A stretch of DNA of 64,000 nucleotides, taken from positions 65,184 to 129,183 of the forward strand of contig OZ253484.1 of assembly GCA_965261825.1 (NCBI GenBank), written 5' to 3'. This document shows positions 1 through 64,000 of this stretch, one piece after another. The translations under genes were made by a program, and so were the position numbers. The notes under the pieces are model-generated. The model was not told where the DNA came from. It saw only the letters and a list, made by a program, of their open reading frames with translations, and did no database searches. This DNA is from Dehalococcoidia bacterium. GTDB lineage: Bacteria > Chloroflexota > Dehalococcoidia > Lucifugimonadales > QGNO01. Each line of letters begins with the position of its first letter. Within the stretch, counting starts at the first letter, position 1.

Positions 1-73
1 GCAGGGGGGTGAGGGAGTGGACCTTATACAAAGACTATGATACTGTACCGTCCAAGCAACTTGAGGTGGACCA

Positions 74-1273
74 ATGGAACTGACCGCCATATCCCTTTTT
101 ACGGGTGCTATGGGACTGGACTTGGGTTTCGAGCAAGAGGGGTTCGAAATCAAAGTAGCTGTAGAGAAAGACAGGACGGCGGTCGAGACGATAAAGGCAA
201 ATAGGCCCAATATTCCGGTAATCCAACAAGACATAAAGAACGTGCCTACGGAGGAAATCTTGTTGGAGGCCGGGCTAAGTGTTGGTGAAGCTACAGTAGT
301 GATAGGGGCGCCACCGTGTGAACCGTTTTCTACGGCGGGTAGAAGAAACGGTTTTTCCGACGATAGATCAAACGCAGTCGACGAGTTTATAAGGGTGATC
401 AGCGAAGCAAGACCGCGCTTCTTTGTCATGGAAGAGGTGGCTGGGTTTGTGCACTCGTCAAAGAAACACATCTCCTTTTACGAACGGGTAAAGAAAAAAG
501 AAGAAGACCTAGAAGAGGAAGAAAAGCTGGGGTCTGCCTTCCAGGAGATAATGGAGCACTTTCAAGGCTTGGGGTATGCGTTGAGCTATAACCCGGACAG
601 CCCCAAGTCTTCTATATTAAACGCTGCCGACTATGGAGTGCACCAGAAGCGAAAGAGGTTCATTCTGATAGGTTCGCGTGATGGTGGATCTGTGGGCCTT
701 CCATCTCCTGGATACGTTTCACAAGAGTCTGCGGAGGTGAAGCAAGGCTCCAAGAAAGCTTGGCGTACGCTGGCTGATGCGATTGGGGATGGCTTTGAAG
801 ACCCTATACCTGAACACAGACAATTCTCAAGAGTGTGGGCGCATTTCTTGGAGTATGTACCTGCAGGTGGATGTTGGAGGAACTTGCCTCCGGAAATGCA
901 TAAAGAAGCATTGGGCGGTGCTTATGATGACCCAGACAACGTAGAGACCAAAGGTCTAAAGGGTGGGAGGACGGGTTTTCTTAGAAAGTTAGCCTGGGAT
1001 CGGCCTGCTCCTACGTTGGTAGACTCTCCCACTTCAAAGTCCACATGCCTGTGCCATCCAAATAAAATGCGCCCTTTAACTGTAGGAGAATATTTGGCCC
1101 TTCAGGGATTTCCACTCTATTGGAAAGTTGTGGGGAAAACGACAGCCAAGTACCGCCTTATAGGCCAAGCAACACCTGTTGCACTGGCTGGTGCTGTTGC
1201 TAAAGCCATACTTGTCCACGAGATAGCGAGATCCCGGGCCAAAGAACCGCGCAAACCTGTAGCAATGACCTAA
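74..1273 (+). CDS. DNA (cytosine-5)-methyltransferase
   Basis: 399-aa ORF with ordered m5C-MTase motifs: I FTGAMGLDLGF, IV PPCEPFS, VI MEEV (ENV-like), VIII QKRKRFILIG, X GQATPV. GAGGTG lies 6 nt upstream of the ATG. Confidence 0.9.
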   Translation: MELTAISLFTGAMGLDLGFEQEGFEIKVAVEKDRTAVETIKANRPNIPVIQQDIKNVPTEEILLEAGLSVGEATVVIGAPPCEPFSTAGRRNGFSDDRSNAVDEFIRVISEARPRFFVMEEVAGFVHSSKKHISFYERVKKKEEDLEEEEKLGSAFQEIMEHFQGLGYALSYNPDSPKSSILNAADYGVHQKRKRFILIGSRDGGSVGLPSPGYVSQESAEVKQGSKKAWRTLADAIGDGFEDPIPEHRQFSRVWAHFLEYVPAGGCWRNLPPEMHKEALGGAYDDPDNVETKGLKGGRTGFLRKLAWDRPAPTLVDSPTSKSTCLCHPNKMRPLTVGEYLALQGFPLYWKVVGKTTAKYRLIGQATPVALAGAVAKAILVHEIARSRAKEPRKPVAMT

Positions 1274-1395
1274 ATAACGTACCTCGTGCCAGAACCTTGC
1301 GGCAAAACCTTGACACCGACTCAAGATTTTGGTAGAATCCTCTTGGGCCTGGAGAAAGTGCATCCAGAGTACTAAGGTTAATCAGGAGGAGATAA

Positions 1396-2532
1396 ATGAC
1401 ACAGGTTCACGCACTTAAAATCACTCAGTCCGGGATCGGCCCAAAGGGAGAGACAGTCAACTTATATATAGGCGCGCTATCACTCGGTAAACTCAGGGAA
1501 CATGCAAAAGTCGACTATTGGAGTCCAGATAATGATCAGGGCTATCAACGTCCTCTAGTAGACAGGCGTCTTCGTGATGTCGCTAAGTACGTCCGCGAGG
1601 AGCAGGGAATATTACCGACATCTGTGCTCCTTGCCACACGGCCAGATGACTCTGTATCGATAGACTTCAAGCCGATGGATGCATCAGACGGAGTTGGGGA
1701 GTGGGGACTGCTTTCGATTCCAGACGGAACCATTCTGTGGGTTGTAGATGGTCAACACCGTCTCTACGGTATAAACCGAGCATACGAGAAGGATGACGCT
1801 GTACAGCTAGAATCCTACCCATTCCCCATCTCGATTATGGAGATGGTAGACCAGTACGATGAGATGAACCACTTCAATATCATTAATACCCGTCAAAGAA
1901 AAATGTCCACGGACATTGTTGACCGGCATTTGGTAATCCGACAGCAAAAGGAAGGTCTAAACCTTATTGCTTCCGGAGGGCAAAGCGAGAAGGAATATCA
2001 TATAGCCACCGCCACCAGAATCGTGGACATGCTAAACGATGCTCAGAGCCCTTGGTATCATCAGATTGCTATACCGGGTGTCCCAGGACGGGACAAAGGG
2101 CTTGTACGTCAACATGCGATGGTAGTTTCGATTGACCCAGTACTCAAGGACAATTGGGTAAGAGCGCAACAGCCTATGGAGGAGCACGTAGTCAAGATCC
2201 TCACGAACTACTGGAATGCCCTTGCAGAGGTATGGCCTGAAGCCTTTCAAGCACCAGGGGATCACAGAATACAGGCTACTGTTGGAATATACTCTCTCCA
2301 TTTGGTACTGCCTGCAATTATTCAGAGATGCATGGCTGAGCGCGACCTGTCTCAAGGAAAGATAAAAGACTTAATACAGAGTACCGGGATTCAGTCTTCA
2401 TTCTGGAATAAGAGTTTAGACAAGGGCGGAGACCCTCTTACATTAGGTACTGGAATGGCCTCCATTCGTGCTCTGGCTCATTACATAATTGGAGTACTCC
2501 CCAGTACTTCGTCGCAGCCAGTTAAGCTATAG
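1396..2532 (+). CDS. DGQHR-domain protein (DndB/DpdB-like, ParB/Srx-type fold)
   Basis: 378-aa ORF with literal VVDGQHRLYGI motif and downstream FNIINTRQRKM. AGGAGG RBS upstream of the ATG. Family call from motif memory only. Confidence 0.7.
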   Translation: MTQVHALKITQSGIGPKGETVNLYIGALSLGKLREHAKVDYWSPDNDQGYQRPLVDRRLRDVAKYVREEQGILPTSVLLATRPDDSVSIDFKPMDASDGVGEWGLLSIPDGTILWVVDGQHRLYGINRAYEKDDAVQLESYPFPISIMEMVDQYDEMNHFNIINTRQRKMSTDIVDRHLVIRQQKEGLNLIASGGQSEKEYHIATATRIVDMLNDAQSPWYHQIAIPGVPGRDKGLVRQHAMVVSIDPVLKDNWVRAQQPMEEHVVKILTNYWNALAEVWPEAFQAPGDHRIQATVGIYSLHLVLPAIIQRCMAERDLSQGKIKDLIQSTGIQSSFWNKSLDKGGDPLTLGTGMASIRALAHYIIGVLPSTSSQPVKL

Positions 2533-2534
2533 AA

Positions 2535-3431
2535 GTGGTTGAAGAGGTCATGGGCCACAAGAGGTTTGCCGTCCAGCAGGCTGTGCTCGGCTGGGCGACA
2601 AACCATCTCCGTGACTATCCCTGGCGCAAGAAGCTTGATAACCCGTATGCCATTATAGTGGCAGAGCTGTTGTTGAAGCGGACCACTGCTAAGGCTGCCT
2701 CAAGGATTTATGAGGAGTTTCTGGGTGAGTTTCCTTCTGTGGAGAAACTAGCTTCGGCTACAGAGAAGGAGATGGTTCAAGCCTTTTCTGGGGTGGGTCT
2801 GCAATGGCAACGAGCAAGGGCTACAAAAAAGCTGGCCGACTATTTGATGGAAGAAGAGGATGGACACATACCCTGCGATTTGGAACGCTTGCTAGCTGTA
2901 CCCGGTCTTGGCGAATACAGCGCTAGAGCTGTGCTGTCGTTTGGATGTGATAAGCCAGTAGCGGTAGTGGATGTCAATGTGGAAAGGGTCTACTCCAGGG
3001 TATTTCAAAAGACCTTGCCAGAGAAACCAACACGCAACTTTCTCCAGTCTTTTGCTGAACAGCTCCTTCCGGCAGACCAGCATAGAGAGTACAACTTTGG
3101 GCTTTTAGATTTAGGAGGTCTGATTTGCAGATACGTAGACCCGTTATGCGGTCAGTGTCCTCTTAACGACGTATGTGATTATTACAGTTTTCGTGGGCCT
3201 AAACGGATTAGGGAAAGACCAGCTGAGTACATCACTTCCGGACCAGGCTCAAAGATCCGTAAGTTACGCAGGGAAAAGGGGATAGGGTTGGTGAAGCTGG
3301 CCCAAACCTCGGGCGTTTCCAAGCTGACCATCATTAAGGCAGAGGCTGGGAGAACAAAGCCAACGCGCCGAACACTAGAGAAGCTAGCAGTCGTCCTTGG
3401 AGTGGATGTCGATACACTTCTCACCAGTTGA
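2535..3431 (+). CDS. HhH-GPD DNA glycosylase (Mig/MutY-like, 4Fe-4S) fused to a C-terminal XRE-type HTH
   Basis: HhH VPGLGEYSARAVL (no EndoIII-type Lys) followed by the Asp region VVDVNVERV. Cluster CX6CX2CX5C (CRYVDPLCGQCPLNDVC). C-terminal IRKLRREKGIGLVKLAQTSGVSKLTIIKAEAG looks like HTH_3. Start is GTG 2535 or ATG 2550, 2 nt after the DGQHR stop. Confidence 0.8.
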   Translation: MVEEVMGHKRFAVQQAVLGWATNHLRDYPWRKKLDNPYAIIVAELLLKRTTAKAASRIYEEFLGEFPSVEKLASATEKEMVQAFSGVGLQWQRARATKKLADYLMEEEDGHIPCDLERLLAVPGLGEYSARAVLSFGCDKPVAVVDVNVERVYSRVFQKTLPEKPTRNFLQSFAEQLLPADQHREYNFGLLDLGGLICRYVDPLCGQCPLNDVCDYYSFRGPKRIRERPAEYITSGPGSKIRKLRREKGIGLVKLAQTSGVSKLTIIKAEAGRTKPTRRTLEKLAVVLGVDVDTLLTS

Positions 3432-3786
3432 AGTGAAGCTCAATAAGGCCGCCGTGTCGTTCGGGGTCGTAGTCTAGGATTGAGTCATCGTCTTCGTCAT
3501 CGGTGGTGTTGTGCAAGACCAGATCGTCTTGCCAGTCGTCCCAGGGGAGTGACCTCAGCCAGTCGATGATCTCGGTTCGCGCCGGTGCGTCAAGCTGCTT
3601 TCTTACGGCGAACTCGTCGAGCATGCGGAGCACCTGGCGCTGGCTGAAGCCGCCCCAGTTGTTGCCCTCGCCGTGCATGTAGCCGTTGGCGCCGGCTTCA
3701 ATGGCTAGCTCCCAGGCGAACTCATAGGCATGGCCTGTAGGGCGTGGCAGGTATTGGATTTTGATGATGCCGACATCTAGTCCCAT
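3421..3786 (-). CDS. hypothetical acidic protein
   Basis: 121-aa ORF with no recognisable motif. Asp/Glu/Trp-rich C-terminus (DDWQDDLVLHNTTDDEDDDSILDYDPE). Convergent 11-nt overlap with the glycosylase gene. Confidence 0.4.
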   Translation of the reverse strand: MGLDVGIIKIQYLPRPTGHAYEFAWELAIEAGANGYMHGEGNNWGGFSQRQVLRMLDEFAVRKQLDAPARTEIIDWLRSLPWDDWQDDLVLHNTTDDEDDDSILDYDPERHGGLIELHFNW

Positions 3787-3934
3787 GGCGGCCTCCGGGT
3801 TGTAGTTTCCGGGATTGTATCGGACCTTTGGCGGCGTGAGAGGACCCTTTTGTCGGGTTGTGGAGGTGGTTTTGGTGGCTGCGCCCGCTCATTTCCTTCG
3901 ACAGGCTCAGGATGAGCGGAGAGGGATGCACGGC

Positions 3935-4494
3935 CTGGGATGCTTCGTCGGCGGGGGTGGATGAAGGCTGGGGTGTCTGACCGACTCCTCAGCATGACAG
4001 GGGGGGTGTCCTCACGTGGGCGATTGACCCCGCGTCGCCACCAGATTGCTTCGGGTTCCCTCGCAATGACGATGGGGGTGTGCGCGGGAATGGGAGCAAA
4101 AAGGAGTCGTGTCCAGGAACGGTTCACCCCCATCTCAATCTTCCCCCATCAAGGGGGAAGAGGTTATGCAGAGGTCTGTCTGCGCGGGAATGACGGTGGT
4201 GTGGGTGCGGTGGTCTGGGATGCTTCGTCGGCGGGGGTGGTTGAGGGCGAGGGGTGTGCAACCGACTCCTCAGCATGACAGGGGGGTGTCCTCACGTGGG
4301 CGATTGACCCCGCGCCGCCGCCAGATTGCTACGCTGCGCTCGCAATGACGATGGGGGGGGTGCGTGGAAATGGGAGCAAAAAGGAGTCGTGTCCAGGAAC
4401 GGTTCACCCCCATCTCAATCTTCCCCCGTCAAGGGGGAAGAGGTTATGCAGAGGTCTGTCTGCGCGGGAACGACGGTGGGTGTGGGTAGACGGG
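3935..4494. repeat. two tandem copies (period 280 bp) of a composite intergenic repeat
   Basis: CTGGGATGCTTCGTCGGCGGGGGTGG... restarts at 3935 and 4215. Both copies run through ...GCAGAGGTCTGTCTGCGCGGGAA(T/C)GACGGTGG with few substitutions. Confidence 0.85.
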
Positions 4495-4511
4495 CAAACG
4501 GGCAGACAGGG

Positions 4512-4856
4512 TTAGAGGGCGAGGACGAGGAGGACGGTGACGACGGAGAGGGCGAGTGCGCTGAGGTGGCTGACGGCGGATGCGAGGCTCTTGGATACGG
4601 GCAGCTTGAAGTCGGCGGGGAGGGTGGCGATGCGATGGGCGGCGTGGAAGAGGGTCGTGGAGAGCAGGACGATGAGGAGCAGCTTGGAGACGGGGTTGCC
4701 GAGGAGGGAGAGGATGTTGTCGTAGACGACGGCGTCGGGCAGCCATCCGAGGGGGCCAGCGACGTTGTTGGCGAAGATGAGGGCGGGCAGTGCGAAGGCG
4801 GCGATGGTGCCGCCGACGCTGAAGAGGGCCCACCACATAGGTTCCAGCTTTTGCAT
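4512..4856 (-). CDS. frdD: fumarate reductase membrane anchor subunit D
   Basis: Only the last 114 codons of the long 4512..5756 ORF look real: MQKLEPMWWALFSVGGTIAAF...LFHAAHRIA resembles E. coli FrdD (EPxFWxLFxxGG, HR). ATG at 4854-4856. Confidence 0.6.
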   Translation of the reverse strand: MQKLEPMWWALFSVGGTIAAFALPALIFANNVAGPLGWLPDAVVYDNILSLLGNPVSKLLLIVLLSTTLFHAAHRIATLPADFKLPVSKSLASAVSHLSALALSVVTVLLVLAL

Positions 4857-4870
4857 AGTTGTCCTCCCGG

Positions 4871-5269
4871 TTATAAGCCTCGGAAGGCGAGAATGATGAT
4901 GACGGAGACGACGGTCCAGGCGGCCAATCCGCCGGCGGCTATGGCGACCTGCGGGATACGTATGCCGAATACGAACTCCGGCATGGCCCTGGGCACAAGC
5001 ATCAGAACCCAGGTTGCGGAGTGGAGGAGCGCGCCCAGAAGGAAGAGGATGTGAAGGGCTATCCATAGGGGCGATTCCATGAGCTGTAGGAATGAGTCGT
5101 AGGAGGCCTGGCCGGAGCCAAGCCGGGCAATCTGCACCAAGTAGAGGATGACAAAGCCCACTATAAGGATGGCGGTAAGCTCCCTGACCATGAACAGGGT
5201 GTAGCGCCGGTTTCGCAGCCACCAGGTGCGGGTCATGGGTCGCTTGTACTGGCTGGCGGCGGTATTCAT
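4871..5269 (-). CDS. frdC: fumarate reductase membrane anchor subunit C
   Basis: MNTAASQYKRPMTRTWWLRNRRYTLFMVRELTA matches the E. coli FrdC N-terminus (YxRPMTxTWW...FMLRExTA). The ATG overlaps the frdB stop (ATGA at 5266-5269). Confidence 0.65.
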   Translation of the reverse strand: MNTAASQYKRPMTRTWWLRNRRYTLFMVRELTAILIVGFVILYLVQIARLGSGQASYDSFLQLMESPLWIALHILFLLGALLHSATWVLMLVPRAMPEFVFGIRIPQVAIAAGGLAAWTVVSVIIILAFRGL

Positions 5270-6012
5270 CGCGAGCTCCAGGGCATGAGGATGGACTTGG
5301 CCCAGCTCTGGGCGCTTTGCGGCTTGGCGCGCTGGATGGCCTCGGCGGGAAAGACTCCTTTGGGGCAGGCGACGGAGCATTCGCCGATGAAGGTGCAGTC
5401 CCAGACGCCTTCGGGCCGGGCAAGGATGGAGTAACGCTCGGCTGCGCCCTGGTCGCGGGAGTCCAGGTTGTAGCGCTGGGCCAGGGCGATGGCGGCGGGG
5501 CCGGTGAAGTGGGGCTCCAGGTTAAAGACGGGGCAGGCGGCGTAGCAGAGCATGCAGTTGATGCAGGCGGATTGGTGGGCATAGGGAGCCATCTGCCGGG
5601 GCGGCTGAAGGTACTCGCCTTCAGCCAGGGGCTTGGTGTCCTTGCGGATAAGCCAGGGCTTGACGGAGGGTAGCTTGTTCTGCATGAAGTCGTCGATGTC
5701 GACGACGAGGTCGCGGATGACGGGGAAGCCGTCGAGGGGGGCGACGGTGATCTCATCGCCGTAGCTAGCCAGGTTGTCCTCGCAGGTGAGCCGGGGACGG
5801 TCGTCGACGGTCATGCCGCAGCTGCCGCAGATGCCCATGCGGCAAGACCAGCGGAAGGCAAGGGTAGGGTCAAGGTCGTCGCGGATGTAGTTGAGGGCGT
5901 CCAGAACCATCATGCCGTCGCGGGCGGGGACCTGGTAGGAGTCCACATAGGCGGCGGCGCCCTGTTCGGGGTGGTATCGCTCTACGTTCACTGTGAGTTG
6001 CCGCTGTGCCAT
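5266..6012 (-). CDS. frdB: succinate dehydrogenase/fumarate reductase iron-sulfur subunit
   Basis: 2Fe-2S CRMGICGSCGMTVDD, 4Fe-4S CINCMLCYAACP and 3Fe-4S CTFIGECSVACPKGV motifs. Confidence 0.9.
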   Translation of the reverse strand: MAQRQLTVNVERYHPEQGAAAYVDSYQVPARDGMMVLDALNYIRDDLDPTLAFRWSCRMGICGSCGMTVDDRPRLTCEDNLASYGDEITVAPLDGFPVIRDLVVDIDDFMQNKLPSVKPWLIRKDTKPLAEGEYLQPPRQMAPYAHQSACINCMLCYAACPVFNLEPHFTGPAAIALAQRYNLDSRDQGAAERYSILARPEGVWDCTFIGECSVACPKGVFPAEAIQRAKPQSAQSWAKSILMPWSSR

Positions 6013-6051
6013 GGTGTGCTCCTGTGGTCCGTGAGAGTGGTTCGTTGAATC

Positions 6052-7770
6052 CTAGTACTTGCGCTCCTGCGGTTGCCAGTTGGTAATGGTAACAGGGATG
6101 TTCTCCAATTTGGGGCCGTCCGCGGTGTGACGGGCGAGCTGGTGGACAAGCCAGGCATCGTCGTTTCGATCAGGGAAGTCGCGGCGAACGTGAGCGCCGC
6201 GGGACTCCTGGCGGGCGTAGGCGGAGTGTACGATGGTCTGGGCGATGTCCAGCATGAAATCAAGCTCCAGTGCGCCGATAAGTTCCACGTTGTAGACGCC
6301 GGTGGTGTCATGGACGTCGAGGTTTTGAATCCGTTCACGCAGGTCGGCGATCTCAGACATGGATTGCTGCAAGCCCTCCTTGGTGCGGAAGACCTCCGCG
6401 CCTCGTTCCATGGAGTCCTGGAGCTGGCGACGGAGGGTGGCGACTTGCTCTGTGCCTCTCTTGCCGCTGAGGAAGTGATCGCGGATGCGTTTTTCGTCGT
6501 GCTCGGCGGCGGGGGAGAGGTCGGCGGCGGAGTGAGGGGTTTCGAGTGCGTAGCTGGCGGCGGCGGCTCCGGCCCTGGCGCCGAATACGAGACATTCGGT
6601 GAGGGAATTGGATCCGAGACGGTTTGCGCCGTTGATGGTGACGCAGGCGTTTTCGCCGGCGGAGTAGAGGCCTTCCATGGGAGTCAGCCCGTCGTTATCG
6701 GTGTGGACGCCTCCCATCATGTAATGGAGCACGGGTCGCACGGGTATGGGTTGGGTGACGGGGTCTATGCCGACGTAGGTGCGGGCAAGCTCCAGAATGA
6801 AGGGCAGGCGCTCGTTGAGATGCTTTTCACCAAGATGGCGGAGGTCCAGGTGCACGTAGCCGTCCTTGGGATCGCCGTAGCCCAGGCCCTGCTCCAGCTC
6901 AGTAATGATAGCGCGGGAGATAATGTCTCTGGGGCCCATCTCCATGCGGTTGGGGATGTACTTTTCCAAGAAGCGCTCGCCGCTGGCATTGATCAGGTAT
7001 CCGCCTTCACCGCGGGCGGCTTCGGTGATGAGGATGCCGGTGTCTGGGAGGCCAGTGGGGTGGAACTGTACGAACTCCATGTCCTTCAGCGGCGCACCGG
7101 CGCGGTAGGCCAGCGTCATTCCGTCGCCGGTGCAGATGGCGCCATTGGTGGTGAAGGCGAAGACTCGACCGCCGCCGCCGGCGGTGAGGATGACGGACTT
7201 GGCCGTGATGAGGTGGAACTTGCCTGTGCTGATTTCAAGGGCAACGACACCCCTGGCTTTGCCATCGTCGACGACTATGGAGGTAACGAACCATTCGTCG
7301 TGACGCTTGATGGAGGGGTACTTGAGGGAGGTTTGGAAAAGGGTGTGCAGCATGTGGAAGCCGGTCTTATCGGAGGCGAAGACGGTGCGCTTGACACTCA
7401 TGCCGCCGAAGGCGCGAACGGCGACGTGGCCGTCCGGGTCGCGGCTCCAGGGACAGCCCCAGTGCTCCATCTGGATGATCTCGGCGGGGGCTTCCTTAAC
7501 GAAGAGCTCTACGGCATCCTGGTCGGCAAGGTAGTCCGCGCCGCGGATGGTGTCGGTGGCGTGCAGTTCAAAGTTGTCGTAGTCACGAAGGACGGCGGCT
7601 GCGCCGCCTTCCGCGGAGACGGTGTGACTGCGGACGGGGTAGACTTTGGATACGATGGCGATGTCCAGGGGCTTACCGGCGGATTCGGCGGTGTGCACCG
7701 CTTCAATGGCGGCTCTGAGACCAGCTGCGCCACCGCCAATGATCAGGATGTCGTGCTGTAAGGTTTCCAT
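6052..7770 (-). CDS. frdA: succinate dehydrogenase/fumarate reductase flavoprotein subunit
   Basis: 572 aa. FAD fold DILIIGGGAAGLRAA, covalent-FAD His region RSHTVSAEGG, plus HPTG and RGEGG motifs. Confidence 0.95.
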   Translation of the reverse strand: METLQHDILIIGGGAAGLRAAIEAVHTAESAGKPLDIAIVSKVYPVRSHTVSAEGGAAAVLRDYDNFELHATDTIRGADYLADQDAVELFVKEAPAEIIQMEHWGCPWSRDPDGHVAVRAFGGMSVKRTVFASDKTGFHMLHTLFQTSLKYPSIKRHDEWFVTSIVVDDGKARGVVALEISTGKFHLITAKSVILTAGGGGRVFAFTTNGAICTGDGMTLAYRAGAPLKDMEFVQFHPTGLPDTGILITEAARGEGGYLINASGERFLEKYIPNRMEMGPRDIISRAIITELEQGLGYGDPKDGYVHLDLRHLGEKHLNERLPFILELARTYVGIDPVTQPIPVRPVLHYMMGGVHTDNDGLTPMEGLYSAGENACVTINGANRLGSNSLTECLVFGARAGAAAASYALETPHSAADLSPAAEHDEKRIRDHFLSGKRGTEQVATLRRQLQDSMERGAEVFRTKEGLQQSMSEIADLRERIQNLDVHDTTGVYNVELIGALELDFMLDIAQTIVHSAYARQESRGAHVRRDFPDRNDDAWLVHQLARHTADGPKLENIPVTITNWQPQERKY

Positions 7771-7868
7771 GTCTTAGAGGTAGGAAAGTAACCGATACGA
7801 GCGGCATTCTACAATAAAACGGGGATTCGTGCATTGGTTCACTAATGTCATTTGCCGCTCGCCCACCG

Positions 7869-7927
7869 CCCCTGGGTTCCTGCCTCCGCAGGAATGACGG
7901 GGCAGGCTGCACGGGAACGACGGTGTG
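7869..7927. repeat. REP-type hairpins (family B)
   Basis: CCCCTGGGTTCCTGCCTCCGCAGGAATGACGG followed by GCAGGCTGCACGGGAACGACGGTGTGG. Same architecture as about 12 other intergenic sites. Confidence 0.7.
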
Positions 7928-8124
7928 GACCGTGGCTACACGGGGACAGGCGGCGTACGCTGGATAGCGTACGGTGTCTGGTATAGAATATCAAATGGGA
8001 TATACCGCCAGGCGAGCGCCAAGTAAGTAGCTTGAGAGGCTTCAATGGCGATGAGTGTTCGGCGCGCGGCCAACGGCGGTGTGTGTGCCACGCGCCAGGG
8101 CAGTCTGCAAATGGTAGGAGCGTG

Positions 8125-9384
8125 ATGATTACCTCGGTCCGGCTGGTCAACTTCAAGAGCTTCGCAGACGAAACACTGCGCGTGGGTCCCTTCACCGTGA
8201 TAGTGGGAGCCAACGCCAGCGGCAAGAGCAACGTCCGGGACGCCTTCCGCTTCCTGCACGGCATAGGCCGAGGCTACACTCTGGCGGAGATTCTGGGCGG
8301 TAAGTACGGCGAGGGTGGGTACAGAGAATGGTACGGCATACGCGGAGCTCCGGGGGAAATCAGTCGCTTCGTAAAAACGTTGGAACCCAAACTAAGCGAC
8401 TTCTCTGTCCAGATAGAGCTTGTCTCGGGAAAGCGGAGGATTTTCTACTCTATCGAGGTTCGATTCAACCTGAGAAGGCCAGATAGGTTCCGAGTTCGGG
8501 AAGAAGAGCTAAGAGTCGGATCCCAGGTCATATACAAGACATTAAGAGGATATAAGGGTTCGAAATTGGCAGTCCTCATGGGGGGAGATAGTGAGCGTCG
8601 AGTTATGCTCAGTCGGATCCAACCCGTGTTGACACAACGCTGGGGATCTCGCTTTTGGACTTCAAAGTACGAGCAATACGTTCGCGAAGTTTACTCAACG
8701 CTTGAGAGTATGCGATTTCTGGAGTTGGTTCCTGAGCGGATGCGGGAGCCCGCCTTCCCCGGAGCCGCGGTTTTGGGCGACAGCGGCGAAAATTTGCCAA
8801 CCGTGCTTGAGGCAATCTGCGCTGATTCCGCGCAAAGAGACGTACTCATATCGTGGGCGCAGGAGCTTACGCCTATGGACGTAAAGGACCTGCTGTTTCC
8901 CCGTGACCCCAGTGGAAAGGTACATCTCCAAATCATTGAGCGCAGTGGGCGCAAAGTATCGGCCTACAGCGCTTCAGACGGAACGATGCGTTTTCTCGGG
9001 ATGCTAGCCGCGCTGTTCAGCCCGGATCCGGCTAAGACTTACTTCTTTGAGGAGATAGACAACGGCATACACCCAAACCGTCTGTGGCTCCTGTTGGAAC
9101 TGATTGAACGGCAGAGCGCAAAGAACGGCATACAGGTCATCACCACCACACACTCCCCGGATATGCTGCATTTCATCGACGACACCACCTTTGAGAATAC
9201 GTCCATAACCTACCGCGACGAGAAATCCGCGGACTCCATAATCAGGCCTGTAGCGGAACTGCCAAATGCCAGGGAGTTGCGGAAGTCCCAAGGCCTAGGC
9301 AGGCTGCATACAAGCGGCTGGATGGAGACGGCCCTGGCCTTCACGGAAGGCGGGTATGACGAGGATTCAGAGGACGGAGAATGA
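8125..9384 (+). CDS. ABC/AAA_21-type ATPase (OLD/PARIS AriA-like)
   Basis: The real start is probably ATG 8125 (MITSVRLVNFKSF). Walker A GANASGKSN, Walker B-like YFFEEIDNGIHP, H-loop TTHSPDML. Confidence 0.8.
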   Translation: MITSVRLVNFKSFADETLRVGPFTVIVGANASGKSNVRDAFRFLHGIGRGYTLAEILGGKYGEGGYREWYGIRGAPGEISRFVKTLEPKLSDFSVQIELVSGKRRIFYSIEVRFNLRRPDRFRVREEELRVGSQVIYKTLRGYKGSKLAVLMGGDSERRVMLSRIQPVLTQRWGSRFWTSKYEQYVREVYSTLESMRFLELVPERMREPAFPGAAVLGDSGENLPTVLEAICADSAQRDVLISWAQELTPMDVKDLLFPRDPSGKVHLQIIERSGRKVSAYSASDGTMRFLGMLAALFSPDPAKTYFFEEIDNGIHPNRLWLLLELIERQSAKNGIQVITTTHSPDMLHFIDDTTFENTSITYRDEKSADSIIRPVAELPNARELRKSQGLGRLHTSGWMETALAFTEGGYDEDSEDGE

Positions 9385-9938
9385 AAGTCCTTATCATCCC
9401 GGAGGACTTTCGAAAGGATCAGCACATTTTGAAGCCTCTTTTCTCCCGGCTGTTGAGAGAAATAGGCGCATCCAGCATCCGCGTTGAGATTTGCAGGGAT
9501 CACCTGATGGGCGGCGTCGGAGAGGCGTTGAAATCGGAACGCCTGAATGAAGTCGTGGAACGGCATAGAGGAATGACGGACATTTTCATACTGTGCGTAG
9601 ATAGGGATGGGAAAACCGGGAGGCGTCAGAGGCTTGACCAGCTTCAAGACCACTTTGGCCCTACCTTCCTTGCCGAGAACGCCTGGGAGGAGATTGAGAC
9701 CTGGGCTCTGGCAGGACTGGATTTGCCCGGCGACTGGCGTTGGCAGGAGGTTCGCGCAGAAGTTGACGTGAAAGAGCGGTACTTCGAACCGTTTGCCCGC
9801 CAGCGCGGCCTGTCCGGCACGCCCGCCGGCGGGCGTGAGGCGCTGGGCAAGGAGGCCGCGCGCAATATCGACACCATCCTGCAGAAGTGCCCGGAGGACT
9901 TTGGCTCGCTGGCCCAGCGGCTGGAGGCCGCGGTCTAA
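9381..9938 (+). CDS. small Toprim-like partner protein (DUF4276/DUF4435-like)
   Basis: 185 aa. Its start overlaps the ATPase stop (ATGA). N-terminal acidic strand VLIIPED and a DxD-type motif LCVDRDG resemble split Toprim. Exact family undetermined. Confidence 0.5.
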   Translation: MKVLIIPEDFRKDQHILKPLFSRLLREIGASSIRVEICRDHLMGGVGEALKSERLNEVVERHRGMTDIFILCVDRDGKTGRRQRLDQLQDHFGPTFLAENAWEEIETWALAGLDLPGDWRWQEVRAEVDVKERYFEPFARQRGLSGTPAGGREALGKEAARNIDTILQKCPEDFGSLAQRLEAAV

Positions 9939-10044
9939 TCGCGGAGAAAGCAGGGTTAGCATGGTAGGTTCGGTTCACGAACCGCCCCTAGAAGCCACCC
10001 ACCCGCCGGATTGCTTCGGTTACTGGCAATGACGGAGGTGTGGG

Positions 10045-10107
10045 GGATGCTTCGTCGGCGGGGGTGGTTAAGGGCTAAGGGGGTTTGACCGACTCCTCAG
10101 CATGACA
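10045..10107. repeat. REP family A element
   Basis: GGATGCTTCGTCGGCGGGGGTGG...GACCGACTCCTCAGCATGACA. Confidence 0.8.
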
Positions 10108-10163
10108 GTGGGGCTTGTCCTCTGTTGCAGAATGTGGGCGAAGGGGCGGTTCGAGAACCGCCC

Positions 10164-11483
10164 CTACAGAACGGGGAGGCGTTCCGTGAGGACGGCTACT
10201 AGTTCCGGAATGGGGACGCGGACCTGTTCCATGGTGTCGCGGTCGCGGATGGTAACGGCGTCGTCCTCTTCCACGGTCTGAAAATCTACGGTGACGCAGA
10301 TGGGGGTGCCGATCTCGTCCTGACGGCGGTAGCGGCGACCGATGCTCTGGGAATCGTCGTACTGGGCGACGAAGCGGTCGTTGACCATATCGAAGACCTC
10401 TCTTGCCCTGGGCACGAGCTTCTCGTTACGAGATAGGGGTAGGACGGCCACTTTGACGGGTGCGATGACGGGGTGCAGCTTGAGGACGACTCGCTGTTCC
10501 ATCTTGCCTTTACCGGTGGGGGCCTGTTCCTCTTTGTAGGCGTCGGCCAAGAAGGCAAGGAAGGGGCGGTCTACTCCTGCGGAAGGCTCGATGACGTAGG
10601 GGTGGTAGTGCTCTTGGGCGTCGTCGTCAAAGTAGGTGAGGTCAACGCCGCTGGCCTGTGAGTGCGCCTTGAGGTCGTAGTCGGTGCGGCTGGCGATTCC
10701 CTGGATTTCGCCCCAGCCCCAGGGGAACCGGTACTCGATGTCGTAAGTGGCCTTGGCGTAGTGGGCAAGCTCATCAGGGGCATGCTGACGGATACGCAGG
10801 TTGTCTTTGGAGATGCCTGCGCCGACGAACCAGTCGAGGCAGTCCTTTACCCACATGTCAAGCCACTCCTCGTCGGTGCCTGGCTTGACGAAGTATTCGA
10901 TCTCCATCTGCTCGAACTCACGGGTGCGGAAGATGAAGTTGCCCACGGTAATCTCGTTGCGGAACGCCTTGCCTATCTGCGCGATGCCGAAGGGCAGCTT
11001 CTTGCGCGTGGAGTTGAGGACGTTGAGGAAGTTGACGAAGATGCCCTGCGCGGTCTCCGGTCGGAGGTAGGTCTGAGAGGCGTCCTCCTCTACGGGGCCA
11101 AGGAAGGTCTTGAGCATGAGGTTGAACATGCGGGGGTCTGTGAAGGTACCGCCGCAGTCAGGGCAGGCGTCCGACTCCAACTGGTCGGCGCGGAAGCGAT
11201 GGTGACACTCCCTGCACTCGACCAGTGAATCAGCGAATCCGGCGGAAGTGTGGCCGGAGGCGTCCCAGACCTGGGGCGCCATGAGGATGGCGGCGTCGAG
11301 GCCGACCATGTCGGCGCGCTTGTGGACGAATGTGCGCCACCAGTGATCCTTGATGTTGCGTCGCATCTCGACGCCGAGGGGGCCGTAGTCGTAGGTGGAG
11401 GCGAGACCGCCGTAGATTTCGCTGGACTGGAACACGAAGCCGCGGCGCTTGGCGAGGGATACTATGGTATTGAGGTCTGTCAT
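10164..11483 (-). CDS. glyQS: glycine--tRNA ligase (dimeric class II type)
   Basis: From ATG 11481-11483: MTDLNTIVSLAKRRGFVFQSSEIYGGLASTYDYGPLGVEMRRNIKDHWW is a typical GlyRS N-terminus. The upstream 35 codons of the ORF are probably not translated. Confidence 0.9.
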   Translation of the reverse strand: MTDLNTIVSLAKRRGFVFQSSEIYGGLASTYDYGPLGVEMRRNIKDHWWRTFVHKRADMVGLDAAILMAPQVWDASGHTSAGFADSLVECRECHHRFRADQLESDACPDCGGTFTDPRMFNLMLKTFLGPVEEDASQTYLRPETAQGIFVNFLNVLNSTRKKLPFGIAQIGKAFRNEITVGNFIFRTREFEQMEIEYFVKPGTDEEWLDMWVKDCLDWFVGAGISKDNLRIRQHAPDELAHYAKATYDIEYRFPWGWGEIQGIASRTDYDLKAHSQASGVDLTYFDDDAQEHYHPYVIEPSAGVDRPFLAFLADAYKEEQAPTGKGKMEQRVVLKLHPVIAPVKVAVLPLSRNEKLVPRAREVFDMVNDRFVAQYDDSQSIGRRYRRQDEIGTPICVTVDFQTVEEDDAVTIRDRDTMEQVRVPIPELVAVLTERLPVL

Positions 11484-11595
11484 GTGCTCCTGGAACCGGT
11501 CAGGCGAGACTTCAAATAGGCTAACGGTTAATGGGGGATACGTAAAGGGCGTTGCTGGGCGGACGTGGGGGCATGGGCGTGCGGGCAACTACGGC

Positions 11596-11790
11596 CTGGA
11601 TGCTTCGTCGGCGGGGGCGGTTTTAGGGCGAACGGGGTTCAACCGACTCCTCATGCTTCGTCGGCGGTGGTGGTTTGACGTCGAAACGGGTCTAACCGAC
11701 TCCTCAGCATGACAAGCCGCCCTGCCCCTGGGTTCCCGTTCCCCAATCGTGGTTGGGGACAAGCTGCGCGGGAAAGACGGTGTGGGCATG
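11596..11790. repeat. composite REP array (family A, 1.5 copies, plus family B hairpin)
   Basis: CTGGATGCTTCGTCGGCGG...CTCCTCATGCTTCGTCGGCGG...CTCCTCAGCATGACA, then CCCCTGGGTTCCCG...GCGCGGGAAAGACGGTGTGGG. Confidence 0.8.
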
Positions 11791-11813
11791 CGGGCAAGGG
11801 GTACGGCAGATGT

Positions 11814-12530
11814 TCAGCCTTGCGTTGCCGGGTTGGGAAGGGCGCTTCCTAGTGGGAGAAACCTGTACTCAGCCACGGTGCTCTGTTCCTCTAGAACACC
11901 GTCTTCGTAGCGGGATTCGCTACGGAGCAGCGGGGCATTCTCCACCACCTCTATCCTGCGCGTCTCTCCGTCATCATACTCACGTTCGAATATCAGGCTT
12001 GTCCTACCGTTGAGCGTCCCCCGCCCCTTGAACTCCCAGCCTGGCCTCTGAAGCGACAGCATGGCATCCCAATACGGACTCAACGTACCCTCAATATCAG
12101 AGAGGAACTCCGGCGGCAGAGGGAGAATCATCCCGGCCACAAGATCCGTGTGGGTCACGGTCCCGTCGTCATGAAGCTCCACATACCCCAACAGGTTACC
12201 CTCGAGGTCACGCACCGTTGAGGCCATCGCTACTCTCTGACCCTGTTCGTCCGCGACCATCCACGCCTCAACTATGGTGGTCTGGGGATGTGATCCACGC
12301 GATTCGAAAACCACGGGGTCCTTCTTGTATCTCACCGTCTTGAAATACAAAGGCCGTCCCTGGCGGATGCCTTCCAACAGCGCCTGCTTGTTCTGCTCTG
12401 CGGATGCCGCGATTTCGGGGGTAGTGGCCGGGTTGTTCCCACCCAACTGCGAGAGTCCTATCCAGGCAGCGGCGCCAAGGACCAGTATCAGCACTCCGGC
12501 TACTCCTAGTTGGGCTATTCTCGTCTTCAT
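11814..12530 (-). CDS. hypothetical membrane-anchored/secreted protein
   Basis: 238-aa ORF with N-terminal hydrophobic helix MKTRIAQLGVAGVLILVLGAAAWIG. No known motif. Confidence 0.5.
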   Translation of the reverse strand: MKTRIAQLGVAGVLILVLGAAAWIGLSQLGGNNPATTPEIAASAEQNKQALLEGIRQGRPLYFKTVRYKKDPVVFESRGSHPQTTIVEAWMVADEQGQRVAMASTVRDLEGNLLGYVELHDDGTVTHTDLVAGMILPLPPEFLSDIEGTLSPYWDAMLSLQRPGWEFKGRGTLNGRTSLIFEREYDDGETRRIEVVENAPLLRSESRYEDGVLEEQSTVAEYRFLPLGSALPNPATQG

Positions 12531-12638
12531 GATGAGAAAGTATCGTAAGAGTTACACCATGTAAAGGAGGGTGCTTGGGCATACGGGCATACGGGCATGC
12601 GAGCAGGGGGGCAAAGGGGGCAAGGGGGGAACTACGGC

Positions 12639-12702
12639 CTGGATGCTTCGTCGGCGGAGGTGGATGAAGGCTAAGGGGTTTGACCGACTCCTCAGCATGA
12701 CA
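12639..12702. repeat. REP family A element
   Basis: CTGGATGCTTCGTCGGCGGAGGTGGATGAAGGCTAAGGGGTTTGACCGACTCCTCAGCATGACA, preceded by a G-rich GGGCATACGGGCA tract. Confidence 0.8.
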
Positions 12703-12793
12703 GACTGCTCTGCATCGCCTCGCCGCTTCATGTTGACAGGGTATGGGCTGGTCACTAGGATGCGGGCAAATTGAATCAGGGAGGAGCCTCATA

Positions 12794-13615
12794 GTGACTA
12801 CAATTGACTATGCTCATCCGGAAATGCTAGTGGATACGGAGTGGCTGGCGTCGCATTTGGACGACCCCAACATGGTTATAGTGGACTGCGATCTTCCGGA
12901 CGCTTACAACCGGGCGCACATTCCGGGAGCGGTGAACCTGGGAGACAACCACTATATCAAGGGCGACGATGGTGTGAACGTGATGCCATTGGAGCAGGCG
13001 TCGGATTTCCTGGGCAATCTTGGCATTGGAGACGAAACTTTGGTGGTGGCCTACAGCGGCAGGTTTTCAATATACGCGGCGAGGCTGTGGTGGGTGCTGA
13101 GCTACTACGGGCACACAAAAGTGAAGGTGCTGAACGGGGGATGGCGAAAGTGGATGGGGGAGGGGCGCGCCATGACGGATAGGCCAAGCACCCCTGAGCC
13201 GAGGCGGTTCAGGCCAAAGGCGGATCCTTCTCTCATAGTGGAAGCCGGCGAGTTGAAGACGGCTATTGGCAAAGAGGGGACGATTATCTGGGATACAAGG
13301 TCAGCGGAGGAGTTCAGCGGGGAGAACAGCAGGGGCAACAAGTACAGCGGCCACATTCCAGGCGCGGCACACCTGGAATGGAGCGACGTTATGGACAGCG
13401 AATCGGGGGAGTTCAGGCCTGCGGATGAGATCAGGTCAATGCTGTCTGAGAAGGGGGTGACGCCTGAGCAGCAGGTGTACACGCACTGACAGGCGGGCAT
13501 CCGTGCGGCGCACGGAGTGTTCACCCTGAAGCTGCTGGGGTACGAGAATGCGGCGAACTACGATGCGTCTTTCGCGGAGTGGGCTAACGAGGAGGGGTAT
13601 CCGCTGGAGAGGTAG
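12794..13615 (+). CDS. two-domain rhodanese (thiosulfate/3-mercaptopyruvate sulfurtransferase-like) with in-frame TGA at the catalytic Cys position
   Basis: GTG 12794 after GGAGGAG. Typical N-terminus LVDTEWLASHLDDPNMVIVDC. The ORF stops at TGA 13487-13489 (..VYTH*), but the same frame continues QAGIRAAHGVFTLKLLGYENAANYDASFAEWANEEGYPLER to TAG 13613-13615. Together this restores the active-site loop C/U-QAGIRA. Confidence 0.7.
13500..13516 (+). promoter_or_regulatory. hairpin 11 nt downstream of the in-frame TGA (candidate bacterial SECIS)
   Basis: TCCGTGC-GGC-GCACGGA is a perfect 7-bp stem. The G-rich apical loop starts 18 nt after the UGA. Confidence 0.35.
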
Positions 13616-13727
13616 GGGGAAGGGAATTCGTGCCATGGTCAGAGTTCTGCGATCAAGATTGGAAATACTCAATCTACGGTTACACGGGGCAGTGGGCGTG
13701 CTAAGCTAAGTATCTCGTAATGCAACA

Positions 13728-14750
13728 GTGACGCTCACTAATTCTGTGTCTCTAGTAAGCCAGGATGTTGTTATGGGAAACTCGTACCGTGCCGTACCAC
13801 CATTGATGGTAGCGGCGGTAGTCACGGTCTTGTTATTGGGAATCGCGGGCTGCCGATCAAACTTCCGCGAAACTATTAGTCCAACTGCGGATATACCTAC
13901 GGAGACGGTTGTATCAGTTGCCTCTAGTCCAACCGCGGATATACCTGCGGAGACGGTTGTGCCAAATAATTCTTCTCCGGACGGTGGAGGCTATGCAGGG
14001 GAAGTAGACGTTGTTTTGGGCAGGGCGGTGCTACAGCCTAACGGGTGGGTGACTGTATTCTATGTTGCGAGGAATTCAGATGAGGAGTTCGAAGGATCCA
14101 TCCTAATCTACGGTGCGGGAATGGAAACCTCGGGTGGCGGCTCGCGGCTCACTGAAGGCTATGGCACGTTGCTGAACTGGCCACCTCTTACTTTGGGATG
14201 GCTGACGTTTCTAGTGGCCGATGCCTCCCCAGGGAGTTTCAAAGTATCAGTGAAAAGTGTTCAAGTCGACGGCAGTCACTTGACGGGGTCATGGCAGTTG
14301 GCGCAGCTCAGCGGCTTCGAGGCCAGGCGCGATGTGTCGGAACCAATTGTCATAGAATCAGGACTGTGCGTCAGTGCAGGCAGTGTGGCAATCGGCTTTC
14401 ACGAACACGCCTGTGCGACAGAGTTCGTTGATCCACACAGTTTGCGCGAGAAGGAGGACAATTCGGTCTCCACGCCTGTCACACCACGTCCCACGCCTAC
14501 ACCAAGGCAAATCTCTACTCGACCACCTGCTACTTCCACTCCTCCAGACACTACATTGCACGGTGGAGATATCAGTTTGACATTCGACCTCTGCACCCCT
14601 TGGCACTTCTTGGTGCAAGTGGGAATTGATCGATCGTCTACACCGATTGTGGGTTCCACCGGACCTTCAACAAGCATTCGATGTGTGCTTCCAGAGGATG
14701 AAGCCATCAGTTGGACGACTCTTGAACTTCTGGAACAACCTAGACTTTAG
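13728..14750 (+). CDS. hypothetical lipoprotein
   Basis: 340-aa ORF with lipobox-like LLLGIAGC. Internal direct repeat SPTADIP(T/A)ETVV. Pro/Thr-rich linker. AT-richer than its neighbours. Start uncertain (13728 or ATG 13773). Confidence 0.5.
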   Translation: MTLTNSVSLVSQDVVMGNSYRAVPPLMVAAVVTVLLLGIAGCRSNFRETISPTADIPTETVVSVASSPTADIPAETVVPNNSSPDGGGYAGEVDVVLGRAVLQPNGWVTVFYVARNSDEEFEGSILIYGAGMETSGGGSRLTEGYGTLLNWPPLTLGWLTFLVADASPGSFKVSVKSVQVDGSHLTGSWQLAQLSGFEARRDVSEPIVIESGLCVSAGSVAIGFHEHACATEFVDPHSLREKEDNSVSTPVTPRPTPTPRQISTRPPATSTPPDTTLHGGDISLTFDLCTPWHFLVQVGIDRSSTPIVGSTGPSTSIRCVLPEDEAISWTTLELLEQPRL

Positions 14751-14790
14751 GAACAAAGCCGTGCCTGCCAGGGCACTGATTGCAACTACA

Positions 14791-15426
14791 TTGGCTTCAA
14801 GTGAACTAATAGCGAAGAAGATAGTGGTTGGCTCCATGTCGGAGAACACCTATCTCGTAGGTTCGAAAGAGTCGGGAGAGTGCATACTGATCGATCCCGG
14901 GGCGCAGGCTGACCTGATACTGCAAGAAGTGGAAGAGGCCGGGCTCAGAGTGGTGCTGATGGTGAATACGCACGGCCACGGAGACCACAACGGGGCGATA
15001 AAGGAGATCAAGGAGAGGACAGGAGCGGAGTTCAGGATTCACCAAGCAGACGTGCGGGTCATGGCGGCGAGCATGTCGTGGGCGCCGATGATGATAGCGG
15101 GCTACCAGATGCCGCCACCGCCTGACGGCTTTCTAAATGACGGCGATGAACTGCGTGTGGGGGGAGTAATGCTGATGGTGCTGGAGACTCCGGGTCATAC
15201 GCCGGGGTCGGTGTGCTTTTATGGGGAAGGGATGGTGTTTACCGGCGACACGCTGTTCAAAGGAAGCATCGGCCGCTTCGATATGGACGGTGGTAGCGGG
15301 CCTCAACTGCTTGGGAGCATCGAGTCACGGCTGCTAACGCTGCCTGACGATACGGTGGTGATGCCAGGTCACGGCGAGGGATCTACGATAGGCGATGAGA
15401 GGCGGAATAACCCGTTCTTGCGGTAG
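14791..15426 (+). CDS. MBL-fold metallo-hydrolase (glyoxalase II-like)
   Basis: KKIVVGSMSENTYLVG first strand and HGHGDHNGA (HxHxDH) motif. The start is not an ATG in the conserved region: TTG 14791 or GTG 14761 is plausible, and ATG 14836 would clip strand 1. Confidence 0.8.
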   Translation: MASSELIAKKIVVGSMSENTYLVGSKESGECILIDPGAQADLILQEVEEAGLRVVLMVNTHGHGDHNGAIKEIKERTGAEFRIHQADVRVMAASMSWAPMMIAGYQMPPPPDGFLNDGDELRVGGVMLMVLETPGHTPGSVCFYGEGMVFTGDTLFKGSIGRFDMDGGSGPQLLGSIESRLLTLPDDTVVMPGHGEGSTIGDERRNNPFLR

Positions 15427-15622
15427 GGGGCGCTCTCCCCGCCGCCTGGATTCCCGTGTCGAGCACGGGAATGACGGTGGGGGTGCAATGACTAGTGGGG
15501 GTGACTGGCTCGCAATGACGAACGGGGGCGGTTGGAGGCTGGCAACGGTGTTCGATCGCTGCGCTCAGAATGACAGTGGAGGGCGCTCAGAATGAAACAT
15601 TTCATTGGAATAGGAGGAGACC

Positions 15623-15986
15623 ATGCCAATAGATAGCAGGTACTTTTTGCTTACCAGAATGGACGTGGAGCCAGGCAAGGAGGACGTGTTCAACGAGGTA
15701 TATGACCAGGAGCACGTGCCGGAGCTGTTGAAGGTGCCCGGAGTGCTCTCGGCGGTGCGGTTCAAGAGGTTTCCCAAAGTGGAGATAGCAATTTGGCGGG
15801 GGACTGCAGGTGTACGAGCATAGCGATGAGCCTTCCTACGCGGCGCTGTACGAGCTGGAGAGCCCGGATGTGCTGAAGGGTGATGATTGGGCCAAAGCGG
15901 TGGAGCTTGGCAGATGGCCGGAGCAGGTTAGGCCGTACACCAGAAACAGACGTCAGGTGCTGTACGGGCCTTTACTGGGGGGTTAA
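15623..15986 (+). pseudogene. small dimeric alpha/beta-barrel (EthD/DUF4286-like) protein, frameshifted
   Basis: Frame 1 MPIDSRYFLLTRMDVEPGKEDVFNEVYDQEHVPELLKVPGVLSAVRF... ends at 15823. A second frame opens at 15789 and reads GGGLQVYEHSDEPSYAALYELESPDVLKGDDWAKAVELGRWPEQVRPY to TAA 15984-15986. The shift lies within GCAATTTGGCGGGGGA. Confidence 0.45.
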
Positions 15987-15988
15987 GC

Positions 15989-17422
15989 ATGGCTGACATA
16001 CTGGTTGCCGGTGGATGGGTGATAACGATGGACCCGGATCGGAGGGTTATTGAGAACGGCGCGGTGGCAATAGGGGGCGACCGCATACTGGAGGTGGGGT
16101 CGAAGGGGGATGTGGAGGCCAGGCACCAGGCAAGCAGGGTGATAGACGCAAGGGGCAAGGTGGTTATGCCAGGGCTGATAGACGGGCACGGCCACGCGGG
16201 TCACAGCCTGGTGAAGACCTTGGGAGTGGGCCGTCCGGGGGTATGGGCAGAGACTGCCGACCGCATATACGCCGAGGCCACGGACGAGGAGTACTGGTAC
16301 GCGGATGCGCTGCTCACGTCGTTGGAGCGGCTGAAATTCGGAGTGACTGCGGGCGTCACCTTTCTTGGTGGCGGGACTATGGTGGTCCGCACGGACAGTC
16401 CCGTTTACGGAGAGCGGCACTGCGAGGCGGTGGAGCGCATGGGGACTCGGGAGTTTCTAGCGGTGGGGCCAAGCAACGCGCCTTATCCAAGAAGGTACGT
16501 GGAATGGGACGGGGGAAGACGCATTGAGAGGATGGTGGGGTTCGAGGATTACCTTGCCACCAGCGAATCGCTGATAGAGAGGTGGCATGGCGGGGCGGAG
16601 GGTCGGATGAGATTGATGATGATGCTGCCGGTGCACAACCCGGAAGGCGGGCGCGTCGATTTAGGAGAACTCAAGGCCCAGGCGGACGTTGTCAGGTCGT
16701 TGACCAGGAAACACAAGGTGATGTTCGCTCAGGACGGGCACTCCAGGGGCACGGTTAAATTTGCCCATGAGCAGCTGGGCATACTGGGGCCGGATGCTTT
16801 GCTATCGCACTCCACGGGGTTGACGGACGAGGAGATAGAGATCTGCCGGGAGACGGACACCAAGATAGTGCACAACCCCAGCGCGGTGGCGGCGATAATG
16901 GCTCGATGCCCGGTGCCCGAGCTGATAGATGCGGGGGTGACGGTGATACTCGGCTCCGACGGGAATGCCCCGGATAGGGGCTTTGATATGTTCAGGCATA
17001 TGTTCCAGTGCATGCACTACCAGAGAACGCACTTTCACGATCCTTCCTATATGCCGCAGGGCAAGGTCCTGGAGATGGTAACCATAGATTCGGCGAGGGC
17101 GCTGGGCGTGGAGAACGATCTGGGGTCGCTGGAGGCGGGCAAGAAGGCGGACCTGATCTTGATCGACATGGAGAAGCCGCATCTCTATCCGTCCAATATG
17201 CCGGTGTACCGCATCACCAATTTCGCCAGCGGGCATGATGTGGATACGGTGATAGTGGACGGGAAGGTGCTGATGGAGGGGCGCGTGGTGACGGAGGTGA
17301 GCGAGGCGGAGGTGCTGGAGCTGGCTCAAGGGGCAACGGAGAGGATGCTGGATAGGGCAGGTGTGAGAGACCTGCTGGAGCTGCCGGAGGGTTTCTGGGG
17401 GAAGAGCAGATACCCTGCGTAG
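15989..17422 (+). CDS. amidohydrolase-family protein (nucleoside/aminohydrolase-like)
   Basis: 477 aa. MADILVAGGWVITMDPDRRVIENGAVAIGGDRILEVG, metal site PGLIDGHGHAGHS, C-terminal ADLILID. Confidence 0.85.
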   Translation: MADILVAGGWVITMDPDRRVIENGAVAIGGDRILEVGSKGDVEARHQASRVIDARGKVVMPGLIDGHGHAGHSLVKTLGVGRPGVWAETADRIYAEATDEEYWYADALLTSLERLKFGVTAGVTFLGGGTMVVRTDSPVYGERHCEAVERMGTREFLAVGPSNAPYPRRYVEWDGGRRIERMVGFEDYLATSESLIERWHGGAEGRMRLMMMLPVHNPEGGRVDLGELKAQADVVRSLTRKHKVMFAQDGHSRGTVKFAHEQLGILGPDALLSHSTGLTDEEIEICRETDTKIVHNPSAVAAIMARCPVPELIDAGVTVILGSDGNAPDRGFDMFRHMFQCMHYQRTHFHDPSYMPQGKVLEMVTIDSARALGVENDLGSLEAGKKADLILIDMEKPHLYPSNMPVYRITNFASGHDVDTVIVDGKVLMEGRVVTEVSEAEVLELAQGATERMLDRAGVRDLLELPEGFWGKSRYPA

Positions 17423-17440
17423 GGGGAGAGGGTCAGCGCG

Positions 17441-18841
17441 TCATGGCGGGCTGGCCTGCCCGAAGGTATCTTCTCCCCAGCATTCGATGCTGCCGTCCGG
17501 TCGCAGTCCACAGCCATGATTCCTGCTCACGCTGAATGCCTCGAATGGGCCGGGCGGCGGCCAACCATCAGGCGAGCCAGAACCCCAGCACCCTGTGGAG
17601 CCTTCGTACCACAACGCGCACGAAAAGCGCTGGCCGCTGTCTATGATCTTGCGGCTGCCGTCCGGCACGCTGTCCGGGTCCCCTCCCCACGCTCTGTAGG
17701 CTTCGTTTACCCTCTCATCCGTCCAGCATCGGCTGGTGCCGTCGGCTTGCGGCTCGCAGATCTGGATCTCCCCATCCGGGCCCCCGACGATACTTCCCCA
17801 GCACCTTATTTCCCCATCGGGCCTGAACCCGCAGGTATGGTAGCCACCGGCGCTGATCACCTCGAACGGGCCGTCTGGCGGCGTCGCCTGGCCTAGAAAA
17901 TCGCCGTCGAACCCTGAATTGCTGCCCCAGCAGACGACGGTCTGGTCGATACGGATTCCGCAGGCATGGAATCCACCCGCGCTGACGGAGGTGTATTTCC
18001 CATCCGGCGGGGTCGGCGCGCCCGCAACGACGGCCAGGCCCCAGCACTCCGCGCTGTTGTCGATCCTCACCCCGCAGGAGAAATGGAACCCCGCGCTTAC
18101 CGATATGAACCGGCCTTCAGGGGGTGCCAACATAGCCTCCATCATGGCCTTTGCCTCAGGAGGCGAATCATCCTGAAAGAGATCCTCAACGAGCATACCG
18201 CCCCAACACTCCACCGTTCCGTCCCGGCGCAGAGCGCAGGAGTGGAGGTCTCCGGCACTGATCTGGGAGAAGGTCCCGGGAGGCGAGTCGATCAGCCCGG
18301 TGGCCTCCGTGAGGCGGTCGTCCTCCCCGCTCGCGCCCCAGCAGACGATGCTCCCGTCCGCCCGCAGCCCGCAGCTGTGGAACAGGCCGACGGAGACCTG
18401 GACGAACGGACTGTTGGGGTCACCGGCCGGTCTGATTTCCGTCGTGACTCCGGTCTGGCTTCCGGTTGCTAGGAGCGGCGTTGCTTTCGCGGTTTCCTGG
18501 GAAGGGGCTGGCATCAGGACAGCAGGAGGTTCCCCATCTGCATCCGGTGCTGTTGGCAAGGGAGTAGCGTGCTCCACTGCTTGAAGAGGAGGCGTTTGGA
18601 GCGGTTCTGCCCCCCGCGTGGGTATTGACCCCGAGGACAATTCCCTGGGTTCGGCTGCTGGCCCGCAGGCCGCAAATACCACAGCCAACATGGCCCCGGC
18701 TGCCAGCAGGGTTCTCAGGAGTTGCTGACGTCGGTTGGCTGGGTGGCGACTGTGCTGTCTTTGCAAAACTGAGCTTCCTAGAGGAGAGTTCCTGCAGCTG
18801 GAAGTTTCATTGAAGATATATAACCTTTGCCAACTGGTCAA
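17441..18841 (-). CDS. secreted RCC1-repeat (beta-propeller) protein
   Basis: Seven repeats of the xHxCGLRxDGxxxCWG type (GLFHSCGLRADGSIVCWG, DLHSCALRRDGTVECWG and others). N-terminal lipobox-like AVVFAAC. Start uncertain. Confidence 0.8.
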   Translation of the reverse strand: MTSWQRLYIFNETSSCRNSPLGSSVLQRQHSRHPANRRQQLLRTLLAAGAMLAVVFAACGPAAEPRELSSGSIPTRGAEPLQTPPLQAVEHATPLPTAPDADGEPPAVLMPAPSQETAKATPLLATGSQTGVTTEIRPAGDPNSPFVQVSVGLFHSCGLRADGSIVCWGASGEDDRLTEATGLIDSPPGTFSQISAGDLHSCALRRDGTVECWGGMLVEDLFQDDSPPEAKAMMEAMLAPPEGRFISVSAGFHFSCGVRIDNSAECWGLAVVAGAPTPPDGKYTSVSAGGFHACGIRIDQTVVCWGSNSGFDGDFLGQATPPDGPFEVISAGGYHTCGFRPDGEIRCWGSIVGGPDGEIQICEPQADGTSRCWTDERVNEAYRAWGGDPDSVPDGSRKIIDSGQRFSCALWYEGSTGCWGSGSPDGWPPPGPFEAFSVSRNHGCGLRPDGSIECWGEDTFGQASPP

Positions 18842-18900
18842 GGGAGTTCAGGGCTGGTCTGGCGGTCTGAACGCAGCCCTTTGAGCCGTCGCCGTGCGGG

Positions 18901-19313
18901 TTGATCGGGACGGCCCTGGGCCTTGCTATCGGTATCGGCATTTTAATCATTGACACGCTGCTCCCCTGGGAACAGGTATGCGCCGTGCTACCGCCCGCGC
19001 AAAAGGTGGTCGAGATTGGCGGCCCGCTGTTGACAGACCTTCAGGCTTGGCTGGCCAAAGCAGAAGAATTTCTGAGCACCGGAGCGTCGGAGCAGGCTGC
19101 GATTGAGGTTAAGAGCGACTTCGGTGGCCTAGACAGGGCCTAGACAGGGCCGAGGAGATCACCGGAGACGTAGTCGAGTCCGTAATCTCATTTGTGACGG
19201 CACCGCTACGCACACTCATTGACCTGGCACAGAACTTGATAAGCAATATACAGTCGGCTGTGGCCGCATCAGAGGACATCATCGCCAGCATAGACGCAAC
19301 CAAGTGCGAATAG
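18901..19313 (+). pseudogene. hypothetical membrane protein interrupted by an 11-bp tandem duplication
   Basis: The ORF 18901..19143 ends at a TAG created by the duplicated CTAGACAGGGC (19129-19139 and 19140-19150). Removing one copy extends the frame to TAG 19311-19313. Confidence 0.3.
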
Positions 19314-19804
19314 AGGTATATTCCCCATATGGTGTTTGGCAATCTCGTCTCCGTCGGGGAGGCCGCCACTACAGCACTCGTCCTTCATCCCCTGTTCAGC
19401 CCGCTTAAACTCCCAGCTTCGGACGGCGACCACGCTAACTCTGCACGCATGCTCGTCGATCACGGGGTCTTCTGGAGCGTGGGCCCAAGACGGCTCACAC
19501 TTACCAAACGCTCGGGCGCAGCTCAACCGGCAGTCCGTTAGGGACCCGTAAGTCCACCCAACTGGACAAAATCAAGAACCTTCACGCTGAGGTTCATTCT
19601 GGATCTGCAATCAGACACCGGATCACCCATCAGGTGCAGCCGACCCACGCTTTACCAATCCACTTTGCATGAGCGACCGTACTAAATTGTTATAAGGTCG
19701 ATACTCTTTCCGGAGACAACGGCCTTTCTTTGGGGTACAAGTATGGGGGTGCGGCGGACATGACAAGCTTAAGGCATATACTCAGAGCCAGCGTTGACGG
19801 CTAG

Positions 19805-20230
19805 TTGGAGGCGGCAATGAGTTTCCTAAGCTTCAGCGGGCGTTACCCGACCATAGCAACAGGGGAAGCGATGTTGAGATCGATCGTAATTTGGCTGGTT
19901 GCCGCTCCCGTACTTGTTGCCATGCTTCTGGCCGGGTGTTCCGATGAGTCCCCTACCGCCTCTGACCGTGCTGCGCTGGTTGCTCTGTACCACGCTACGA
20001 ATGGCCCAAACTGGGCCAATAACAGCAACTGGCTGAGTGACAGACCTCTCAACGAATGGCACGGTGTCAGCACCGACGGCGAAGGGCGTGTGACCGGGCT
20101 GGCTCTCGAACGCAACGAGTTGCTCGGGGCGATACCTGCGGAACTGGGCAGCCTCTCCAAACAGCAGGCTAGACTCCGGGTGCTGTTGATTACGTCGTAC
20201 CAGCCCTTATGGTTCCCGGGCGTGTGGTAA
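19805..20230 (+). pseudogene. orphan N-terminal fragment of an LRR lipoprotein
   Basis: Lipobox MLLAGC, LRR N-cap DRAALVALYHATNGPNWANNSNWLSDRPLNEWHGVSTDGEGRVTGLAL and one LRR (NELLGAIPAELGSL). Similarity is then lost. Confidence 0.5.
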
Positions 20231-20599
20231 GTGCTTCCAGCAACCCGGATACTCGCTGTGTAGACCCTGAAATTGTACCGTGTAGGTCTGGGAGTTCAGC
20301 ACGAAGGTGTTGTCGCTCATCGCCTGGGCGCAGCCTGTTGCTCCATCCGAATAGCTGCACCCGACGCCGTGTACGTAGAAGGGGTCTGTAAAGAGCACCC
20401 TGTTTGGGACGATGGTCTTGGCGTTGAGTGTCGAGTTCCACAGCGTTGCGGCTTCCGCTTGATTGGCGGGGACGATGAACAAAGTCCCGAGGAGCGCAAA
20501 GGCCAGCGCCAAAAGTGCAATGCGGCGCGACCTCCTCCGCCTGTATCGATCTGTCCCCGCGCACAACACTGGCAACTGGCCACAACGCGGACTGCCCAC
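20207..20599 (-). CDS. hypothetical secreted protein
   Basis: 130-aa ORF with Arg-rich n-region plus hydrophobic core and AEA cleavage-like site (RRRRSRRIALLALAFALLGTLFIVPANQAEA). No known domain. Confidence 0.4.
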   Translation of the reverse strand: MGSPRCGQLPVLCAGTDRYRRRRSRRIALLALAFALLGTLFIVPANQAEAATLWNSTLNAKTIVPNRVLFTDPFYVHGVGCSYSDGATGCAQAMSDNTFVLNSQTYTVQFQGLHSEYPGCWKHLPHAREP

Positions 20600-20640
20600 G
20601 CGTCTCCTCTCTGGTCCCCTTGGTTGTTCCTTAGGGCGGG

Positions 20641-21048
20641 CTACCGCCGCCGTCTGAGGAAATACGCTATGACGACTATGGCCAAGAACGCCCCGGCGCC
20701 TACCAAGGCGAGCAGCGCTATTGGCGGACCTTCCTCTTCCTCAGGCATTTCCGTTGGCGCCACCGGTGTGGCCGTCGGTGTCGGCGTGGGGATATGTGTA
20801 GTCGTTGGGACGGGCGTGGCCGTAGGCTCCGGCGTTGGAGTGGCGGTGGGTTCTGGGGTGGCCGTCGGGACCGGCGTAGGGGCCGGCCCAATCCGCAGGC
20901 TGGTGTCGCCGCCGACCTGCTCCTCCACCTTGCCTTGGTCCCGCACGAGACCGGAGAAGCTGTAGGACCCCTCGGCCTCAGGCGCCTCTATGGTGTAGGT
21001 GAACCGCTCATCCCTCAGCAGTGTGAACTTGACCGTGTCAACCTCCAC
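20641..21048 (-). CDS. C-terminal segment of the large surface protein (Pro/Thr linker + TM anchor)
   Basis: FTYTIEAPEAEGSYSFSGLV domain end, PTPVPTATPEPTATPTPEPT linker, TM ALLALVGAGAFLAIVVIAYF, RRRR tail. Similarity continues upstream in another frame. Confidence 0.6.
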   Translation of the reverse strand: MEVDTVKFTLLRDERFTYTIEAPEAEGSYSFSGLVRDQGKVEEQVGGDTSLRIGPAPTPVPTATPEPTATPTPEPTATPVPTTTHIPTPTPTATPVAPTEMPEEEEGPPIALLALVGAGAFLAIVVIAYFLRRRR

Positions 21049-21148
21049 GTTTACGGCGGAGGCGGGAGACTAGACTCTACGAAGCGGAATCCCGCCGGCA
21101 ATGTCTCCACCACCTGGCTAAAGGCGCCGTACTCCTGGGCCGTTATGG

Positions 21149-23281
21149 TCACCTGCAGCCGGCCACCCGCGGCGACGCAAAAGCCCGCTCGGCGCTGTGC
21201 CCAGTTTGCCCGCCTGTGCTGGGTGCGGGGGACTGCAAATAGAGGACGACGATACCCATCGCCTCTCCCAGGGTGATAGTGTCCTCGAAGTAGGCGGTGA
21301 CCGCCGCGATGGCCTCGTCCCGGTCGATCGTCTCGTTGCGGTCCGCGTCGTAGTCGTTGCCTTTGCCCGGCAGTTCCACGTTGGTCACGCGGATGGTCAC
21401 GGTGACGGCGGCGTCCACGGCCGCGTCGGGCTCGCCGTTGAAGTCCCTGCTGTCGCGGACCGAGACGGTGATCGAGTAGGCGGCCTGGGCCTCGTAGTCC
21501 AGGGGAGAGTTGCTCCGCAGCTGGCCGGAGGACACGTCGATCGTGAAGAACTCGGCGTCGGTGCCGCTCAAGGAGTAGGTCAGCGGGTCGCCGTCGGGGT
21601 CCGTGGCGGTGACCGGGTCGCCGATGTTGACGCCCGCGGCAGTGTCCTCGGACACGGATCGGGTGGCGCTGTCTCCCTCGGTGAAGGCGGGTGCGCTGTT
21701 TCCTGACGGAGACGGAGGCGACGGCGACGGCGTCCTCCTCGCCGTGACCGTGATGGTCACATCTATAGAATCATCCAATGCAGGGGAGGGGGCGTACTGT
21801 TGGTCGAACCCATCGTGGACTTCCACCGTCACGGTGTACGTGTTCTGCCCCTGTGGATCGTGGAGGAGGACAGACTTCGTCTGCAGCTGGCCGGTTCTCG
21901 GGTCGATGTCGAAGGAGTCGGCGTCCGACCCGCTCAGCGAATAGATGAGCACGTCATCGCGGTCCGCGTCCCTCGCCCTCACGGCAGCGCCGATGGAGCG
22001 GCCTAGCGCTGTGCCCTGGCTAATGGAGCGGGTGTCCGTGGTATCCGCAAACTCCGGCGTCTCATTCGTTGTGGGCCTGTCGGCTGCGTCGGCGATACGC
22101 GCGGTCAGCACGGCCTCAGCTGTCTTGCCGCTGCCCCGGTTGTCCGTGTACTCGGTACTGATCCGCAGGTAGTTGCCGACGTCATCGGCGGTCGCGGTGT
22201 AGGCGCTCGACGTTTCGCCGCTGATGTCCGTCCAGCTCGATCGGTTGGTGGACCGTGCCCATTGCCAGGTCTGGTCCACCAAGCTGCCGTCGCCGTCGGT
22301 CAGGCCGGCGCTGAATTGGGTGCCGGTCCAGCCCCGCGGCGGGGTGATTGTGACGGCGCCCTCTTCCTCCACGTCCGTCACGTCGAACGTTCCGGTCAGG
22401 TCGCCTTCGTCCGTGGCGACGACGGTCACCTCGTAGGTGTCCTTGCCGCCCTCGAAGCTGGGCGGCGACGCGAAGTGCAGGCGACCTTGCGTGGTCATCA
22501 CAAAGTCATTGCCGTCAGTCCCCGATACGGACCAGGTGAGCTTGTTCCGCTCCGGGTCTCTGCCGGTGTAGGTCGCGATTGCCCTGCTGCCGTTCTCCGT
22601 GTAGGTCGCCGTGGCATCGCCCGACACCGTCGGCGCCTCGTTCAGGTCTGTCACGTTGATGGAGACGTTAATCGTGTCGTCAATGACGTCGTTGTCATCG
22701 TCGCCGTTCCGGTCCCTGCCGTCGGTGACCTCCACCGTGACGCGGTAGGACCGCTTGCCCTCGTAGTCCAGGTCCACATTTTGCGCCAGCGCAAGCTGCC
22801 CGCTGCTTGCATCTATGGTGAAGGAACCGGCGTCCGTCCCGGTCAGCGAATACATGAGGGGGTCGTTCACCGCAGCGTCGCCGACGTTCAGATCGGTGGC
22901 GACAACGGGGTCGCCGATGTCATCGCCGCCGCTGGCGTCTTCCGCAACCTCGCGCCGGCCGTTCTCCGTCGACGGGAAAGCGGGCGGCGAGTTCACCGGC
23001 GGCGGCTCTTCAACGCTACGCGGCGACACCCCATGGGCGGTCTTGACTGTCACCGAGTTCGGTTCGGTCAGCGAGTATGTCGCCGCCCCGAACTCCACTT
23101 TCACCTCCGGGTCGTCGTCGTCGTCGTCGATGCTGACCTTCGTCGACGACGTGCTGCCCGCGCTTACTCCCGGTGGGAACGTTCCGAAGGCCAGCTTGAT
23201 CTTCTCGTCGTCGTCGTCAATGTCGTCGTCCGTAGGGGTGAAGGAGATGGTCTTGGACGTGTCCCCGCTAGCGAAGGTCAC
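21149..23281 (-). CDS. cadherin-like repeat segment of the large surface protein
   Basis: 710-aa ORF with about 6 repeats of the NxAPxF...Y(S/T)L(S/T)G(T/S)DAxxF(T/D)ID...G(Q)L type and DxNDxxP linkers. Dockerin/EF-hand-like DYDADRNETIDRDEAI near the end. Confidence 0.75.
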   Translation of the reverse strand: MTFASGDTSKTISFTPTDDDIDDDDEKIKLAFGTFPPGVSAGSTSSTKVSIDDDDDDPEVKVEFGAATYSLTEPNSVTVKTAHGVSPRSVEEPPPVNSPPAFPSTENGRREVAEDASGGDDIGDPVVATDLNVGDAAVNDPLMYSLTGTDAGSFTIDASSGQLALAQNVDLDYEGKRSYRVTVEVTDGRDRNGDDDNDVIDDTINVSINVTDLNEAPTVSGDATATYTENGSRAIATYTGRDPERNKLTWSVSGTDGNDFVMTTQGRLHFASPPSFEGGKDTYEVTVVATDEGDLTGTFDVTDVEEEGAVTITPPRGWTGTQFSAGLTDGDGSLVDQTWQWARSTNRSSWTDISGETSSAYTATADDVGNYLRISTEYTDNRGSGKTAEAVLTARIADAADRPTTNETPEFADTTDTRSISQGTALGRSIGAAVRARDADRDDVLIYSLSGSDADSFDIDPRTGQLQTKSVLLHDPQGQNTYTVTVEVHDGFDQQYAPSPALDDSIDVTITVTARRTPSPSPPSPSGNSAPAFTEGDSATRSVSEDTAAGVNIGDPVTATDPDGDPLTYSLSGTDAEFFTIDVSSGQLRSNSPLDYEAQAAYSITVSVRDSRDFNGEPDAAVDAAVTVTIRVTNVELPGKGNDYDADRNETIDRDEAIAAVTAYFEDTITLGEAMGIVVLYLQSPAPSTGGQTGHSAERAFASPRVAGCR

Positions 23282-24929
23282 GCTGTCGGGAACGCTGAAG
23301 TCCGCTGAGGTGCCCCCGCTCTCGCCGGTGCCGGCTATGGGTTATGGTCACCGACCGCTGGGGGTCTGCGCTCAGCGTCACCGTCACGTCCACCGAGTCT
23401 CCCTCGTCCGCCGAGTAGGTGGCCGCGCCGAATGTGACCGTCACCGCCGGGTCGTCATCGATGATGGTGACAGTGGTCGTGCGGTTGGTGGATGCCAGGG
23501 TCACGCCCTGGGGCAGGTCCGACCCAAAGGCCAGCCGGACTCTCTCCCCGTGGTCGGCGACGGTGTCCTCGGTAACGCTGAAGGAGAAGGTCTGCGTCGT
23601 GTCCCCGCTGTTGAAGGTCACGCTGGTGGGGTCCGTGTAGTCATCCGTGGACGTGGCGCCTCCCTGGCCGGTGGCGGTTACGGGTATGGTCACCGACCGC
23701 TGCGGGTCCGCGCTCAGCGTCAGCGTCACGTCCACCGAGTTGCCCTCGGTGACGGAGTAGGTTGTTGAGTCAAATTCGACGGTAACCGCCGGATCGTCAT
23801 CGATGAAGGTCACCGTGATCTCACCGTTGGAGCCGGCGCTCACCCCCGGCGGCAGGTCCGACCCGATAGCTAGCTTGACGCCCTCTCCCCGTTCGACGAG
23901 AGTGTCTTGGTAGATGTCAAATGTGATGTTCTTGGACGTGTCTGTGGCGCTGAAGGTCAAACTGTAGGATGCAGCAGCGTTGTGGTCTCCCCGAGTGCCG
24001 CCGCCCTGGCCAGTGACGGTTATTGGAATGGTTACCGGGCGCATCGGGGCTTCGCTCAGATTCACGGTCACGTTCCCACGCCCACCCTCGGCAACCTCGG
24101 ACGTGGCCACGGAAAAGCTGACGGTGACCGCCGGGTCGTCGTCGATGATGGTGACGGTGGTGGTGGTCGTGCCGCTCGCCGTTACGCCCGCCGGCAGGTC
24201 TCCGAACCCCAGCAGGACACTCTCGCCGTGGTCTTCGTCCGTGTCCTGTAGGGCGGCGAATCGGAATTCCGCTTCCGTCTCATCTTCGTGGATGTTCCCT
24301 GCTTCGCGGAATGTGTAATCCGCCGCCTCGGCCCCGCCCTGATGCGTCGTCGTAAAGGGAATGCGGACGCTGCGCTCCGGGTCCGCGCTCAGCTTTACAA
24401 CAATAGCTATACCGTCTTCTCCCTCGTCCACCGAATAGGTAGCGGCGCCGAAGCTGACCGTGACATTCGGGTCATCGTCGTCGGTGATCGAAACGGTGCT
24501 CTCCGCCGTGGTGCCCTCCGTTACGCCCGCCGGGAGCGTGCCGAAGCTGAGCTTCACCTTGTCCTCGTCATCGTCAGCAGTGTCCGCGGTCGCGGTGAAG
24601 GTAAACGTTTTCTCCGTGTCGCCGCTGGCGAAAGTGACGTTGGCCGGCACACCCGAATAGTCGCTGTTTGTTGCGCCGCCCTCGTTGGTCTTCGTGATCG
24701 GGATGACCACTTCACGCTCGGGATCCGCGCTCAGCGTGACTGTCACCTCGACCTTGTGCTCTTCCTCATCCATCGTCGTGTCATCGTCGGTTTCCGCGAC
24801 GGTGTACGTGCTCTGCTCGAATTCGACGGTGACCGCAACCGGGGTCTGCGCCTGCGCGGGCAGCGTAAGGGTCAGGACGTACAGGAGGGCTAGCCCCAAC
24901 CCAAAGGACAATAGTGTGGAACGGACCAA
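23268..24929 (-). CDS. Calx-beta repeat segment of the large surface protein (with signal peptide)
   Basis: Signal peptide LALLYVLTLTLPAQAQ, then 5-6 Calx-beta-like units (VTVSFGAATYSVDEGE...V.LSADPERSV.IP). The last unit breaks frame near 23335 and continues in the 21149..23281 ORF. Confidence 0.75.
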   Translation of the reverse strand: MVRSTLLSFGLGLALLYVLTLTLPAQAQTPVAVTVEFEQSTYTVAETDDDTTMDEEEHKVEVTVTLSADPEREVVIPITKTNEGGATNSDYSGVPANVTFASGDTEKTFTFTATADTADDDEDKVKLSFGTLPAGVTEGTTAESTVSITDDDDPNVTVSFGAATYSVDEGEDGIAIVVKLSADPERSVRIPFTTTHQGGAEAADYTFREAGNIHEDETEAEFRFAALQDTDEDHGESVLLGFGDLPAGVTASGTTTTTVTIIDDDPAVTVSFSVATSEVAEGGRGNVTVNLSEAPMRPVTIPITVTGQGGGTRGDHNAAASYSLTFSATDTSKNITFDIYQDTLVERGEGVKLAIGSDLPPGVSAGSNGEITVTFIDDDPAVTVEFDSTTYSVTEGNSVDVTLTLSADPQRSVTIPVTATGQGGATSTDDYTDPTSVTFNSGDTTQTFSFSVTEDTVADHGERVRLAFGSDLPQGVTLASTNRTTTVTIIDDDPAVTVTFGAATYSADEGDSVDVTVTLSADPQRSVTITHSRHRRERGHLSGLQRSRQRDLR

Positions 24930-25377
24930 CAGCGATGAGATTACTGAACCCCTCTATATCCTCGCTGAGTGCAGCCGCGTTGTTCATGGCTTATTCGTGA
25001 GCGCGTCTGTCGTATGGCGCATAACTGCGTTCTCCCCTATCGGCCAAAACACCTCAAGTCTCCTATACGCCTTCGGTTTTGCAAAGATGAATATGAGAAA
25101 ATGCGCCTTTCTCTTTTCCCCTGTTGTAGGACATCACTTTGCCTATTCAGGTTGGTACATTGTGCTCTCGTAGCAGTTGGGAGATTGATGTAAATTGTTA
25201 GTGGCAATAGCCACCAACGTTGCGCGGCTATAGGCGGATACATTAAGTGCGAGATGTGGCGGCGCATCCGAGTTCGTGAATTTGGACTGGGAGCCCGGAC
25301 TTTGCTGAGAGCAGGCACTGGAGCCATAAAGAAGCGGTTCGCACCATCGATCTGGGCCGACCCGGACGTGGTCCCGT

Positions 25378-26254
25378 ATGCCGCAAAGGTTTCGGGTGTG
25401 GGGGCGCTGGTTCGTCTTGCTCGTCACCATGTTCCAGTTCGCCTACCGGCCGGAGTTCTGGTATCCCGACAACGTCGAGTACACGCTCCTGCCGGCAGCG
25501 ATGTTGGCTCTCAATGGACTGGTCCACTACCGGCTCCTGACGAAAGGGCCGGTCACGTGGCGCTGGCTGCTCCTCCTCAGCGGCTTGGACTTTGCTTTGA
25601 TCACGGCCGGCATCGCCTTCAGGCCGGGGTCGCGTCGCCCCTCGGCCTCCAGTCCGCAATCTACGGATTTCTCTTCCTGGTCTACTACCCGGCCCTGGCC
25701 CTCCTGGCCGTGGTTTTCACGTCGCTGTGGTTCGGGTTGGCCTGGACGACGATGACCGCCGTCGTATATGCGCTCATATGCCTGACGGTGGGCCCCGGTC
25801 TCAACTTCGATGAGGACCACGAAAAGTTGCTGCTGGTCAGGGTGCGGCGATGTACGTCCTAGTGCTGTGGGTGAGCCTTATCGCCCGATTCGAACGCACC
25901 GGGAGGCAGGCTGCGGTGGAACGGGAGTGGCATCTGCAGCGGGAACGCATTGAGCTCTCCCAGGCGATTCACGACACGACCGCGCAGACCGCCTACATGA
26001 TTGGCATGGGGATTCACAGGGCCAGGGAGTTGGCCGGCGAGTCGAACGAGGAGTTGACGGCCGCTCTGGACGCGACCTCCGCGCTGTCGAGGTCGGCCAT
26101 GTGGGAGTTGAGGCGCCCCATAGACGCGGGGCACATCTTCGAAGGGAGGGAGCTGGGACGGCGCACCGAGAACCTGGCGCACCTGGGCAGCGGGGGCCTG
26201 GGACGGGCCTCCGGCGTGCTTGTGGGCCAGAACCTGGGAGAGGGTCCGCCATAG
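25378..26254 (+). pseudogene. sensor histidine kinase, N-terminal part (TM region + HisKA_3), frameshifted and truncated
   Basis: Three frames read through in series. The first two carry TM helices (WFVLLVTMFQFAY.., IYGFLFLVYYPALALLAVVF..). The third carries the H-box ERIELSQAIHDTTAQTAYMIGMGI and ELRRPIDAGHIFEGRELGR. No HATPase_c domain follows. Confidence 0.6.
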
Positions 26255-26693
26255 CAAGGCCCATTTAGCCACGGATACGGAGCCATGCAGTCACTAATCC
26301 CACATTCCATCCCACAGTCTTAACGGACTGTGTTTACCCTCGGAAAGATAAGAAGTTGACTCAGGTGGCCCTTAGTCCACTATAGCGGAAAAAGTGGATA
26401 GGGCGCAATTGGGTGATTGCAATGGGGAGTGATCTGTCTCACCAAGCCGCCTACTCCAAAGATGTAGTCAGATTTTCTTCCACTTCCTCCACCCCAGGCA
26501 CGAATTGAGTCGCAATGGTGGAAGCAGGGTGTTCGTCGGTGGAAGCAACAGAGGCGCGGGTGGAGGCAGAGACGGTACGACACGCCCAATGGACAACTAA
26601 GTCCCTCGAAATAGGTGGACTTAATTAGCACCAATCGGCTGTGGACCCCTCTAGTATTCCCTTAAACCCCAATAGCAAGGAGAGCGATCTCAG

Positions 26694-26849
26694 ATGGACG
26701 AGCCTCTAGAAGAACACCGAATCCTCCGCAGGAAGGAAGTCTCCCGACTGACCTGGCTAGGAAGGGCAACGATATACAAGAAGATAGCCGATGGCAGTTT
26801 CCCTCCACCCATCCGCTTGGGCACTCGCTCGGTAGGCTACAGGAAGTAA
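26694..26849 (+). CDS. AlpA/excisionase-like HTH protein (51 aa, below the ORF-track cutoff)
   Basis: AAGGAG RBS. MDEPLEEHRILRRKEVSRLTWLGRATIYKKIADGSFPPPIRLGTRSVGYRK resembles the AlpA pattern (LRxKEV..LTGLSRSTIYRxIxxGxFPxPxxLGxRxVxW). Confidence 0.55.
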   Translation: MDEPLEEHRILRRKEVSRLTWLGRATIYKKIADGSFPPPIRLGTRSVGYRK

Positions 26850-26859
26850 CGGCACACTG

Positions 26860-27216
26860 CTACCAACGAGAGTTTCTACCCCCGCCTCCGCCACCACTCC
26901 TTCCACCGCCGTACCCGCCACCACTCCTTCCACCGCCGTACCCGCCACCGCCGTACCCGCCACCACTCCGCTCCTGTCGAGGCCTGGCCTCATTGACCGT
27001 CGCCGGGCGCCCGCCGAATTCCTTGCCGTTGAGTGCGCTGATTGCAGCCTGGGCTTCTGCCATGGTCGGCATTTCAACAAAGCCGAACCCCTTAGGTCGG
27101 CCTGTGTCGCGATCCATCACCATGGAGACTTCCTGCACATGGCCATGAGCTTCAAAAGCCTGGCGTATTTCCTGTTCCTTGGTTTCAAACCCGAAGTTAC
27201 CCACGTAAATTCTCAA
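26860..27216 (-). CDS. RRM-type RNA-binding protein with Gly-rich tail
   Basis: RNP-2 IYVGNF, RNP-1 KGFGFVEM, C-terminal (GGYGGGRS)n. TTG start after GGAGAAGGAA. Confidence 0.85.
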   Translation of the reverse strand: MRIYVGNFGFETKEQEIRQAFEAHGHVQEVSMVMDRDTGRPKGFGFVEMPTMAEAQAAISALNGKEFGGRPATVNEARPRQERSGGGYGGGGYGGGRSGGGYGGGRSGGGGGGRNSRW

Positions 27217-27363
27217 TTCCTTCTCCTCTCCTGAATACTAACTGATTTGGTTGGCGGTAATTGACCGCCGACACTTGGTACGAAGAGGACAGCACTTGCC
27301 CGCTCCGTGGTTTGGACTGTCAACTTATCAGTTGGACCACATGGATGCCCTCTGTTTGCTGAA

Positions 27364-27633
27364 TCAGTCGATGCAGTAAACAGGCCGATCACTACGCGAC
27401 TGGAACGGTACCCTAGGGTCCTTGCCGAATTCTGCACAGACCAAGTGATACACCTCACGCCGACCTTTGTCGTAGCCACCATCGCGCTCACTGCGTCGCG
27501 CCTGACGGCACAATTCGCAGCGCTTGGGCTCGCTGGTGAGACCTCTTATAGCATGAAACGACTGATAGTCTGCGTTGAAGGTAAATTGTTGCCCAAAGTC
27601 CTAGCACGTAAGGATATTATCCCCGTAGTTCAT
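27364..27633 (-). pseudogene. degenerate double zinc-ribbon protein
   Basis: AAGGAG RBS + ATG. MNYGDNILTC*DFGQQFTFNADYQSFHAIRGLTSEPKRCELCRQARR...VCAEFGKDPRVPFQSRSDRPVYCID. There is an in-frame TAG at 27601-27603, and two expected Cys ligands are replaced by Phe. Confidence 0.5.
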
Positions 27634-28541
27634 TGGTGAACTCCTTGTCCGAATAGTTGGTAGGAGTCTGATCACCGATACAGAGGACGCCTTAGAGCAT
27701 CAGATATAGAGTTGAAAATATCTACCACCAAACAACATTGTACCACAAACAACAGGGAATACATGATGGGCCGGAGCGTACTTGGATATGGATTCCAGCC
27801 GTACTCCATAGGCTGTGGCTATACACGTACTCCACGCCCTCGCCCAAGGGCACACGGCCGCCAACGCGAACGGTGTCCCGACCGCCGCCGCGCACCACCA
27901 TCCCGCTCCGCTCACCCTTACTCCAACCCAGCACCTTCACCTCGGCGGGCATAACCCGCTCCTCCGCCTTCGTCCGCCGGACCCCGTACAGCCTCCTCAA
28001 CATGCCCGGCGACGGGTTGGCCCTGCCGCACATGTAATCGTCGACTCCATTCCCATTTCTCAATCGACACACAAGACTGAGCTACTCTTGGACGGTAGAG
28101 TTGGATACAACCAGGTAGGTCAGGCGAATCTACGAATGGTTGTACCACCGTCGGCCTTAACCACCGGTTCGAGTCTTCTCGATTGGGTCTATGCCATGAC
28201 AGGTCCAAACCGGTGTGCCAGACCCCAACTCGCTCCGCAGACCTAGGGCAGGTACATTTGTTGCAGAATCCGGCCCTTGGACGGCCCCGCCGGGACCTTG
28301 CATCGGGACCCCGGTCTCCCGGTCTCGTGCCCCTGACATGGTCACGATACTCATGGCCGGCGTGGCACACCCGCCAAATACTGGCTCGTCTTCCCAGAGG
28401 AGAGAGCCTTTTTGTCCGTTTTCTGTTAGAATGCATAAATACGCTTAATTTCCGCACCAAGGCTCCAAACACAATAACGGACTATCATTCTGTCCCGTCT
28501 TTCGTTTTTGTGGCCCTTTGGGATAAGGAGTCCGTTTCCAC

Positions 28542-29939
28542 ATGGCATTAGAATCCGCCTCTGTTCGCCCACTTTACTCCGGCTCTAGACGCCAGCACCA
28601 AGCCGTCTGCGCCGAATGCGGTACATCCACAACAGTCCCCTTCCGGCCAAGCCAAGACCGTCCGGTGTACTGCTTCCCGTGCTTCAAAGTACGGCGCAAC
28701 GACTTTCCCACACCCGCAGGAGAGTCGTTGACCGCAAATCAATCCTCTCAGGCACCCCTGTCTTTGGGCGATGCCCCTCCCACCTCCTCTGCTCCGGTGT
28801 TTGCTGAAATGGCCTTGAAAGCCTCCACTAGGGCAGCGCTTTCCTGTATGGACATATCAGAGCCTACGCCAATCCAAGAAAAGACTATCCCTCTTCTTCT
28901 AGCGGGTTTGGACGTGATAGGGCAGGCACGTACGGGGTCAGGCAAGACCCTGGCGTTCGCCGTCCCCCTGGCAGAACAGTGCGACCCGTCGGTCCGGCGA
29001 GTCCAGGCGTTGGTGCTGGTACCCACTCGCGAGCTAGCCATACAGGTGGCCGGAGTAACGGAGGCCATGGCGTCGCCACAGTCTCTACGTTGCACTTTGC
29101 TATACGGTGGCCGGTCGTTGCGGCCAGACTACACTGCATTGAAAACCGGCGCCCAGATCATCATCGGCACCCCCGGCCGCACGCTAGACCACATCCGGCA
29201 GGGCACTCTAGACCTCCAATCGGTGCGTTTCCTGGTTTTGGACGAGGCGGACGAAATGCTGGACAGGGGGTTCGCCCACGACGTTGAGGCCATCCTCAGC
29301 CGGACTTCTTCCAGCCGGCAGACGGCCCTTCTGTCTGCGACAATGCCAGACTGGGTGGCGAAGACAGCCACAAAGTACATGCGGAACCCGGTAACGGTGG
29401 AGGTGGACGCAGACCTGAAAGCGCTGCCCACTGTGAAGCATCTGGTCTATACCATCGAGAAGGCCGACAAGATAGGAGCGCTTCGGACCCTGCTGAACCA
29501 GCGGGACGGCGAGGCGGTCCTGGTCTTCGGCAAAACCAAGCGCGGCGTGAAAAGGCTGGCTTCACAGTTGGGAGAGATGGGCTATCCGGCAGGGGCACTG
29601 CAGGGGAATCTCAGCCAAAACGCACGCGAGCGCGTGATGGCAGACTTCCGTTCCGGCGCCATTCCCATCCTGGTGGCAACCAACGTAGCAGCCCGTGGGT
29701 TGGACATCGATGGCATTGGTCAGGTTATCAACTACGACCTGCCGGACTCTGACCTGCTGTTCACCCACAGGGTCGGACGGACAGGGCGCATGGGCCGCGC
29801 CGGCGAGGCCGTGACGTTCATCACGCTGGATGAAGAGCCGAAGTGGCGTGAGATTAACCGGAGCATGGGAGGCCGCCTCACTCGCCAGCCCTGGAAGGCG
29901 ACCCGCGCGGTGGGACACCGCCTACAGAGCGCCTCTTGA
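28542..29939 (+). CDS. DEAD-box ATP-dependent RNA helicase with N-terminal zinc ribbon
   Basis: N-terminal CAECGTSTTVPFRPSQDRPVYCFPCF. Q-motif PTPIQ, motif I ARTGSGKT, PTRELA, TPGR, DEAD, SAT, ARGLD, HRVGRTGRMG. Confidence 0.9.
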   Translation: MALESASVRPLYSGSRRQHQAVCAECGTSTTVPFRPSQDRPVYCFPCFKVRRNDFPTPAGESLTANQSSQAPLSLGDAPPTSSAPVFAEMALKASTRAALSCMDISEPTPIQEKTIPLLLAGLDVIGQARTGSGKTLAFAVPLAEQCDPSVRRVQALVLVPTRELAIQVAGVTEAMASPQSLRCTLLYGGRSLRPDYTALKTGAQIIIGTPGRTLDHIRQGTLDLQSVRFLVLDEADEMLDRGFAHDVEAILSRTSSSRQTALLSATMPDWVAKTATKYMRNPVTVEVDADLKALPTVKHLVYTIEKADKIGALRTLLNQRDGEAVLVFGKTKRGVKRLASQLGEMGYPAGALQGNLSQNARERVMADFRSGAIPILVATNVAARGLDIDGIGQVINYDLPDSDLLFTHRVGRTGRMGRAGEAVTFITLDEEPKWREINRSMGGRLTRQPWKATRAVGHRLQSAS

Positions 29940-31798
29940 CAACGGATGGTGCCGGGGAATTGAACGACTACCAGAACAACACCATACGCAACCTCGCTAT
30001 CATAGCCCACGTTGACCACGGCAAGACTACCCTGGTGGACGCGCTACTGAAGCAGGGCCAGGTCTTCCAGTCCCACCAACAAGTGGGCTCCTTAATCATG
30101 GACACCAATCCTCTGGAGCGGGAACGCGGCATCACAATCCTCGCCAAGAATGCCTCGGTCTACTACGGGGACGTGAGGATTAACATCATCGATACGCCGG
30201 GCCACGCTGACTTCAGCGGCGAGGTGGAACGCGTCATGAACATGGCCGATGGCTGTCTGCTATTGGTGGACGCCGTAGACGGGCCCATGCCCCAGACTAC
30301 CTACGTGCTGCGCCAGGCCCTCCAGCAGAACGTCACCCCCATGGTAGTCATCAACAAGATAGACAGGCCCGAGGCCCGGGTGGCAGAAGTAGTCGAGATG
30401 GTCCAGGACCTGTTCTTGGAACTGGCTACGGATGCGAAGCAACTGGATTTCCCGGTGCTTTATGCATCGGCCAGGCAGGGTTACGCTACCTCGGTTCTGG
30501 ACGCTCCAAGGCCGGACATGCAACCCCTCTTCCAAGCGATCTTGGATTCGGTGCCTCCTCCCAAAGGAGACCCCTCTGCCCCGCTCCAAATGCTGGTTGC
30601 CGCGCTGGACTACGACAACTACCTGGGACAGGTGGCCGTGGGCCGGATCACCAATGGCACCCTCAGGCAGCGTGACCACGTGACTTTGTTATGCCGCGAC
30701 GCCGAGCCCACCATCCACAACCTGGAGCACATATTTGTATTCCGCGGAATGGAGCGAGTGGAAGTACCCGAAGCCCAGGCCGGGGACATTGTGGCGGTGA
30801 CCGGTCCTGAGGGCGTGTCAATAGGCGACACCATAGCCTCTCCTGAAAACCCGGAGGTCCTGCCGGCTATCAACATCAGCGAACCGACGGTACGGATGAC
30901 ATTCGGGGTCAACACGTCCCCCTTGATGGGCAGGGAGGGCACCCACTGCACTTCCCGAAATCTCCACGAACGGCTGATGAGAGAGTTGCGGACCAACGTC
31001 AGCTTGAGGGTAGAGGCCACTCCCAGCCCCGACGTGTTTGTGGTTGCCGGACGTGGAGAACTACACCTGTCCATCCTAGTCGAGACCATGCGCCGTGAAC
31101 AGTTCGAATTTCAGGTGTCCCGTCCCGCTCCCGTGACCAAAGTGATCGACGGCAATACGTACGAACCCTACGAGATATTGAATGTCAGCGCCCGTGACGA
31201 GTACGTTGGCGTACTGACCGAATACTTGTCGACTCACCTGGCCCAACTCAGGGACATGCGGTACGATGAGAACGGCTATGTCCACATGGAATACAAGATA
31301 CCCACCCGCGGGCTGATCGGATTCAACGCTTTCTTCCTCCGCACCACCAGGGGTGACGGAGTCAAGAACAGCATCTTCACCTCCTACGAGCCAATGGGGA
31401 GTGATATAAGAGCCGAACGCGGCGGCGTACTCGTGGCATCGGAGGGCGGTGTCGCCGTAACCTACGGGCTGCTAAATGCCCAGGGCAGGGGCACCACTTT
31501 CATAGACCCTGGCACGATAGTCTACGAAGGTATGATCGTCGGCTCCCACCACCGCGATGGCGACATCGAAATCAACGTCTGCAAGGAGAAGAAGCTGACC
31601 AATATGCGCTCTTCAACGGCCGACGTGACCAGACGATTAAACGCCACTGCCAGGTTGAGCCTGGAGGAGGCCATGACGTTCATCTCTGACGACGAACTGG
31701 TGGAGATCACTCCACACAGCTTGCGCCTTCGTAAGATGGAACTCTCGGCTCTAGACCGGAAGCGCCAACGCCGGGACGGGGCTCGCGCCCGAGATTAG
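29936..31798 (+). CDS. typA: translational GTPase TypA/BipA
   Basis: [34 protein letters not shown]. Length and C-terminal domain are typical of BipA. TTG start overlapping the helicase stop; the exact start is uncertain. Confidence 0.9.
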
Positions 31799-31906
31799 GG
31801 ACGCTCCAAGGCAGATGCCCCTTCGCGAATTCCTCCGTTGACAACACGGTCACACGTGCTCATGGTGTAGGATAGCCCGTAGCGACTAATGATTTGGAGG
31901 CAACCC

Positions 31907-32049
31907 TTGGAAGCGTATTGTATGAAGTGTCGGGCAAAGGGGAAATGAGCAACCCCCAGGCAATCACGATGAAGAATGGCAGACCGGCCACTCAGGGTGT
32001 ATGCCCGGTCTGCTCTACAAAGATGTTCCGGATCGAAAAGGCCAAATAG
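31907..32049 (+). pseudogene. DUF5679-like small zinc-ribbon protein, frameshifted in a G run
   Basis: GGAGG + TTG. MEAYCMKCRAKGK* in frame 1, then ATG 31945 gives MSNPQAITMKNGRPATQGVCPVCSTKMFRIEKAK. One extra G in AAGGGGAAA would fuse them (CxxC...CxxC). Confidence 0.4.
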
Positions 32050-32196
32050 TTCGGGATTTTCCAAAGGCCGCAGCCGATGTGTGAGCCACTGTGGGTTAAC
32101 AGGTCCGCCCTGCTAAATCTGGCATAGTACTGGCATACCGTCCAAGATAGGCCTATAGAGTCCCCAACCACAATTCGAGGACGGTTCTGCCTTCAG

Positions 32197-32500
32197 TCAA
32201 GACACCCCGACCGCATCGTGTACTGAACCTGCCGTACCCCAGACTAGAGTCCCCGGGTACACCTCATTGACGAGGAGGGCGTGGACACTGGTCTTGCTCC
32301 AGGGCTTCCCTCCGGGGGTGGCGATGCCCTCCTCGTTGAGGGTGCGGGTGATGTTCGTCATTCCCCTCCCGGCCTCGGCCATATCAAAGATGCGCTTGAC
32401 GATGGGGCCGTATCCGGGTCAGTCTGCAAAGTTGGGCGCTTGTTGGTTCCGTCCTGCACCATGAGTTTGCCGTAGCCGTAGGGCACCCTGCTGCCGACCC
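32197..32500 (-). pseudogene. large serine recombinase, internal fragment (recombinase domain)
   Basis: ..VPYGYGKLMVQDGT...DPDTAP / IVKRIFDMAEAGRGMTNITRTLNEEGIATPGGKPWSKTSVHALLVNEVYPGTLVWG. One frameshift in a C run. No resolvase catalytic domain or C-terminal part adjoins it. Confidence 0.6.
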
Positions 32501-32507
32501 AGAAACC

Positions 32508-34628
32508 ATGAGAGGCGGCTTCGCGTCATCGCACTATCCTTTACACGCTATCCAGGTCTTCGTAGACTTACATCGGGCTGTTCGCCAGGGGATTCGCGCC
32601 TCCGTAGAGAGTTACTCCATCAAGAAACTGGAGCCGCTGTACGGCTTTGAGCGCGCCGTGGACCTGCGCGACGCTGGCACGAGCATCGTCGAGTTCGAGA
32701 CATGGCTGGAGTTGGGGCCAGGGCGAGGAGCGGGAGGAGCTATTGGCGCAGATCGAGGGCTACAACCGCGACGACTGCCTCTCTACCTTGCACCTGCGCG
32801 ACTGGCTGGAGGAGCAGCGGACCGTCCTGGCGGAGGAACTCGGCGAGGATTTGCCGCGGCCAGCGGTGAAGCCGCCGGAGGAGACGGAGGACAGCGAGGC
32901 GCAGAAAGTGGTGAACGAGCTCGTCGCCGCGTTGACCACTGGACTGCCCGAGTCCGCCGCCGACATGAGTGAGGATCAACACGGCCGATGGCTTCTGGCG
33001 CATCTGCTGAACTGGCATCGGCGAGAGAATAAGTCCTTCTGGTGGCGTTACTTCTATCTTGCCACTCTTACCGACGAGGAACGTCGCGAGGAGACCGACG
33101 CATTGGGCGAACTTACCTTTGTAGACTCACGACCGGATCCCGCGCCCCGTACCCGATCTACCACCTACCGCTTCCGGTTCCCGCCACAGGAGCACGCCAT
33201 CACCGTCGGCAGTACGCCACACGATCCGGAGACACAGGCGCCCGTCGGTACCATCTTCAGCCTCGACGACGAGCACGGCATCATCGAGATCAGACGTGGC
33301 AGCACCCAGCCTGCTCCGTCACCTACATCGCTGGTCCCATACGACTTCGTGCGTCCCCATCCCAAGCCGGAGAGCCTGCAGCACCTTGCCCAGCACGTCT
33401 TGGAGCACGGTATGGAGGGGCCCCGGGGAATACCAGGCAGAACGGGACCTCCTCATGCGCCGTCCCCCTCACTTCACGGTGGGAGAGCCACTACAGCACG
33501 GCAGGGAGGGGGCGGAAGAGGCGGCGCGACGACTCGTCGCCACCATCGATGAGAGCTACCTGGCGATCCAGGGGCCGCCGGGTTCCGGCAAAAGCACCGT
33601 GGGGGCACGGATGATCGTCGACCTGGTGGTTCAGGGGAAGCGTGTCGGTGTCACGGCCAACGCTCCAACGAGGAGCCCACGTTTGCCGGTGCCATGCATT
33701 TGAAGAGCGACGAAGCGGCGCGGGACGCTCTTTCCGGAAGCAGAGGTCGAAGTCGGCGGCGGCACGACATGGCTCTGGTCGCGTGAGGATATGGCCAGTG
33801 CGGTCGACGTCCTGTTTGTCGACGAAGCGGGGCAGAATGTCCCTCGCGGATGCCCTCGCAGCGTCTCCCTGCGCCCGCAGCCTTGTCTTACTAGGCGACC
33901 CTCAGCAACTCGACCAGCCGCTCCAGGGTACGCACCCGCCAGGGGCAGAGCGCTCCGTCCTTGCCCACGTTCTGGACGGCGAGCGGGTGATGCCGGATCA
34001 GTTGGGCCTCTTCCTGGATGGAAGCTGGAGGTTGCACCCGGACATCAGCGCATACACCTCGGAGGTCTTCTACGAGGTGCGCCTGCACTCGCATCCCGGC
34101 CGGGACCGACTCGGCCTGACCGGCGTGCCGCCGCTGTCGGGTACTGGTATCCGGTTCGTGCCAGTACCGCACGGCGGCCAGTCCAGCGAGTCATCGGAAG
34201 AGGCGGCGGTAGTAGCCGAGCTAGTGCGTAGTTTAAGGGACGCCTCGCCCACGCATACCGACGCGTCGGGGACGTCGCGACCACTGGCGGAGGCCGACGT
34301 GCTCCTGATTACGCCATACAATGCGCAGGTGCGGGCCCTGAGCGAAGTACTGCCGGGATTTCGCATCGGCACGGTTGACAAGTTCCAGGGCCAAGAGGCG
34401 CCCATCTCCATCTACTCCATGACGACCAGTTCCTCTGAAGATGCACCGCACGGGATGGAGTTCCTGTACAGCCTCAATCGGCTGAACGTGGCTACCAGCC
34501 GAACGCAATGCGTGGCCCTAGTCGTCGCTAGCCCGGCACTGCCCCGCGTACGCTGCCGCACCCCGCGCCAGATGCGCCTTGCCAACGCCCTAGCTCGGCT
34601 GGTAGAGGTGGCCGCCAATTCACTGTAG
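32508..34628 (+). pseudogene. RecB-like nuclease / SF1 (Dna2/Upf1-type) helicase, 5'-truncated with multiple frameshifts
   Basis: YSIKKLEPLYGFER...IEGYNRDDCLSTLHLRDWL (nuclease C-terminal part). Walker A IQGPPGSGKST, FVDEAGQ, LLGDPQQL, ITPYNAQV, VDKFQGQE, LNVATSRT. The path crosses at least 5 reading frames. Confidence 0.65.
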
Positions 34629-34831
34629 ATACAGTAAACTCCATAGGACGACATCTACTACATGGGTGGCCTGCCAATTGCCAGAGAATGTGGGAGCAGT
34701 TCAGGTCATTCGTATGAGTTTCTCAACGTTGGTAGACTCAATAGCTCCGCCTGTTGCAGCAAATCCTTGAAGGCTTGGTTCACTGACCCTGTCGAACAGT
34801 AGCGGTGTGCGAGCCTTGACGGAACTGACCC

Positions 34832-35790
34832 CCTTATTCTGTCACAACAAATGGTACAGGGCCGATAGAATGAGACATGGCGAGAGTAGAGATCAGAACG
34901 ATAATAGAGACGTGGAAAGCATGTGGAGAGAACTATTCAGAAACGGCGCGACGGTTGGGGATAGACCGGCGTACAGTGAAGCGCTGGGTGGATCGAGGTC
35001 GACAAGCCTGGGGCTACGTTCGGTGGAGGGGACTACAGCGCCTGTCCACGGCGCCCAAGCATCGCAAGAGGGCGCTGAGTGGCAGGGGCTCGCGTAAGGA
35101 GATGGAGGGAAGCCACGGGCTTTTGTGGGGAGAAACTGGCAGTGGTAGCGAGGACAGAAGGAATAGAGGTGTCGGCGTCCACCATTCACAGGTACTTGCG
35201 CCGGACGGGGCTGGTCCGTCCCAGCGCCAAGCGAAGACGACCCCGATTCCAGAACGGTCAGGTCATGCGCCCCAGTAACTGTCCCGGACTGGGCTACCTC
35301 CAGATGGATGTGAAGTACGTCACTCCCGAACTCTCCGGGCTGCCCTACACCTGCTATCTGTATGCCGCTATGGATATCTCCACCCGCTACAAGGTGGGGC
35401 TGATCCTGCCCAAGGTCGACACGGATGGGGCGCTCCTGGCCTTGTACCATGCCACCCAGGCCTTGCCCTTTCCCGTCTGCTACGTGCAGACCGACAACGG
35501 CCTGGAGTTCCAAAAGCGCTTTCACGCCAAGTGTGAGGAGGTGGGAGTGGAGCACTTCTACATTCACAAGAGCTCCCCCAATGACAATGCGGTCATAGAG
35601 CGCAGCTTCCGCACCGATGAGGAGGAGTTCTTCTTCCGGTTGGAGAGGCCGGCTAGAGACCACACACAACTGAATGGCTGGTATCAGGGCTTCTTGGACA
35701 CCTACAACACTCGGCGCCCTCACATGGGCATCAATATGCTTACCCCAAAGGAGGCTATCAACCTGTACCTAAACTCTTGACAGAATAAGG
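34832..35790 (+). mobile_element. IS481-like insertion sequence
   Basis: 13-bp perfect terminal inverted repeats CCTTATTCTGTCA (34832-34844) / TGACAGAATAAGG (35778-35790), flanked by direct ACCC (34828-31 and 35791-94). Encodes an HTH + rve transposase. Confidence 0.7.
34877..35780 (+). pseudogene. IS481-family DDE transposase, split by one frameshift near 35075-35090
   Basis: N-terminal HTH (YSETARRLGIDRRTVKRWV). The rve core has D (YLQMDVKYV), D (VQTDNGLEF) and E (NAVIERSF). Two overlapping ORFs: 34877..35278 and 35079..35780. Confidence 0.7.
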
Positions 35791-36044
35791 ACCCCTTGCA
35801 GGCAACTGCTATCTTTGCAAGGATAGCAGGCTGACACTAATGGCACTATCATGTCAAGGAACCAAGTCTCCATCTGGCAGGAGTGATCAATGGCTAGTTT
35901 CCTTTCAAAACTGCTTGGCAGGGCCAATGATGCGGCAACCGCGGGGACCTCTGGGTTACAGCAACTAGCTCCGGATTCACGAAGGATTCTGGACGGCGAG
36001 AACCACCAGCACAGCTCGACTGGTCACACGCCGAATACATTCCT

Positions 36045-37193
36045 ATGCCGCCGTCTCCCCGGACCTGGGAGGTAGATGGTCGTAACGAGTTTCACCGCGA
36101 GTACAACGACCCGATGATTGGACCAGTATTTCAGGCAGGCTTCAAGAATCAGCACACCAAAGTCGTGAAGCTGGCAGTTTCTCTTTCTGCTGAGCAACGA
36201 CAGGGCAGAGTCGGAGAAGAGATCGCGAAGGCCTACCGCAAGCAAATCATCTACCGCATGAAGGCTGGTCAGTTGGCGGCAGCAGCAAAGCAGTCTGTTG
36301 AGATGTTCGAGATGGTTCCCAGATATGTTCAAGATGTCGATCGGCGGCGGTTCAACCGCATTCTCAAGCAGATGGATAAGGAGGGGAAGAAACACTACTA
36401 CACACTCATTGATGTAGCCAGCCCATCCTCACAGCCTTTGTTCACAGTCGTGAACGGTCACGGATGGGGTGTCTCGGGAGAGCGGAAGCTGCAACGCGAA
36501 CAGCGACCCAATCCGGCCTTCAAGGTCGCCACTATGGACGGATCAGGAACGTGGCTACTCAACCGCTCCTGGTCTAGCATAGAGCAGCCGGAAGTCAGGA
36601 GCGTCCTTAGGAGGCTGGATATATTCGGCCGCTTCGTCGGTGAGAAGCCCCTCAATCACGACGCCTATCGGATCGGTGCCGGAGCCACTGGATCCCACAT
36701 TGCAATCATGGACTCCAGCGGGATACTGCACATCTACGATGCAGGGTTGAACGTCGTCACGGAAACGAATCTCCAAGAGGGTCCCAGAGTAGTGGATCAC
36801 TTCCGAACCATCGATACGAACTATTGGGGCGGGTTCAAATCCCAAGTCCGAGCTGTCGACGTTGCATCCGAAGGAGACCGGTACCTCTTCACGCTCGCCG
36901 ATGAGGCATGGTGCTGCACAGTAACCGGTCGCACCCTATGGGGAGTTGCGATGCCCCTCAAGGAAGGTTGGAAACACGTCGTAGGTAGAACCGAACGCTT
37001 TGGTGTAGGACATGAGGTTGAGGAGGCCCTCCATCTCTTTGGACTTTCTCTTCCGGTGAGTCCCACCGAAATCAAGCAGAAGTACCGCGTGTTGGCGATG
37101 GCCCACCATCCTGATCACAACGCCAGCAATCCCGGAGCGGGGGAGAAAGATGAAGGCGCTGAACAGGGCCTTCGAGATACTCACTGGGGTTGA
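36045..37193 (+). CDS. J-domain (DnaJ-like) protein with uncharacterised N-terminal region
   Basis: C-terminal EEALHLFGLSLPVSPTEIKQKYRVLAMAHHPDHN carries the HPD signature. Helix IV (KMKALNRAFEILTG) is only read after a +1 shift near 37150. The N-terminal limit is uncertain (possible link to ORF 35890..36075). Confidence 0.5.
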   Translation: MPPSPRTWEVDGRNEFHREYNDPMIGPVFQAGFKNQHTKVVKLAVSLSAEQRQGRVGEEIAKAYRKQIIYRMKAGQLAAAAKQSVEMFEMVPRYVQDVDRRRFNRILKQMDKEGKKHYYTLIDVASPSSQPLFTVVNGHGWGVSGERKLQREQRPNPAFKVATMDGSGTWLLNRSWSSIEQPEVRSVLRRLDIFGRFVGEKPLNHDAYRIGAGATGSHIAIMDSSGILHIYDAGLNVVTETNLQEGPRVVDHFRTIDTNYWGGFKSQVRAVDVASEGDRYLFTLADEAWCCTVTGRTLWGVAMPLKEGWKHVVGRTERFGVGHEVEEALHLFGLSLPVSPTEIKQKYRVLAMAHHPDHNASNPGAGEKDEGAEQGLRDTHWG

Positions 37194-37258
37194 TCCTAAC
37201 ACACTCGGGTTAGAGGAATCCGATGTTACATACTTCGCTCGCATAGCTCCCGACCACG

Positions 37259-37603
37259 TTGTCGAGTTGCAGTTACCTCGATACCTGTCGAGGTGGTAGT
37301 CCGAGGCGACGAGCCTGCGCTATCGACGGAGGCCCGGAACCGTCTATTCTCCATCGCTCACAACGCGCTCACCAATGCCTTTCGGCACGCGCATGCCGTA
37401 AGGTCGATGTCGAGCTGGACTTCACGACCGACCCCATTCGAATGTCCGTATCGGACGCCGGGCGGGGCCACGGGTTCACCGGAATGATGGCCGATGCGGA
37501 GGCTATCGGCGGAAGCCTCATCGCGGAATCGGGCGGGCGTCGCGGCGGCACTACCGTGACCTGCACGGTTCCCGTTAGAATGGACTATGGAGGGAGATTG
37601 TGA
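37259..37603 (+). pseudogene. histidine kinase C-terminal fragment (HATPase_c), frameshifted
   Basis: VVVRGDEPALSTEARNRLFSIAHNALTNAFRHAHA (N-box), shift, then KVDVELDFTTDPIRMSVSDAGRGHGF...GGSLIAESGGRRGGTTVTCTVP. The stop overlaps the response-regulator start (GTGA). Confidence 0.65.
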
Positions 37604-38283
37604 GTTCTGGAAGTAAGCCGATCAGGGTGGTGCTGGTCGACGACCACCCCGTCGTAAAGGCGGGCCTTACGGGATTGCTGGAGCATTTGCAAGACATAGA
37701 AGTAGTGGGGGAGGCCTCGGACGGCGTGGCGGCAGTTGAGAAGGCGGAGCAACTCCAACCCGACGTTATCGCCATGGACGTGATGATGCCACGGCAGGAC
37801 GGCGTGGAGGCGTGCCGGACTATCATGGAGAAACTGCCCGACTCGCAGGTGCTGATGCTGACGGCTTCGACCGAGAGGGACGCCGTGGTCGAGGCGGTGG
37901 CCGCCGGAGCATCTGGATACCTGCAGAAGTACTCCGGCGGCCAAGAGATGGAGGAAGCCATTCGCGCCGTCGCACGGGGCCGCCTGAGAATACCGGACCA
38001 GGCCCTGAGGAGATCCTTGGCGATGGTTCGTGGTGAACTCTGGGAAAAGACCCGTCGCGGCACGAGCACCCTGACCGCCCGAGAGCGGGAGCTTCTCACG
38101 CTGTTCGCCAACGGCGAGCCGTATGCCCGGATCGCGAAGGCGAAGGGCATCAGCCCCGTGACCGTGCGGAACACGGTCTCTCGCGTCCAGGATAAGCTGG
38201 GGCTGGACACCAAGCAGGAACTGGTGATCTGGGCCATGAGGAACGGGCTGGTGCAAGACCCTAAACCGAGCGACTGGCCATGA
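37600..38283 (+). CDS. NarL/LuxR-family response regulator
   Basis: REC domain IRVVLVDDHPVV...DVIAMDVMMP...MLTA. C-terminal LuxR HTH LTARERELLTLFANGEPYARIAKAKGISPVTVRNTVSRVQDKLG. Confidence 0.9.
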   Translation: MSSGSKPIRVVLVDDHPVVKAGLTGLLEHLQDIEVVGEASDGVAAVEKAEQLQPDVIAMDVMMPRQDGVEACRTIMEKLPDSQVLMLTASTERDAVVEAVAAGASGYLQKYSGGQEMEEAIRAVARGRLRIPDQALRRSLAMVRGELWEKTRRGTSTLTARERELLTLFANGEPYARIAKAKGISPVTVRNTVSRVQDKLGLDTKQELVIWAMRNGLVQDPKPSDWP

Positions 38284-39052
38284 CTATTTGCCCTGCAATC
38301 CTCAGATCATGCGTAGTGCCCGCGAGAGTGGGATTAGTCGTGTTGATTCTACTCCTGGCGTCTGATAGAGGCATAGCTGTGGCCGATTCTCCGGCCGAGA
38401 CATGTTCCAGTGGCATTGCTGTGACTAACCCTCAAGACAACCCGTTGCTGGTGCAAGATTGCAATGCCCTTCTGGCGGCCAGGGATACTCTGTCCCAGGG
38501 TGGGCGAAGACTTAGTGGGATGGCATCTCGATTGGAGGGTCGCCGGCGCGAGTCACTGAACTGCGGATCCGTGGGGACCAGGGAGGCAATGGAAGTCTAA
38601 AGGGAGCATACCTCCGGAGTTGGGGCAACTCACGGGGCTGGTGACCCTGGACCTGAATTCCAACGCTCTGAAGGGTACCATACCTCCTGAATTGGGTCGC
38701 CTCACACAGCTAGTAACTTTGAGTCTGGAGTACAACGAATTGACCGGAGAAATCCCAGCAAACATTGGGTAGACTCGCGAACCTGTACGAATTGGACCTA
38801 TACAATAACGAACTAACTGGGGAGATCCCGGCGGAGGTGGGCCAGCTAAAAGGGACTGACGAGACTCAGGTTGGGCTACAATAGGCTGACAGGTGCGATC
38901 CCGCCGGAATTAGGCGGGCTACTTTGGCTGCGTCGGTTGGGGGTGGAAAAAAACCAGCTGAGTGGCACGATACCACCGAAATTGGGCCGACTATCCAACC
39001 TCCAGATTATGAACTTTGATAGCAACAGGTTGACTGGAACAATCCGGACGAA
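38280..39052 (+). pseudogene. 5' part of the LRR surface protein gene, at least 5 single-base frame breaks
   Basis: Signal/TM VGLVVLILLLASD and N-cap LVQDCNALLAARDTLS. LRR units (GSIPPELGQLTGLVTLDLNSNALKGTIPPELGRL...) are readable only by hopping frames at about 38512, 38600, 38770, 38850 and 39045. Confidence 0.6.
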
Positions 39053-40858
39053 TTGGGCGACCTATCCAACCTGGAGAGACTAGTGCTGAGCCGCAATCAG
39101 TTGACTGGCGAAATCCCTGTCAGTCTAACCGAACTCGCGGACCTGCAATACCTGGCACTTAAAGAGAACAATTTGACTGGGAATATGCCAAAGGGGTTGG
39201 GCGACCTCATTCGACTGAAATGGATAGAGCTCCAAGTAAACAAATTGACCGGGAGCATCCCAGAGGAACTTGGAAACCTAGTTGATCTGCAATCGATAAT
39301 CCTAGTCGACAATAGGCTTTCCGGACGGATTCCGCCGACCCTCGGTAAACTTAGCAACCTACGGGAATTGTCGTTAGGTAGCAATGAGTTGACTGGAGAG
39401 ATTCCCCAATCATTCGGAGACTTAACCGAACTCGGGTATCTGTCACTCGACAATAACATGCTAAGTGGGGAGATTCCAGCGACGCTGGGCGAGCTTACCA
39501 AACTACGGGCATTGTATCTGAACGACAACGAGTTGACGGGAGAGATTCCAAGAGCACTCGGAGACTTGACCAGACTCCAGTATATTCAGCTCCAGAATAA
39601 TCAGCTAACCGGGGAGATCCCAGTCGAACTCGGGGACCTGGTTGAGCTGAGGCTGCTGAACTTGGAGGACAATAGGCTTAGTGGAACTATACCGCCTGAA
39701 TTGGGCAGGCTCGCCAATCTTTGGGGATTGTCCTTGGGCGCGAATCAGTTGACTGGCGAGATCCCGGCGACCATCGGCGGTTTGATGAATTTGATATCTT
39801 TTGGGGCGTCAAGCAATCTTCTGACCGGTTGCGTGCCGCTCGAATTGAGTCGATTTGAGGGCCATGCCTTCAACAATACTAACCTCAGGTTCTGCTTCGC
39901 AGTGGACGACAATTCGACCATCGTAGATTCTGCGGCTCTATTGACGATGGCAGAGGGAAGTGGCATTAGGATAGAAGAGTCGGTACTGTTGGCCAACGAC
40001 ATGGAAACAGAGAACTACACCCTCCGCATTACGAACGTTGGAGACGCGGTGAATGGCACAGTTTCGCTGGAGGTGTCTACAGTTGTCTTCTTGCATGACG
40101 GCTCGGAGACGACCTCAGGCAGCTTTGACTACACGGCCAGCGACGGCGTCCATTCCTCCACCACCACGGTGACCCCTGTCAACGACCCTACCGTCACGGT
40201 TGGTGACACGGCAACGGTAGCTGAGGGAGATACCCTGTCTATCGAGGCGTCAGTGCTCCTGGACAATGACACCGACGCGGAGAACGACACGCTAGGCATC
40301 ACTTCGGTCGGCGATGGGGTCAACGGAACGGTCTTGCTGGACGGGATGACGATCACCTACGAACATGACGGCTCGGAGACGACCTCAGGCAGCTTTGACT
40401 ACACGGCCAGCGACGGCGTCCATTCCTCTACCGCCACGGTGACCATCACGGTGACTCCTGTCAACTACCCTCCCGTCACGGTTGGTGACACGGCAACGGT
40501 GGCTGAGGGAGATACCCTGTCTATCGAGGCGTCAGTGCTCCTGGACAATGACACCGACGCGGAGAACGACACGCTGGGCATCACTTCGGTCGGCGATGGG
40601 GTCAACGGAACGGTCTTGCTGGACGGGATGACGATCACCTACGAACATGACGGCTCGGAGACGACCTCAGGCAGCTTTGACTACACCGTCAGCGATGGGA
40701 GAGACACCTCCACCGCCACGGTGACCATCACGGTGACTCCTGTCAACGACGCTCCCGTGGTGCCATTGGTCGCGCTGGCACTTGGTGCCGGAGTGCTGAC
40801 TGCGGTCGTATTGTTGGCATTCAGAGTGAGAAGGAGAAGTTCCAGTCAGCTCTCCTGA
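39053..40858 (+). CDS. LRR (plant-type 24-residue) + cadherin-like repeat surface protein, C-terminal TM anchor
   Basis: About 10 units of LxxLxxLxLxxNxLTGEIPxxLGxL. Three VNDxP...YTASDG cadherin-like units, two of them near-identical at DNA level. TM LVALALGAGVLTAVVLLAF + RVRRR. Confidence 0.75.
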   Translation: MGDLSNLERLVLSRNQLTGEIPVSLTELADLQYLALKENNLTGNMPKGLGDLIRLKWIELQVNKLTGSIPEELGNLVDLQSIILVDNRLSGRIPPTLGKLSNLRELSLGSNELTGEIPQSFGDLTELGYLSLDNNMLSGEIPATLGELTKLRALYLNDNELTGEIPRALGDLTRLQYIQLQNNQLTGEIPVELGDLVELRLLNLEDNRLSGTIPPELGRLANLWGLSLGANQLTGEIPATIGGLMNLISFGASSNLLTGCVPLELSRFEGHAFNNTNLRFCFAVDDNSTIVDSAALLTMAEGSGIRIEESVLLANDMETENYTLRITNVGDAVNGTVSLEVSTVVFLHDGSETTSGSFDYTASDGVHSSTTTVTPVNDPTVTVGDTATVAEGDTLSIEASVLLDNDTDAENDTLGITSVGDGVNGTVLLDGMTITYEHDGSETTSGSFDYTASDGVHSSTATVTITVTPVNYPPVTVGDTATVAEGDTLSIEASVLLDNDTDAENDTLGITSVGDGVNGTVLLDGMTITYEHDGSETTSGSFDYTVSDGRDTSTATVTITVTPVNDAPVVPLVALALGAGVLTAVVLLAFRVRRRSSSQLS

Positions 40859-40895
40859 GCCCACGACAGTTGTCAATCAGCAATAGCGGGACAGA

Positions 40896-42119
40896 ATGGG
40901 ATCCGAGAGATCAGAATCGACCAAGGGTCTCGAATGCTTCTCTAGAAGGGGTAGGCTACGGCCTATGAGGCACTGGAGGCCCGTTCGAAAGGTAGGCTGT
41001 CTGCTGCTTGTGGGGATGCTGGCGGTTGTTTTGTCGATTGCCTGCGACAGAAGGTCGTCGACGCCTACCCCCACACCAACAGTCACGCCGACGCTTCAGG
41101 ACCAGCTACTTCAGGAGCTTGTGACAGCTAGAGCTACGGCTACAGCATCAACGCCAACCCCTACACCCGAGCCAGAAAGCCGTATCTACCATTCCATTGC
41201 AGGAGAGCGCCTTGTCGCCATTGGTGCCGGATGGCAACACACATGCGGCTTGAGGGCAGACGGTTACACGCTTTGTTGGGGCGTGGGCAACATATACAAC
41301 GATGGCCAGATCCGCCCTCCCAAGGATGAGTACTTTCGTTCCATCAGCGTCGGGCCCTCTCATACCTGTGGGCTGCGGCTAAACGGTACAGCTGTGACCG
41401 GAAGCATACCCGCGGACTTGGGACGCCTTGCGAACTTGCAGAGGATGTACCTCAGCTTCAACGAACTGAGTGGACAGATACCGCCAGAGTTGGGCGGACT
41501 GGCAAGTATTGTCGGCCTAAGGGTCAGTGGAAACAACTTGACCGGGGTTATTCCAGCCGAGCTTGCCGAGCTCCAAGGGCTGGAGACGTTGCACTTGGAT
41601 TCCAATAACCTTACTGGAAGAATTCCCGGAGCCTTGGGTAACCTCAAGCGCCTCCGCTGGCTGGAACTTGGGTATAACAATATTGAGGGGAAGATACCTA
41701 AGGAACTAGCAAAACTTGAGCAATTGCAGATACTTGGCCTGGGATCCAACCAACTCACTGGAGAGATCCACCCCGAGCTTGCCAGTTTGGCTAGGCTAGG
41801 TTCGCTAAAGCTGAGAGGGAACAGCCTTACTGGCGAAATCCCGTCTGAGTTATCACAGTTGCAAACACTGTCGTATCTTGATCTTGCCCACAATGCGCTA
41901 ACCGGTGAGATTCCACGCTCCCTGGCCGACTTGACGGCCTTGAGACATCTGGATCTCGGGGATAACCAACTTACGGGAGCCATTTTCTCCGGTTTAGCTC
42001 GGTTGCCACACCTTGATCGGCTCTACCTCAGCGGCAATGCATTCACTGGGTGCATCCCGCGGGAGGCATCGGAGGTTCCACATAACGATCTGAACGATCT
42101 TGGCCTGCCAACTTGCTGA
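40896..42119 (+). CDS. RCC1-repeat / LRR chimeric lipoprotein
   Basis: TM/lipobox LAVVLSIAC, PT linker, two RCC1-type units (WQHTCGLRADGYTLCWG, PSHTCGLRLNGTAV), joined directly to 11 LRR units (TGSIPADLGRLANLQRMYLSFNELSGQIPPELG...). Confidence 0.7.
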   Translation: MGSERSESTKGLECFSRRGRLRPMRHWRPVRKVGCLLLVGMLAVVLSIACDRRSSTPTPTPTVTPTLQDQLLQELVTARATATASTPTPTPEPESRIYHSIAGERLVAIGAGWQHTCGLRADGYTLCWGVGNIYNDGQIRPPKDEYFRSISVGPSHTCGLRLNGTAVTGSIPADLGRLANLQRMYLSFNELSGQIPPELGGLASIVGLRVSGNNLTGVIPAELAELQGLETLHLDSNNLTGRIPGALGNLKRLRWLELGYNNIEGKIPKELAKLEQLQILGLGSNQLTGEIHPELASLARLGSLKLRGNSLTGEIPSELSQLQTLSYLDLAHNALTGEIPRSLADLTALRHLDLGDNQLTGAIFSGLARLPHLDRLYLSGNAFTGCIPREASEVPHNDLNDLGLPTC

Positions 42120-42317
42120 TAGGGTGGGACAACAGCCAACTTTCATGGCAGGGACGCAATAGCAACGAAAAAGTGCGGTACTAGTGGGCGGTTGATTTGG
42201 ATGAGCCGGATAAGTAAAGCGGGGCGACAAAGAGCGTGCCAACTGCCACTAGTCCTCTCCGACCCGTTCGAGTCAAGTTAAGTGGGCTAACGGCTACGGT
42301 AGATACCACCGAGCCAT

Positions 42318-42785
42318 TCAACGCCACCGCCTCTGCTTTTTTGCCGGTATGAGGCTATCGTCAGGCATGGGGACGGTGTAGCGGACGACGGCGTTGTCGG
42401 GTAGGAGTTCGATCTCCTTGACGAAGGTCTCGATGAAGGCTCTGCGCTCGGTCAACTCACTCTTCTGTAGGAACTTTCTGATGTCTAGGGCGTAGTCCGT
42501 GATCGTCTTCACGTCGTCGAGGACCGTGGTGCGCTGAGCTAGGATTGTCCTTGCGCCCTCCGCCGCAGACTCAAGACGCTCCTGCCGCTCTCTGAGGGCT
42601 CGAATGCGGGGCTTGAAGTCGTCGACGTGCATGTCGGTGGTCTCCACGATGTCGTAGAGGCGGTCGAGCCTACCAAGCACATCGGCAAGCTCCGACTCGA
42701 TAGTCTCCAGCCGCTTGCGCTGGTCATCGGTCACGCCGTCCAACCGTTTGTCCACTACCTTGATCAGGTCGCGAATGTTGCCCAC
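42318..42785 (-). pseudogene. large serine recombinase, C-terminal coiled-coil fragment
   Basis: LETIESELADVLGRLDRLYDIVETTDMHVDDFKPRIRALRERQERLE...RRAFIETFVKEIELLPDNAVVRYTVPMP is typical of the C-terminal third. It opens right after an in-frame stop, with no catalytic domain upstream. Confidence 0.55.
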
Positions 42786-43347
42786 GGTCTACTCGGTCTA
42801 TCCCTTCCGGGATGAGGACTCCCGCCCCGATGGACACCGCTACCCCGGCCTTCCCTCCTACGGGGACAGCCTGATCATCGGCTGTGCCGGCAACGCCGCC
42901 GCACGGCGGGCGATGGCGGAGTGCCTGCCGGGCGACCCGCGCCGGTGGCTCATCGACGCGGGCAACGACACCAACTGGGGGCAGGTGCTGGTCGGCAACG
43001 CTCCCGAGCAGGTGGCCTGGGACGGACCTCCCTTCACAGGCGAGACCTGCTACCTGGCCCCCGCGCCCACGCTGCAGCGCCCCGACCTACTGACCGCCGT
43101 GCCGACCGCTCCGCCGGACGTGGACTGCGCGGCGGCCCTCGACCTCACCGACCAGGACCCCACAATCAACCAGATGATGGCGTCGCTGGTGCTACAGGTG
43201 GTCCGCCGCATGGTGGCGGGGACCTGCCCCTTCATGGGCCTCTACCTGGACATGGAGCAGGGTACGGTCACCCCGTCCTACGTCACCCCGGAGGCGGTGG
43301 AGCGGGTGCTGAGGCTCGACCACGACCCGGGGGACCGGGCGAACTGA
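42715..43347 (+). pseudogene. ThiF/E1-like protein (PRTRC-system type), N-terminally truncated
   Basis: DSLIIGCAGNAAARRAMAECL...WLIDAGNDTNWGQVLVGN resembles PRTRC ThiF (dLvIGCVDNraaR...yWLDlGN..GQVvLG). The Rossmann GxGxxG part is missing, and the first 70-80 nt overlap the recombinase fragment. Confidence 0.5.
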
Positions 43348-43425
43348 CGCACAGAGGGGCGATGGCGTCCCGGCGATCAGCGCACAGGAACACATTCAGA
43401 GAAGCAACAACGAGAGGAGAAATCA

Positions 43426-43824
43426 ATGCTTGAGGAAAAGGGAACCACCACGACCGCGACGAACTGGCAGGACAACCACAGCGGGCGCCGCAGGCACAAG
43501 CTCATGACCAAGGAGCTCGGTGCCACGATCCCCGCTATCGGAGCCAACGAGGACGCCGAGGACTACGACGCCGTCCTCGCCCCGGCCAAGCTATTCAGCC
43601 CCTACACCGGCTGGCGCTGGTACATCACCGAGTGGGACCCCAATACCGGACTATGCTTCGGCCTCGTCGAGGGATTCGAGACCGAACTCGGATACTTCGA
43701 CCTCACCGAGCTGGCGGAGGCAACCGTGTTCGGCAGCGTCCCCGCCGTGGAGCGCGACCTGTACTGGGAGCCCCAGACCCTCGGTGAGATCAGGAAAGAG
43801 TCGAGGGGAAGGATGGCGGCCTAG
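43426..43824 (+). CDS. DUF2958-like protein
   Basis: LFSPYTGWRWYITEWDPNTGLCFGLVEGFETELGYFDLTELAE...VERDLYWEP matches the remembered DUF2958 pattern common on conjugative elements. Confidence 0.6.
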   Translation: MLEEKGTTTTATNWQDNHSGRRRHKLMTKELGATIPAIGANEDAEDYDAVLAPAKLFSPYTGWRWYITEWDPNTGLCFGLVEGFETELGYFDLTELAEATVFGSVPAVERDLYWEPQTLGEIRKESRGRMAA

Positions 43825-43873
43825 CCGGTCGGCCTATAGGCACAGTCGGAGAAGAAACAGGGAGAGGAGAACC

Positions 43874-44356
43874 ATGCCTGACGAAATCGGAACGGAAACA
43901 ACCCGCTCAGATGCCCTGGGCGCAGACGAGAGTCTCTTGGGCGATGCGGCAGACGACACGGCTGCTGCGGTTGTCGAAGAGCAGGACGCCGACAAGGAGG
44001 CCGAACAGGACCCAAAGGGTTCTGACGACGCTGGGGAGCAGGCCGGTACGCCGGAGGACCTGAAGGTTGTCGTGTCCATCAAGAGAGGCAGGGACACCAT
44101 CGGGGTGCAACGCACCTCGTTGGACCCGCACATCGAGTCATTCGATGACCAGGACCTGTCCGGGCTGACACGGGAGGTCTTGCCGGTGATCGAAAGGGCG
44201 AGAGCCAAGTGGGAAGACGAACCCAAATACCCGGCTCACGCCAGACCCGCTCCCCCGGCCAGGCGCCGGGCACGGCGTGGGCAGGGGTCGGCGCAGGCTT
44301 CAACCGCTGAGGGTGGGGCAGACCAGCAGCAACCCGAGACGCTGAGGCTGTTCTAG
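43874..44356 (+). CDS. hypothetical acidic protein (possibly PRTRC protein E-like)
   Basis: GGAGAGGAGA RBS + ATG 43874. Asp/Glu-rich N-terminus, then LKVVVSIKRGRDTIGVQRTSLDPHIESF and a basic/Ala-rich tail. Family unverified. Confidence 0.4.
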   Translation: MPDEIGTETTRSDALGADESLLGDAADDTAAAVVEEQDADKEAEQDPKGSDDAGEQAGTPEDLKVVVSIKRGRDTIGVQRTSLDPHIESFDDQDLSGLTREVLPVIERARAKWEDEPKYPAHARPAPPARRRARRGQGSAQASTAEGGADQQQPETLRLF

Positions 44357-44458
44357 GGGCCGGACCCTGCCTTCCAAGGGGCGGTCGGCGCAGGACGCTC
44401 GACCGCAATGCTACAGGGGGAGGTCATCGCAAGAGGCGATGGCTTCCCCCTGCTCGTC

Positions 44459-44529
44459 CATGTATGGGGGTCTTTTTGCGTTTCAGCCCGACCGCCTGCC
44501 CATGTATGTGGTCTTTCTTGCGTTTCAAG
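44459..44529. repeat. 28-bp imperfect direct repeats
   Basis: CATGTATGGGGGTCTTTTTGCGTTTCAG (44459-44486) and CATGTATGTGGTCTTTCTTGCGTTTCAAG (44501-44529), 42 bp apart, between the PRTRC-like genes and the HTH gene. Confidence 0.6.
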
Positions 44530-44553
44530 GCCCTGCGGTCGCAGGCCGTTTCC

Positions 44554-44796
44554 TTACTCTCTGAACAGGCCGAGACCCAGGTTATCGGCCAGGCTCAGCA
44601 GCGCATTCAGATGCCGGTAATTGGGCCGGATACCGGCCTTCCACCAGCGCCGTATGGTCATGGGAGAGATCCCGAGGCGGCGGGCGATCTCCGCCCACGA
44701 CAGGCCCGACGCGTGCTTGAACCACACCAGACGCTGCGGAAAGTCGTCGGGGAATGGGTAGGCTCTTCGGCTGTAATGAGTGCGCTGTCTCGGCAT
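44554..44796 (-). CDS. small HTH DNA-binding protein
   Basis: From internal ATG 44796: MPRQRTHYSRRAYPFPDDFPQRLVWFKHASGLSWAEIARRLGISPMTIRRWWKAG. Confidence 0.5.
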   Translation of the reverse strand: MPRQRTHYSRRAYPFPDDFPQRLVWFKHASGLSWAEIARRLGISPMTIRRWWKAGIRPNYRHLNALLSLADNLGLGLFRE

Positions 44797-44926
44797 GGCG
44801 CACCTGTCCCCCTCCAGGGCGCATCGGAACCCCTCGCTGATGGAAGCGGGCCGACAGTCGAGCCTCCACGTCCCGGACGGAGCGTGGACCCGCCCTGACA
44901 CCCATCTATGCGGCCTTTTCTGCGCT

Positions 44927-44974
44927 CAAGCAGGCGGCGCTGGTGGAAGATGCGCCGCCTGCTTGTTTCTTTGT
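44927..44974 (+). terminator. intrinsic-terminator-like hairpin
   Basis: 14-bp perfect stem CAAGCAGGCGGCGC / GCGCCGCCTGCTTG with an 11-nt loop, followed by TTTCTTTGT on the + strand. Confidence 0.45.
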
Positions 44975-45471
44975 AGCTACGGCTCCAGCACCACCGCCGT
45001 TGCTGCGCTGGTCAGCGTCTCCTCATTGCCCGCGTCAGAGGTTGGCGCGGCGGGGCGAGCCTCAATTCCGTGCCCTTCATCCCGCGCCCGGGAATCATGG
45101 TCAGCCACAACGCAGTGAGAGGCGATCGAGTGTGACACTCACCGACGACGGCTCGGAGTTCCACTCGCGCGCCTTTCGGCCAGACCGGGATCATTCGAGT
45201 CCAGGGTCGTTCTTTCGAGCCTGACCACCGGTGCTCGGCGGCGGTTACCGCGACCTGACCCGAACCTGGTAGCTGCCGTCTAAGCGAGACGAATAATCGC
45301 GATATTCGACCCCGAAGATGCACTATGCCACCTCTGTTGCTTATCCGGGCCACACATGTAGTGAACTCCTTTTGCCAAGTTGTCCTTGCGTACCTTAGGT
45401 TGAGTTGTTGAGCAAGCCTCTACTCGTGTGCAAGAGGCAAGGTCGTGTTGGCCTGGCTGTGGGTTGACAGG

Positions 45472-46857
45472 TTAGTACCAGTCGCGGTAGAAGGTCTCGT
45501 ATGGCACGTAAGGTGGGCGCGAGGGGTGGGGAATAGGAAGCTGCACAGGCCCACCCTGGCGAGAGGGGAGGTACACCGTAGCAGTACCTTGCGAGTGAGC
45601 CTCGCCTGACTGGTTGAGACCTTGATAACGAATGCCTATCGCGTAATATTCTGCCCTATTCGGTTTTTCGCCGGCAGCCGCCTCTCCTTCTTGGACCTGT
45701 ATGAACTTATTCACCACTTGTCCCTCATACCTGGTAACGTCGTCAACGTATACAGGCTTGCGGAGAGCTATCTGCATGCGACGGATGAAACCGTGATCCC
45801 CCATCCAGTTGGTGAACAGCTGTTGGGGTATCTGGAACCTCTGCACACCGTGGTCAAAGGGCGCCGGCTGACCATCATAGCCAGCCAAGATAGCATCGTC
45901 ATGTGCGACGTCCGCATTCCAAGGCCAACGCGTTAGCGGGTTGGTACGGGCGTCTCCCGGCAGGTTCTTTAGCATGCGAAAAGACGGCTCAAAAGCCAAT
46001 TCGTCCCCTTGCGGTTCTTTTAGAGGATCGTCAGTGCCTACAGATGTCCCTCCAGCGCTTACCAGGCAGTAGCTCATGTAGTTGGAGCATATCTGATCAC
46101 GCAAGGTCCAGGGCGGAAGAACAATGGGATTTAGCTCATCACCTACGTTCACGTCCTCCCAGTAGAGAGGTTCCGCTCCCCGACGTGGTTGGCCACGCAG
46201 CCCTTGGAGAAGTTGCTCTATATCTTTGGGCGTGTATTCCTGGATTTTCCTCTCATAAAGCAGCTTCTGACCCATGTTGTCGGCTTTCATGGCGCGGGAG
46301 GTACCCATGTTCTCCATGGGGACCGCTATCTGGGTGCCGTAGCATTTGCCTATGGCGTCGCCATGATGATCCCAGAAAGTGACCTCGGAGATAAGCAACA
46401 CCAATCGTCCCCGGGAGCCTTTCTTCTCAATCACCTCTTTGGTCACCTTGGATGAGCGGAACTGGGAGCCCACCCGGACAGCGTCGAAGAACTCCCAGGC
46501 GTTCCCCGAGATGAATTGGGCCAGTGGATAGCCGATGGGCCGCATAGCACCGTGGACAGAGGGGTACCGTATCAGTGAGAGGATGGTACCTGGCGCTATC
46601 TGGCAACCGTGGCAAGAATGCCTGCCATACTCCTGGTCTGTGTACAGCGGATTATCGTCTCCGATGCTGCGGGCGTAATCGCGCACAGTAACGGGATTCA
46701 ACCGCAACACAGCCTCATAGGGAGGTCCCGACTGGTCAAATGGTGACGGCAGCCGCGGAGGCAGGTGCTCTTTAGCCTCCTTGTCTATCAGCTCCCTTGA
46801 ACGCTGGATGTACTCAGTAACGGCTTCCTGGAATGTCTGGTCTGTGATATTTGTCAT
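45472..46857 (-). CDS. double hot-dog (MaoC/FAS1-like dehydratase) family protein
   Basis: 461 aa. VRDYARSIGDDNPLYTDQEYGRHSCHGCQIAPGTIL is MaoC_dehydrat_N-like. Paralogue of 54489..55856, sharing the C-terminus PYETFYRDWY. Confidence 0.6.
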   Translation of the reverse strand: MTNITDQTFQEAVTEYIQRSRELIDKEAKEHLPPRLPSPFDQSGPPYEAVLRLNPVTVRDYARSIGDDNPLYTDQEYGRHSCHGCQIAPGTILSLIRYPSVHGAMRPIGYPLAQFISGNAWEFFDAVRVGSQFRSSKVTKEVIEKKGSRGRLVLLISEVTFWDHHGDAIGKCYGTQIAVPMENMGTSRAMKADNMGQKLLYERKIQEYTPKDIEQLLQGLRGQPRRGAEPLYWEDVNVGDELNPIVLPPWTLRDQICSNYMSYCLVSAGGTSVGTDDPLKEPQGDELAFEPSFRMLKNLPGDARTNPLTRWPWNADVAHDDAILAGYDGQPAPFDHGVQRFQIPQQLFTNWMGDHGFIRRMQIALRKPVYVDDVTRYEGQVVNKFIQVQEGEAAAGEKPNRAEYYAIGIRYQGLNQSGEAHSQGTATVYLPSRQGGPVQLPIPHPSRPPYVPYETFYRDWY

Positions 46858-47059
46858 GCGGTCCGCCTTCCTGCTCGCAACAGTGGCAATGTGGAATGAA
46901 ATGTCCCAGTACGGATGTTAGATAACGTATTACTGTTCATTCAACAAACACAATAGTCATCTTGCAACCACATCCACAATCTTATCACTCAGAGACATAT
47001 CATCCAAAGGTGGTTCTGATTGACATCCCATCTGAGGTATGCTCAAGGTGACCCGCAGG

Positions 47060-47337
47060 CCCGCTCACTCCTTTCGGCTGTGCTCAGGGTAAACTTAAAG
47101 CTCAGGGTGAGCGGGGGTGCGCGATGCTCAGGGTGAGCGGAAGTCCATACCCCACCACTCCTGGATTCCCGTCTTCACGGGAATGACGGTGTGGGGTGCC
47201 CGCTCACTCCTTTCGGCTGTGCTCAGGGTAAACTTAAAGCTCAGGGTGGGCGGGGGTGCGCGATGCTCAGGGTGAGCGGAAGTCCATACCCCACCACTCC
47301 TGGATTCCCGTCTTCACGGGAATGACGGTGTGGGGAG
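47060..47337. repeat. two tandem copies (period 139 bp) of a composite REP unit
   Basis: CCCGCTCACTCCTTTCGGCTGTGCTCAGGGTAAACTTAAAGCTCAGGGTGAGCGGGGG...CCTGGATTCCCGTCTTCACGGGAATGACGGTGTGGGG restarts at 47060 and 47199. Confidence 0.85.
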
Positions 47338-47340
47338 TGG

Positions 47341-47616
47341 CTAGATGAACAGCGGGCCAAAGACAAGGGATACTATAGCCATGAGCTTTATCAGGATATT
47401 GAGGGACGGTCCGCTGGTGTCCTTGAACGGGTCGCCTACGGTATCACCGACCACGGCGGCGTGGTGAGTATCCGAGTCCTTGCCGCCGAAGTTCCCCAGT
47501 TCTATGTATTTCTTGGCGTTGTCCCAAGCCCTCCCGGCATTGGCCATGGTGATAGCGAGGAGGAATCCGGCGGAGATGGCTCCTATGAGCAGGCCGACCA
47601 GGGCCTCAGCGCCCAT
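47341..47616 (-). pseudogene. orphan 3' fragment of hppA (last 91 codons)
   Basis: Differs at 6 of 91 residues from the C-terminus of the full hppA at 49128..51170. Has no upstream coding continuation. Confidence 0.85.
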
Positions 47617-47648
47617 GAGGCTATGGGGGCTTTGGTGAGCGTGGTCAT

Positions 47649-48944
47649 CTAGACCGCCAACCGATCCCTGCCCAAGACGAAGGACCCTAAATCAACGGGA
47701 CGTCCCTCTAATAGGCATCTTATAGGTACGGCGAACATCCCGTCCCCAAATCCTGCGCCAACCTCGCCGTCATATACCACCACCCCGGCCACGAAGCGAT
47801 CGCCCGCAGCCTTCTTCAACTTCCGCAACCCGCGAAAGTCAGACTGCGTTACGGTGGCCGCCGCCTTCACTTCTACGCCGGCCACCTCTCTCGCTCCGCG
47901 CTCGATGACGATATCGACCTCTACCTGGTCCCTGTCGCGGTAGTGGAAGAACTCCAGGGGCGTCTCCTGGCATATGGACTGACGTCTTAGTTCCTGGAAC
48001 ACGAACGATTCCAAGTATTGACCGAGCAGTTCGCGATTCTGTGCAAGGTCACGGGGACCGACTCCAATCAGGGCGCATGCAAGACCGGTATCCCCTATAT
48101 GGAGCTTGGGCGTCTTGACCAAGCGCCTCAACTGGTTGGCGTGCCATGGCGGCAGTCGGTCTACAAGAAACAACCGTTCCAGCAGCGTCACGTAGTCGCC
48201 GATGGTAGGTCGGCTCAACTGGAAGAGGGATGCCATATTCGACAGGTTATAGAGTTGAGCGGTCTGCAATGCTGCGGCAGTCAGTAGCCGGGGCAGTGCG
48301 TCAAGTGTGCTGATCCTGGCCATGTCCCGCACGTCCCGCTGGAGCTGCGTGTCGATGAAGTTACGGTACCAGTTTGCCCGGCGCCGGGAGGTGGGACGGG
48401 CCAGCGCCTCTGGATAGCCGCCGCAGGCTATACGTTCTGCCAGCTCATCGGCAAGACGCTGGAAGGTGGACGTCTTGAACTCCCCGCGAAACAGGTCGTC
48501 TAGGAAGTTGGGGATGCCGCCGAACAATTCGCCCTGGGAGAGAGGGTGCAGCCGCAGTATCTCCATCCGGCCAGCCAGCGAATCGGCAAGGGCCGGCACG
48601 AGCAGTACCTGGGACGAACCGGTGAGCAGGAAGCGCCCGGGAGCGCGGCGACGGTCTATCTCCTGTTTCAAAGCGGTGAAGAGAGAGGGAACTCGCTGCA
48701 CTTCGTCGAGGATTGCATGCTCCGGTAGCCCGGCGACGAAACCCGCGGGGTCGGCGTTGGCAGCATTACGGGCGACGTCATCGTCAAAGCTGATATAGCC
48801 GTAGCCCATGGAGTCGCCGACCAGCCGGGCAAGGGTGGTCTTGCCGCACTGGCGCGGCCCGTGCAACAGCACAGCCGGCGAGTCGGACAGCGCTTCGACC
48901 AGAGGTCCTTCGGCGTAGCGGGAATAGAGGAGAGATGACTGCAT
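47649..48944 (-). CDS. AAA+ ATPase (AAA_14 + DUF4143 type)
   Basis: 431 aa. Walker [13 protein letters not shown], Walker B AILDEVQ. The C-terminal half is typical of the DUF4143/COG1373 family. Confidence 0.8.
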
Positions 48945-48950
48945 CGTCCC

Positions 48951-49027
48951 ATTGTAACTTTATAGTGCGTCTAATTGCAAGATATTGTTCCGTCTGATTG
49001 CAACTTTAGACAGCGTCTAATTGAAAG
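48951..49027 (-). promoter_or_regulatory. AT-rich phased repeats upstream of the ATPase gene
   Basis: CGTCT(A/G)ATTG at 48968, 48991 and 49014 (23-bp phasing), within two 31-bp direct repeats ATTG(T/C)AACTTTA....GCGTCTAATTG(C/A)AAG at 48951-48981 and 48997-49027. Confidence 0.45.
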
Positions 49028-49127
49028 ACATGGGTTATGTCGCCACCTCACCAGCCTTGGCAACAGCGCATCCCGCTGGTACGGTCCTGGATTCCCGTCG
49101 GCACGGGAATGACGGTGTGGGGAGTGG

Positions 49128-51170
49128 CTAGATGAACAGCGGGCCAAAGACAAGGGATACTATAGCCATGAGCTTTATCAGGATATTGAGCGACGGTCCG
49201 CTGGTGTCCTTGAACGGATCGCCCACTGTATCACCAACCACGGCGGCGTGGTGAGTATCCGAGCCCTTGCCGCCGAAGTTCCCCAGTTCTATGTATTTCT
49301 TGGCGTTGTCCCAAGCTCCCCCGGCATTGGCCATGGTGACGGCGAGAAGGAATCCGGCGGAGATGGCTCCTATGAGCATGCCGCCCAGGGCCTCAGGGCC
49401 CATGAGGGCGCCGACGGCTATGGGCGCAACGATGGCGACGAGCCCGGGCAGGATCATCTCGCGGAGTGCGCCGCTGGTGCTGATATCCACGGCGCGGGCG
49501 TAGTCGGGGCGGCCCGTGCCTTCCATAATGCCGGGGATCTCGCGGAACTGCCGCCTCACCTCTTCGATCATCTTGTTGGCGGCACGGCCCACGGCCTGCA
49601 TGGTCATAGAGGAGAAGACAAAGGGAAGTACCGCGCCAATGAGCAGTCCCAGCAGGACTTTGGTTTCTAGTAGATCAAGAAGGTCGAGGCCGGCGACCTG
49701 CGAATAGGCGACCATAAGGGCGAGAGCGGTAAGGACGGCGGAGCCTATGGCGAAGCCTTTGCCGGTGGCGGCGGTTGTATTGCCCAGAGCGTCTAGGGCA
49801 TCCGTACGCTGTCGGACCTCGGGAGGAAGGCCGGCTTGCTCCGCAATGCCGCCGGCGTTATCGGCTACGGGCCCGTAGGCGTCGGTGGCCAGGGTGATGC
49901 CAAGGGTGGAGAGCATACCCACTGCGGCCAGGGCAATGCCGTAAACGCCAGCCAGGGCATCTGCTATCCAGATGCCCGCCACAACAGCAGCTAGCGGCAC
50001 CACGGTGCTGAGCATGCCAAGGCCAAGGCCGCCGATGATGACGGTAGCGGGGCCGGTCAGGGCCTGCTCGGATAGCTTCTTGGTGGGGCTGTATTCGTAG
50101 GCGGTGAAGTACTCGGTGGCGAACCCTATTACCTGTCCCACCACCAGACCGACCAAGACAACCCAAAACAGCTTGAAGTCGAGACCTAGAATGGCGATGG
50201 CTACGGCGGTGCCTATGAGAACTAGTCCACCGGCGGAGTAGATGCCGGTGCGAAGGGCCCAGAGCAATCTTCCCATGGTGGCATTCTCTCCGGTGCGGAC
50301 AAGGAATGTGCCCAATATGGATGAGACGATGCCTATTGAAGCGACGAGAAACGGGAGCACGAAGCGTGCTCCGTCGAAGGAATCGCTTGAACCGCTGAAA
50401 ACGACAGCGGTTGCTCCCAGGGCGATGGCGGCGATGATAGAGCCGACGTAAGATTCGAAGAGGTCTGCGCCCATACCGGCTACGTCACCAACGTTGTCGC
50501 CTACGTTGTCGGCGATGGTGGCCGGATTACGCGGGTCGTCCTCCGGTATGTTCTGCTCCACCTTGCCCACGAGGTCCGCGCCGACGTCGGCGGCCTTGGT
50601 GAAGATACCGCCTCCGACACGGGCGAAGAGGGCGATGGATGATGCGCCAAAGCCAAAGCCGGCGACGATGTTGGCGTCTTGGAAGATCCAATAGAGGGCG
50701 GCGACGCCAATGATGCCTATTCCCACTACGGTTATGCCCATTACGGCGCCGCTGTTGAAAGCTACGCGGAGACCCGGGTTGAGGCCCTGAGCAGCGCCAG
50801 CGGTGGTGCGAGTGTTTGCCCTTACCGCGATGTTCATGCCGATAAATCCGGCCAGACCGGAGCCAATGGCTCCAACCAAGTATGAGATAGCGGTGGAGGG
50901 CAATGAGCGGTCAGAGCCGACTTTATCCAGGACGTCGTAGTCAATGAAGACAGCGATGATCACCGCGATGACTATGACAAAGGCGGCGAGGATGCGGTAC
51001 TCACGCTTGAGGAAGGCCATGGCCCCTTCCTGGATGGCTTTGCCGATATCTTGAACGGTCTCATTGCCGGCGCTTTGGCGGAGGACCCTGGTGATGAGAT
51101 AGACGGAGAAGAGTAATGCGACGATTCCTACGGCAATGGAAGCAGCGATGAGCTCTGGATAGGTTTCCAT
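49128..51170 (-). CDS. hppA: membrane-bound proton/sodium-translocating pyrophosphatase
   Basis: 680 aa, polytopic. Motifs [53 protein letters not shown]. Confidence 0.95.
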
Positions 51171-51267
51171 GGAGTGTTGCTCCTTACAACGACAGTGATT
51201 GGCTTTGAATGGCAGGCTGATTGCCAGTTGGGGACTGTATCATCAAGGTAAACCGAGGGTCAAGACG

Positions 51268-51582
51268 GGCAAGGGGGCAAACAGGCAGGTGGGCGGTACG
51301 CGGTCAACTACGGCCTGGATGCTTCGTCGGCGGAGGTGGATGAAGGCTTAGGGGTTTGACCGACTCCTCAGCATGACAGACCGCCCTGCCCCTGGGTTCC
51401 CGCCTACGCGGGAAAGACGGTGTAGGCAGACGGGCAAACGGGCAGGTGGGTGGTACGCGGTCAACTACGGTCTGGATGGTTCGTCGGCGGAGGTGGATGA
51501 AGGCTTAGGGGTTTGACCGACTCTTCAGCATGACAGACCGCCCTGCCCCTGGGTTCCCGCCTGCGCGGGAAAGACGGTGTAG
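51268..51582. repeat. two tandem composite REP units (about 157 bp each)
   Basis: A G-rich tract, then AACTACGG(C/T)CTGGATG(C/G)TTCGTCGGCGGAGGTGGATGAAGGCTTAGGGGTTTGACCGACTC(C/T)TCAGCATGACAGACCGCCCTGCCCCTGGGTTCCCGCCT(A/G)CGCGGGAAAGACGGTGTAGG, occurring twice. Confidence 0.85.
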
Positions 51583-51754
51583 GGGAGGCTGGTTTTGCAT
51601 GGCGGCCCCACCCCTCCACCCCGCCTGGGTTCCTGCCTCCGCAGGAATGACGGTATCGGGGGCAGGCTGAGGGGAGGAAATCGGTGTGGACACTGGACTA
51701 GAGAGTCGTCGTGGATACAATGGTTAGCAGAAACCCGTTTCAACGTGAGATTCC

Positions 51755-52996
51755 ATGGTCTCAACCCCCAGCCGAAGACCGATCATTCAGGTAGTAGCCA
51801 ACAGAGACTATCGTCTGCTGTGGGCGGCGGGTCTGTTTGCCATGCTGGCCCGCTGGATAGCGCTGCTGGTTTCCGGGTACCTGGTGCTCCAACTCACCGA
51901 CTCCATCTTCCTGACCCAGATGGCCGGAGTCGCCTTTCTCTTACCGCAGACGTTCATGGGCGTCTTCACCGGAGTCATCGCGGATGCTTACGACCGACGC
52001 ACCGTGATCGGCGTTGCCTTCATAGCGAACGCGCTGCTCTTTGCGCTGCTGGCGGCGCTCGTGTTCTCCGAGACGGCGACGGCGCCCCGGATCCTGGCCA
52101 TAAACTTCCTCATTGGAGTTTCCTTCAACGTAGACATGGTCGTCCGCAGAACGTTTGTCATAGATATCGTGGGCAAGGAGATGTTGACATCGGCGGTGTC
52201 GCTGGACACGGTAAACATGACGGTGGCGGTGCTAGTGGGGCCCGTATTGGCCGGGGTCCTGTTGGAAGTCATCCCCGAGAGCGGCTTTGCCAATGTGGCC
52301 TCCATATACTCGTTGATAGCGAGCTGCTACGTTGCGGCAGTGGTGTTGATCATCAGGGTGAAACCGCAGCTTCGCCAAAAAGCCAACATCAGCTTGAAAC
52401 AGACTTTGGCCTTCATCTCGGAAGGGTTCCGCGAAGTCTCAAGGAGCAGGGCAATGGTGGGAGTGCTGGGCGTCACGGTGTTAATGAACCTGGCCTTCTT
52501 CCCCTTCATGCCGATGATCCCGGTTTTCGCGGAGAAGGTGCTAGAGGTGGAGCCGGCCGCCATGGGGCTTCTGGGCGGAGCTTCCGGTGTAGGTTCTCTG
52601 TTTGGAGCGACGTTCATAGCGGCCCGGGGGAACATACAGCGAAAGTCGGTCTACTACTACGGCGGCACGCTGCTATCTTTGGGTATTCTGGCCGTGTTCT
52701 CCCTATCGACATCCTTCCCTATCTCACTGGCTTTGCTCATGCTGGCCGGCGCCACGACATCGGGATTTGGAACTATGCAGGCTACGTTGGTACTGATCTC
52801 GGCCAGGGAGGAGATGCGCGGCAGGGCGATGGGCATTCTGAGCCTGGCCATTGGCGCCGAACCGTTCGGCGGGATCATGCTCGGCGTGCTGGCGGAGCGG
52901 CTCGGCCCCAGCCAGGCGGTTGGGCTTATGACTGTTTCCGGCCTGGCGATGACCGCCGTTTGGACTTACTTTGCCAAGGAGATGAGGCGGCTTTGA
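51755..52996 (+). CDS. MFS transporter
   Basis: 413 aa, about 12 predicted TM helices. N-terminal NRDYRLLWAAGLFAMLARW is typical of the EntS/MFS_3-like group. Confidence 0.8.
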   Translation: MVSTPSRRPIIQVVANRDYRLLWAAGLFAMLARWIALLVSGYLVLQLTDSIFLTQMAGVAFLLPQTFMGVFTGVIADAYDRRTVIGVAFIANALLFALLAALVFSETATAPRILAINFLIGVSFNVDMVVRRTFVIDIVGKEMLTSAVSLDTVNMTVAVLVGPVLAGVLLEVIPESGFANVASIYSLIASCYVAAVVLIIRVKPQLRQKANISLKQTLAFISEGFREVSRSRAMVGVLGVTVLMNLAFFPFMPMIPVFAEKVLEVEPAAMGLLGGASGVGSLFGATFIAARGNIQRKSVYYYGGTLLSLGILAVFSLSTSFPISLALLMLAGATTSGFGTMQATLVLISAREEMRGRAMGILSLAIGAEPFGGIMLGVLAERLGPSQAVGLMTVSGLAMTAVWTYFAKEMRRL

Positions 52997-53063
52997 ACTG
53001 GGGGTGGGTTTGACAGGGTGCAGAGCATTCGTTTAGGAGTAACATCGCCCTGAAAGGAGAATA

Positions 53064-53816
53064 TTGAATTCTCTCAAGCAGATCCGAGATGCGGTCCGTA
53101 ATTGCCGGAACGCTGACAACATCGGTTGCGTCACTGTCACCAAATACCGCGACCAGAAGAATGTTGAGGGGGCAAGTCATCCCGTTCTGTTTCAGATAGT
53201 GCCGAAGGCCAGAATCGCGATAATAGGTGCTGTCCCAGGTTCAATCGATGCTGACCCAACAAAAGAAGCTTATCAGAAGCTGGTCAATGGACAGTTCTCT
53301 TTAGGACACAAGAGTGCTCAAGGGCTTGGCGAGATTATGATGAGGGTAGGAAATATCAAGAGAATAGACCTACCCTGTAGAATAACACGCCTTCCAGATA
53401 CGAGGAGTATTCAAGATGATCACCTGTTGGCACGTAAGCGCCTGGGTCTACACGCAACAAATCTGGTTAAGTGTCCTGCCCCTACAGGTTGGGAAAACTC
53501 CGAGAAGGAGCTTTGGAAGCAGGCCGCAAGAGCCTGTGAGAGTAGGCATTTAGCGAATGAAATTGAGTCTATAGATCCCTCAATGATAATCCTCTTGGGG
53601 CAGAGGGTTGTGGATTACATCGCGGAGAGGGAATCTTGGGGTTCATCCGTTAGCAGGCTCAAAATATCGGAATGGGCTCAACAAGCACGCTACCTGCCGT
53701 GCTATGGCAGAGAGAGGCTTGTAAGTGCTTGGGTGTTCACCCAGGAGGACAGTACTTCTGGATACAAGGTAAGGCTTGCTGGGATTTGTACGCTGAGCAA
53801 ATGGCTAAATTCGTAG
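53064..53816 (+). CDS. uracil-DNA glycosylase-superfamily-like protein
   Basis: 250 aa in an AT-richer patch. Layout resembles family-4/5 UDGs: ARIAIIGAVPGS (where GE(A)PG sits), LHATNLVKCPAP, MIILLGQRVVDYI. Weak, by eye only. Confidence 0.4.
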   Translation: MNSLKQIRDAVRNCRNADNIGCVTVTKYRDQKNVEGASHPVLFQIVPKARIAIIGAVPGSIDADPTKEAYQKLVNGQFSLGHKSAQGLGEIMMRVGNIKRIDLPCRITRLPDTRSIQDDHLLARKRLGLHATNLVKCPAPTGWENSEKELWKQAARACESRHLANEIESIDPSMIILLGQRVVDYIAERESWGSSVSRLKISEWAQQARYLPCYGRERLVSAWVFTQEDSTSGYKVRLAGICTLSKWLNS

Positions 53817-53924
53817 AATAGTCGGAGTACACGAAAGAACCGGGACGATGGCATTATCTAAATTTAGGTGCCACACTTACATGACCCCCAAGTGGCAAAA
53901 AACTAGGTGTGAGGTCAGAACGTA

Positions 53925-54160
53925 ATGCCTATTCATGAGGAAGTCCTTGCGGCAGCCAAGCTTCTGAGCGATGCCTCCGGTGACGGCACATTCACTCCCA
54001 TTCAAGTCGTTGAGGCTTTGCCGCACTTAAAGAGAGTACCGTTCGTACGCATGTTGTAAGCCGGTGTTGTGTAAACGCTCCAGGCAACCACGCAGTCAGA
54101 TACGCTTACTTTCGTCGTGTTGAGCGTGGTATCTATAAGATTGAGCCTCCTTTTCGCTAA
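53925..54160 (+). pseudogene. small conserved-motif protein, frameshifted
   Basis: ATG 53925: MPIHEEVLAAAKLLSDASGDGTFTPIQVVEALPHL, then shift near 54030 to ..KESTVRTHVVSRCCVNAPGNHAVRYAYFRRVERGIYKIEPPFR (TAA 54158-54160). Confidence 0.3.
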
Positions 54161-54265
54161 TTGGCCAGAAAGACCGCAGTGCAGGATGCCACCAGTGGGC
54201 CCTGCTCCTTACGGCGACGGGGCTTTCCCAGGACAGGGTGCCTTAGTTGGTATGAGGTTCCTTTT

Positions 54266-54362
54266 GGATGCTTCGTCGGCGGGGCTTGGTTGATGCAAGC
54301 GGGATTGACCGACTCCTCAGCATGACATCCCGTTCCTGGATGCCCGTCATCACGGGCGTGCT
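54266..54362. repeat. REP family A element followed by a family B hairpin
   Basis: TGGATGCTTCGTCGGCGGGGC...GACCGACTCCTCAGCATGACA, then CCTGGATGCCCGTCATCACGGGCGTG. Confidence 0.75.
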
Positions 54363-54488
54363 GGTCGGGAGGGGAGCGCGCTCAGAGCGAGCCTATTTCA
54401 ATAGTAATGACAGGGTGTGAAGAGGTGCGAAGTGTGCAAAGAGGGGTGTGCAGACTTCAACAATCTGCACACCCCTCTTGAATGCGGT

Positions 54489-55856
54489 CTAGTACCAGTC
54501 GCGGTAAAAGGTCTCGTAGGGGATGGCTTGGGGCTTGGCCACGTGCGGGATGGGGAGCTGCACCATGCCGCTTTCACGTGAGGGCAGGTACACCGTAGAG
54601 GTGCCCTGTACGAAGACTTGGTCCTCCTGGTTACGTCCCTCATACTTGATGCCGACGGCGTGGTAGGTGCGATCTCCGGGGATGGCGCCCTCGCCGGCTT
54701 CACCCGTCTGCACCTCCGTGAACTTCTTGGTGACCGTGCCGTTGTAGAGGCCGATGTCGGAGTAGTAGAAGGGTCTGCGCAGAGCCATCTGGAGGCGCCG
54801 GATGAAGCCGTGGTCGCCCATCCAGTTGCTCATCAGGGCCTGCGGTATCTGAGACCTCTGGCCGCCCCAGTCGAAGGGTAGAGCCTGGCCGCGATAGGCG
54901 GCCATTAGGGCGTCGCCGTGCTCGTCGGCGGCGCTCCAGGGCCAGCGGGAGACGGGGTGGGTGTAGGCGAAGCCGCCGAATCCCTCGTGCCTGATGTGCC
55001 GGCGCATCTTGTGACCGCCCTCGAAGTTATATCCGAACATTGGAGGGCCGTTACGCATGTGGAACATGGACGTCCAGTCCTGGTCGGTCCAGGGCGGGAT
55101 GATGAAAGTGGGGAGCTTATCGCCCTCGTTGACATCCTCCCAGTAGAGGATGTCCTTGCCCCTGGGTCTGGCCTTCTCCATGAGGTCGAGGATCTCCTCC
55201 ACCTGCTCGGAGTTGAGCTTGGGTACGTTGCGCTCGTACATCATGCGCTCGCCCAGGCGCTCCACGGACATGGCTCTGCCGGTGCCCATCTCTTCCCTGG
55301 GCACCATGATGAGTGTGCCGTAGCACTTGCCGAGGAGGTCGCCGCGCATGTCCCAGTAGTTGACGTCTGTGATGAAGAAGAAGAGGTTGCCGTGGGCGCC
55401 TGGCTTCTCGATGATCTCCTTGCCCACGGAGGAGGTCTTGAATCCGGTGCCGACGCGTAGGATGTCGAAGAACTCCCAGGCGGTGCCGGAGTGGAAGTTG
55501 GCGATGGGCCAGCCGCCGACGCGGCGAGCGCCGTGCCACATGGCGTTTCTGGCCATGATGAGGGCGGTGCCCGGTGCGATGAGGCAGCCATAAGGCCCGT
55601 TCTTGGCGTATTCGGGATCGGTGTAGAGCGGGTTGTCGTCGCCGATGCTGGCGGAGTAGGCCTTGATCACGGGTTCGGTGAGCACCCAGGGGCTCTTGTA
55701 TGGTGGGCCTGAGGCGTCGTAGGGCTGAGTAGTGCCTGGGTAGAGGTACATATCGAGCGGGTATCCTTCCCCGATGACCTCGTTTTCTAGGTCTTCGTGG
55801 GAAAGCCGCCTGAACTCGTCGACTAGGCTCTCAAAGGTTTCGCTGGTAGTTGTCAT
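54489..55856 (-). CDS. double hot-dog (MaoC/FAS1-like dehydratase) family protein, paralogue 2
   Basis: Real start ATG 55854-55856 after GGAGG (MTTTSETFESLV...). IKAYSASIGDDNPLYTDPEYAKNGPYGCLIAPGTAL. C-terminus IPYETFYRDWY. Confidence 0.65.
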   Translation of the reverse strand: MTTTSETFESLVDEFRRLSHEDLENEVIGEGYPLDMYLYPGTTQPYDASGPPYKSPWVLTEPVIKAYSASIGDDNPLYTDPEYAKNGPYGCLIAPGTALIMARNAMWHGARRVGGWPIANFHSGTAWEFFDILRVGTGFKTSSVGKEIIEKPGAHGNLFFFITDVNYWDMRGDLLGKCYGTLIMVPREEMGTGRAMSVERLGERMMYERNVPKLNSEQVEEILDLMEKARPRGKDILYWEDVNEGDKLPTFIIPPWTDQDWTSMFHMRNGPPMFGYNFEGGHKMRRHIRHEGFGGFAYTHPVSRWPWSAADEHGDALMAAYRGQALPFDWGGQRSQIPQALMSNWMGDHGFIRRLQMALRRPFYYSDIGLYNGTVTKKFTEVQTGEAGEGAIPGDRTYHAVGIKYEGRNQEDQVFVQGTSTVYLPSRESGMVQLPIPHVAKPQAIPYETFYRDWY

Positions 55857-55908
55857 GGTTTCTTCCCTCCTCCGCTTGAGCGGATGATAAGCCCGACGGG
55901 TCAACGAG

Positions 55909-57018
55909 TCAAGAACGGCTAGGCGGAGCCCAGGCTTCTCCCGGTTGCCTGGGGTGCCGGTACATGTGGCCTGATTGCACCTCCGGGAAGCTGATCGCCT
56001 CCAATAGGGCGGACCCTTCCCTGTAAGCGGCGACAAGGGCGTCCTCCGCTTCATAAGCGAAGGGATCGCCGAGCTGCATTTCGTTCTCTCCACCGGGCTC
56101 GGGCCTGTTCTCCAACAGCCACTCGACGGAACAGGCAAGGGCGCTGCTCACGGGGACGACGTCGCTATATCCCAGCCGGCTCTTGATCTTGGTGATGTCG
56201 TAATTGACGACAGCTTCCACTGCGGGCGCTCCGCTGCCCCTGTACACTCTGCTTGCCAGGGCAGGCGGCATCTCCACTATCTCACAGTCGCGGCCCATGT
56301 GCTTAATGATGAACTCGACGATCTGGCGCTGGGAGTACTGAGCGTCCTCCCTGACGTTGAAGATTTGCCCGGACGATTCCTCCGGCTTGTCGACGCCGAG
56401 CAGAAGCGCGTGAGCGGCGTTCTTGCCGAAGGCACGACGGCGCGGCGCGGCGGTGTTGGGGACGACGACGTGCTTCCTACCGTCCAGCAACCGCCGAACA
56501 ATGCTCCATTCGGGATTGGCGGGAGCGTTGGGCCCGTATACCTGGGGGTATCTGAAGATGGCGGCGCTGTAGAAGCCGTCCTGGTGAGCCTGCATGACCG
56601 TCTGTTCCGTAACCCACATCATGTAGGAGAGACGCGGCCCGTCGGGGTCCTGGCTCAGCGGGCTGTCCTCCGGCACCATTGGAGGTGCGCCAAGGGGGGC
56701 CCACCGGTCGTCGTTGCTGCGGGCGTAGACTCCGCCACCGCCCACGGTGATCAGGCGCTGGGTCTTGCCCTTGAGCACGTCGGCCACAATGCGGATCCTG
56801 CCATAGGTGGCAACGGCAAGGTCGAAGGTGCGGTTTGCCAAGCCCGCTTCCAGCGTCTCCTTGAAGTGAGGGTCGGCGTGAATGTGCTCAACGTCCGCGT
56901 CGAATTCGGCCTCGTGCTGTCCTCCGTGGAGGACAGCAACCTGGTACCGGCGCTCCAGGAGGCCGTTGACGAGGTGAGGGCCGGATGGGCCGGTTCCTCC
57001 GATAACGAGGGCTTTCAT
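55909..57018 (-). CDS. NAD-dependent epimerase/dehydratase (extended SDR)
   Basis: MKALVIGGTGPSGPHLVNGLL Rossmann motif. 369 aa. Upstream of, and co-directional with, the hot-dog paralogue. Confidence 0.8.
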   Translation of the reverse strand: MKALVIGGTGPSGPHLVNGLLERRYQVAVLHGGQHEAEFDADVEHIHADPHFKETLEAGLANRTFDLAVATYGRIRIVADVLKGKTQRLITVGGGGVYARSNDDRWAPLGAPPMVPEDSPLSQDPDGPRLSYMMWVTEQTVMQAHQDGFYSAAIFRYPQVYGPNAPANPEWSIVRRLLDGRKHVVVPNTAAPRRRAFGKNAAHALLLGVDKPEESSGQIFNVREDAQYSQRQIVEFIIKHMGRDCEIVEMPPALASRVYRGSGAPAVEAVVNYDITKIKSRLGYSDVVPVSSALACSVEWLLENRPEPGGENEMQLGDPFAYEAEDALVAAYREGSALLEAISFPEVQSGHMYRHPRQPGEAWAPPSRS

Positions 57019-57811
57019 GCGCGTCTCCCGCTGGTTGGTTGTGCAGGGTTTGGGTAGAGAGTATCACCGACGGCCGTTGTGAACAACCGTTGGGGAAGTT
57101 GGCATGCAATGACGAATGGCTTGGGATTCTTCGTCGCTGGCGCTCCTCAGAATGACAGATGGGTTGCGGTAGGGCCCCACGCCCCTGGATTCCCGTGTCA
57201 AGCACGAGAATGACGTTAAGAGGGGTCCCTAGCGTCCTTTCCCTTCTACTATGCTCAGGGTAGACTTCCGGTTCAGCAACTGTCTTGGCCTAGTGGGGCA
57301 TAAGATTCCCTGTGCTCCTCAGACATTAGGCATGGAAACGATGTAAAAAGGGTCTTGGTATCACTTTTGATACCTGCCGTACCACGCTCCGGGCTCTCTC
57401 GACCGCTTGCGGGGTGGAGGATTACGGCTGGGCTGGAGTGCCAGTTGTTCCAAAAGTCTGAGGGCTTGTCTCCCTCAGGCGGTAAGTGCCGAGTGCAGCC
57501 TGTGAGGAATGCCATTTTCTCGGGAACAAATGCAGCGCCTTGACGACTAATTTCTCAAAGCGCCGATCTTCAGGAGTCCTCGCGCTGGGAGGCGGTTTGC
57601 TAGCGAGTTCTCCGTTCTCTGCGTGAAGAGCTAATCATGATTCCTGGTATTGGGGATTTGCATTTTTGCACTTCCCGCGTGTGCGCGTTCCACTCTGTCT
57701 GTCTGTCTATCTTGTCTTTCAGTCTTCCGGATGATACTTTGTTTCGGCGGTCGAGTTGGAGAAGCCGCTTCGCCCACTCGCCGATTCGTCGCGATACCGC
57801 ATCACCTCGGT

Positions 57812-58219
57812 CTACGTAGCTGATAGCGGAACCCCTTCTGCGACGGCGGCTTGGCCAAGTGGCCCGTCAAGTGTCGCGAGCTCTGCACCCTCCCTCTTGG
57901 CTAGTTCCAGGTAAAGGGCGTCATACAGAGACAGTCCATGTACCCTCGCCAAGGCGAAAGCAGATTGAAGGTCGGAGTCCTCGTCAGTGGTGATGGGTAG
58001 GCCCTTCAAGGCGTCCAAGCGTTCCTTGACTTCCCCCGACGAGAGGCGACCACGCCGCTCAGCCGTGAGCAAGGAGTTACGCGTCGACAGATGCCAGAAC
58101 TGTGGCACAAGTGCCCCGTCCTCCGCAAGTTGCTCCAGAACCCTATCTGCGCGCGGCTCGTCCTCATCGTCGAAGAGCCACGCTACTACGACCGAGGCAT
58201 CGACAACTAGTCCGCTCAT
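57812..58219 (-). CDS. vapC: PIN-domain toxin VapC
   Basis: From ATG 58217-58219: MSGLVVDASVVVAWLFDDED...LYDALYLELA...LATLD (PIN acidic residues). The start overlaps the antitoxin stop (ATGA). Confidence 0.8.
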   Translation of the reverse strand: MSGLVVDASVVVAWLFDDEDEPRADRVLEQLAEDGALVPQFWHLSTRNSLLTAERRGRLSSGEVKERLDALKGLPITTDEDSDLQSAFALARVHGLSLYDALYLELAKREGAELATLDGPLGQAAVAEGVPLSAT

Positions 58220-58467
58220 AGACGGTGACCTTCGTGGCGTGCCGTGAGTATCTCGTCCGTCGAGAAAGCAACGCGCCTCCACCCGGCGCGGCGCTCCCGA
58301 AAGCCCTCTATTGCCCTCTCGCGGCTAGCGCGGTCCCGAGCGTCGGCGGGAACCAGGTGCGCTACCGCCCTGCCATGTCGAGTTATGACGACGGTCTCTC
58401 CATGCTCGACCGCCCGAAGGAGTTCGGCCAAGCGCGTCTTGGCTTCAGTAGCCTGAATCTCACGCAT
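58216..58467 (-). CDS. Phd/YefM-type antitoxin
   Basis: MREIQATEAKTRLAELLRAVEHGETVVITRHGRAVAHLVP is a typical Phd/YefM N-terminus. Confidence 0.75.
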   Translation of the reverse strand: MREIQATEAKTRLAELLRAVEHGETVVITRHGRAVAHLVPADARDRASRERAIEGFRERRAGWRRVAFSTDEILTARHEGHRL

Positions 58468-58717
58468 ATTTGACTCCAACCTGTTGTTTTGACCATACCA
58501 TGTTACCCAAGTGCCACTATCCGAGTCAAGACAGTTGCTTTTCGCTGGGAGGTCGCTGCGCTCCTCAGAATGACAGGGTAGGGGTGGGTGCTTTCCTCGC
58601 TCATTCCCCTTCCCTTCGACTATGCTCAGGGTAAACTTCAGGCTCAGGATGAGCGGGGGTTGTTTAGAATGACAGATGGGGGATTCCGGGGCAGGGTCTT
58701 AAGTGGGAGAGGAGGGG

Positions 58718-59623
58718 TTACTTTGGCCAGAGCCAGAGGCGCTTGGCGGGTTTGAGGTTGTCGCTGAGCAGGGCTACTATGGCGGGATTACCGGCCAACA
58801 GGCTGGCCCTCCACTTGGCGAGGTCTCCTTCCGTGGAGCGACCTGCCTCCCTGCTGCCGGGTAACGATTCGAGCGGCAGCCATCGATTCGATGTTCTTGT
58901 CAGTACCTCGCCGCCGGCCTCTCGCACAATTGCTACTCCCGCGGCAACGTCCCATACGTGCGGCGCGGAGAAAGCGGCGTACTGCATGACCCCGGAAGCT
59001 ACCAGCGTCATCTCGTAGGCGATGCTGCCGATGTTGCGCAACTCGCCAAGCCTTCTCAACTCCTTGCCGATTCGGTATCGCCGCCAGAAAGCCGCGGGGA
59101 GGGTGACGAGACCGTTGGGCGTCGGCTTGACCTTGTCAAAGACACGGATGGGAGTGTCGCCGGCGAATGCGCCACTCCCGCAACGGGCGTGAAACACCCG
59201 GCCGGCGGATGTGGTTGGCGATGGGACGTAGATGGCCCCGGCGATGGGTTTGCCCTGGTGAAGCACGCCAATGGAGGAGGCAAAGACGGGCAATCCGTTA
59301 ACGAAGTTGGTGGTGCCGTCCAGAGGGTCTATTACCCAAACGAAAGTCCGGTCCAGGTCTTCCGCCGGAGGGGTCTCTTCAGAGAGGATGCCGTGACTGG
59401 GAAAGCGGCTGCGGATCCCATCGACGATGAGCTGTTCAGCGCCTTTGTCGGCGTCGCTGACGGGGTTTCTTGACCCTTCAGACTTGTACTCAACCTTCAT
59501 ATCACTGTGGAAGTAGTCCAGAAGCAACTCACCCGCGCTTGCGGCCAGTGAGACGGCGTGCTCTTCTATGGAGGATAGGAGGTTGGGGTCTATTTCAGAT
59601 GAACGGGTATCCGTGGCTGACAT
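58718..59623 (-). CDS. inositol monophosphatase family protein
   Basis: SEET..., WVIDPLDGTTNFVNGLP, WDVAAG motifs. Confidence 0.85.
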   Translation of the reverse strand: MSATDTRSSEIDPNLLSSIEEHAVSLAASAGELLLDYFHSDMKVEYKSEGSRNPVSDADKGAEQLIVDGIRSRFPSHGILSEETPPAEDLDRTFVWVIDPLDGTTNFVNGLPVFASSIGVLHQGKPIAGAIYVPSPTTSAGRVFHARCGSGAFAGDTPIRVFDKVKPTPNGLVTLPAAFWRRYRIGKELRRLGELRNIGSIAYEMTLVASGVMQYAAFSAPHVWDVAAGVAIVREAGGEVLTRTSNRWLPLESLPGSREAGRSTEGDLAKWRASLLAGNPAIVALLSDNLKPAKRLWLWPK

Positions 59624-59795
59624 TCCTAAGATGCCGGGTAGCCGGCTTTGACGTGTGCGCTGATACCGCCGCGGTCGTTGTACCAGGCTTCCACGGTCAT
59701 GGCCTCCGGTTCAAGCAGGGCCGCCAGATCGTTGAGCACCCGGTTGACGGCGTGCTGAACGTCGTATCTTCGCGACGTGTATTTGTCGGTGAGCA

Positions 59796-60719
59796 TCATC
59801 TCCTCGTCCCAGGCGTAGCTTCTTCCCGCAGTTGTTTGGGCAGCACGAAGGTGAAGTTCTCCTCTGCTATGGTCGTTGTGCGAACGTTCCTGGGCTCCAG
59901 TCTATCCACTACGGCTTCCACCAGCCATTCCGGCGTTGAAGCGCCGGAAGTGATGCCAACGCTTTGCACGCCTTCCAGCCAGGCATCGTCTATGTCGTCG
60001 GGGCTGTTGATGAGATAAGCCGGTCTTCCGGCGGCCTCAGCGGTTTCCCGCAGCCGGTTGCTGTTGGAGCTGTTCAGTGCTCCTACAACCAGGACCAGTT
60101 CGACGTCAGGCGCTATGGCCTTGAGGGCGTTCTGCCTGTTGGTAGTGGCGTAGCAGATGTCGTTGCGAGTTAACAGGGCGGGAAATCTCTCTTTGAGGAC
60201 GGCTATGACCTCTTCCGTGTCGTCCATGCTCAGAGTGGTCTGAGTTAGAGCCACCACCCTATTGGGGTTTTCAACCTGAATCTTGGCGGCCTCTTCAGCC
60301 GTTTCTATGAGGATAGTGCTGTCGGGGGCTTGCCCCAACGTGCCGGCAATTTCGACGTGTCCGCGGTGACCGATTAGGATTATGGTATAGCCTTCGCGTG
60401 CGTATTTCTGAGCTTCAAGGTGGACCTTGGTGACCAGCGGGCAGGTGGCGTCAATGATGTCCAATCCCCTGGCTTGGGCCTGCTGCCAGACGGAAGGGGA
60501 GACGCCATGCGCGGAAAAGACCACGACACTACCCTCCGGGATATCGTCGATGTCCTCCACGAAGACGGCCCCTTTGTCCCGCAACTCGCCCACGACGTGA
60601 GAGTTGTGCACGATTTCGTGTCGAACGTAAACGGGGGGCTGGAAGCGCTCCAGGCATAGCTCTACCACGTCAATGGCACGGACAACGCCTGCACAAAACC
60701 CTCTGGGTGAGCTGAGCAA
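59796..60719 (-). CDS. ispH: 4-hydroxy-3-methylbut-2-enyl diphosphate reductase
   Basis: PRGFCAGVVRAI, SAHGV, ATCPLVTKVH, NSSNSNRL motifs. Non-ATG (TTG) start, exact start uncertain. Confidence 0.9.
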   Translation of the reverse strand: MLSSPRGFCAGVVRAIDVVELCLERFQPPVYVRHEIVHNSHVVGELRDKGAVFVEDIDDIPEGSVVVFSAHGVSPSVWQQAQARGLDIIDATCPLVTKVHLEAQKYAREGYTIILIGHRGHVEIAGTLGQAPDSTILIETAEEAAKIQVENPNRVVALTQTTLSMDDTEEVIAVLKERFPALLTRNDICYATTNRQNALKAIAPDVELVLVVGALNSSNSNRLRETAEAAGRPAYLINSPDDIDDAWLEGVQSVGITSGASTPEWLVEAVVDRLEPRNVRTTTIAEENFTFVLPKQLREEATPGTRR

Positions 60720-60772
60720 GACTTCTATGATCGGCCTCTCTCTCGCTGCTCAGAGCGCCGGCTTTGCTTCAA

Positions 60773-61687
60773 CTACCTGGTTCGCCTCGTTTGCAGTACG
60801 TAAGCGCCGCCTGCCACCACAAGGAGGAGTCCCGCCAGCATCATGGTAACGAGTGCTCCGGAGCCGGGCGAAAAGTCGCCGGCAGGTGGGGGTACGGGGG
60901 TAGGAGTAGGTCTAGGAGTACGTTCGGGCGGGGGCCAGGGATATGAAGGCCCGACCACCACAGCCTCATTGATACTTGTCCCCTCATGGAGGGTTAACAA
61001 GTTGCCGTCGACATCAAAGAACAGAAGCCTAAACCCAGTTGGCTCCGCTCTAAGATTGCTCACTGTCAGGCCCAGCACCCTGTCGGTAGGCAGGGAGGCC
61101 TGGGTAGGGAGCTTGAGGTTCATAGCGGGTTGGTGGTCGCCGCGCTGTCGCGGGCTGTAGACAGGGTACACCTCTATGGCGACCACCGGAGCGGAAAGGC
61201 CGCTGTCGGGGAGCTTGACTTCGACTAGCGCCTGGTTGCCCCGTATCTGGTGCTTCCATCCTAGGTCGCTTGGGACCAGGTCTTCGGCGCCTTCCGGCTC
61301 ATCCGAAGTGACCAATACCGCATCGGCAGAGTCCAGAACATTCAGTGTGACATCGGGATCTTGTAGAATGCCGTCATCGTCTAATGCAACTACAAGGTCA
61401 GACACCTTCACGGCGGTGATGACGCCTTCATCGGGAGCGTCCACGGTCTGTGTTAGGTCCCCAACGCTTATTTCCACTTTCGCTGCATCTCCTTTGACAG
61501 TGAGGACCATTACCACCCAGAGGTCTGCCGTGGTTCCATTGGAATCAAACGCCTGGTCCCAACTGATATCGGGAGCGGGAGGGGTTTGGGCGTTGACTCT
61601 TTGCAGGCCGTAGAATGTGAAGAGTAGGCCGAGAAACAGGACGATTCCTACTGCCAGTATGGGGATTCGGTTTTTGGCTAGCACCAT
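60773..61687 (-). CDS. hypothetical surface protein with N-terminal and C-terminal TM segments
   Basis: N-terminal IPILAVGIVLFLGLLFTF, PT-rich linker PRPTPTPVPPP, C-terminal LVTMMLAGLLLVVAGGAYVL + RRTR. Confidence 0.5.
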   Translation of the reverse strand: MVLAKNRIPILAVGIVLFLGLLFTFYGLQRVNAQTPPAPDISWDQAFDSNGTTADLWVVMVLTVKGDAAKVEISVGDLTQTVDAPDEGVITAVKVSDLVVALDDDGILQDPDVTLNVLDSADAVLVTSDEPEGAEDLVPSDLGWKHQIRGNQALVEVKLPDSGLSAPVVAIEVYPVYSPRQRGDHQPAMNLKLPTQASLPTDRVLGLTVSNLRAEPTGFRLLFFDVDGNLLTLHEGTSINEAVVVGPSYPWPPPERTPRPTPTPVPPPAGDFSPGSGALVTMMLAGLLLVVAGGAYVLQTRRTR

Positions 61688-62020
61688 TGCAGGCTACCTC
61701 CGGGGGTTGGACCCACTAATATGAATGATTACTAAAATAGCAACAGGAGCTCACCCTTCTTCACAGGGCGGACGGCAAACTCCGTTGGAATGCTAGCATT
61801 GAGCTTGCCTCAGTGTCAAGCGTTCAGGTACGGAAACGGGAGGAAATATGCGGACATACGGAAATGGGGCAGGGGAAGGGGCTGGCTCTCGGCCCCGGCT
61901 TGCCTCTAAACCACCTCTGGCCGTGGATGCCCGTCGCCACGGGCATGACAGAAGGGGGCGCGGGGACGGAAGGGACGTGCGGGCATGACGGTGAGGGGCG
62001 CAGGGATGATGGGTGCACGG

Positions 62021-62125
62021 CTAGGAGACGCCCTTCTGCATCAAGTAATCGTGGAGGCGTTCCAGCGTTTTGCGGTTCTCTTCCAGGGGGAATCCGTCCA
62101 CGGCGTAGGCGCGCTTCACCTTGAC
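62021..62125 (-). pseudogene. orphan 3' fragment (34 codons) of the DUF4392 gene
   Basis: VKVKRAYAVDGFPLEENRKTLERLHDYLMQKGVS* versus FKVERTYAVDGFPLEENRETLERLHDYLMQQGVS* at the end of 62991..63842. Confidence 0.75.
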
Positions 62126-62185
62126 ACTAGTGCTGTTTTAACCTAGTCTGATGGCTAGTCAGTACAATGGATAAAGAGGTTAACC

Positions 62186-62446
62186 ATGAGCAAGAGATGG
62201 CCGGTTCAGGATGCCAAATCGAGATTTAGCGAGCTTCTGGACACCACCCTCGCGGAAGGGCCACAGATTGTAACCAAGCGAGGTGTGGAAGCCGCCGTGC
62301 TCCTTCCCATTGAGCAGTGGCGGAGGCTGGAGCGGATGACGAGACCGGATCTGAAAGAGTTGCTGCTTGCCCCTGAGGCACGAACCGAGACCCTTACGTC
62401 GCCGCGCCAGCAGCACCGCCGCCGCCCACCCGTAGTAGTGGAGTAG
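62186..62446 (+). CDS. type II antitoxin (Phd/YefM- or VapB-like)
   Basis: MSKRWPVQDAKSRFSELLDTTLAEGPQIVTKRGVEAAVLLPIEQWRRL. Lies 3 nt upstream of the PIN gene. Confidence 0.75.
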   Translation: MSKRWPVQDAKSRFSELLDTTLAEGPQIVTKRGVEAAVLLPIEQWRRLERMTRPDLKELLLAPEARTETLTSPRQQHRRRPPVVVE

Positions 62447-62449
62447 CCT

Positions 62450-62857
62450 ATGTACCTCTTGGACACCAACGTGGTTTCGGAGCTGCGTCGCCCCCGACCG
62501 CATGGCGCAGTTCTGAATTGGATTGCAGACGCACCGGCGGAGCAGCTCTTTGTGTCTGCCGTTACGGTTGGCGAGATACAGGCGGGGATCGAGATCACCC
62601 GTGAGCAGGATGAAGCCAAGGCTGAGGAGTTGGGAGCGTGGCTGGACAAGGTACTGGCTTCCTACGGCATACTCCCAATGGATGCGCTCGCCTTCAGAGA
62701 GTGGGCGCGGCTGATGCACGGGAGATCAGGCGCTATGACCGAAGACGCCATGATAGCGGCGACAGCCATGGTTCACAGGTTGACGGTGGTCACTAGAAAC
62801 GTGGCCGACTTTGACGACCTTGGTGTTGACTATGTGAATCCGTTTGGAAGTGGATAG
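62450..62857 (+). CDS. vapC: PIN-domain toxin VapC/FitB
   Basis: MYLLDTNVVSELRRP...VTVGEIQAGI...AMIAATAMVHRLTVVTRNVADF. Confidence 0.85.
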   Translation: MYLLDTNVVSELRRPRPHGAVLNWIADAPAEQLFVSAVTVGEIQAGIEITREQDEAKAEELGAWLDKVLASYGILPMDALAFREWARLMHGRSGAMTEDAMIAATAMVHRLTVVTRNVADFDDLGVDYVNPFGSG

Positions 62858-62990
62858 GCAGGCCAGCCCCCGCTTGCTCTAAGACCACCTCCGCCCCTGG
62901 ATGCCCGTCGCGACGGGCATCCAGGGGCGCGGGGACGGATAGGGACGCGCGGGCATGACGGTGAGGGGCGCAGGGATGGTGGGAACGCGG

Positions 62991-63842
62991 CTAGGAGACG
63001 CCCTGCTGCATTAAGTAATCGTGGAGGCGTTCCAGCGTTTCCCGGTTCTCTTCCAGGGGGAATCCGTCGACGGCGTAGGTGCGTTCCACTTTGAAGCCGT
63101 CCACAGCGCCGACATCTACCATTTGCTTGATGACCTCTTCTTCTTCCTCCGGCGAGGGCAGTAGATTCTGCTTCGCCTGCAGGGAGAGGCCTGCTATGAG
63201 ACCGGAAGCGCCCCAGTTGGAGACGCTGGCCAGGATCAGCTTGTCGGTGGGAACTATGGTGGGCTGCTTGGGCAGGGTATCGATGGTGGGGATCTGTTCG
63301 GCCAGCTTGCCCATGCCTATCTCGTTGCCGCCGTCTCCTATGCCCACGGTGGCGTTGTGGTCGAGCACGAGATAGTCCGCCCTGGCGTTGTACTGCGAGA
63401 TGTCGACGCCCCGCATGTTCAGATATTCGCCCTTCTGAGTCACGCCGCAGCGTTCGGTGGATATGACGATGGACGGCTTCAAGTCGCCCAGGAGCTCCCG
63501 GGCAAACTTCCGGCTAGAGTCTTCGTCCGTAACGGGGAATTCAATCACTTCGCCCACGTCTGAAAGGCAGTTGTAGAGAGACGAGCTAAACTCGTCGGTA
63601 ACGTGTGTGACGTCGTAACCAAGCTGTTGCAGCGCTTTACCGATGAAATAAGCGCCCGGGGGGCCGTCGGTCTCCGAAGCCATGGCTCCTATTATGAAAA
63701 AGCCGCTGATGACGAAGGCGCGTCCCGGGTTGCGCAGGATCAGTTGCGCCGCGTCTTCGCAGTAGTCTTCGGGGAGGTACCCACGCAGCTTGGATATTCC
63801 CCTCTGGTCACGGTCAAGGATGATGTCTTCTATAACGGACAC
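62991..63842 (-). CDS. DUF4392-family protein (D-glutamate cyclase-like, N-terminal-type domain)
   Basis: 283 aa. ETDGPPGAYFIGKAL, IGDGGNEIGMG, SVSNWGASG motifs as remembered for DUF4392. Confidence 0.65.
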   Translation of the reverse strand: MSVIEDIILDRDQRGISKLRGYLPEDYCEDAAQLILRNPGRAFVISGFFIIGAMASETDGPPGAYFIGKALQQLGYDVTHVTDEFSSSLYNCLSDVGEVIEFPVTDEDSSRKFARELLGDLKPSIVISTERCGVTQKGEYLNMRGVDISQYNARADYLVLDHNATVGIGDGGNEIGMGKLAEQIPTIDTLPKQPTIVPTDKLILASVSNWGASGLIAGLSLQAKQNLLPSPEEEEEVIKQMVDVGAVDGFKVERTYAVDGFPLEENRETLERLHDYLMQQGVS

Positions 63843-63881
63843 GTTTGCCCTCCCAATTTGCGGTGTGCAGTATTTGTCTAA

Positions 63882-64000
63882 TCAAAGAACGGCTAGGTCT
63901 TCGTCGCGGACGTCGGTGATGAACATGTGCCCCGGCGAGTGGGTAATCATGAATGGCGGCTTGGACTGCATAGCCACGGCCTGAGGTGTAACGCCGCATG
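63882..64000 (-). CDS. DUF1445/UPF0317 putative hydro-lyase (D-glutamate cyclase-like), C-terminal 38 codons only
   Basis: [38 protein letters not shown] contains the remembered CGVTPQ...ITHxPGHM(L/F)(I/V)TD signature. Cut by the window edge. Confidence 0.5.

Follow-up and report, generated by a model that had tools for sequence, protein, structure and literature searches.

A toxin–antitoxin cassette between a DUF4392 gene and its orphan 3′ end in Dehalococcoidia: a possible scar of illegitimate duplication

In the 64,000-nt stretch of a Dehalococcoidia bacterium analysed here (the window), a two-gene toxin–antitoxin cassette lies between imperfect direct repeats, both of which include the 3′ end of a DUF4392 gene, with the intact gene on one side and an orphan gene end on the other. 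The orphan joins the cassette at a short microhomology, the two gene ends evolve in concert, and the insertion is fixed in the clade that carries it. On the reading preferred here, the structure is no mobile element equipped to integrate by itself, and nothing points to new molecular machinery. It may be a recombination scar, left by an illegitimate segmental duplication of cargo and gene end that was followed by loss of the distal cargo, a reading that we hold tentatively and rate somewhat below an even chance. The recurrent geometry is genuine and matches known cases, namely icd/icdC around e14 and the orphan arrays of Rhs/T6SS loci.

Repeat, cassette and junction

A repeat search of the window returned two pairs of direct repeats (61971-62124 versus 62941-63094, 154 nt, 91% identity; 61892-61946 versus 62866-62920, 55 nt, 82% identity), which were joined by MAFFT and blastn into one pair, 61892-62124 versus 62866-63094, with 235 alignment columns and 88% identity. 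The imperfect direct repeats that the initial annotation had placed around a toxin–antitoxin pair were thus confirmed by all of these searches, with an overall identity of ~88-91%, and no homology extended to the left of the repeat boundary in the strains searched. The non-coding part of copy A (61892-62020) contains a REP-like hairpin (61921-61946) and two ~40-nt G-rich units, and that of copy B (62866-62990), which begins 9 nt past the vapC stop, contains a palindrome (62892-62929) and G-rich units. A hairpin of one type had been described in each repeat; both hairpins are present, but that of copy A starts with CGTGG and that of copy B is a perfect 19+19 palindrome. At the position of the latter, relatives have an ordinary 8-bp REP stem and no perfect palindrome.

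The coding part of copy B is the final 105 nt (62991-63095) of an intact DUF4392/GLUCM-like_C gene on the minus strand (62991-63842; PF14336, E=2e-69), orthologues of which show 94% and 78% amino acid identity. An exact look-up found no exact matches to its protein or to that of the hppA-locus ATPase described below. The orphan 3′ end (62021-62119, minus strand) comprises the last ~33 codons and the stop of a DUF4392/GLUCM-like_C gene without the upstream gene body, and is present in all related strains examined. It had been reported as the last 34 codons, reaching to 62125, with five amino acid differences from the intact copy. The differences were reproduced (5 of 34 residues, 62021-62125 on the minus strand), and the extent was mostly right, except that the gene-derived part ends at ~62119 and the final CTTGAC matches the cassette version.

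Between the repeats are two genes only, both on the plus strand with the antitoxin first, in a cargo of 741 nt. The antitoxin gene (62186-62446, 86 aa) belongs to the Phd/YefM family (PF02604, E=4e-15, 55.9 bits, cut-off 29.8; TIGR01552, 51.2, cut-off 20.8), and its stop is separated by a 3-nt gap (TAG CCT ATG) from the start codon of a VapC/FitB-like PIN-domain toxin gene (62450-62857, 135 aa; PF01850, E=1e-17, 65.3, cut-off 23.6). Of the vapB-vapC pair proposed for this segment, the gene number therefore stands, but the antitoxin is of the Phd/YefM type (PF02604, TIGR01552) and not an AbrB/MazE-type VapB. Since the toxin scores only 43.9 against the VapC equivalog NF047863 (cut-off 140), it is a PIN/VapC-family protein outside that equivalog. 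The nearest solved structure is FitB (2h1c, E=3e-14), in alignment with which the equivalents of D5, E42 and D98 are kept and the fourth acidic position changes from TRD in FitB to TRN here. Unlike FitAB, in which FitA is a ribbon-helix-helix protein, the cassette has a Phd-type antitoxin, in addition to a toxin whose fourth acidic PIN residue aligns to Asn. In its small adjacent genes, antitoxin-first order, 3-nt gap and curated matches above cut-off, it resembles chromosomal Phd/YefM-VapC(PIN) systems, and it is predicted to be an ordinary chromosomal type II toxin–antitoxin with a Phd/YefM antitoxin and a PIN toxin. The toxin protein is identical on 15 contigs, and cassette dN is ~0 across strains; this low dN and the loss of the toxin alone in L001 would agree, indirectly, with a toxicity that the antitoxin neutralises.

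The native leader of the cassette (62126-62185, plus strand) has repeated CTAGTC motifs and TACAAT, and can be aligned to those that precede 84-87% identical cassettes in other genomes. These related cassettes (L112-L125, 84-87% amino acid identity) lack flanking gene-end repeats, and one of them is bracketed by IS copies. Both hexamers previously noted in the leader exist (TTGACA, 62121-62126; TACAAT, 62163-62168), but they are 36 nt apart and were left unpaired by a sigma-70 scan, which found no canonical hexamer pair in the leader. TTGACA, although part of the cassette's native leader, straddles the orphan/cassette junction.

This join point (62110-62126, gCTTCACCTTGACa) shows TTC..TTGA microhomology. 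The sequence is TTCCACTTTGAA in the gene and TTCACCTTGAC at the orphan junction, and related cassettes in unrelated contexts carry TTCAGTCTTGAC (L118-L125) or TTCAGTTTGAC (L112); the junction is identical in all strains. Because the microhomology is with the cassette's own leader, it is the mark of illegitimate recombination and not a recombinase core site.

Distribution and concerted evolution

VapC proteins at least 96% identical were found at 24 loci, all of which represent one locus, with the same neighbour gene in the 22 long enough to show it. A decayed cassette copy, in which the toxin is lost and the antitoxin retained, lies at the same locus beside the same gene in L001. All loci with at least 91% nucleotide identity in the flanking genes (L001, L091-L111 and L248) are occupied, no empty site was seen among relatives at this level, and empty sites appear only at 78% amino acid identity or below. 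Among lineages whose flanking genes share 91-98% nucleotide identity, the insertion is fixed. A single locus with no close empty site implies one old, vertically inherited event in a Dehalococcoidia clade; the presence/absence variation suggested earlier as a sign of mobility did not appear, as close relatives show no occupied/empty polymorphism. A scan of metagenome contigs with DUF4392 returned relatives at 60% identity or less only, without close empty sites, and yielded L031, which is discussed below. The arrangement in L091-L111 and L248 comes from various samples and various assemblers, and its recurrence in more than 20 independent metagenome assemblies dispels the concern that it might vanish on reassembly as an artefact.

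The extent of copy A varies: its non-coding part is present in the window-like strains L092-L094, L096-L098 and L100, other genes are found instead in L091, L095 and L111, and it is absent in the L101 clade. In this clade (L101-L110), the repeat is only ~115 nt long, without the REP/G-rich part in both copies. The repeat-bounded segment consists of the toxin–antitoxin pair only in all ~25 strains, and the variable genes lie outside it. Different genes, depending on the strain, occupy the exact spot expected for a distal cassette copy. Variable genes cluster in a hotspot beside the orphan. Only ~35 nt separate the gene stop from the promoter of a membrane gene in L002, a relative with an empty site; in the window, the distance from the orphan stop to the membrane-gene promoter is ~200 nt because the REP/G-rich spacer of copy A intervenes.

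Comparison of orphan (n=11) and intact (n=15) copies revealed 13 shared polymorphisms versus 1 fixed difference, indicating ongoing gene conversion between them; positions 100 and 105 hold the sole fixed or nearly fixed orphan/intact differences. Since gene conversion homogenises the copies, dating of the event by repeat divergence was abandoned. Some of the exchanged alleles alter the protein, for instance K/E at the RKT/RET site. If the scar reading holds, the locus would show that passive decay is not the inevitable fate of an orphan gene end; by trading alleles with the working gene, it would serve as a small reservoir of C-terminal variants. In addition, synonymous divergence of the cassette was 0.14-0.5 times that of the flanks in 7 of 8 comparisons, a 2- to 7-fold reduction.

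Parallel loci and REP hairpins

The hppA locus of the window, on the minus strand, has a repeat of 323 nt and 95% identity (47298-47620 versus 49085-49407). It comprises an orphan hppA 3′ end with a REP hairpin (47296-47620; 91 codons, 47341-47616; hairpin, 47299-47326), an AAA_14 + DUF4143 ATPase as cargo (47649-48944; PF13173, PF13635), and a REP hairpin (49086-49113) with the intact hppA (49128-51170), which together span 49083-51170 and include the functional repeat copy (49083-49407). The geometry that the initial annotation had seen as common to the two loci (intact gene, small cargo, orphan 3′ end) is correct at both. A state like that before a duplication is found in L246, where hppA is followed by the ATPase cargo (95% nucleotide identity) without an orphan and the cargo is flanked by REP clusters. 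In L247 the ATPase cargo is missing and 86 nt of its leader are retained, which suggests that the cargo was deleted secondarily and had probably been present there ancestrally.

An apparently full tandem state is found in L031, which has a distant DUF4392 homologue (54% amino acid identity) with a ParE-type toxin–antitoxin. The order is DUF4392, antitoxin and ParE toxin, and then a second unit made up of the gene's last ~130 nt, the spacer and the antitoxin start; the units repeat with a period of 740 nt and 87% identity, and the locus ends 260 nt into the second copy. This arrangement is independent of that in the window, and the association of a gene end with a toxin–antitoxin pair genuinely recurs. 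When the window and all fetched loci (248 sequences, 1.72 Mb) were searched by self-blast, 20 repeat pairs of comparable size and spacing were detected, 13 of which came from the DUF4392 and hppA loci and 1 from L031. A third small cargo in the window, a Phd/PIN pair (57812-58479), is REP-flanked without an orphan.

REP-like hairpins number 9 in the 64 kb versus 0 expected by chance, and at both the DUF4392 and hppA loci one is located no more than ~30 nt from where the repeat ends distally; in a genome contig scan, the REP pattern was widespread across phyla among the matches listed. Both the abundance of the hairpins and their position, which in each repeat coincides with the distal boundary or is close to it, are what would be expected if a REP-associated Y1 transposase (RAYT) cut and joined at hairpins and thereby loaded cargo behind gene ends, as are the REPs that flank the other toxin–antitoxin pair of the window and the ATPase cargo of L246. 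However, the proximal junction lies inside coding sequence, at a microhomology and not at a REP. REP is also not constant in the duplicated unit, being absent in L101-L110 and L031, and in both spacers the REPs differ from one clade to the next. The ~50 long ORFs of the window yielded no match to an integrase, transposase or Y1/RAYT domain, and the REPs may simply supply dispersed homology; we therefore regard loading by such a transposase as very improbable. The initial annotation had further proposed a dedicated loading mechanism with the gene end or REP as attachment site, together with a search for a RAYT or other recombinase. The search of the long ORFs found none, and the mechanism itself does not agree with a single old event, a dispensable REP, a microhomology junction, and a third cargo and an L246 cargo that both lack an orphan.

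Two known element classes were also considered and rejected. The gene 3′ end with its perfect or near-perfect hairpin lacks attC-like architecture and no integrase was found among the long ORFs of the window, which speaks against an integron gene cassette. A diversity-generating origin (DGR) was rejected on the basis of repeat differences on all four bases, shared polymorphisms and the absence of an RT domain from the long ORFs of the window. Rfam families had no match in the window.

Origin of the structure and known systems

In the scar reading, the cassette would at first have stood directly downstream of the DUF4392 gene, convergent with it. Through an illegitimate exchange or template switch at the TTC..TTGA microhomology, the leader end of the cassette, which lay far from the gene, would then have become linked to the gene's codon -33, and this join would have duplicated the cassette, the spacer and the gene 3′ end. 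The redundant distal cassette would later have been deleted or replaced, leaving the distal spacer and orphan end beside the surviving cassette; at the hppA locus, the distal loss would be likely to have come about by recombination between REPs or by another template switch at one of them. The arrangement has since passed vertically through the Dehalococcoidia clade, while gene conversion moves sequence between the orphan and the gene end. We infer both this order of events and the loss of the distal cassette copy. No distal phd/vapC remnant was found in any strain (tblastn, E<=1), so the deletion step is proposed only by analogy with L031, and since only the gene end and spacer of the distal unit survive in the window, a second deletion or a double template switch has to be assumed. 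If the repeats recombined by a crossover, the cassette would be lost without a trace of damage to the gene, and post-segregational killing would select against the deletants; toxin–antitoxin addiction may thus have helped to retain the cassette.

The locus shares with REP- or microhomology-mediated tandem duplication a short-homology join at one point, a head-to-tail product, and REPs as possible dispersed homology. Unlike the full tandem duplication of L031, it retains of the distal unit the gene end and spacer only.

A less probable, but still credible, alternative is import by homology, in which DNA from a related strain, composed of gene 3′ end, spacer and cassette, displaced the resident 3′ end, which became the orphan. 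The incoming DNA could have been circular, integrating through one RecA-dependent crossover within the gene end (Campbell type), or linear, with a homology anchor in the gene body and an illegitimate far join (HFIR, '3′-end displacement'). Import predicts the geometry, including a repeat that starts at the join point, takes in the gene's stop and all of the spacer and comes within 9 nt of the end of vapC, and it agrees with the microhomology junction and with an orphan on the side of the membrane-gene promoter (stop ~35 nt away in L002, ~200 nt in the window). L246 resembles a possible donor configuration, low synonymous divergence is expected of a cassette that moves between strains by recombination, and orphan immunity arrays have been attributed, as a proposal, to HFIR (PMC5361080). 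On the other hand, there is no empty recipient site among relatives closer than 78% amino acid identity, all three hppA relatives apparently had cargo ancestrally, which favours an in-situ event, and HFIR is reportedly orders of magnitude rarer than homologous recombination (PMC5361080). Campbell insertion or homology-facilitated import would give the same final structure as the scar, gene conversion erased the donor/recipient signal in the repeats, and low synonymous divergence of the cassette could mean its horizontal exchange.

A more general form of transfer, in which small selfish genes (toxin–antitoxin pairs, DUF4143 ATPases) travel in these REP-rich Dehalococcoidia as recombinase-free cassettes with a host gene's 3′ end as a portable homology arm, seems unlikely. 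If it were true, recombination between repeats would free a circle of cargo and one repeat, the arm carrying a REP or not, which would re-insert by a single RecA crossover in any related genome and leave the gene undisrupted, and inter-strain spread would have left its trace in a synonymous divergence 2- to 7-fold below that of the flanks.

We consider it similarly doubtful that the repeats are the attL and attR of an integrase-less (CIME-like) element integrated in trans, or of a decayed island that once bore a tyrosine or serine recombinase and supplied a new 3′ end for the gene, like e14 at icd/icdC. Toxin–antitoxin cassettes are typical last survivors of decayed islands, which, like the variable-gene hotspot beside the orphan, would suit such an origin. 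The toxin–antitoxin pair, however, is alone within the repeats in ~25 strains, with the variable genes outside. No recombinase gene lies between the repeats in any strain, where only phd and vapC are found, the window has no integrase, and no excision polymorphism was seen. Moreover, the junction is a microhomology with the cassette leader, and a 230-nt repeat with 130 nt of non-coding spacer far exceeds what gene restoration needs.

The geometry does equal that of icd - e14 - icdC (PMC13626634). According to that source, which cites Hill et al. 1989, this locus of E. coli K-12 has its cargo between an intact gene and an orphan C-terminal pseudogene, and recombination between icd and icdC removes e14 and leaves a chimeric functional gene. 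The two loci are alike in that a working gene has a duplicated 3′ end and the cargo lies between the intact gene and the orphan. Whereas the e14 prophage spans 15 kb, encodes an integrase and excises upon SOS induction, the cargo in the window is 741 nt long, lacks a recombinase, joins at a microhomology and shows no excision polymorphism. If the scar reading holds, the locus documents how cargo can come to lie between two copies of a gene end through ordinary illegitimate recombination, and as such a scar mimics an integrative element, island finders based on att sites could misclassify structures of this kind. A toxin–antitoxin cassette between direct repeats would then also be a natural test bed in which addiction is set against repeat-mediated deletion.

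In Rhs/CDI/T6SS loci, displaced 3′ fragments and small companions lie downstream of an intact gene, and these orphan modules are explained by homologous anchoring and illegitimate joining without an integrase (PMC5361080, citing Jackson et al. 2009, PMC2935791). The window shares with these orphan arrays (HFIR model) a displaced 3′ end and small genes downstream of an intact gene. In Rhs/CDI/T6SS loci, the displaced tips encode different toxin domains and the companions are cognate immunity genes, whereas here the gene is of a D-glutamate cyclase-like family (PF14336), gene conversion preserves the similarity of the two homologous tips, and an unrelated toxin–antitoxin pair on the opposite strand forms the cargo.

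Layout of the DUF4392 locus and the cassette junction

The toxin-antitoxin (TA) cassette is located between a membrane-protein gene (304 aa; 60773-61687, minus strand), which has a promoter-like site at 61819-61790, and a DUF4392/GLUCM-like_C gene on the same strand (62991-63842). The initial annotation had described a TA pair flanked by direct repeats together with an orphan gene end, and this was borne out: copy A (61892-62124) and copy B (62866-63094, beginning 9 nt past the toxin stop) are 88-91% identical, and each comprises a REP-like hairpin, two G-rich units of ~40 nt and the gene's final ~35 codons. The gene body lies beyond copy B, and the orphan in copy A differs from the functional gene end in 5 of 34 residues. 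A 60-nt leader separates copy A from the antitoxin gene (62186-62446, plus strand), which is followed by a PIN toxin gene (62450-62857, plus strand). Four details of the earlier description have to be revised: the antitoxin is of the Phd/YefM type and not an AbrB/MazE-type VapB; among solved proteins, FitB is closest to the toxin; the leader hexamers TTGACA and TACAAT, being 36 nt apart, form no single sigma-70 promoter; and the copy B hairpin (62892-62929) is a perfect 38-nt palindrome (19+19) specific to the window strain. At this position, relatives (L093 and L095) have an ordinary 8-bp REP stem, followed by GACAGAAG. The palindrome has the appearance of a quasipalindrome corrected to a perfect one through intrastrand template switching.

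Other genomes carry cassettes with a VapC 84-87% identical, in IS-rich or other unrelated surroundings and with no gene-end repeats found around them; the nucleotide similarity of these cassettes to the window extends from 62111 to 62850. The leaders of these related cassettes read TTCAGTCTTGACAC in L118-L125 and TTCAGTTTGACATC in L112, while the intact DUF4392 gene reads TTCCACTTTGAAGCC at the corresponding site and the orphan junction TTCACCTTGACAC. Comparison of these sequences places the join within a TTC..TTGA microhomology, and TTGACA belongs to the cassette. Consistent with both points, the 105-nt segment has just two positions, 100 and 105, at which the orphan and intact copies of the different strains show a fixed or nearly fixed difference. 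A junction of this kind marks illegitimate recombination or template switching and not a recombinase core. Site-specific integration in trans is considered improbable.

Distribution, strain variation and exchange between the copies

The relatives of the window DUF4392 protein are annotated as proteins of Dehalococcoidia/Chloroflexota MAGs, the closest being P0001 (94% identity) and P0002 (78%). The loci of the 78% relatives (L002-L007) represent the empty site, in which DUF4392, 168 AT-rich nt and the membrane-protein gene follow one another and the DUF4392 stop lies ~35 nt from a conserved TTGACA..TAGCAT promoter of the membrane-protein gene. The window VapC is identical to P0121, a protein found on 15 contigs, and the cassette is present in all 24 loci retrieved by VapC at no less than 96% identity (L091-L111 and L248). 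The neighbouring gene could be seen in 22 of these, and in every case the locus was the same, adjoining DUF4392; the genes flanking the L091-L111 and L248 cassettes are 91-98% identical to the window at the nucleotide level. The insertion event is old and inherited, and an assembly artefact is excluded by the origin of the contigs, which come from several samples and assemblers. Of the occupied loci, L001 is the most divergent; at 7600-8100, it has an intact phd, a vapC with an internal deletion that leaves only the last ~80 nt, and an orphan truncated to 62 nt that also lacks 1 nt, a state typical of TA decay. The ENA contig ctg820265 (3.9 Mb; source of L102 and L111) contains two diverged copies of the entire ~12-kb locus, at 1.53 Mb and 3.76 Mb, which represent either two strains joined in assembly or a very large duplication.

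Every strain has the orphan's coding portion (~105-115 nt) and the join between it and the cassette leader; only window-like strains have the non-coding REP/G-rich portion in both copies. In L091, L095 and L111, other genes take the place of this portion in copy A, and in the L101-L110 clade it is missing from both copies, the spacers holding other REP types. Action of REPs and a RAYT (REP-associated Y1 transposase) is accordingly rated very improbable as the origin of the structure. A strain-variable hotspot in L091-L111 is located immediately beyond the membrane-gene promoter, between the equivalent of window 61825 and the orphan stop, and contains, depending on the strain, a HATPase_c_3 protein (493 aa), a DUF2335 protein, several ORFs without a Pfam match or an rve-type IS. 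All hotspot genes lie outside the repeat-bounded segment, which comprises the TA pair only, and no flanking repeats of their own were found for any of them.

Eleven orphan and 15 intact copies were compared. The same two alleles segregate in both classes at 13 sites, fixed differences are limited to one site, and orphan-intact identity is 88-94% within a genome and on average 91% between genomes. Protein-changing alleles (e.g., RKT versus RET) are found in the orphan of some strains and in the working gene of others. Gene conversion passes sequence between the two copies; the five amino acid differences are therefore uninformative as to how old the event is, and the orphan is not undergoing passive decay.

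The hppA locus and an independent case

The parallel case at hppA, including the repeat (47298-47620 versus 49085-49407, 95% identity) and the AAA_14/DUF4143 ATPase cargo, was confirmed. In L246, whose hppA product is 95% identical, the same cargo lies in the same place (95% nucleotide identity), and the orphan is absent despite the cargo. L247 has no ATPase and keeps 86 nt of the ATPase leader, and the neighbouring gene, for an aldo-keto reductase, is truncated; this locus has the look of a deletion derivative and not of a virgin site. Given L246 without the orphan and the leader remnant in L247, the cargo appears older than the orphan. These 86 nt 5' of the ATPase gene (window 48953-49038; L247 10095-10180) hold two ~40-nt direct repeats (CAATTAGACGC..TAAAGTTRCAA) and may be an operator or a recombination site. 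The hppA orphan abuts a 139-nt composite REP cluster, tandemly duplicated at 47059-47335 (99% identity); the hairpin following the orphan is identical to that in the adjacent cluster unit and differs in its loop from the hairpin after intact hppA. This suggests that the distal boundary may have formed by REP-REP recombination or switching.

Self-comparison by BLAST of 248 sequences (1.72 Mb; the window and retrieved loci) for direct repeats of 90-600 nt spaced 0.3-6 kb apart yielded 20 pairs, including 13 at the DUF4392/TA and hppA loci, one at L031 and six at other loci. L031 belongs to a distant lineage (54% amino acid identity) with the gene order DUF4392, 88-aa ORF, ParE-family toxin and a second copy, which covers the last ~130 nt of the gene, an 80-nt spacer and the beginning of the 88-aa ORF. 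This is an independent tandem duplication of gene end and TA (L031 1056-2055): identity between the copies is 87%, the period is 740 nt, the contig ends inside the second copy, and no REP was found. Of the 70 loci with a DUF4392 homologue whose downstream sequence was long enough, L001 and L031 alone have an orphan end, the former from the same event as the window's and the latter separate. The earlier interpretation is partly supported: the recurrent geometry at gene ends is real, and a dedicated mechanism that loads cargo there is not supported.

Possible origins and related features

The locus fits a generic recombination scar. Our preferred explanation, held tentatively, is an in-situ duplication of cassette, spacer and gene end, joined at microhomology, after which the distal cassette copy would have been lost or replaced; equivalently, a double template switch could have occurred, with its second switch at a REP. 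Support comes from L246 as the pre-state, from L031 as the tandem state and from the variable hotspot, which lies where this explanation would place it; the weak point is that no remnant of a distal cassette was found. The main alternative, possible though less probable, is import by a Campbell-type single crossover or homology-facilitated illegitimate recombination (HFIR), which would give the same end product and would also explain the low synonymous divergence of phd+vapC (62186-62857). When the window was compared with L091-L111 and L001, seven of eight strain comparisons gave a value 0.14-0.5 times as high as for the flanking DUF4392, lytB and inositol monophosphatase genes (Fisher p between 0.02 and 4e-6), which could reflect either gene flow of the cassette or unusual constraint. 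Recombinase-free cassettes that use the host-gene end as a homology arm have a low probability. The cassette persists despite its flanking direct repeats, plausibly helped by post-segregational killing of deletants.

The geometry is the same as that of icd - e14 - icdC (PMC13626634), and it also matches Rhs, CDI and T6SS loci, where HFIR has been put forward to explain the displaced 3' fragments (PMC5361080). The differences are that no integrase was found among the long ORFs of the window, that the locus is not a polymorphic toxin locus and that its cargo is an unrelated TA pair. The most fitting description is a chromosomal Phd/PIN TA cassette that bears a segmental-duplication scar.

A second Phd/YefM and PIN pair is located at 57812-58479 (minus strand) between inositol monophosphatase and epimerase genes, with REP-type repeats on both sides (57136-57276 and 58554-58680) and no orphan gene end; in L248 and L002, the pair is missing and the two genes adjoin each other. 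The REP-like hairpin CCTGGRTKCCYGYCNNCRCRGGMAWGAC has nine matches in the window (7871, 47160, 47299, 49086, 51391, 51548, 51624, 54335 and 61922), all on the plus strand, and the exact matches listed for this degenerate pattern come from many phyla (Nitrospirales, Alpha-, Beta- and Gammaproteobacteria, Dehalococcoidia and others). Elsewhere in the window, 74-3431, 8032-9384, 17441-18841, 21149-24929 and 39053-42119 contain defence-type genes (C5 DNA methylase, DndB-like protein, HhH-GPD/HTH protein and AAA_21 ATPase) and eukaryote-like repeat proteins (LRR, cadherin, Calx-beta and RCC1), with 282-nt tandem repeats at 39890-40723.
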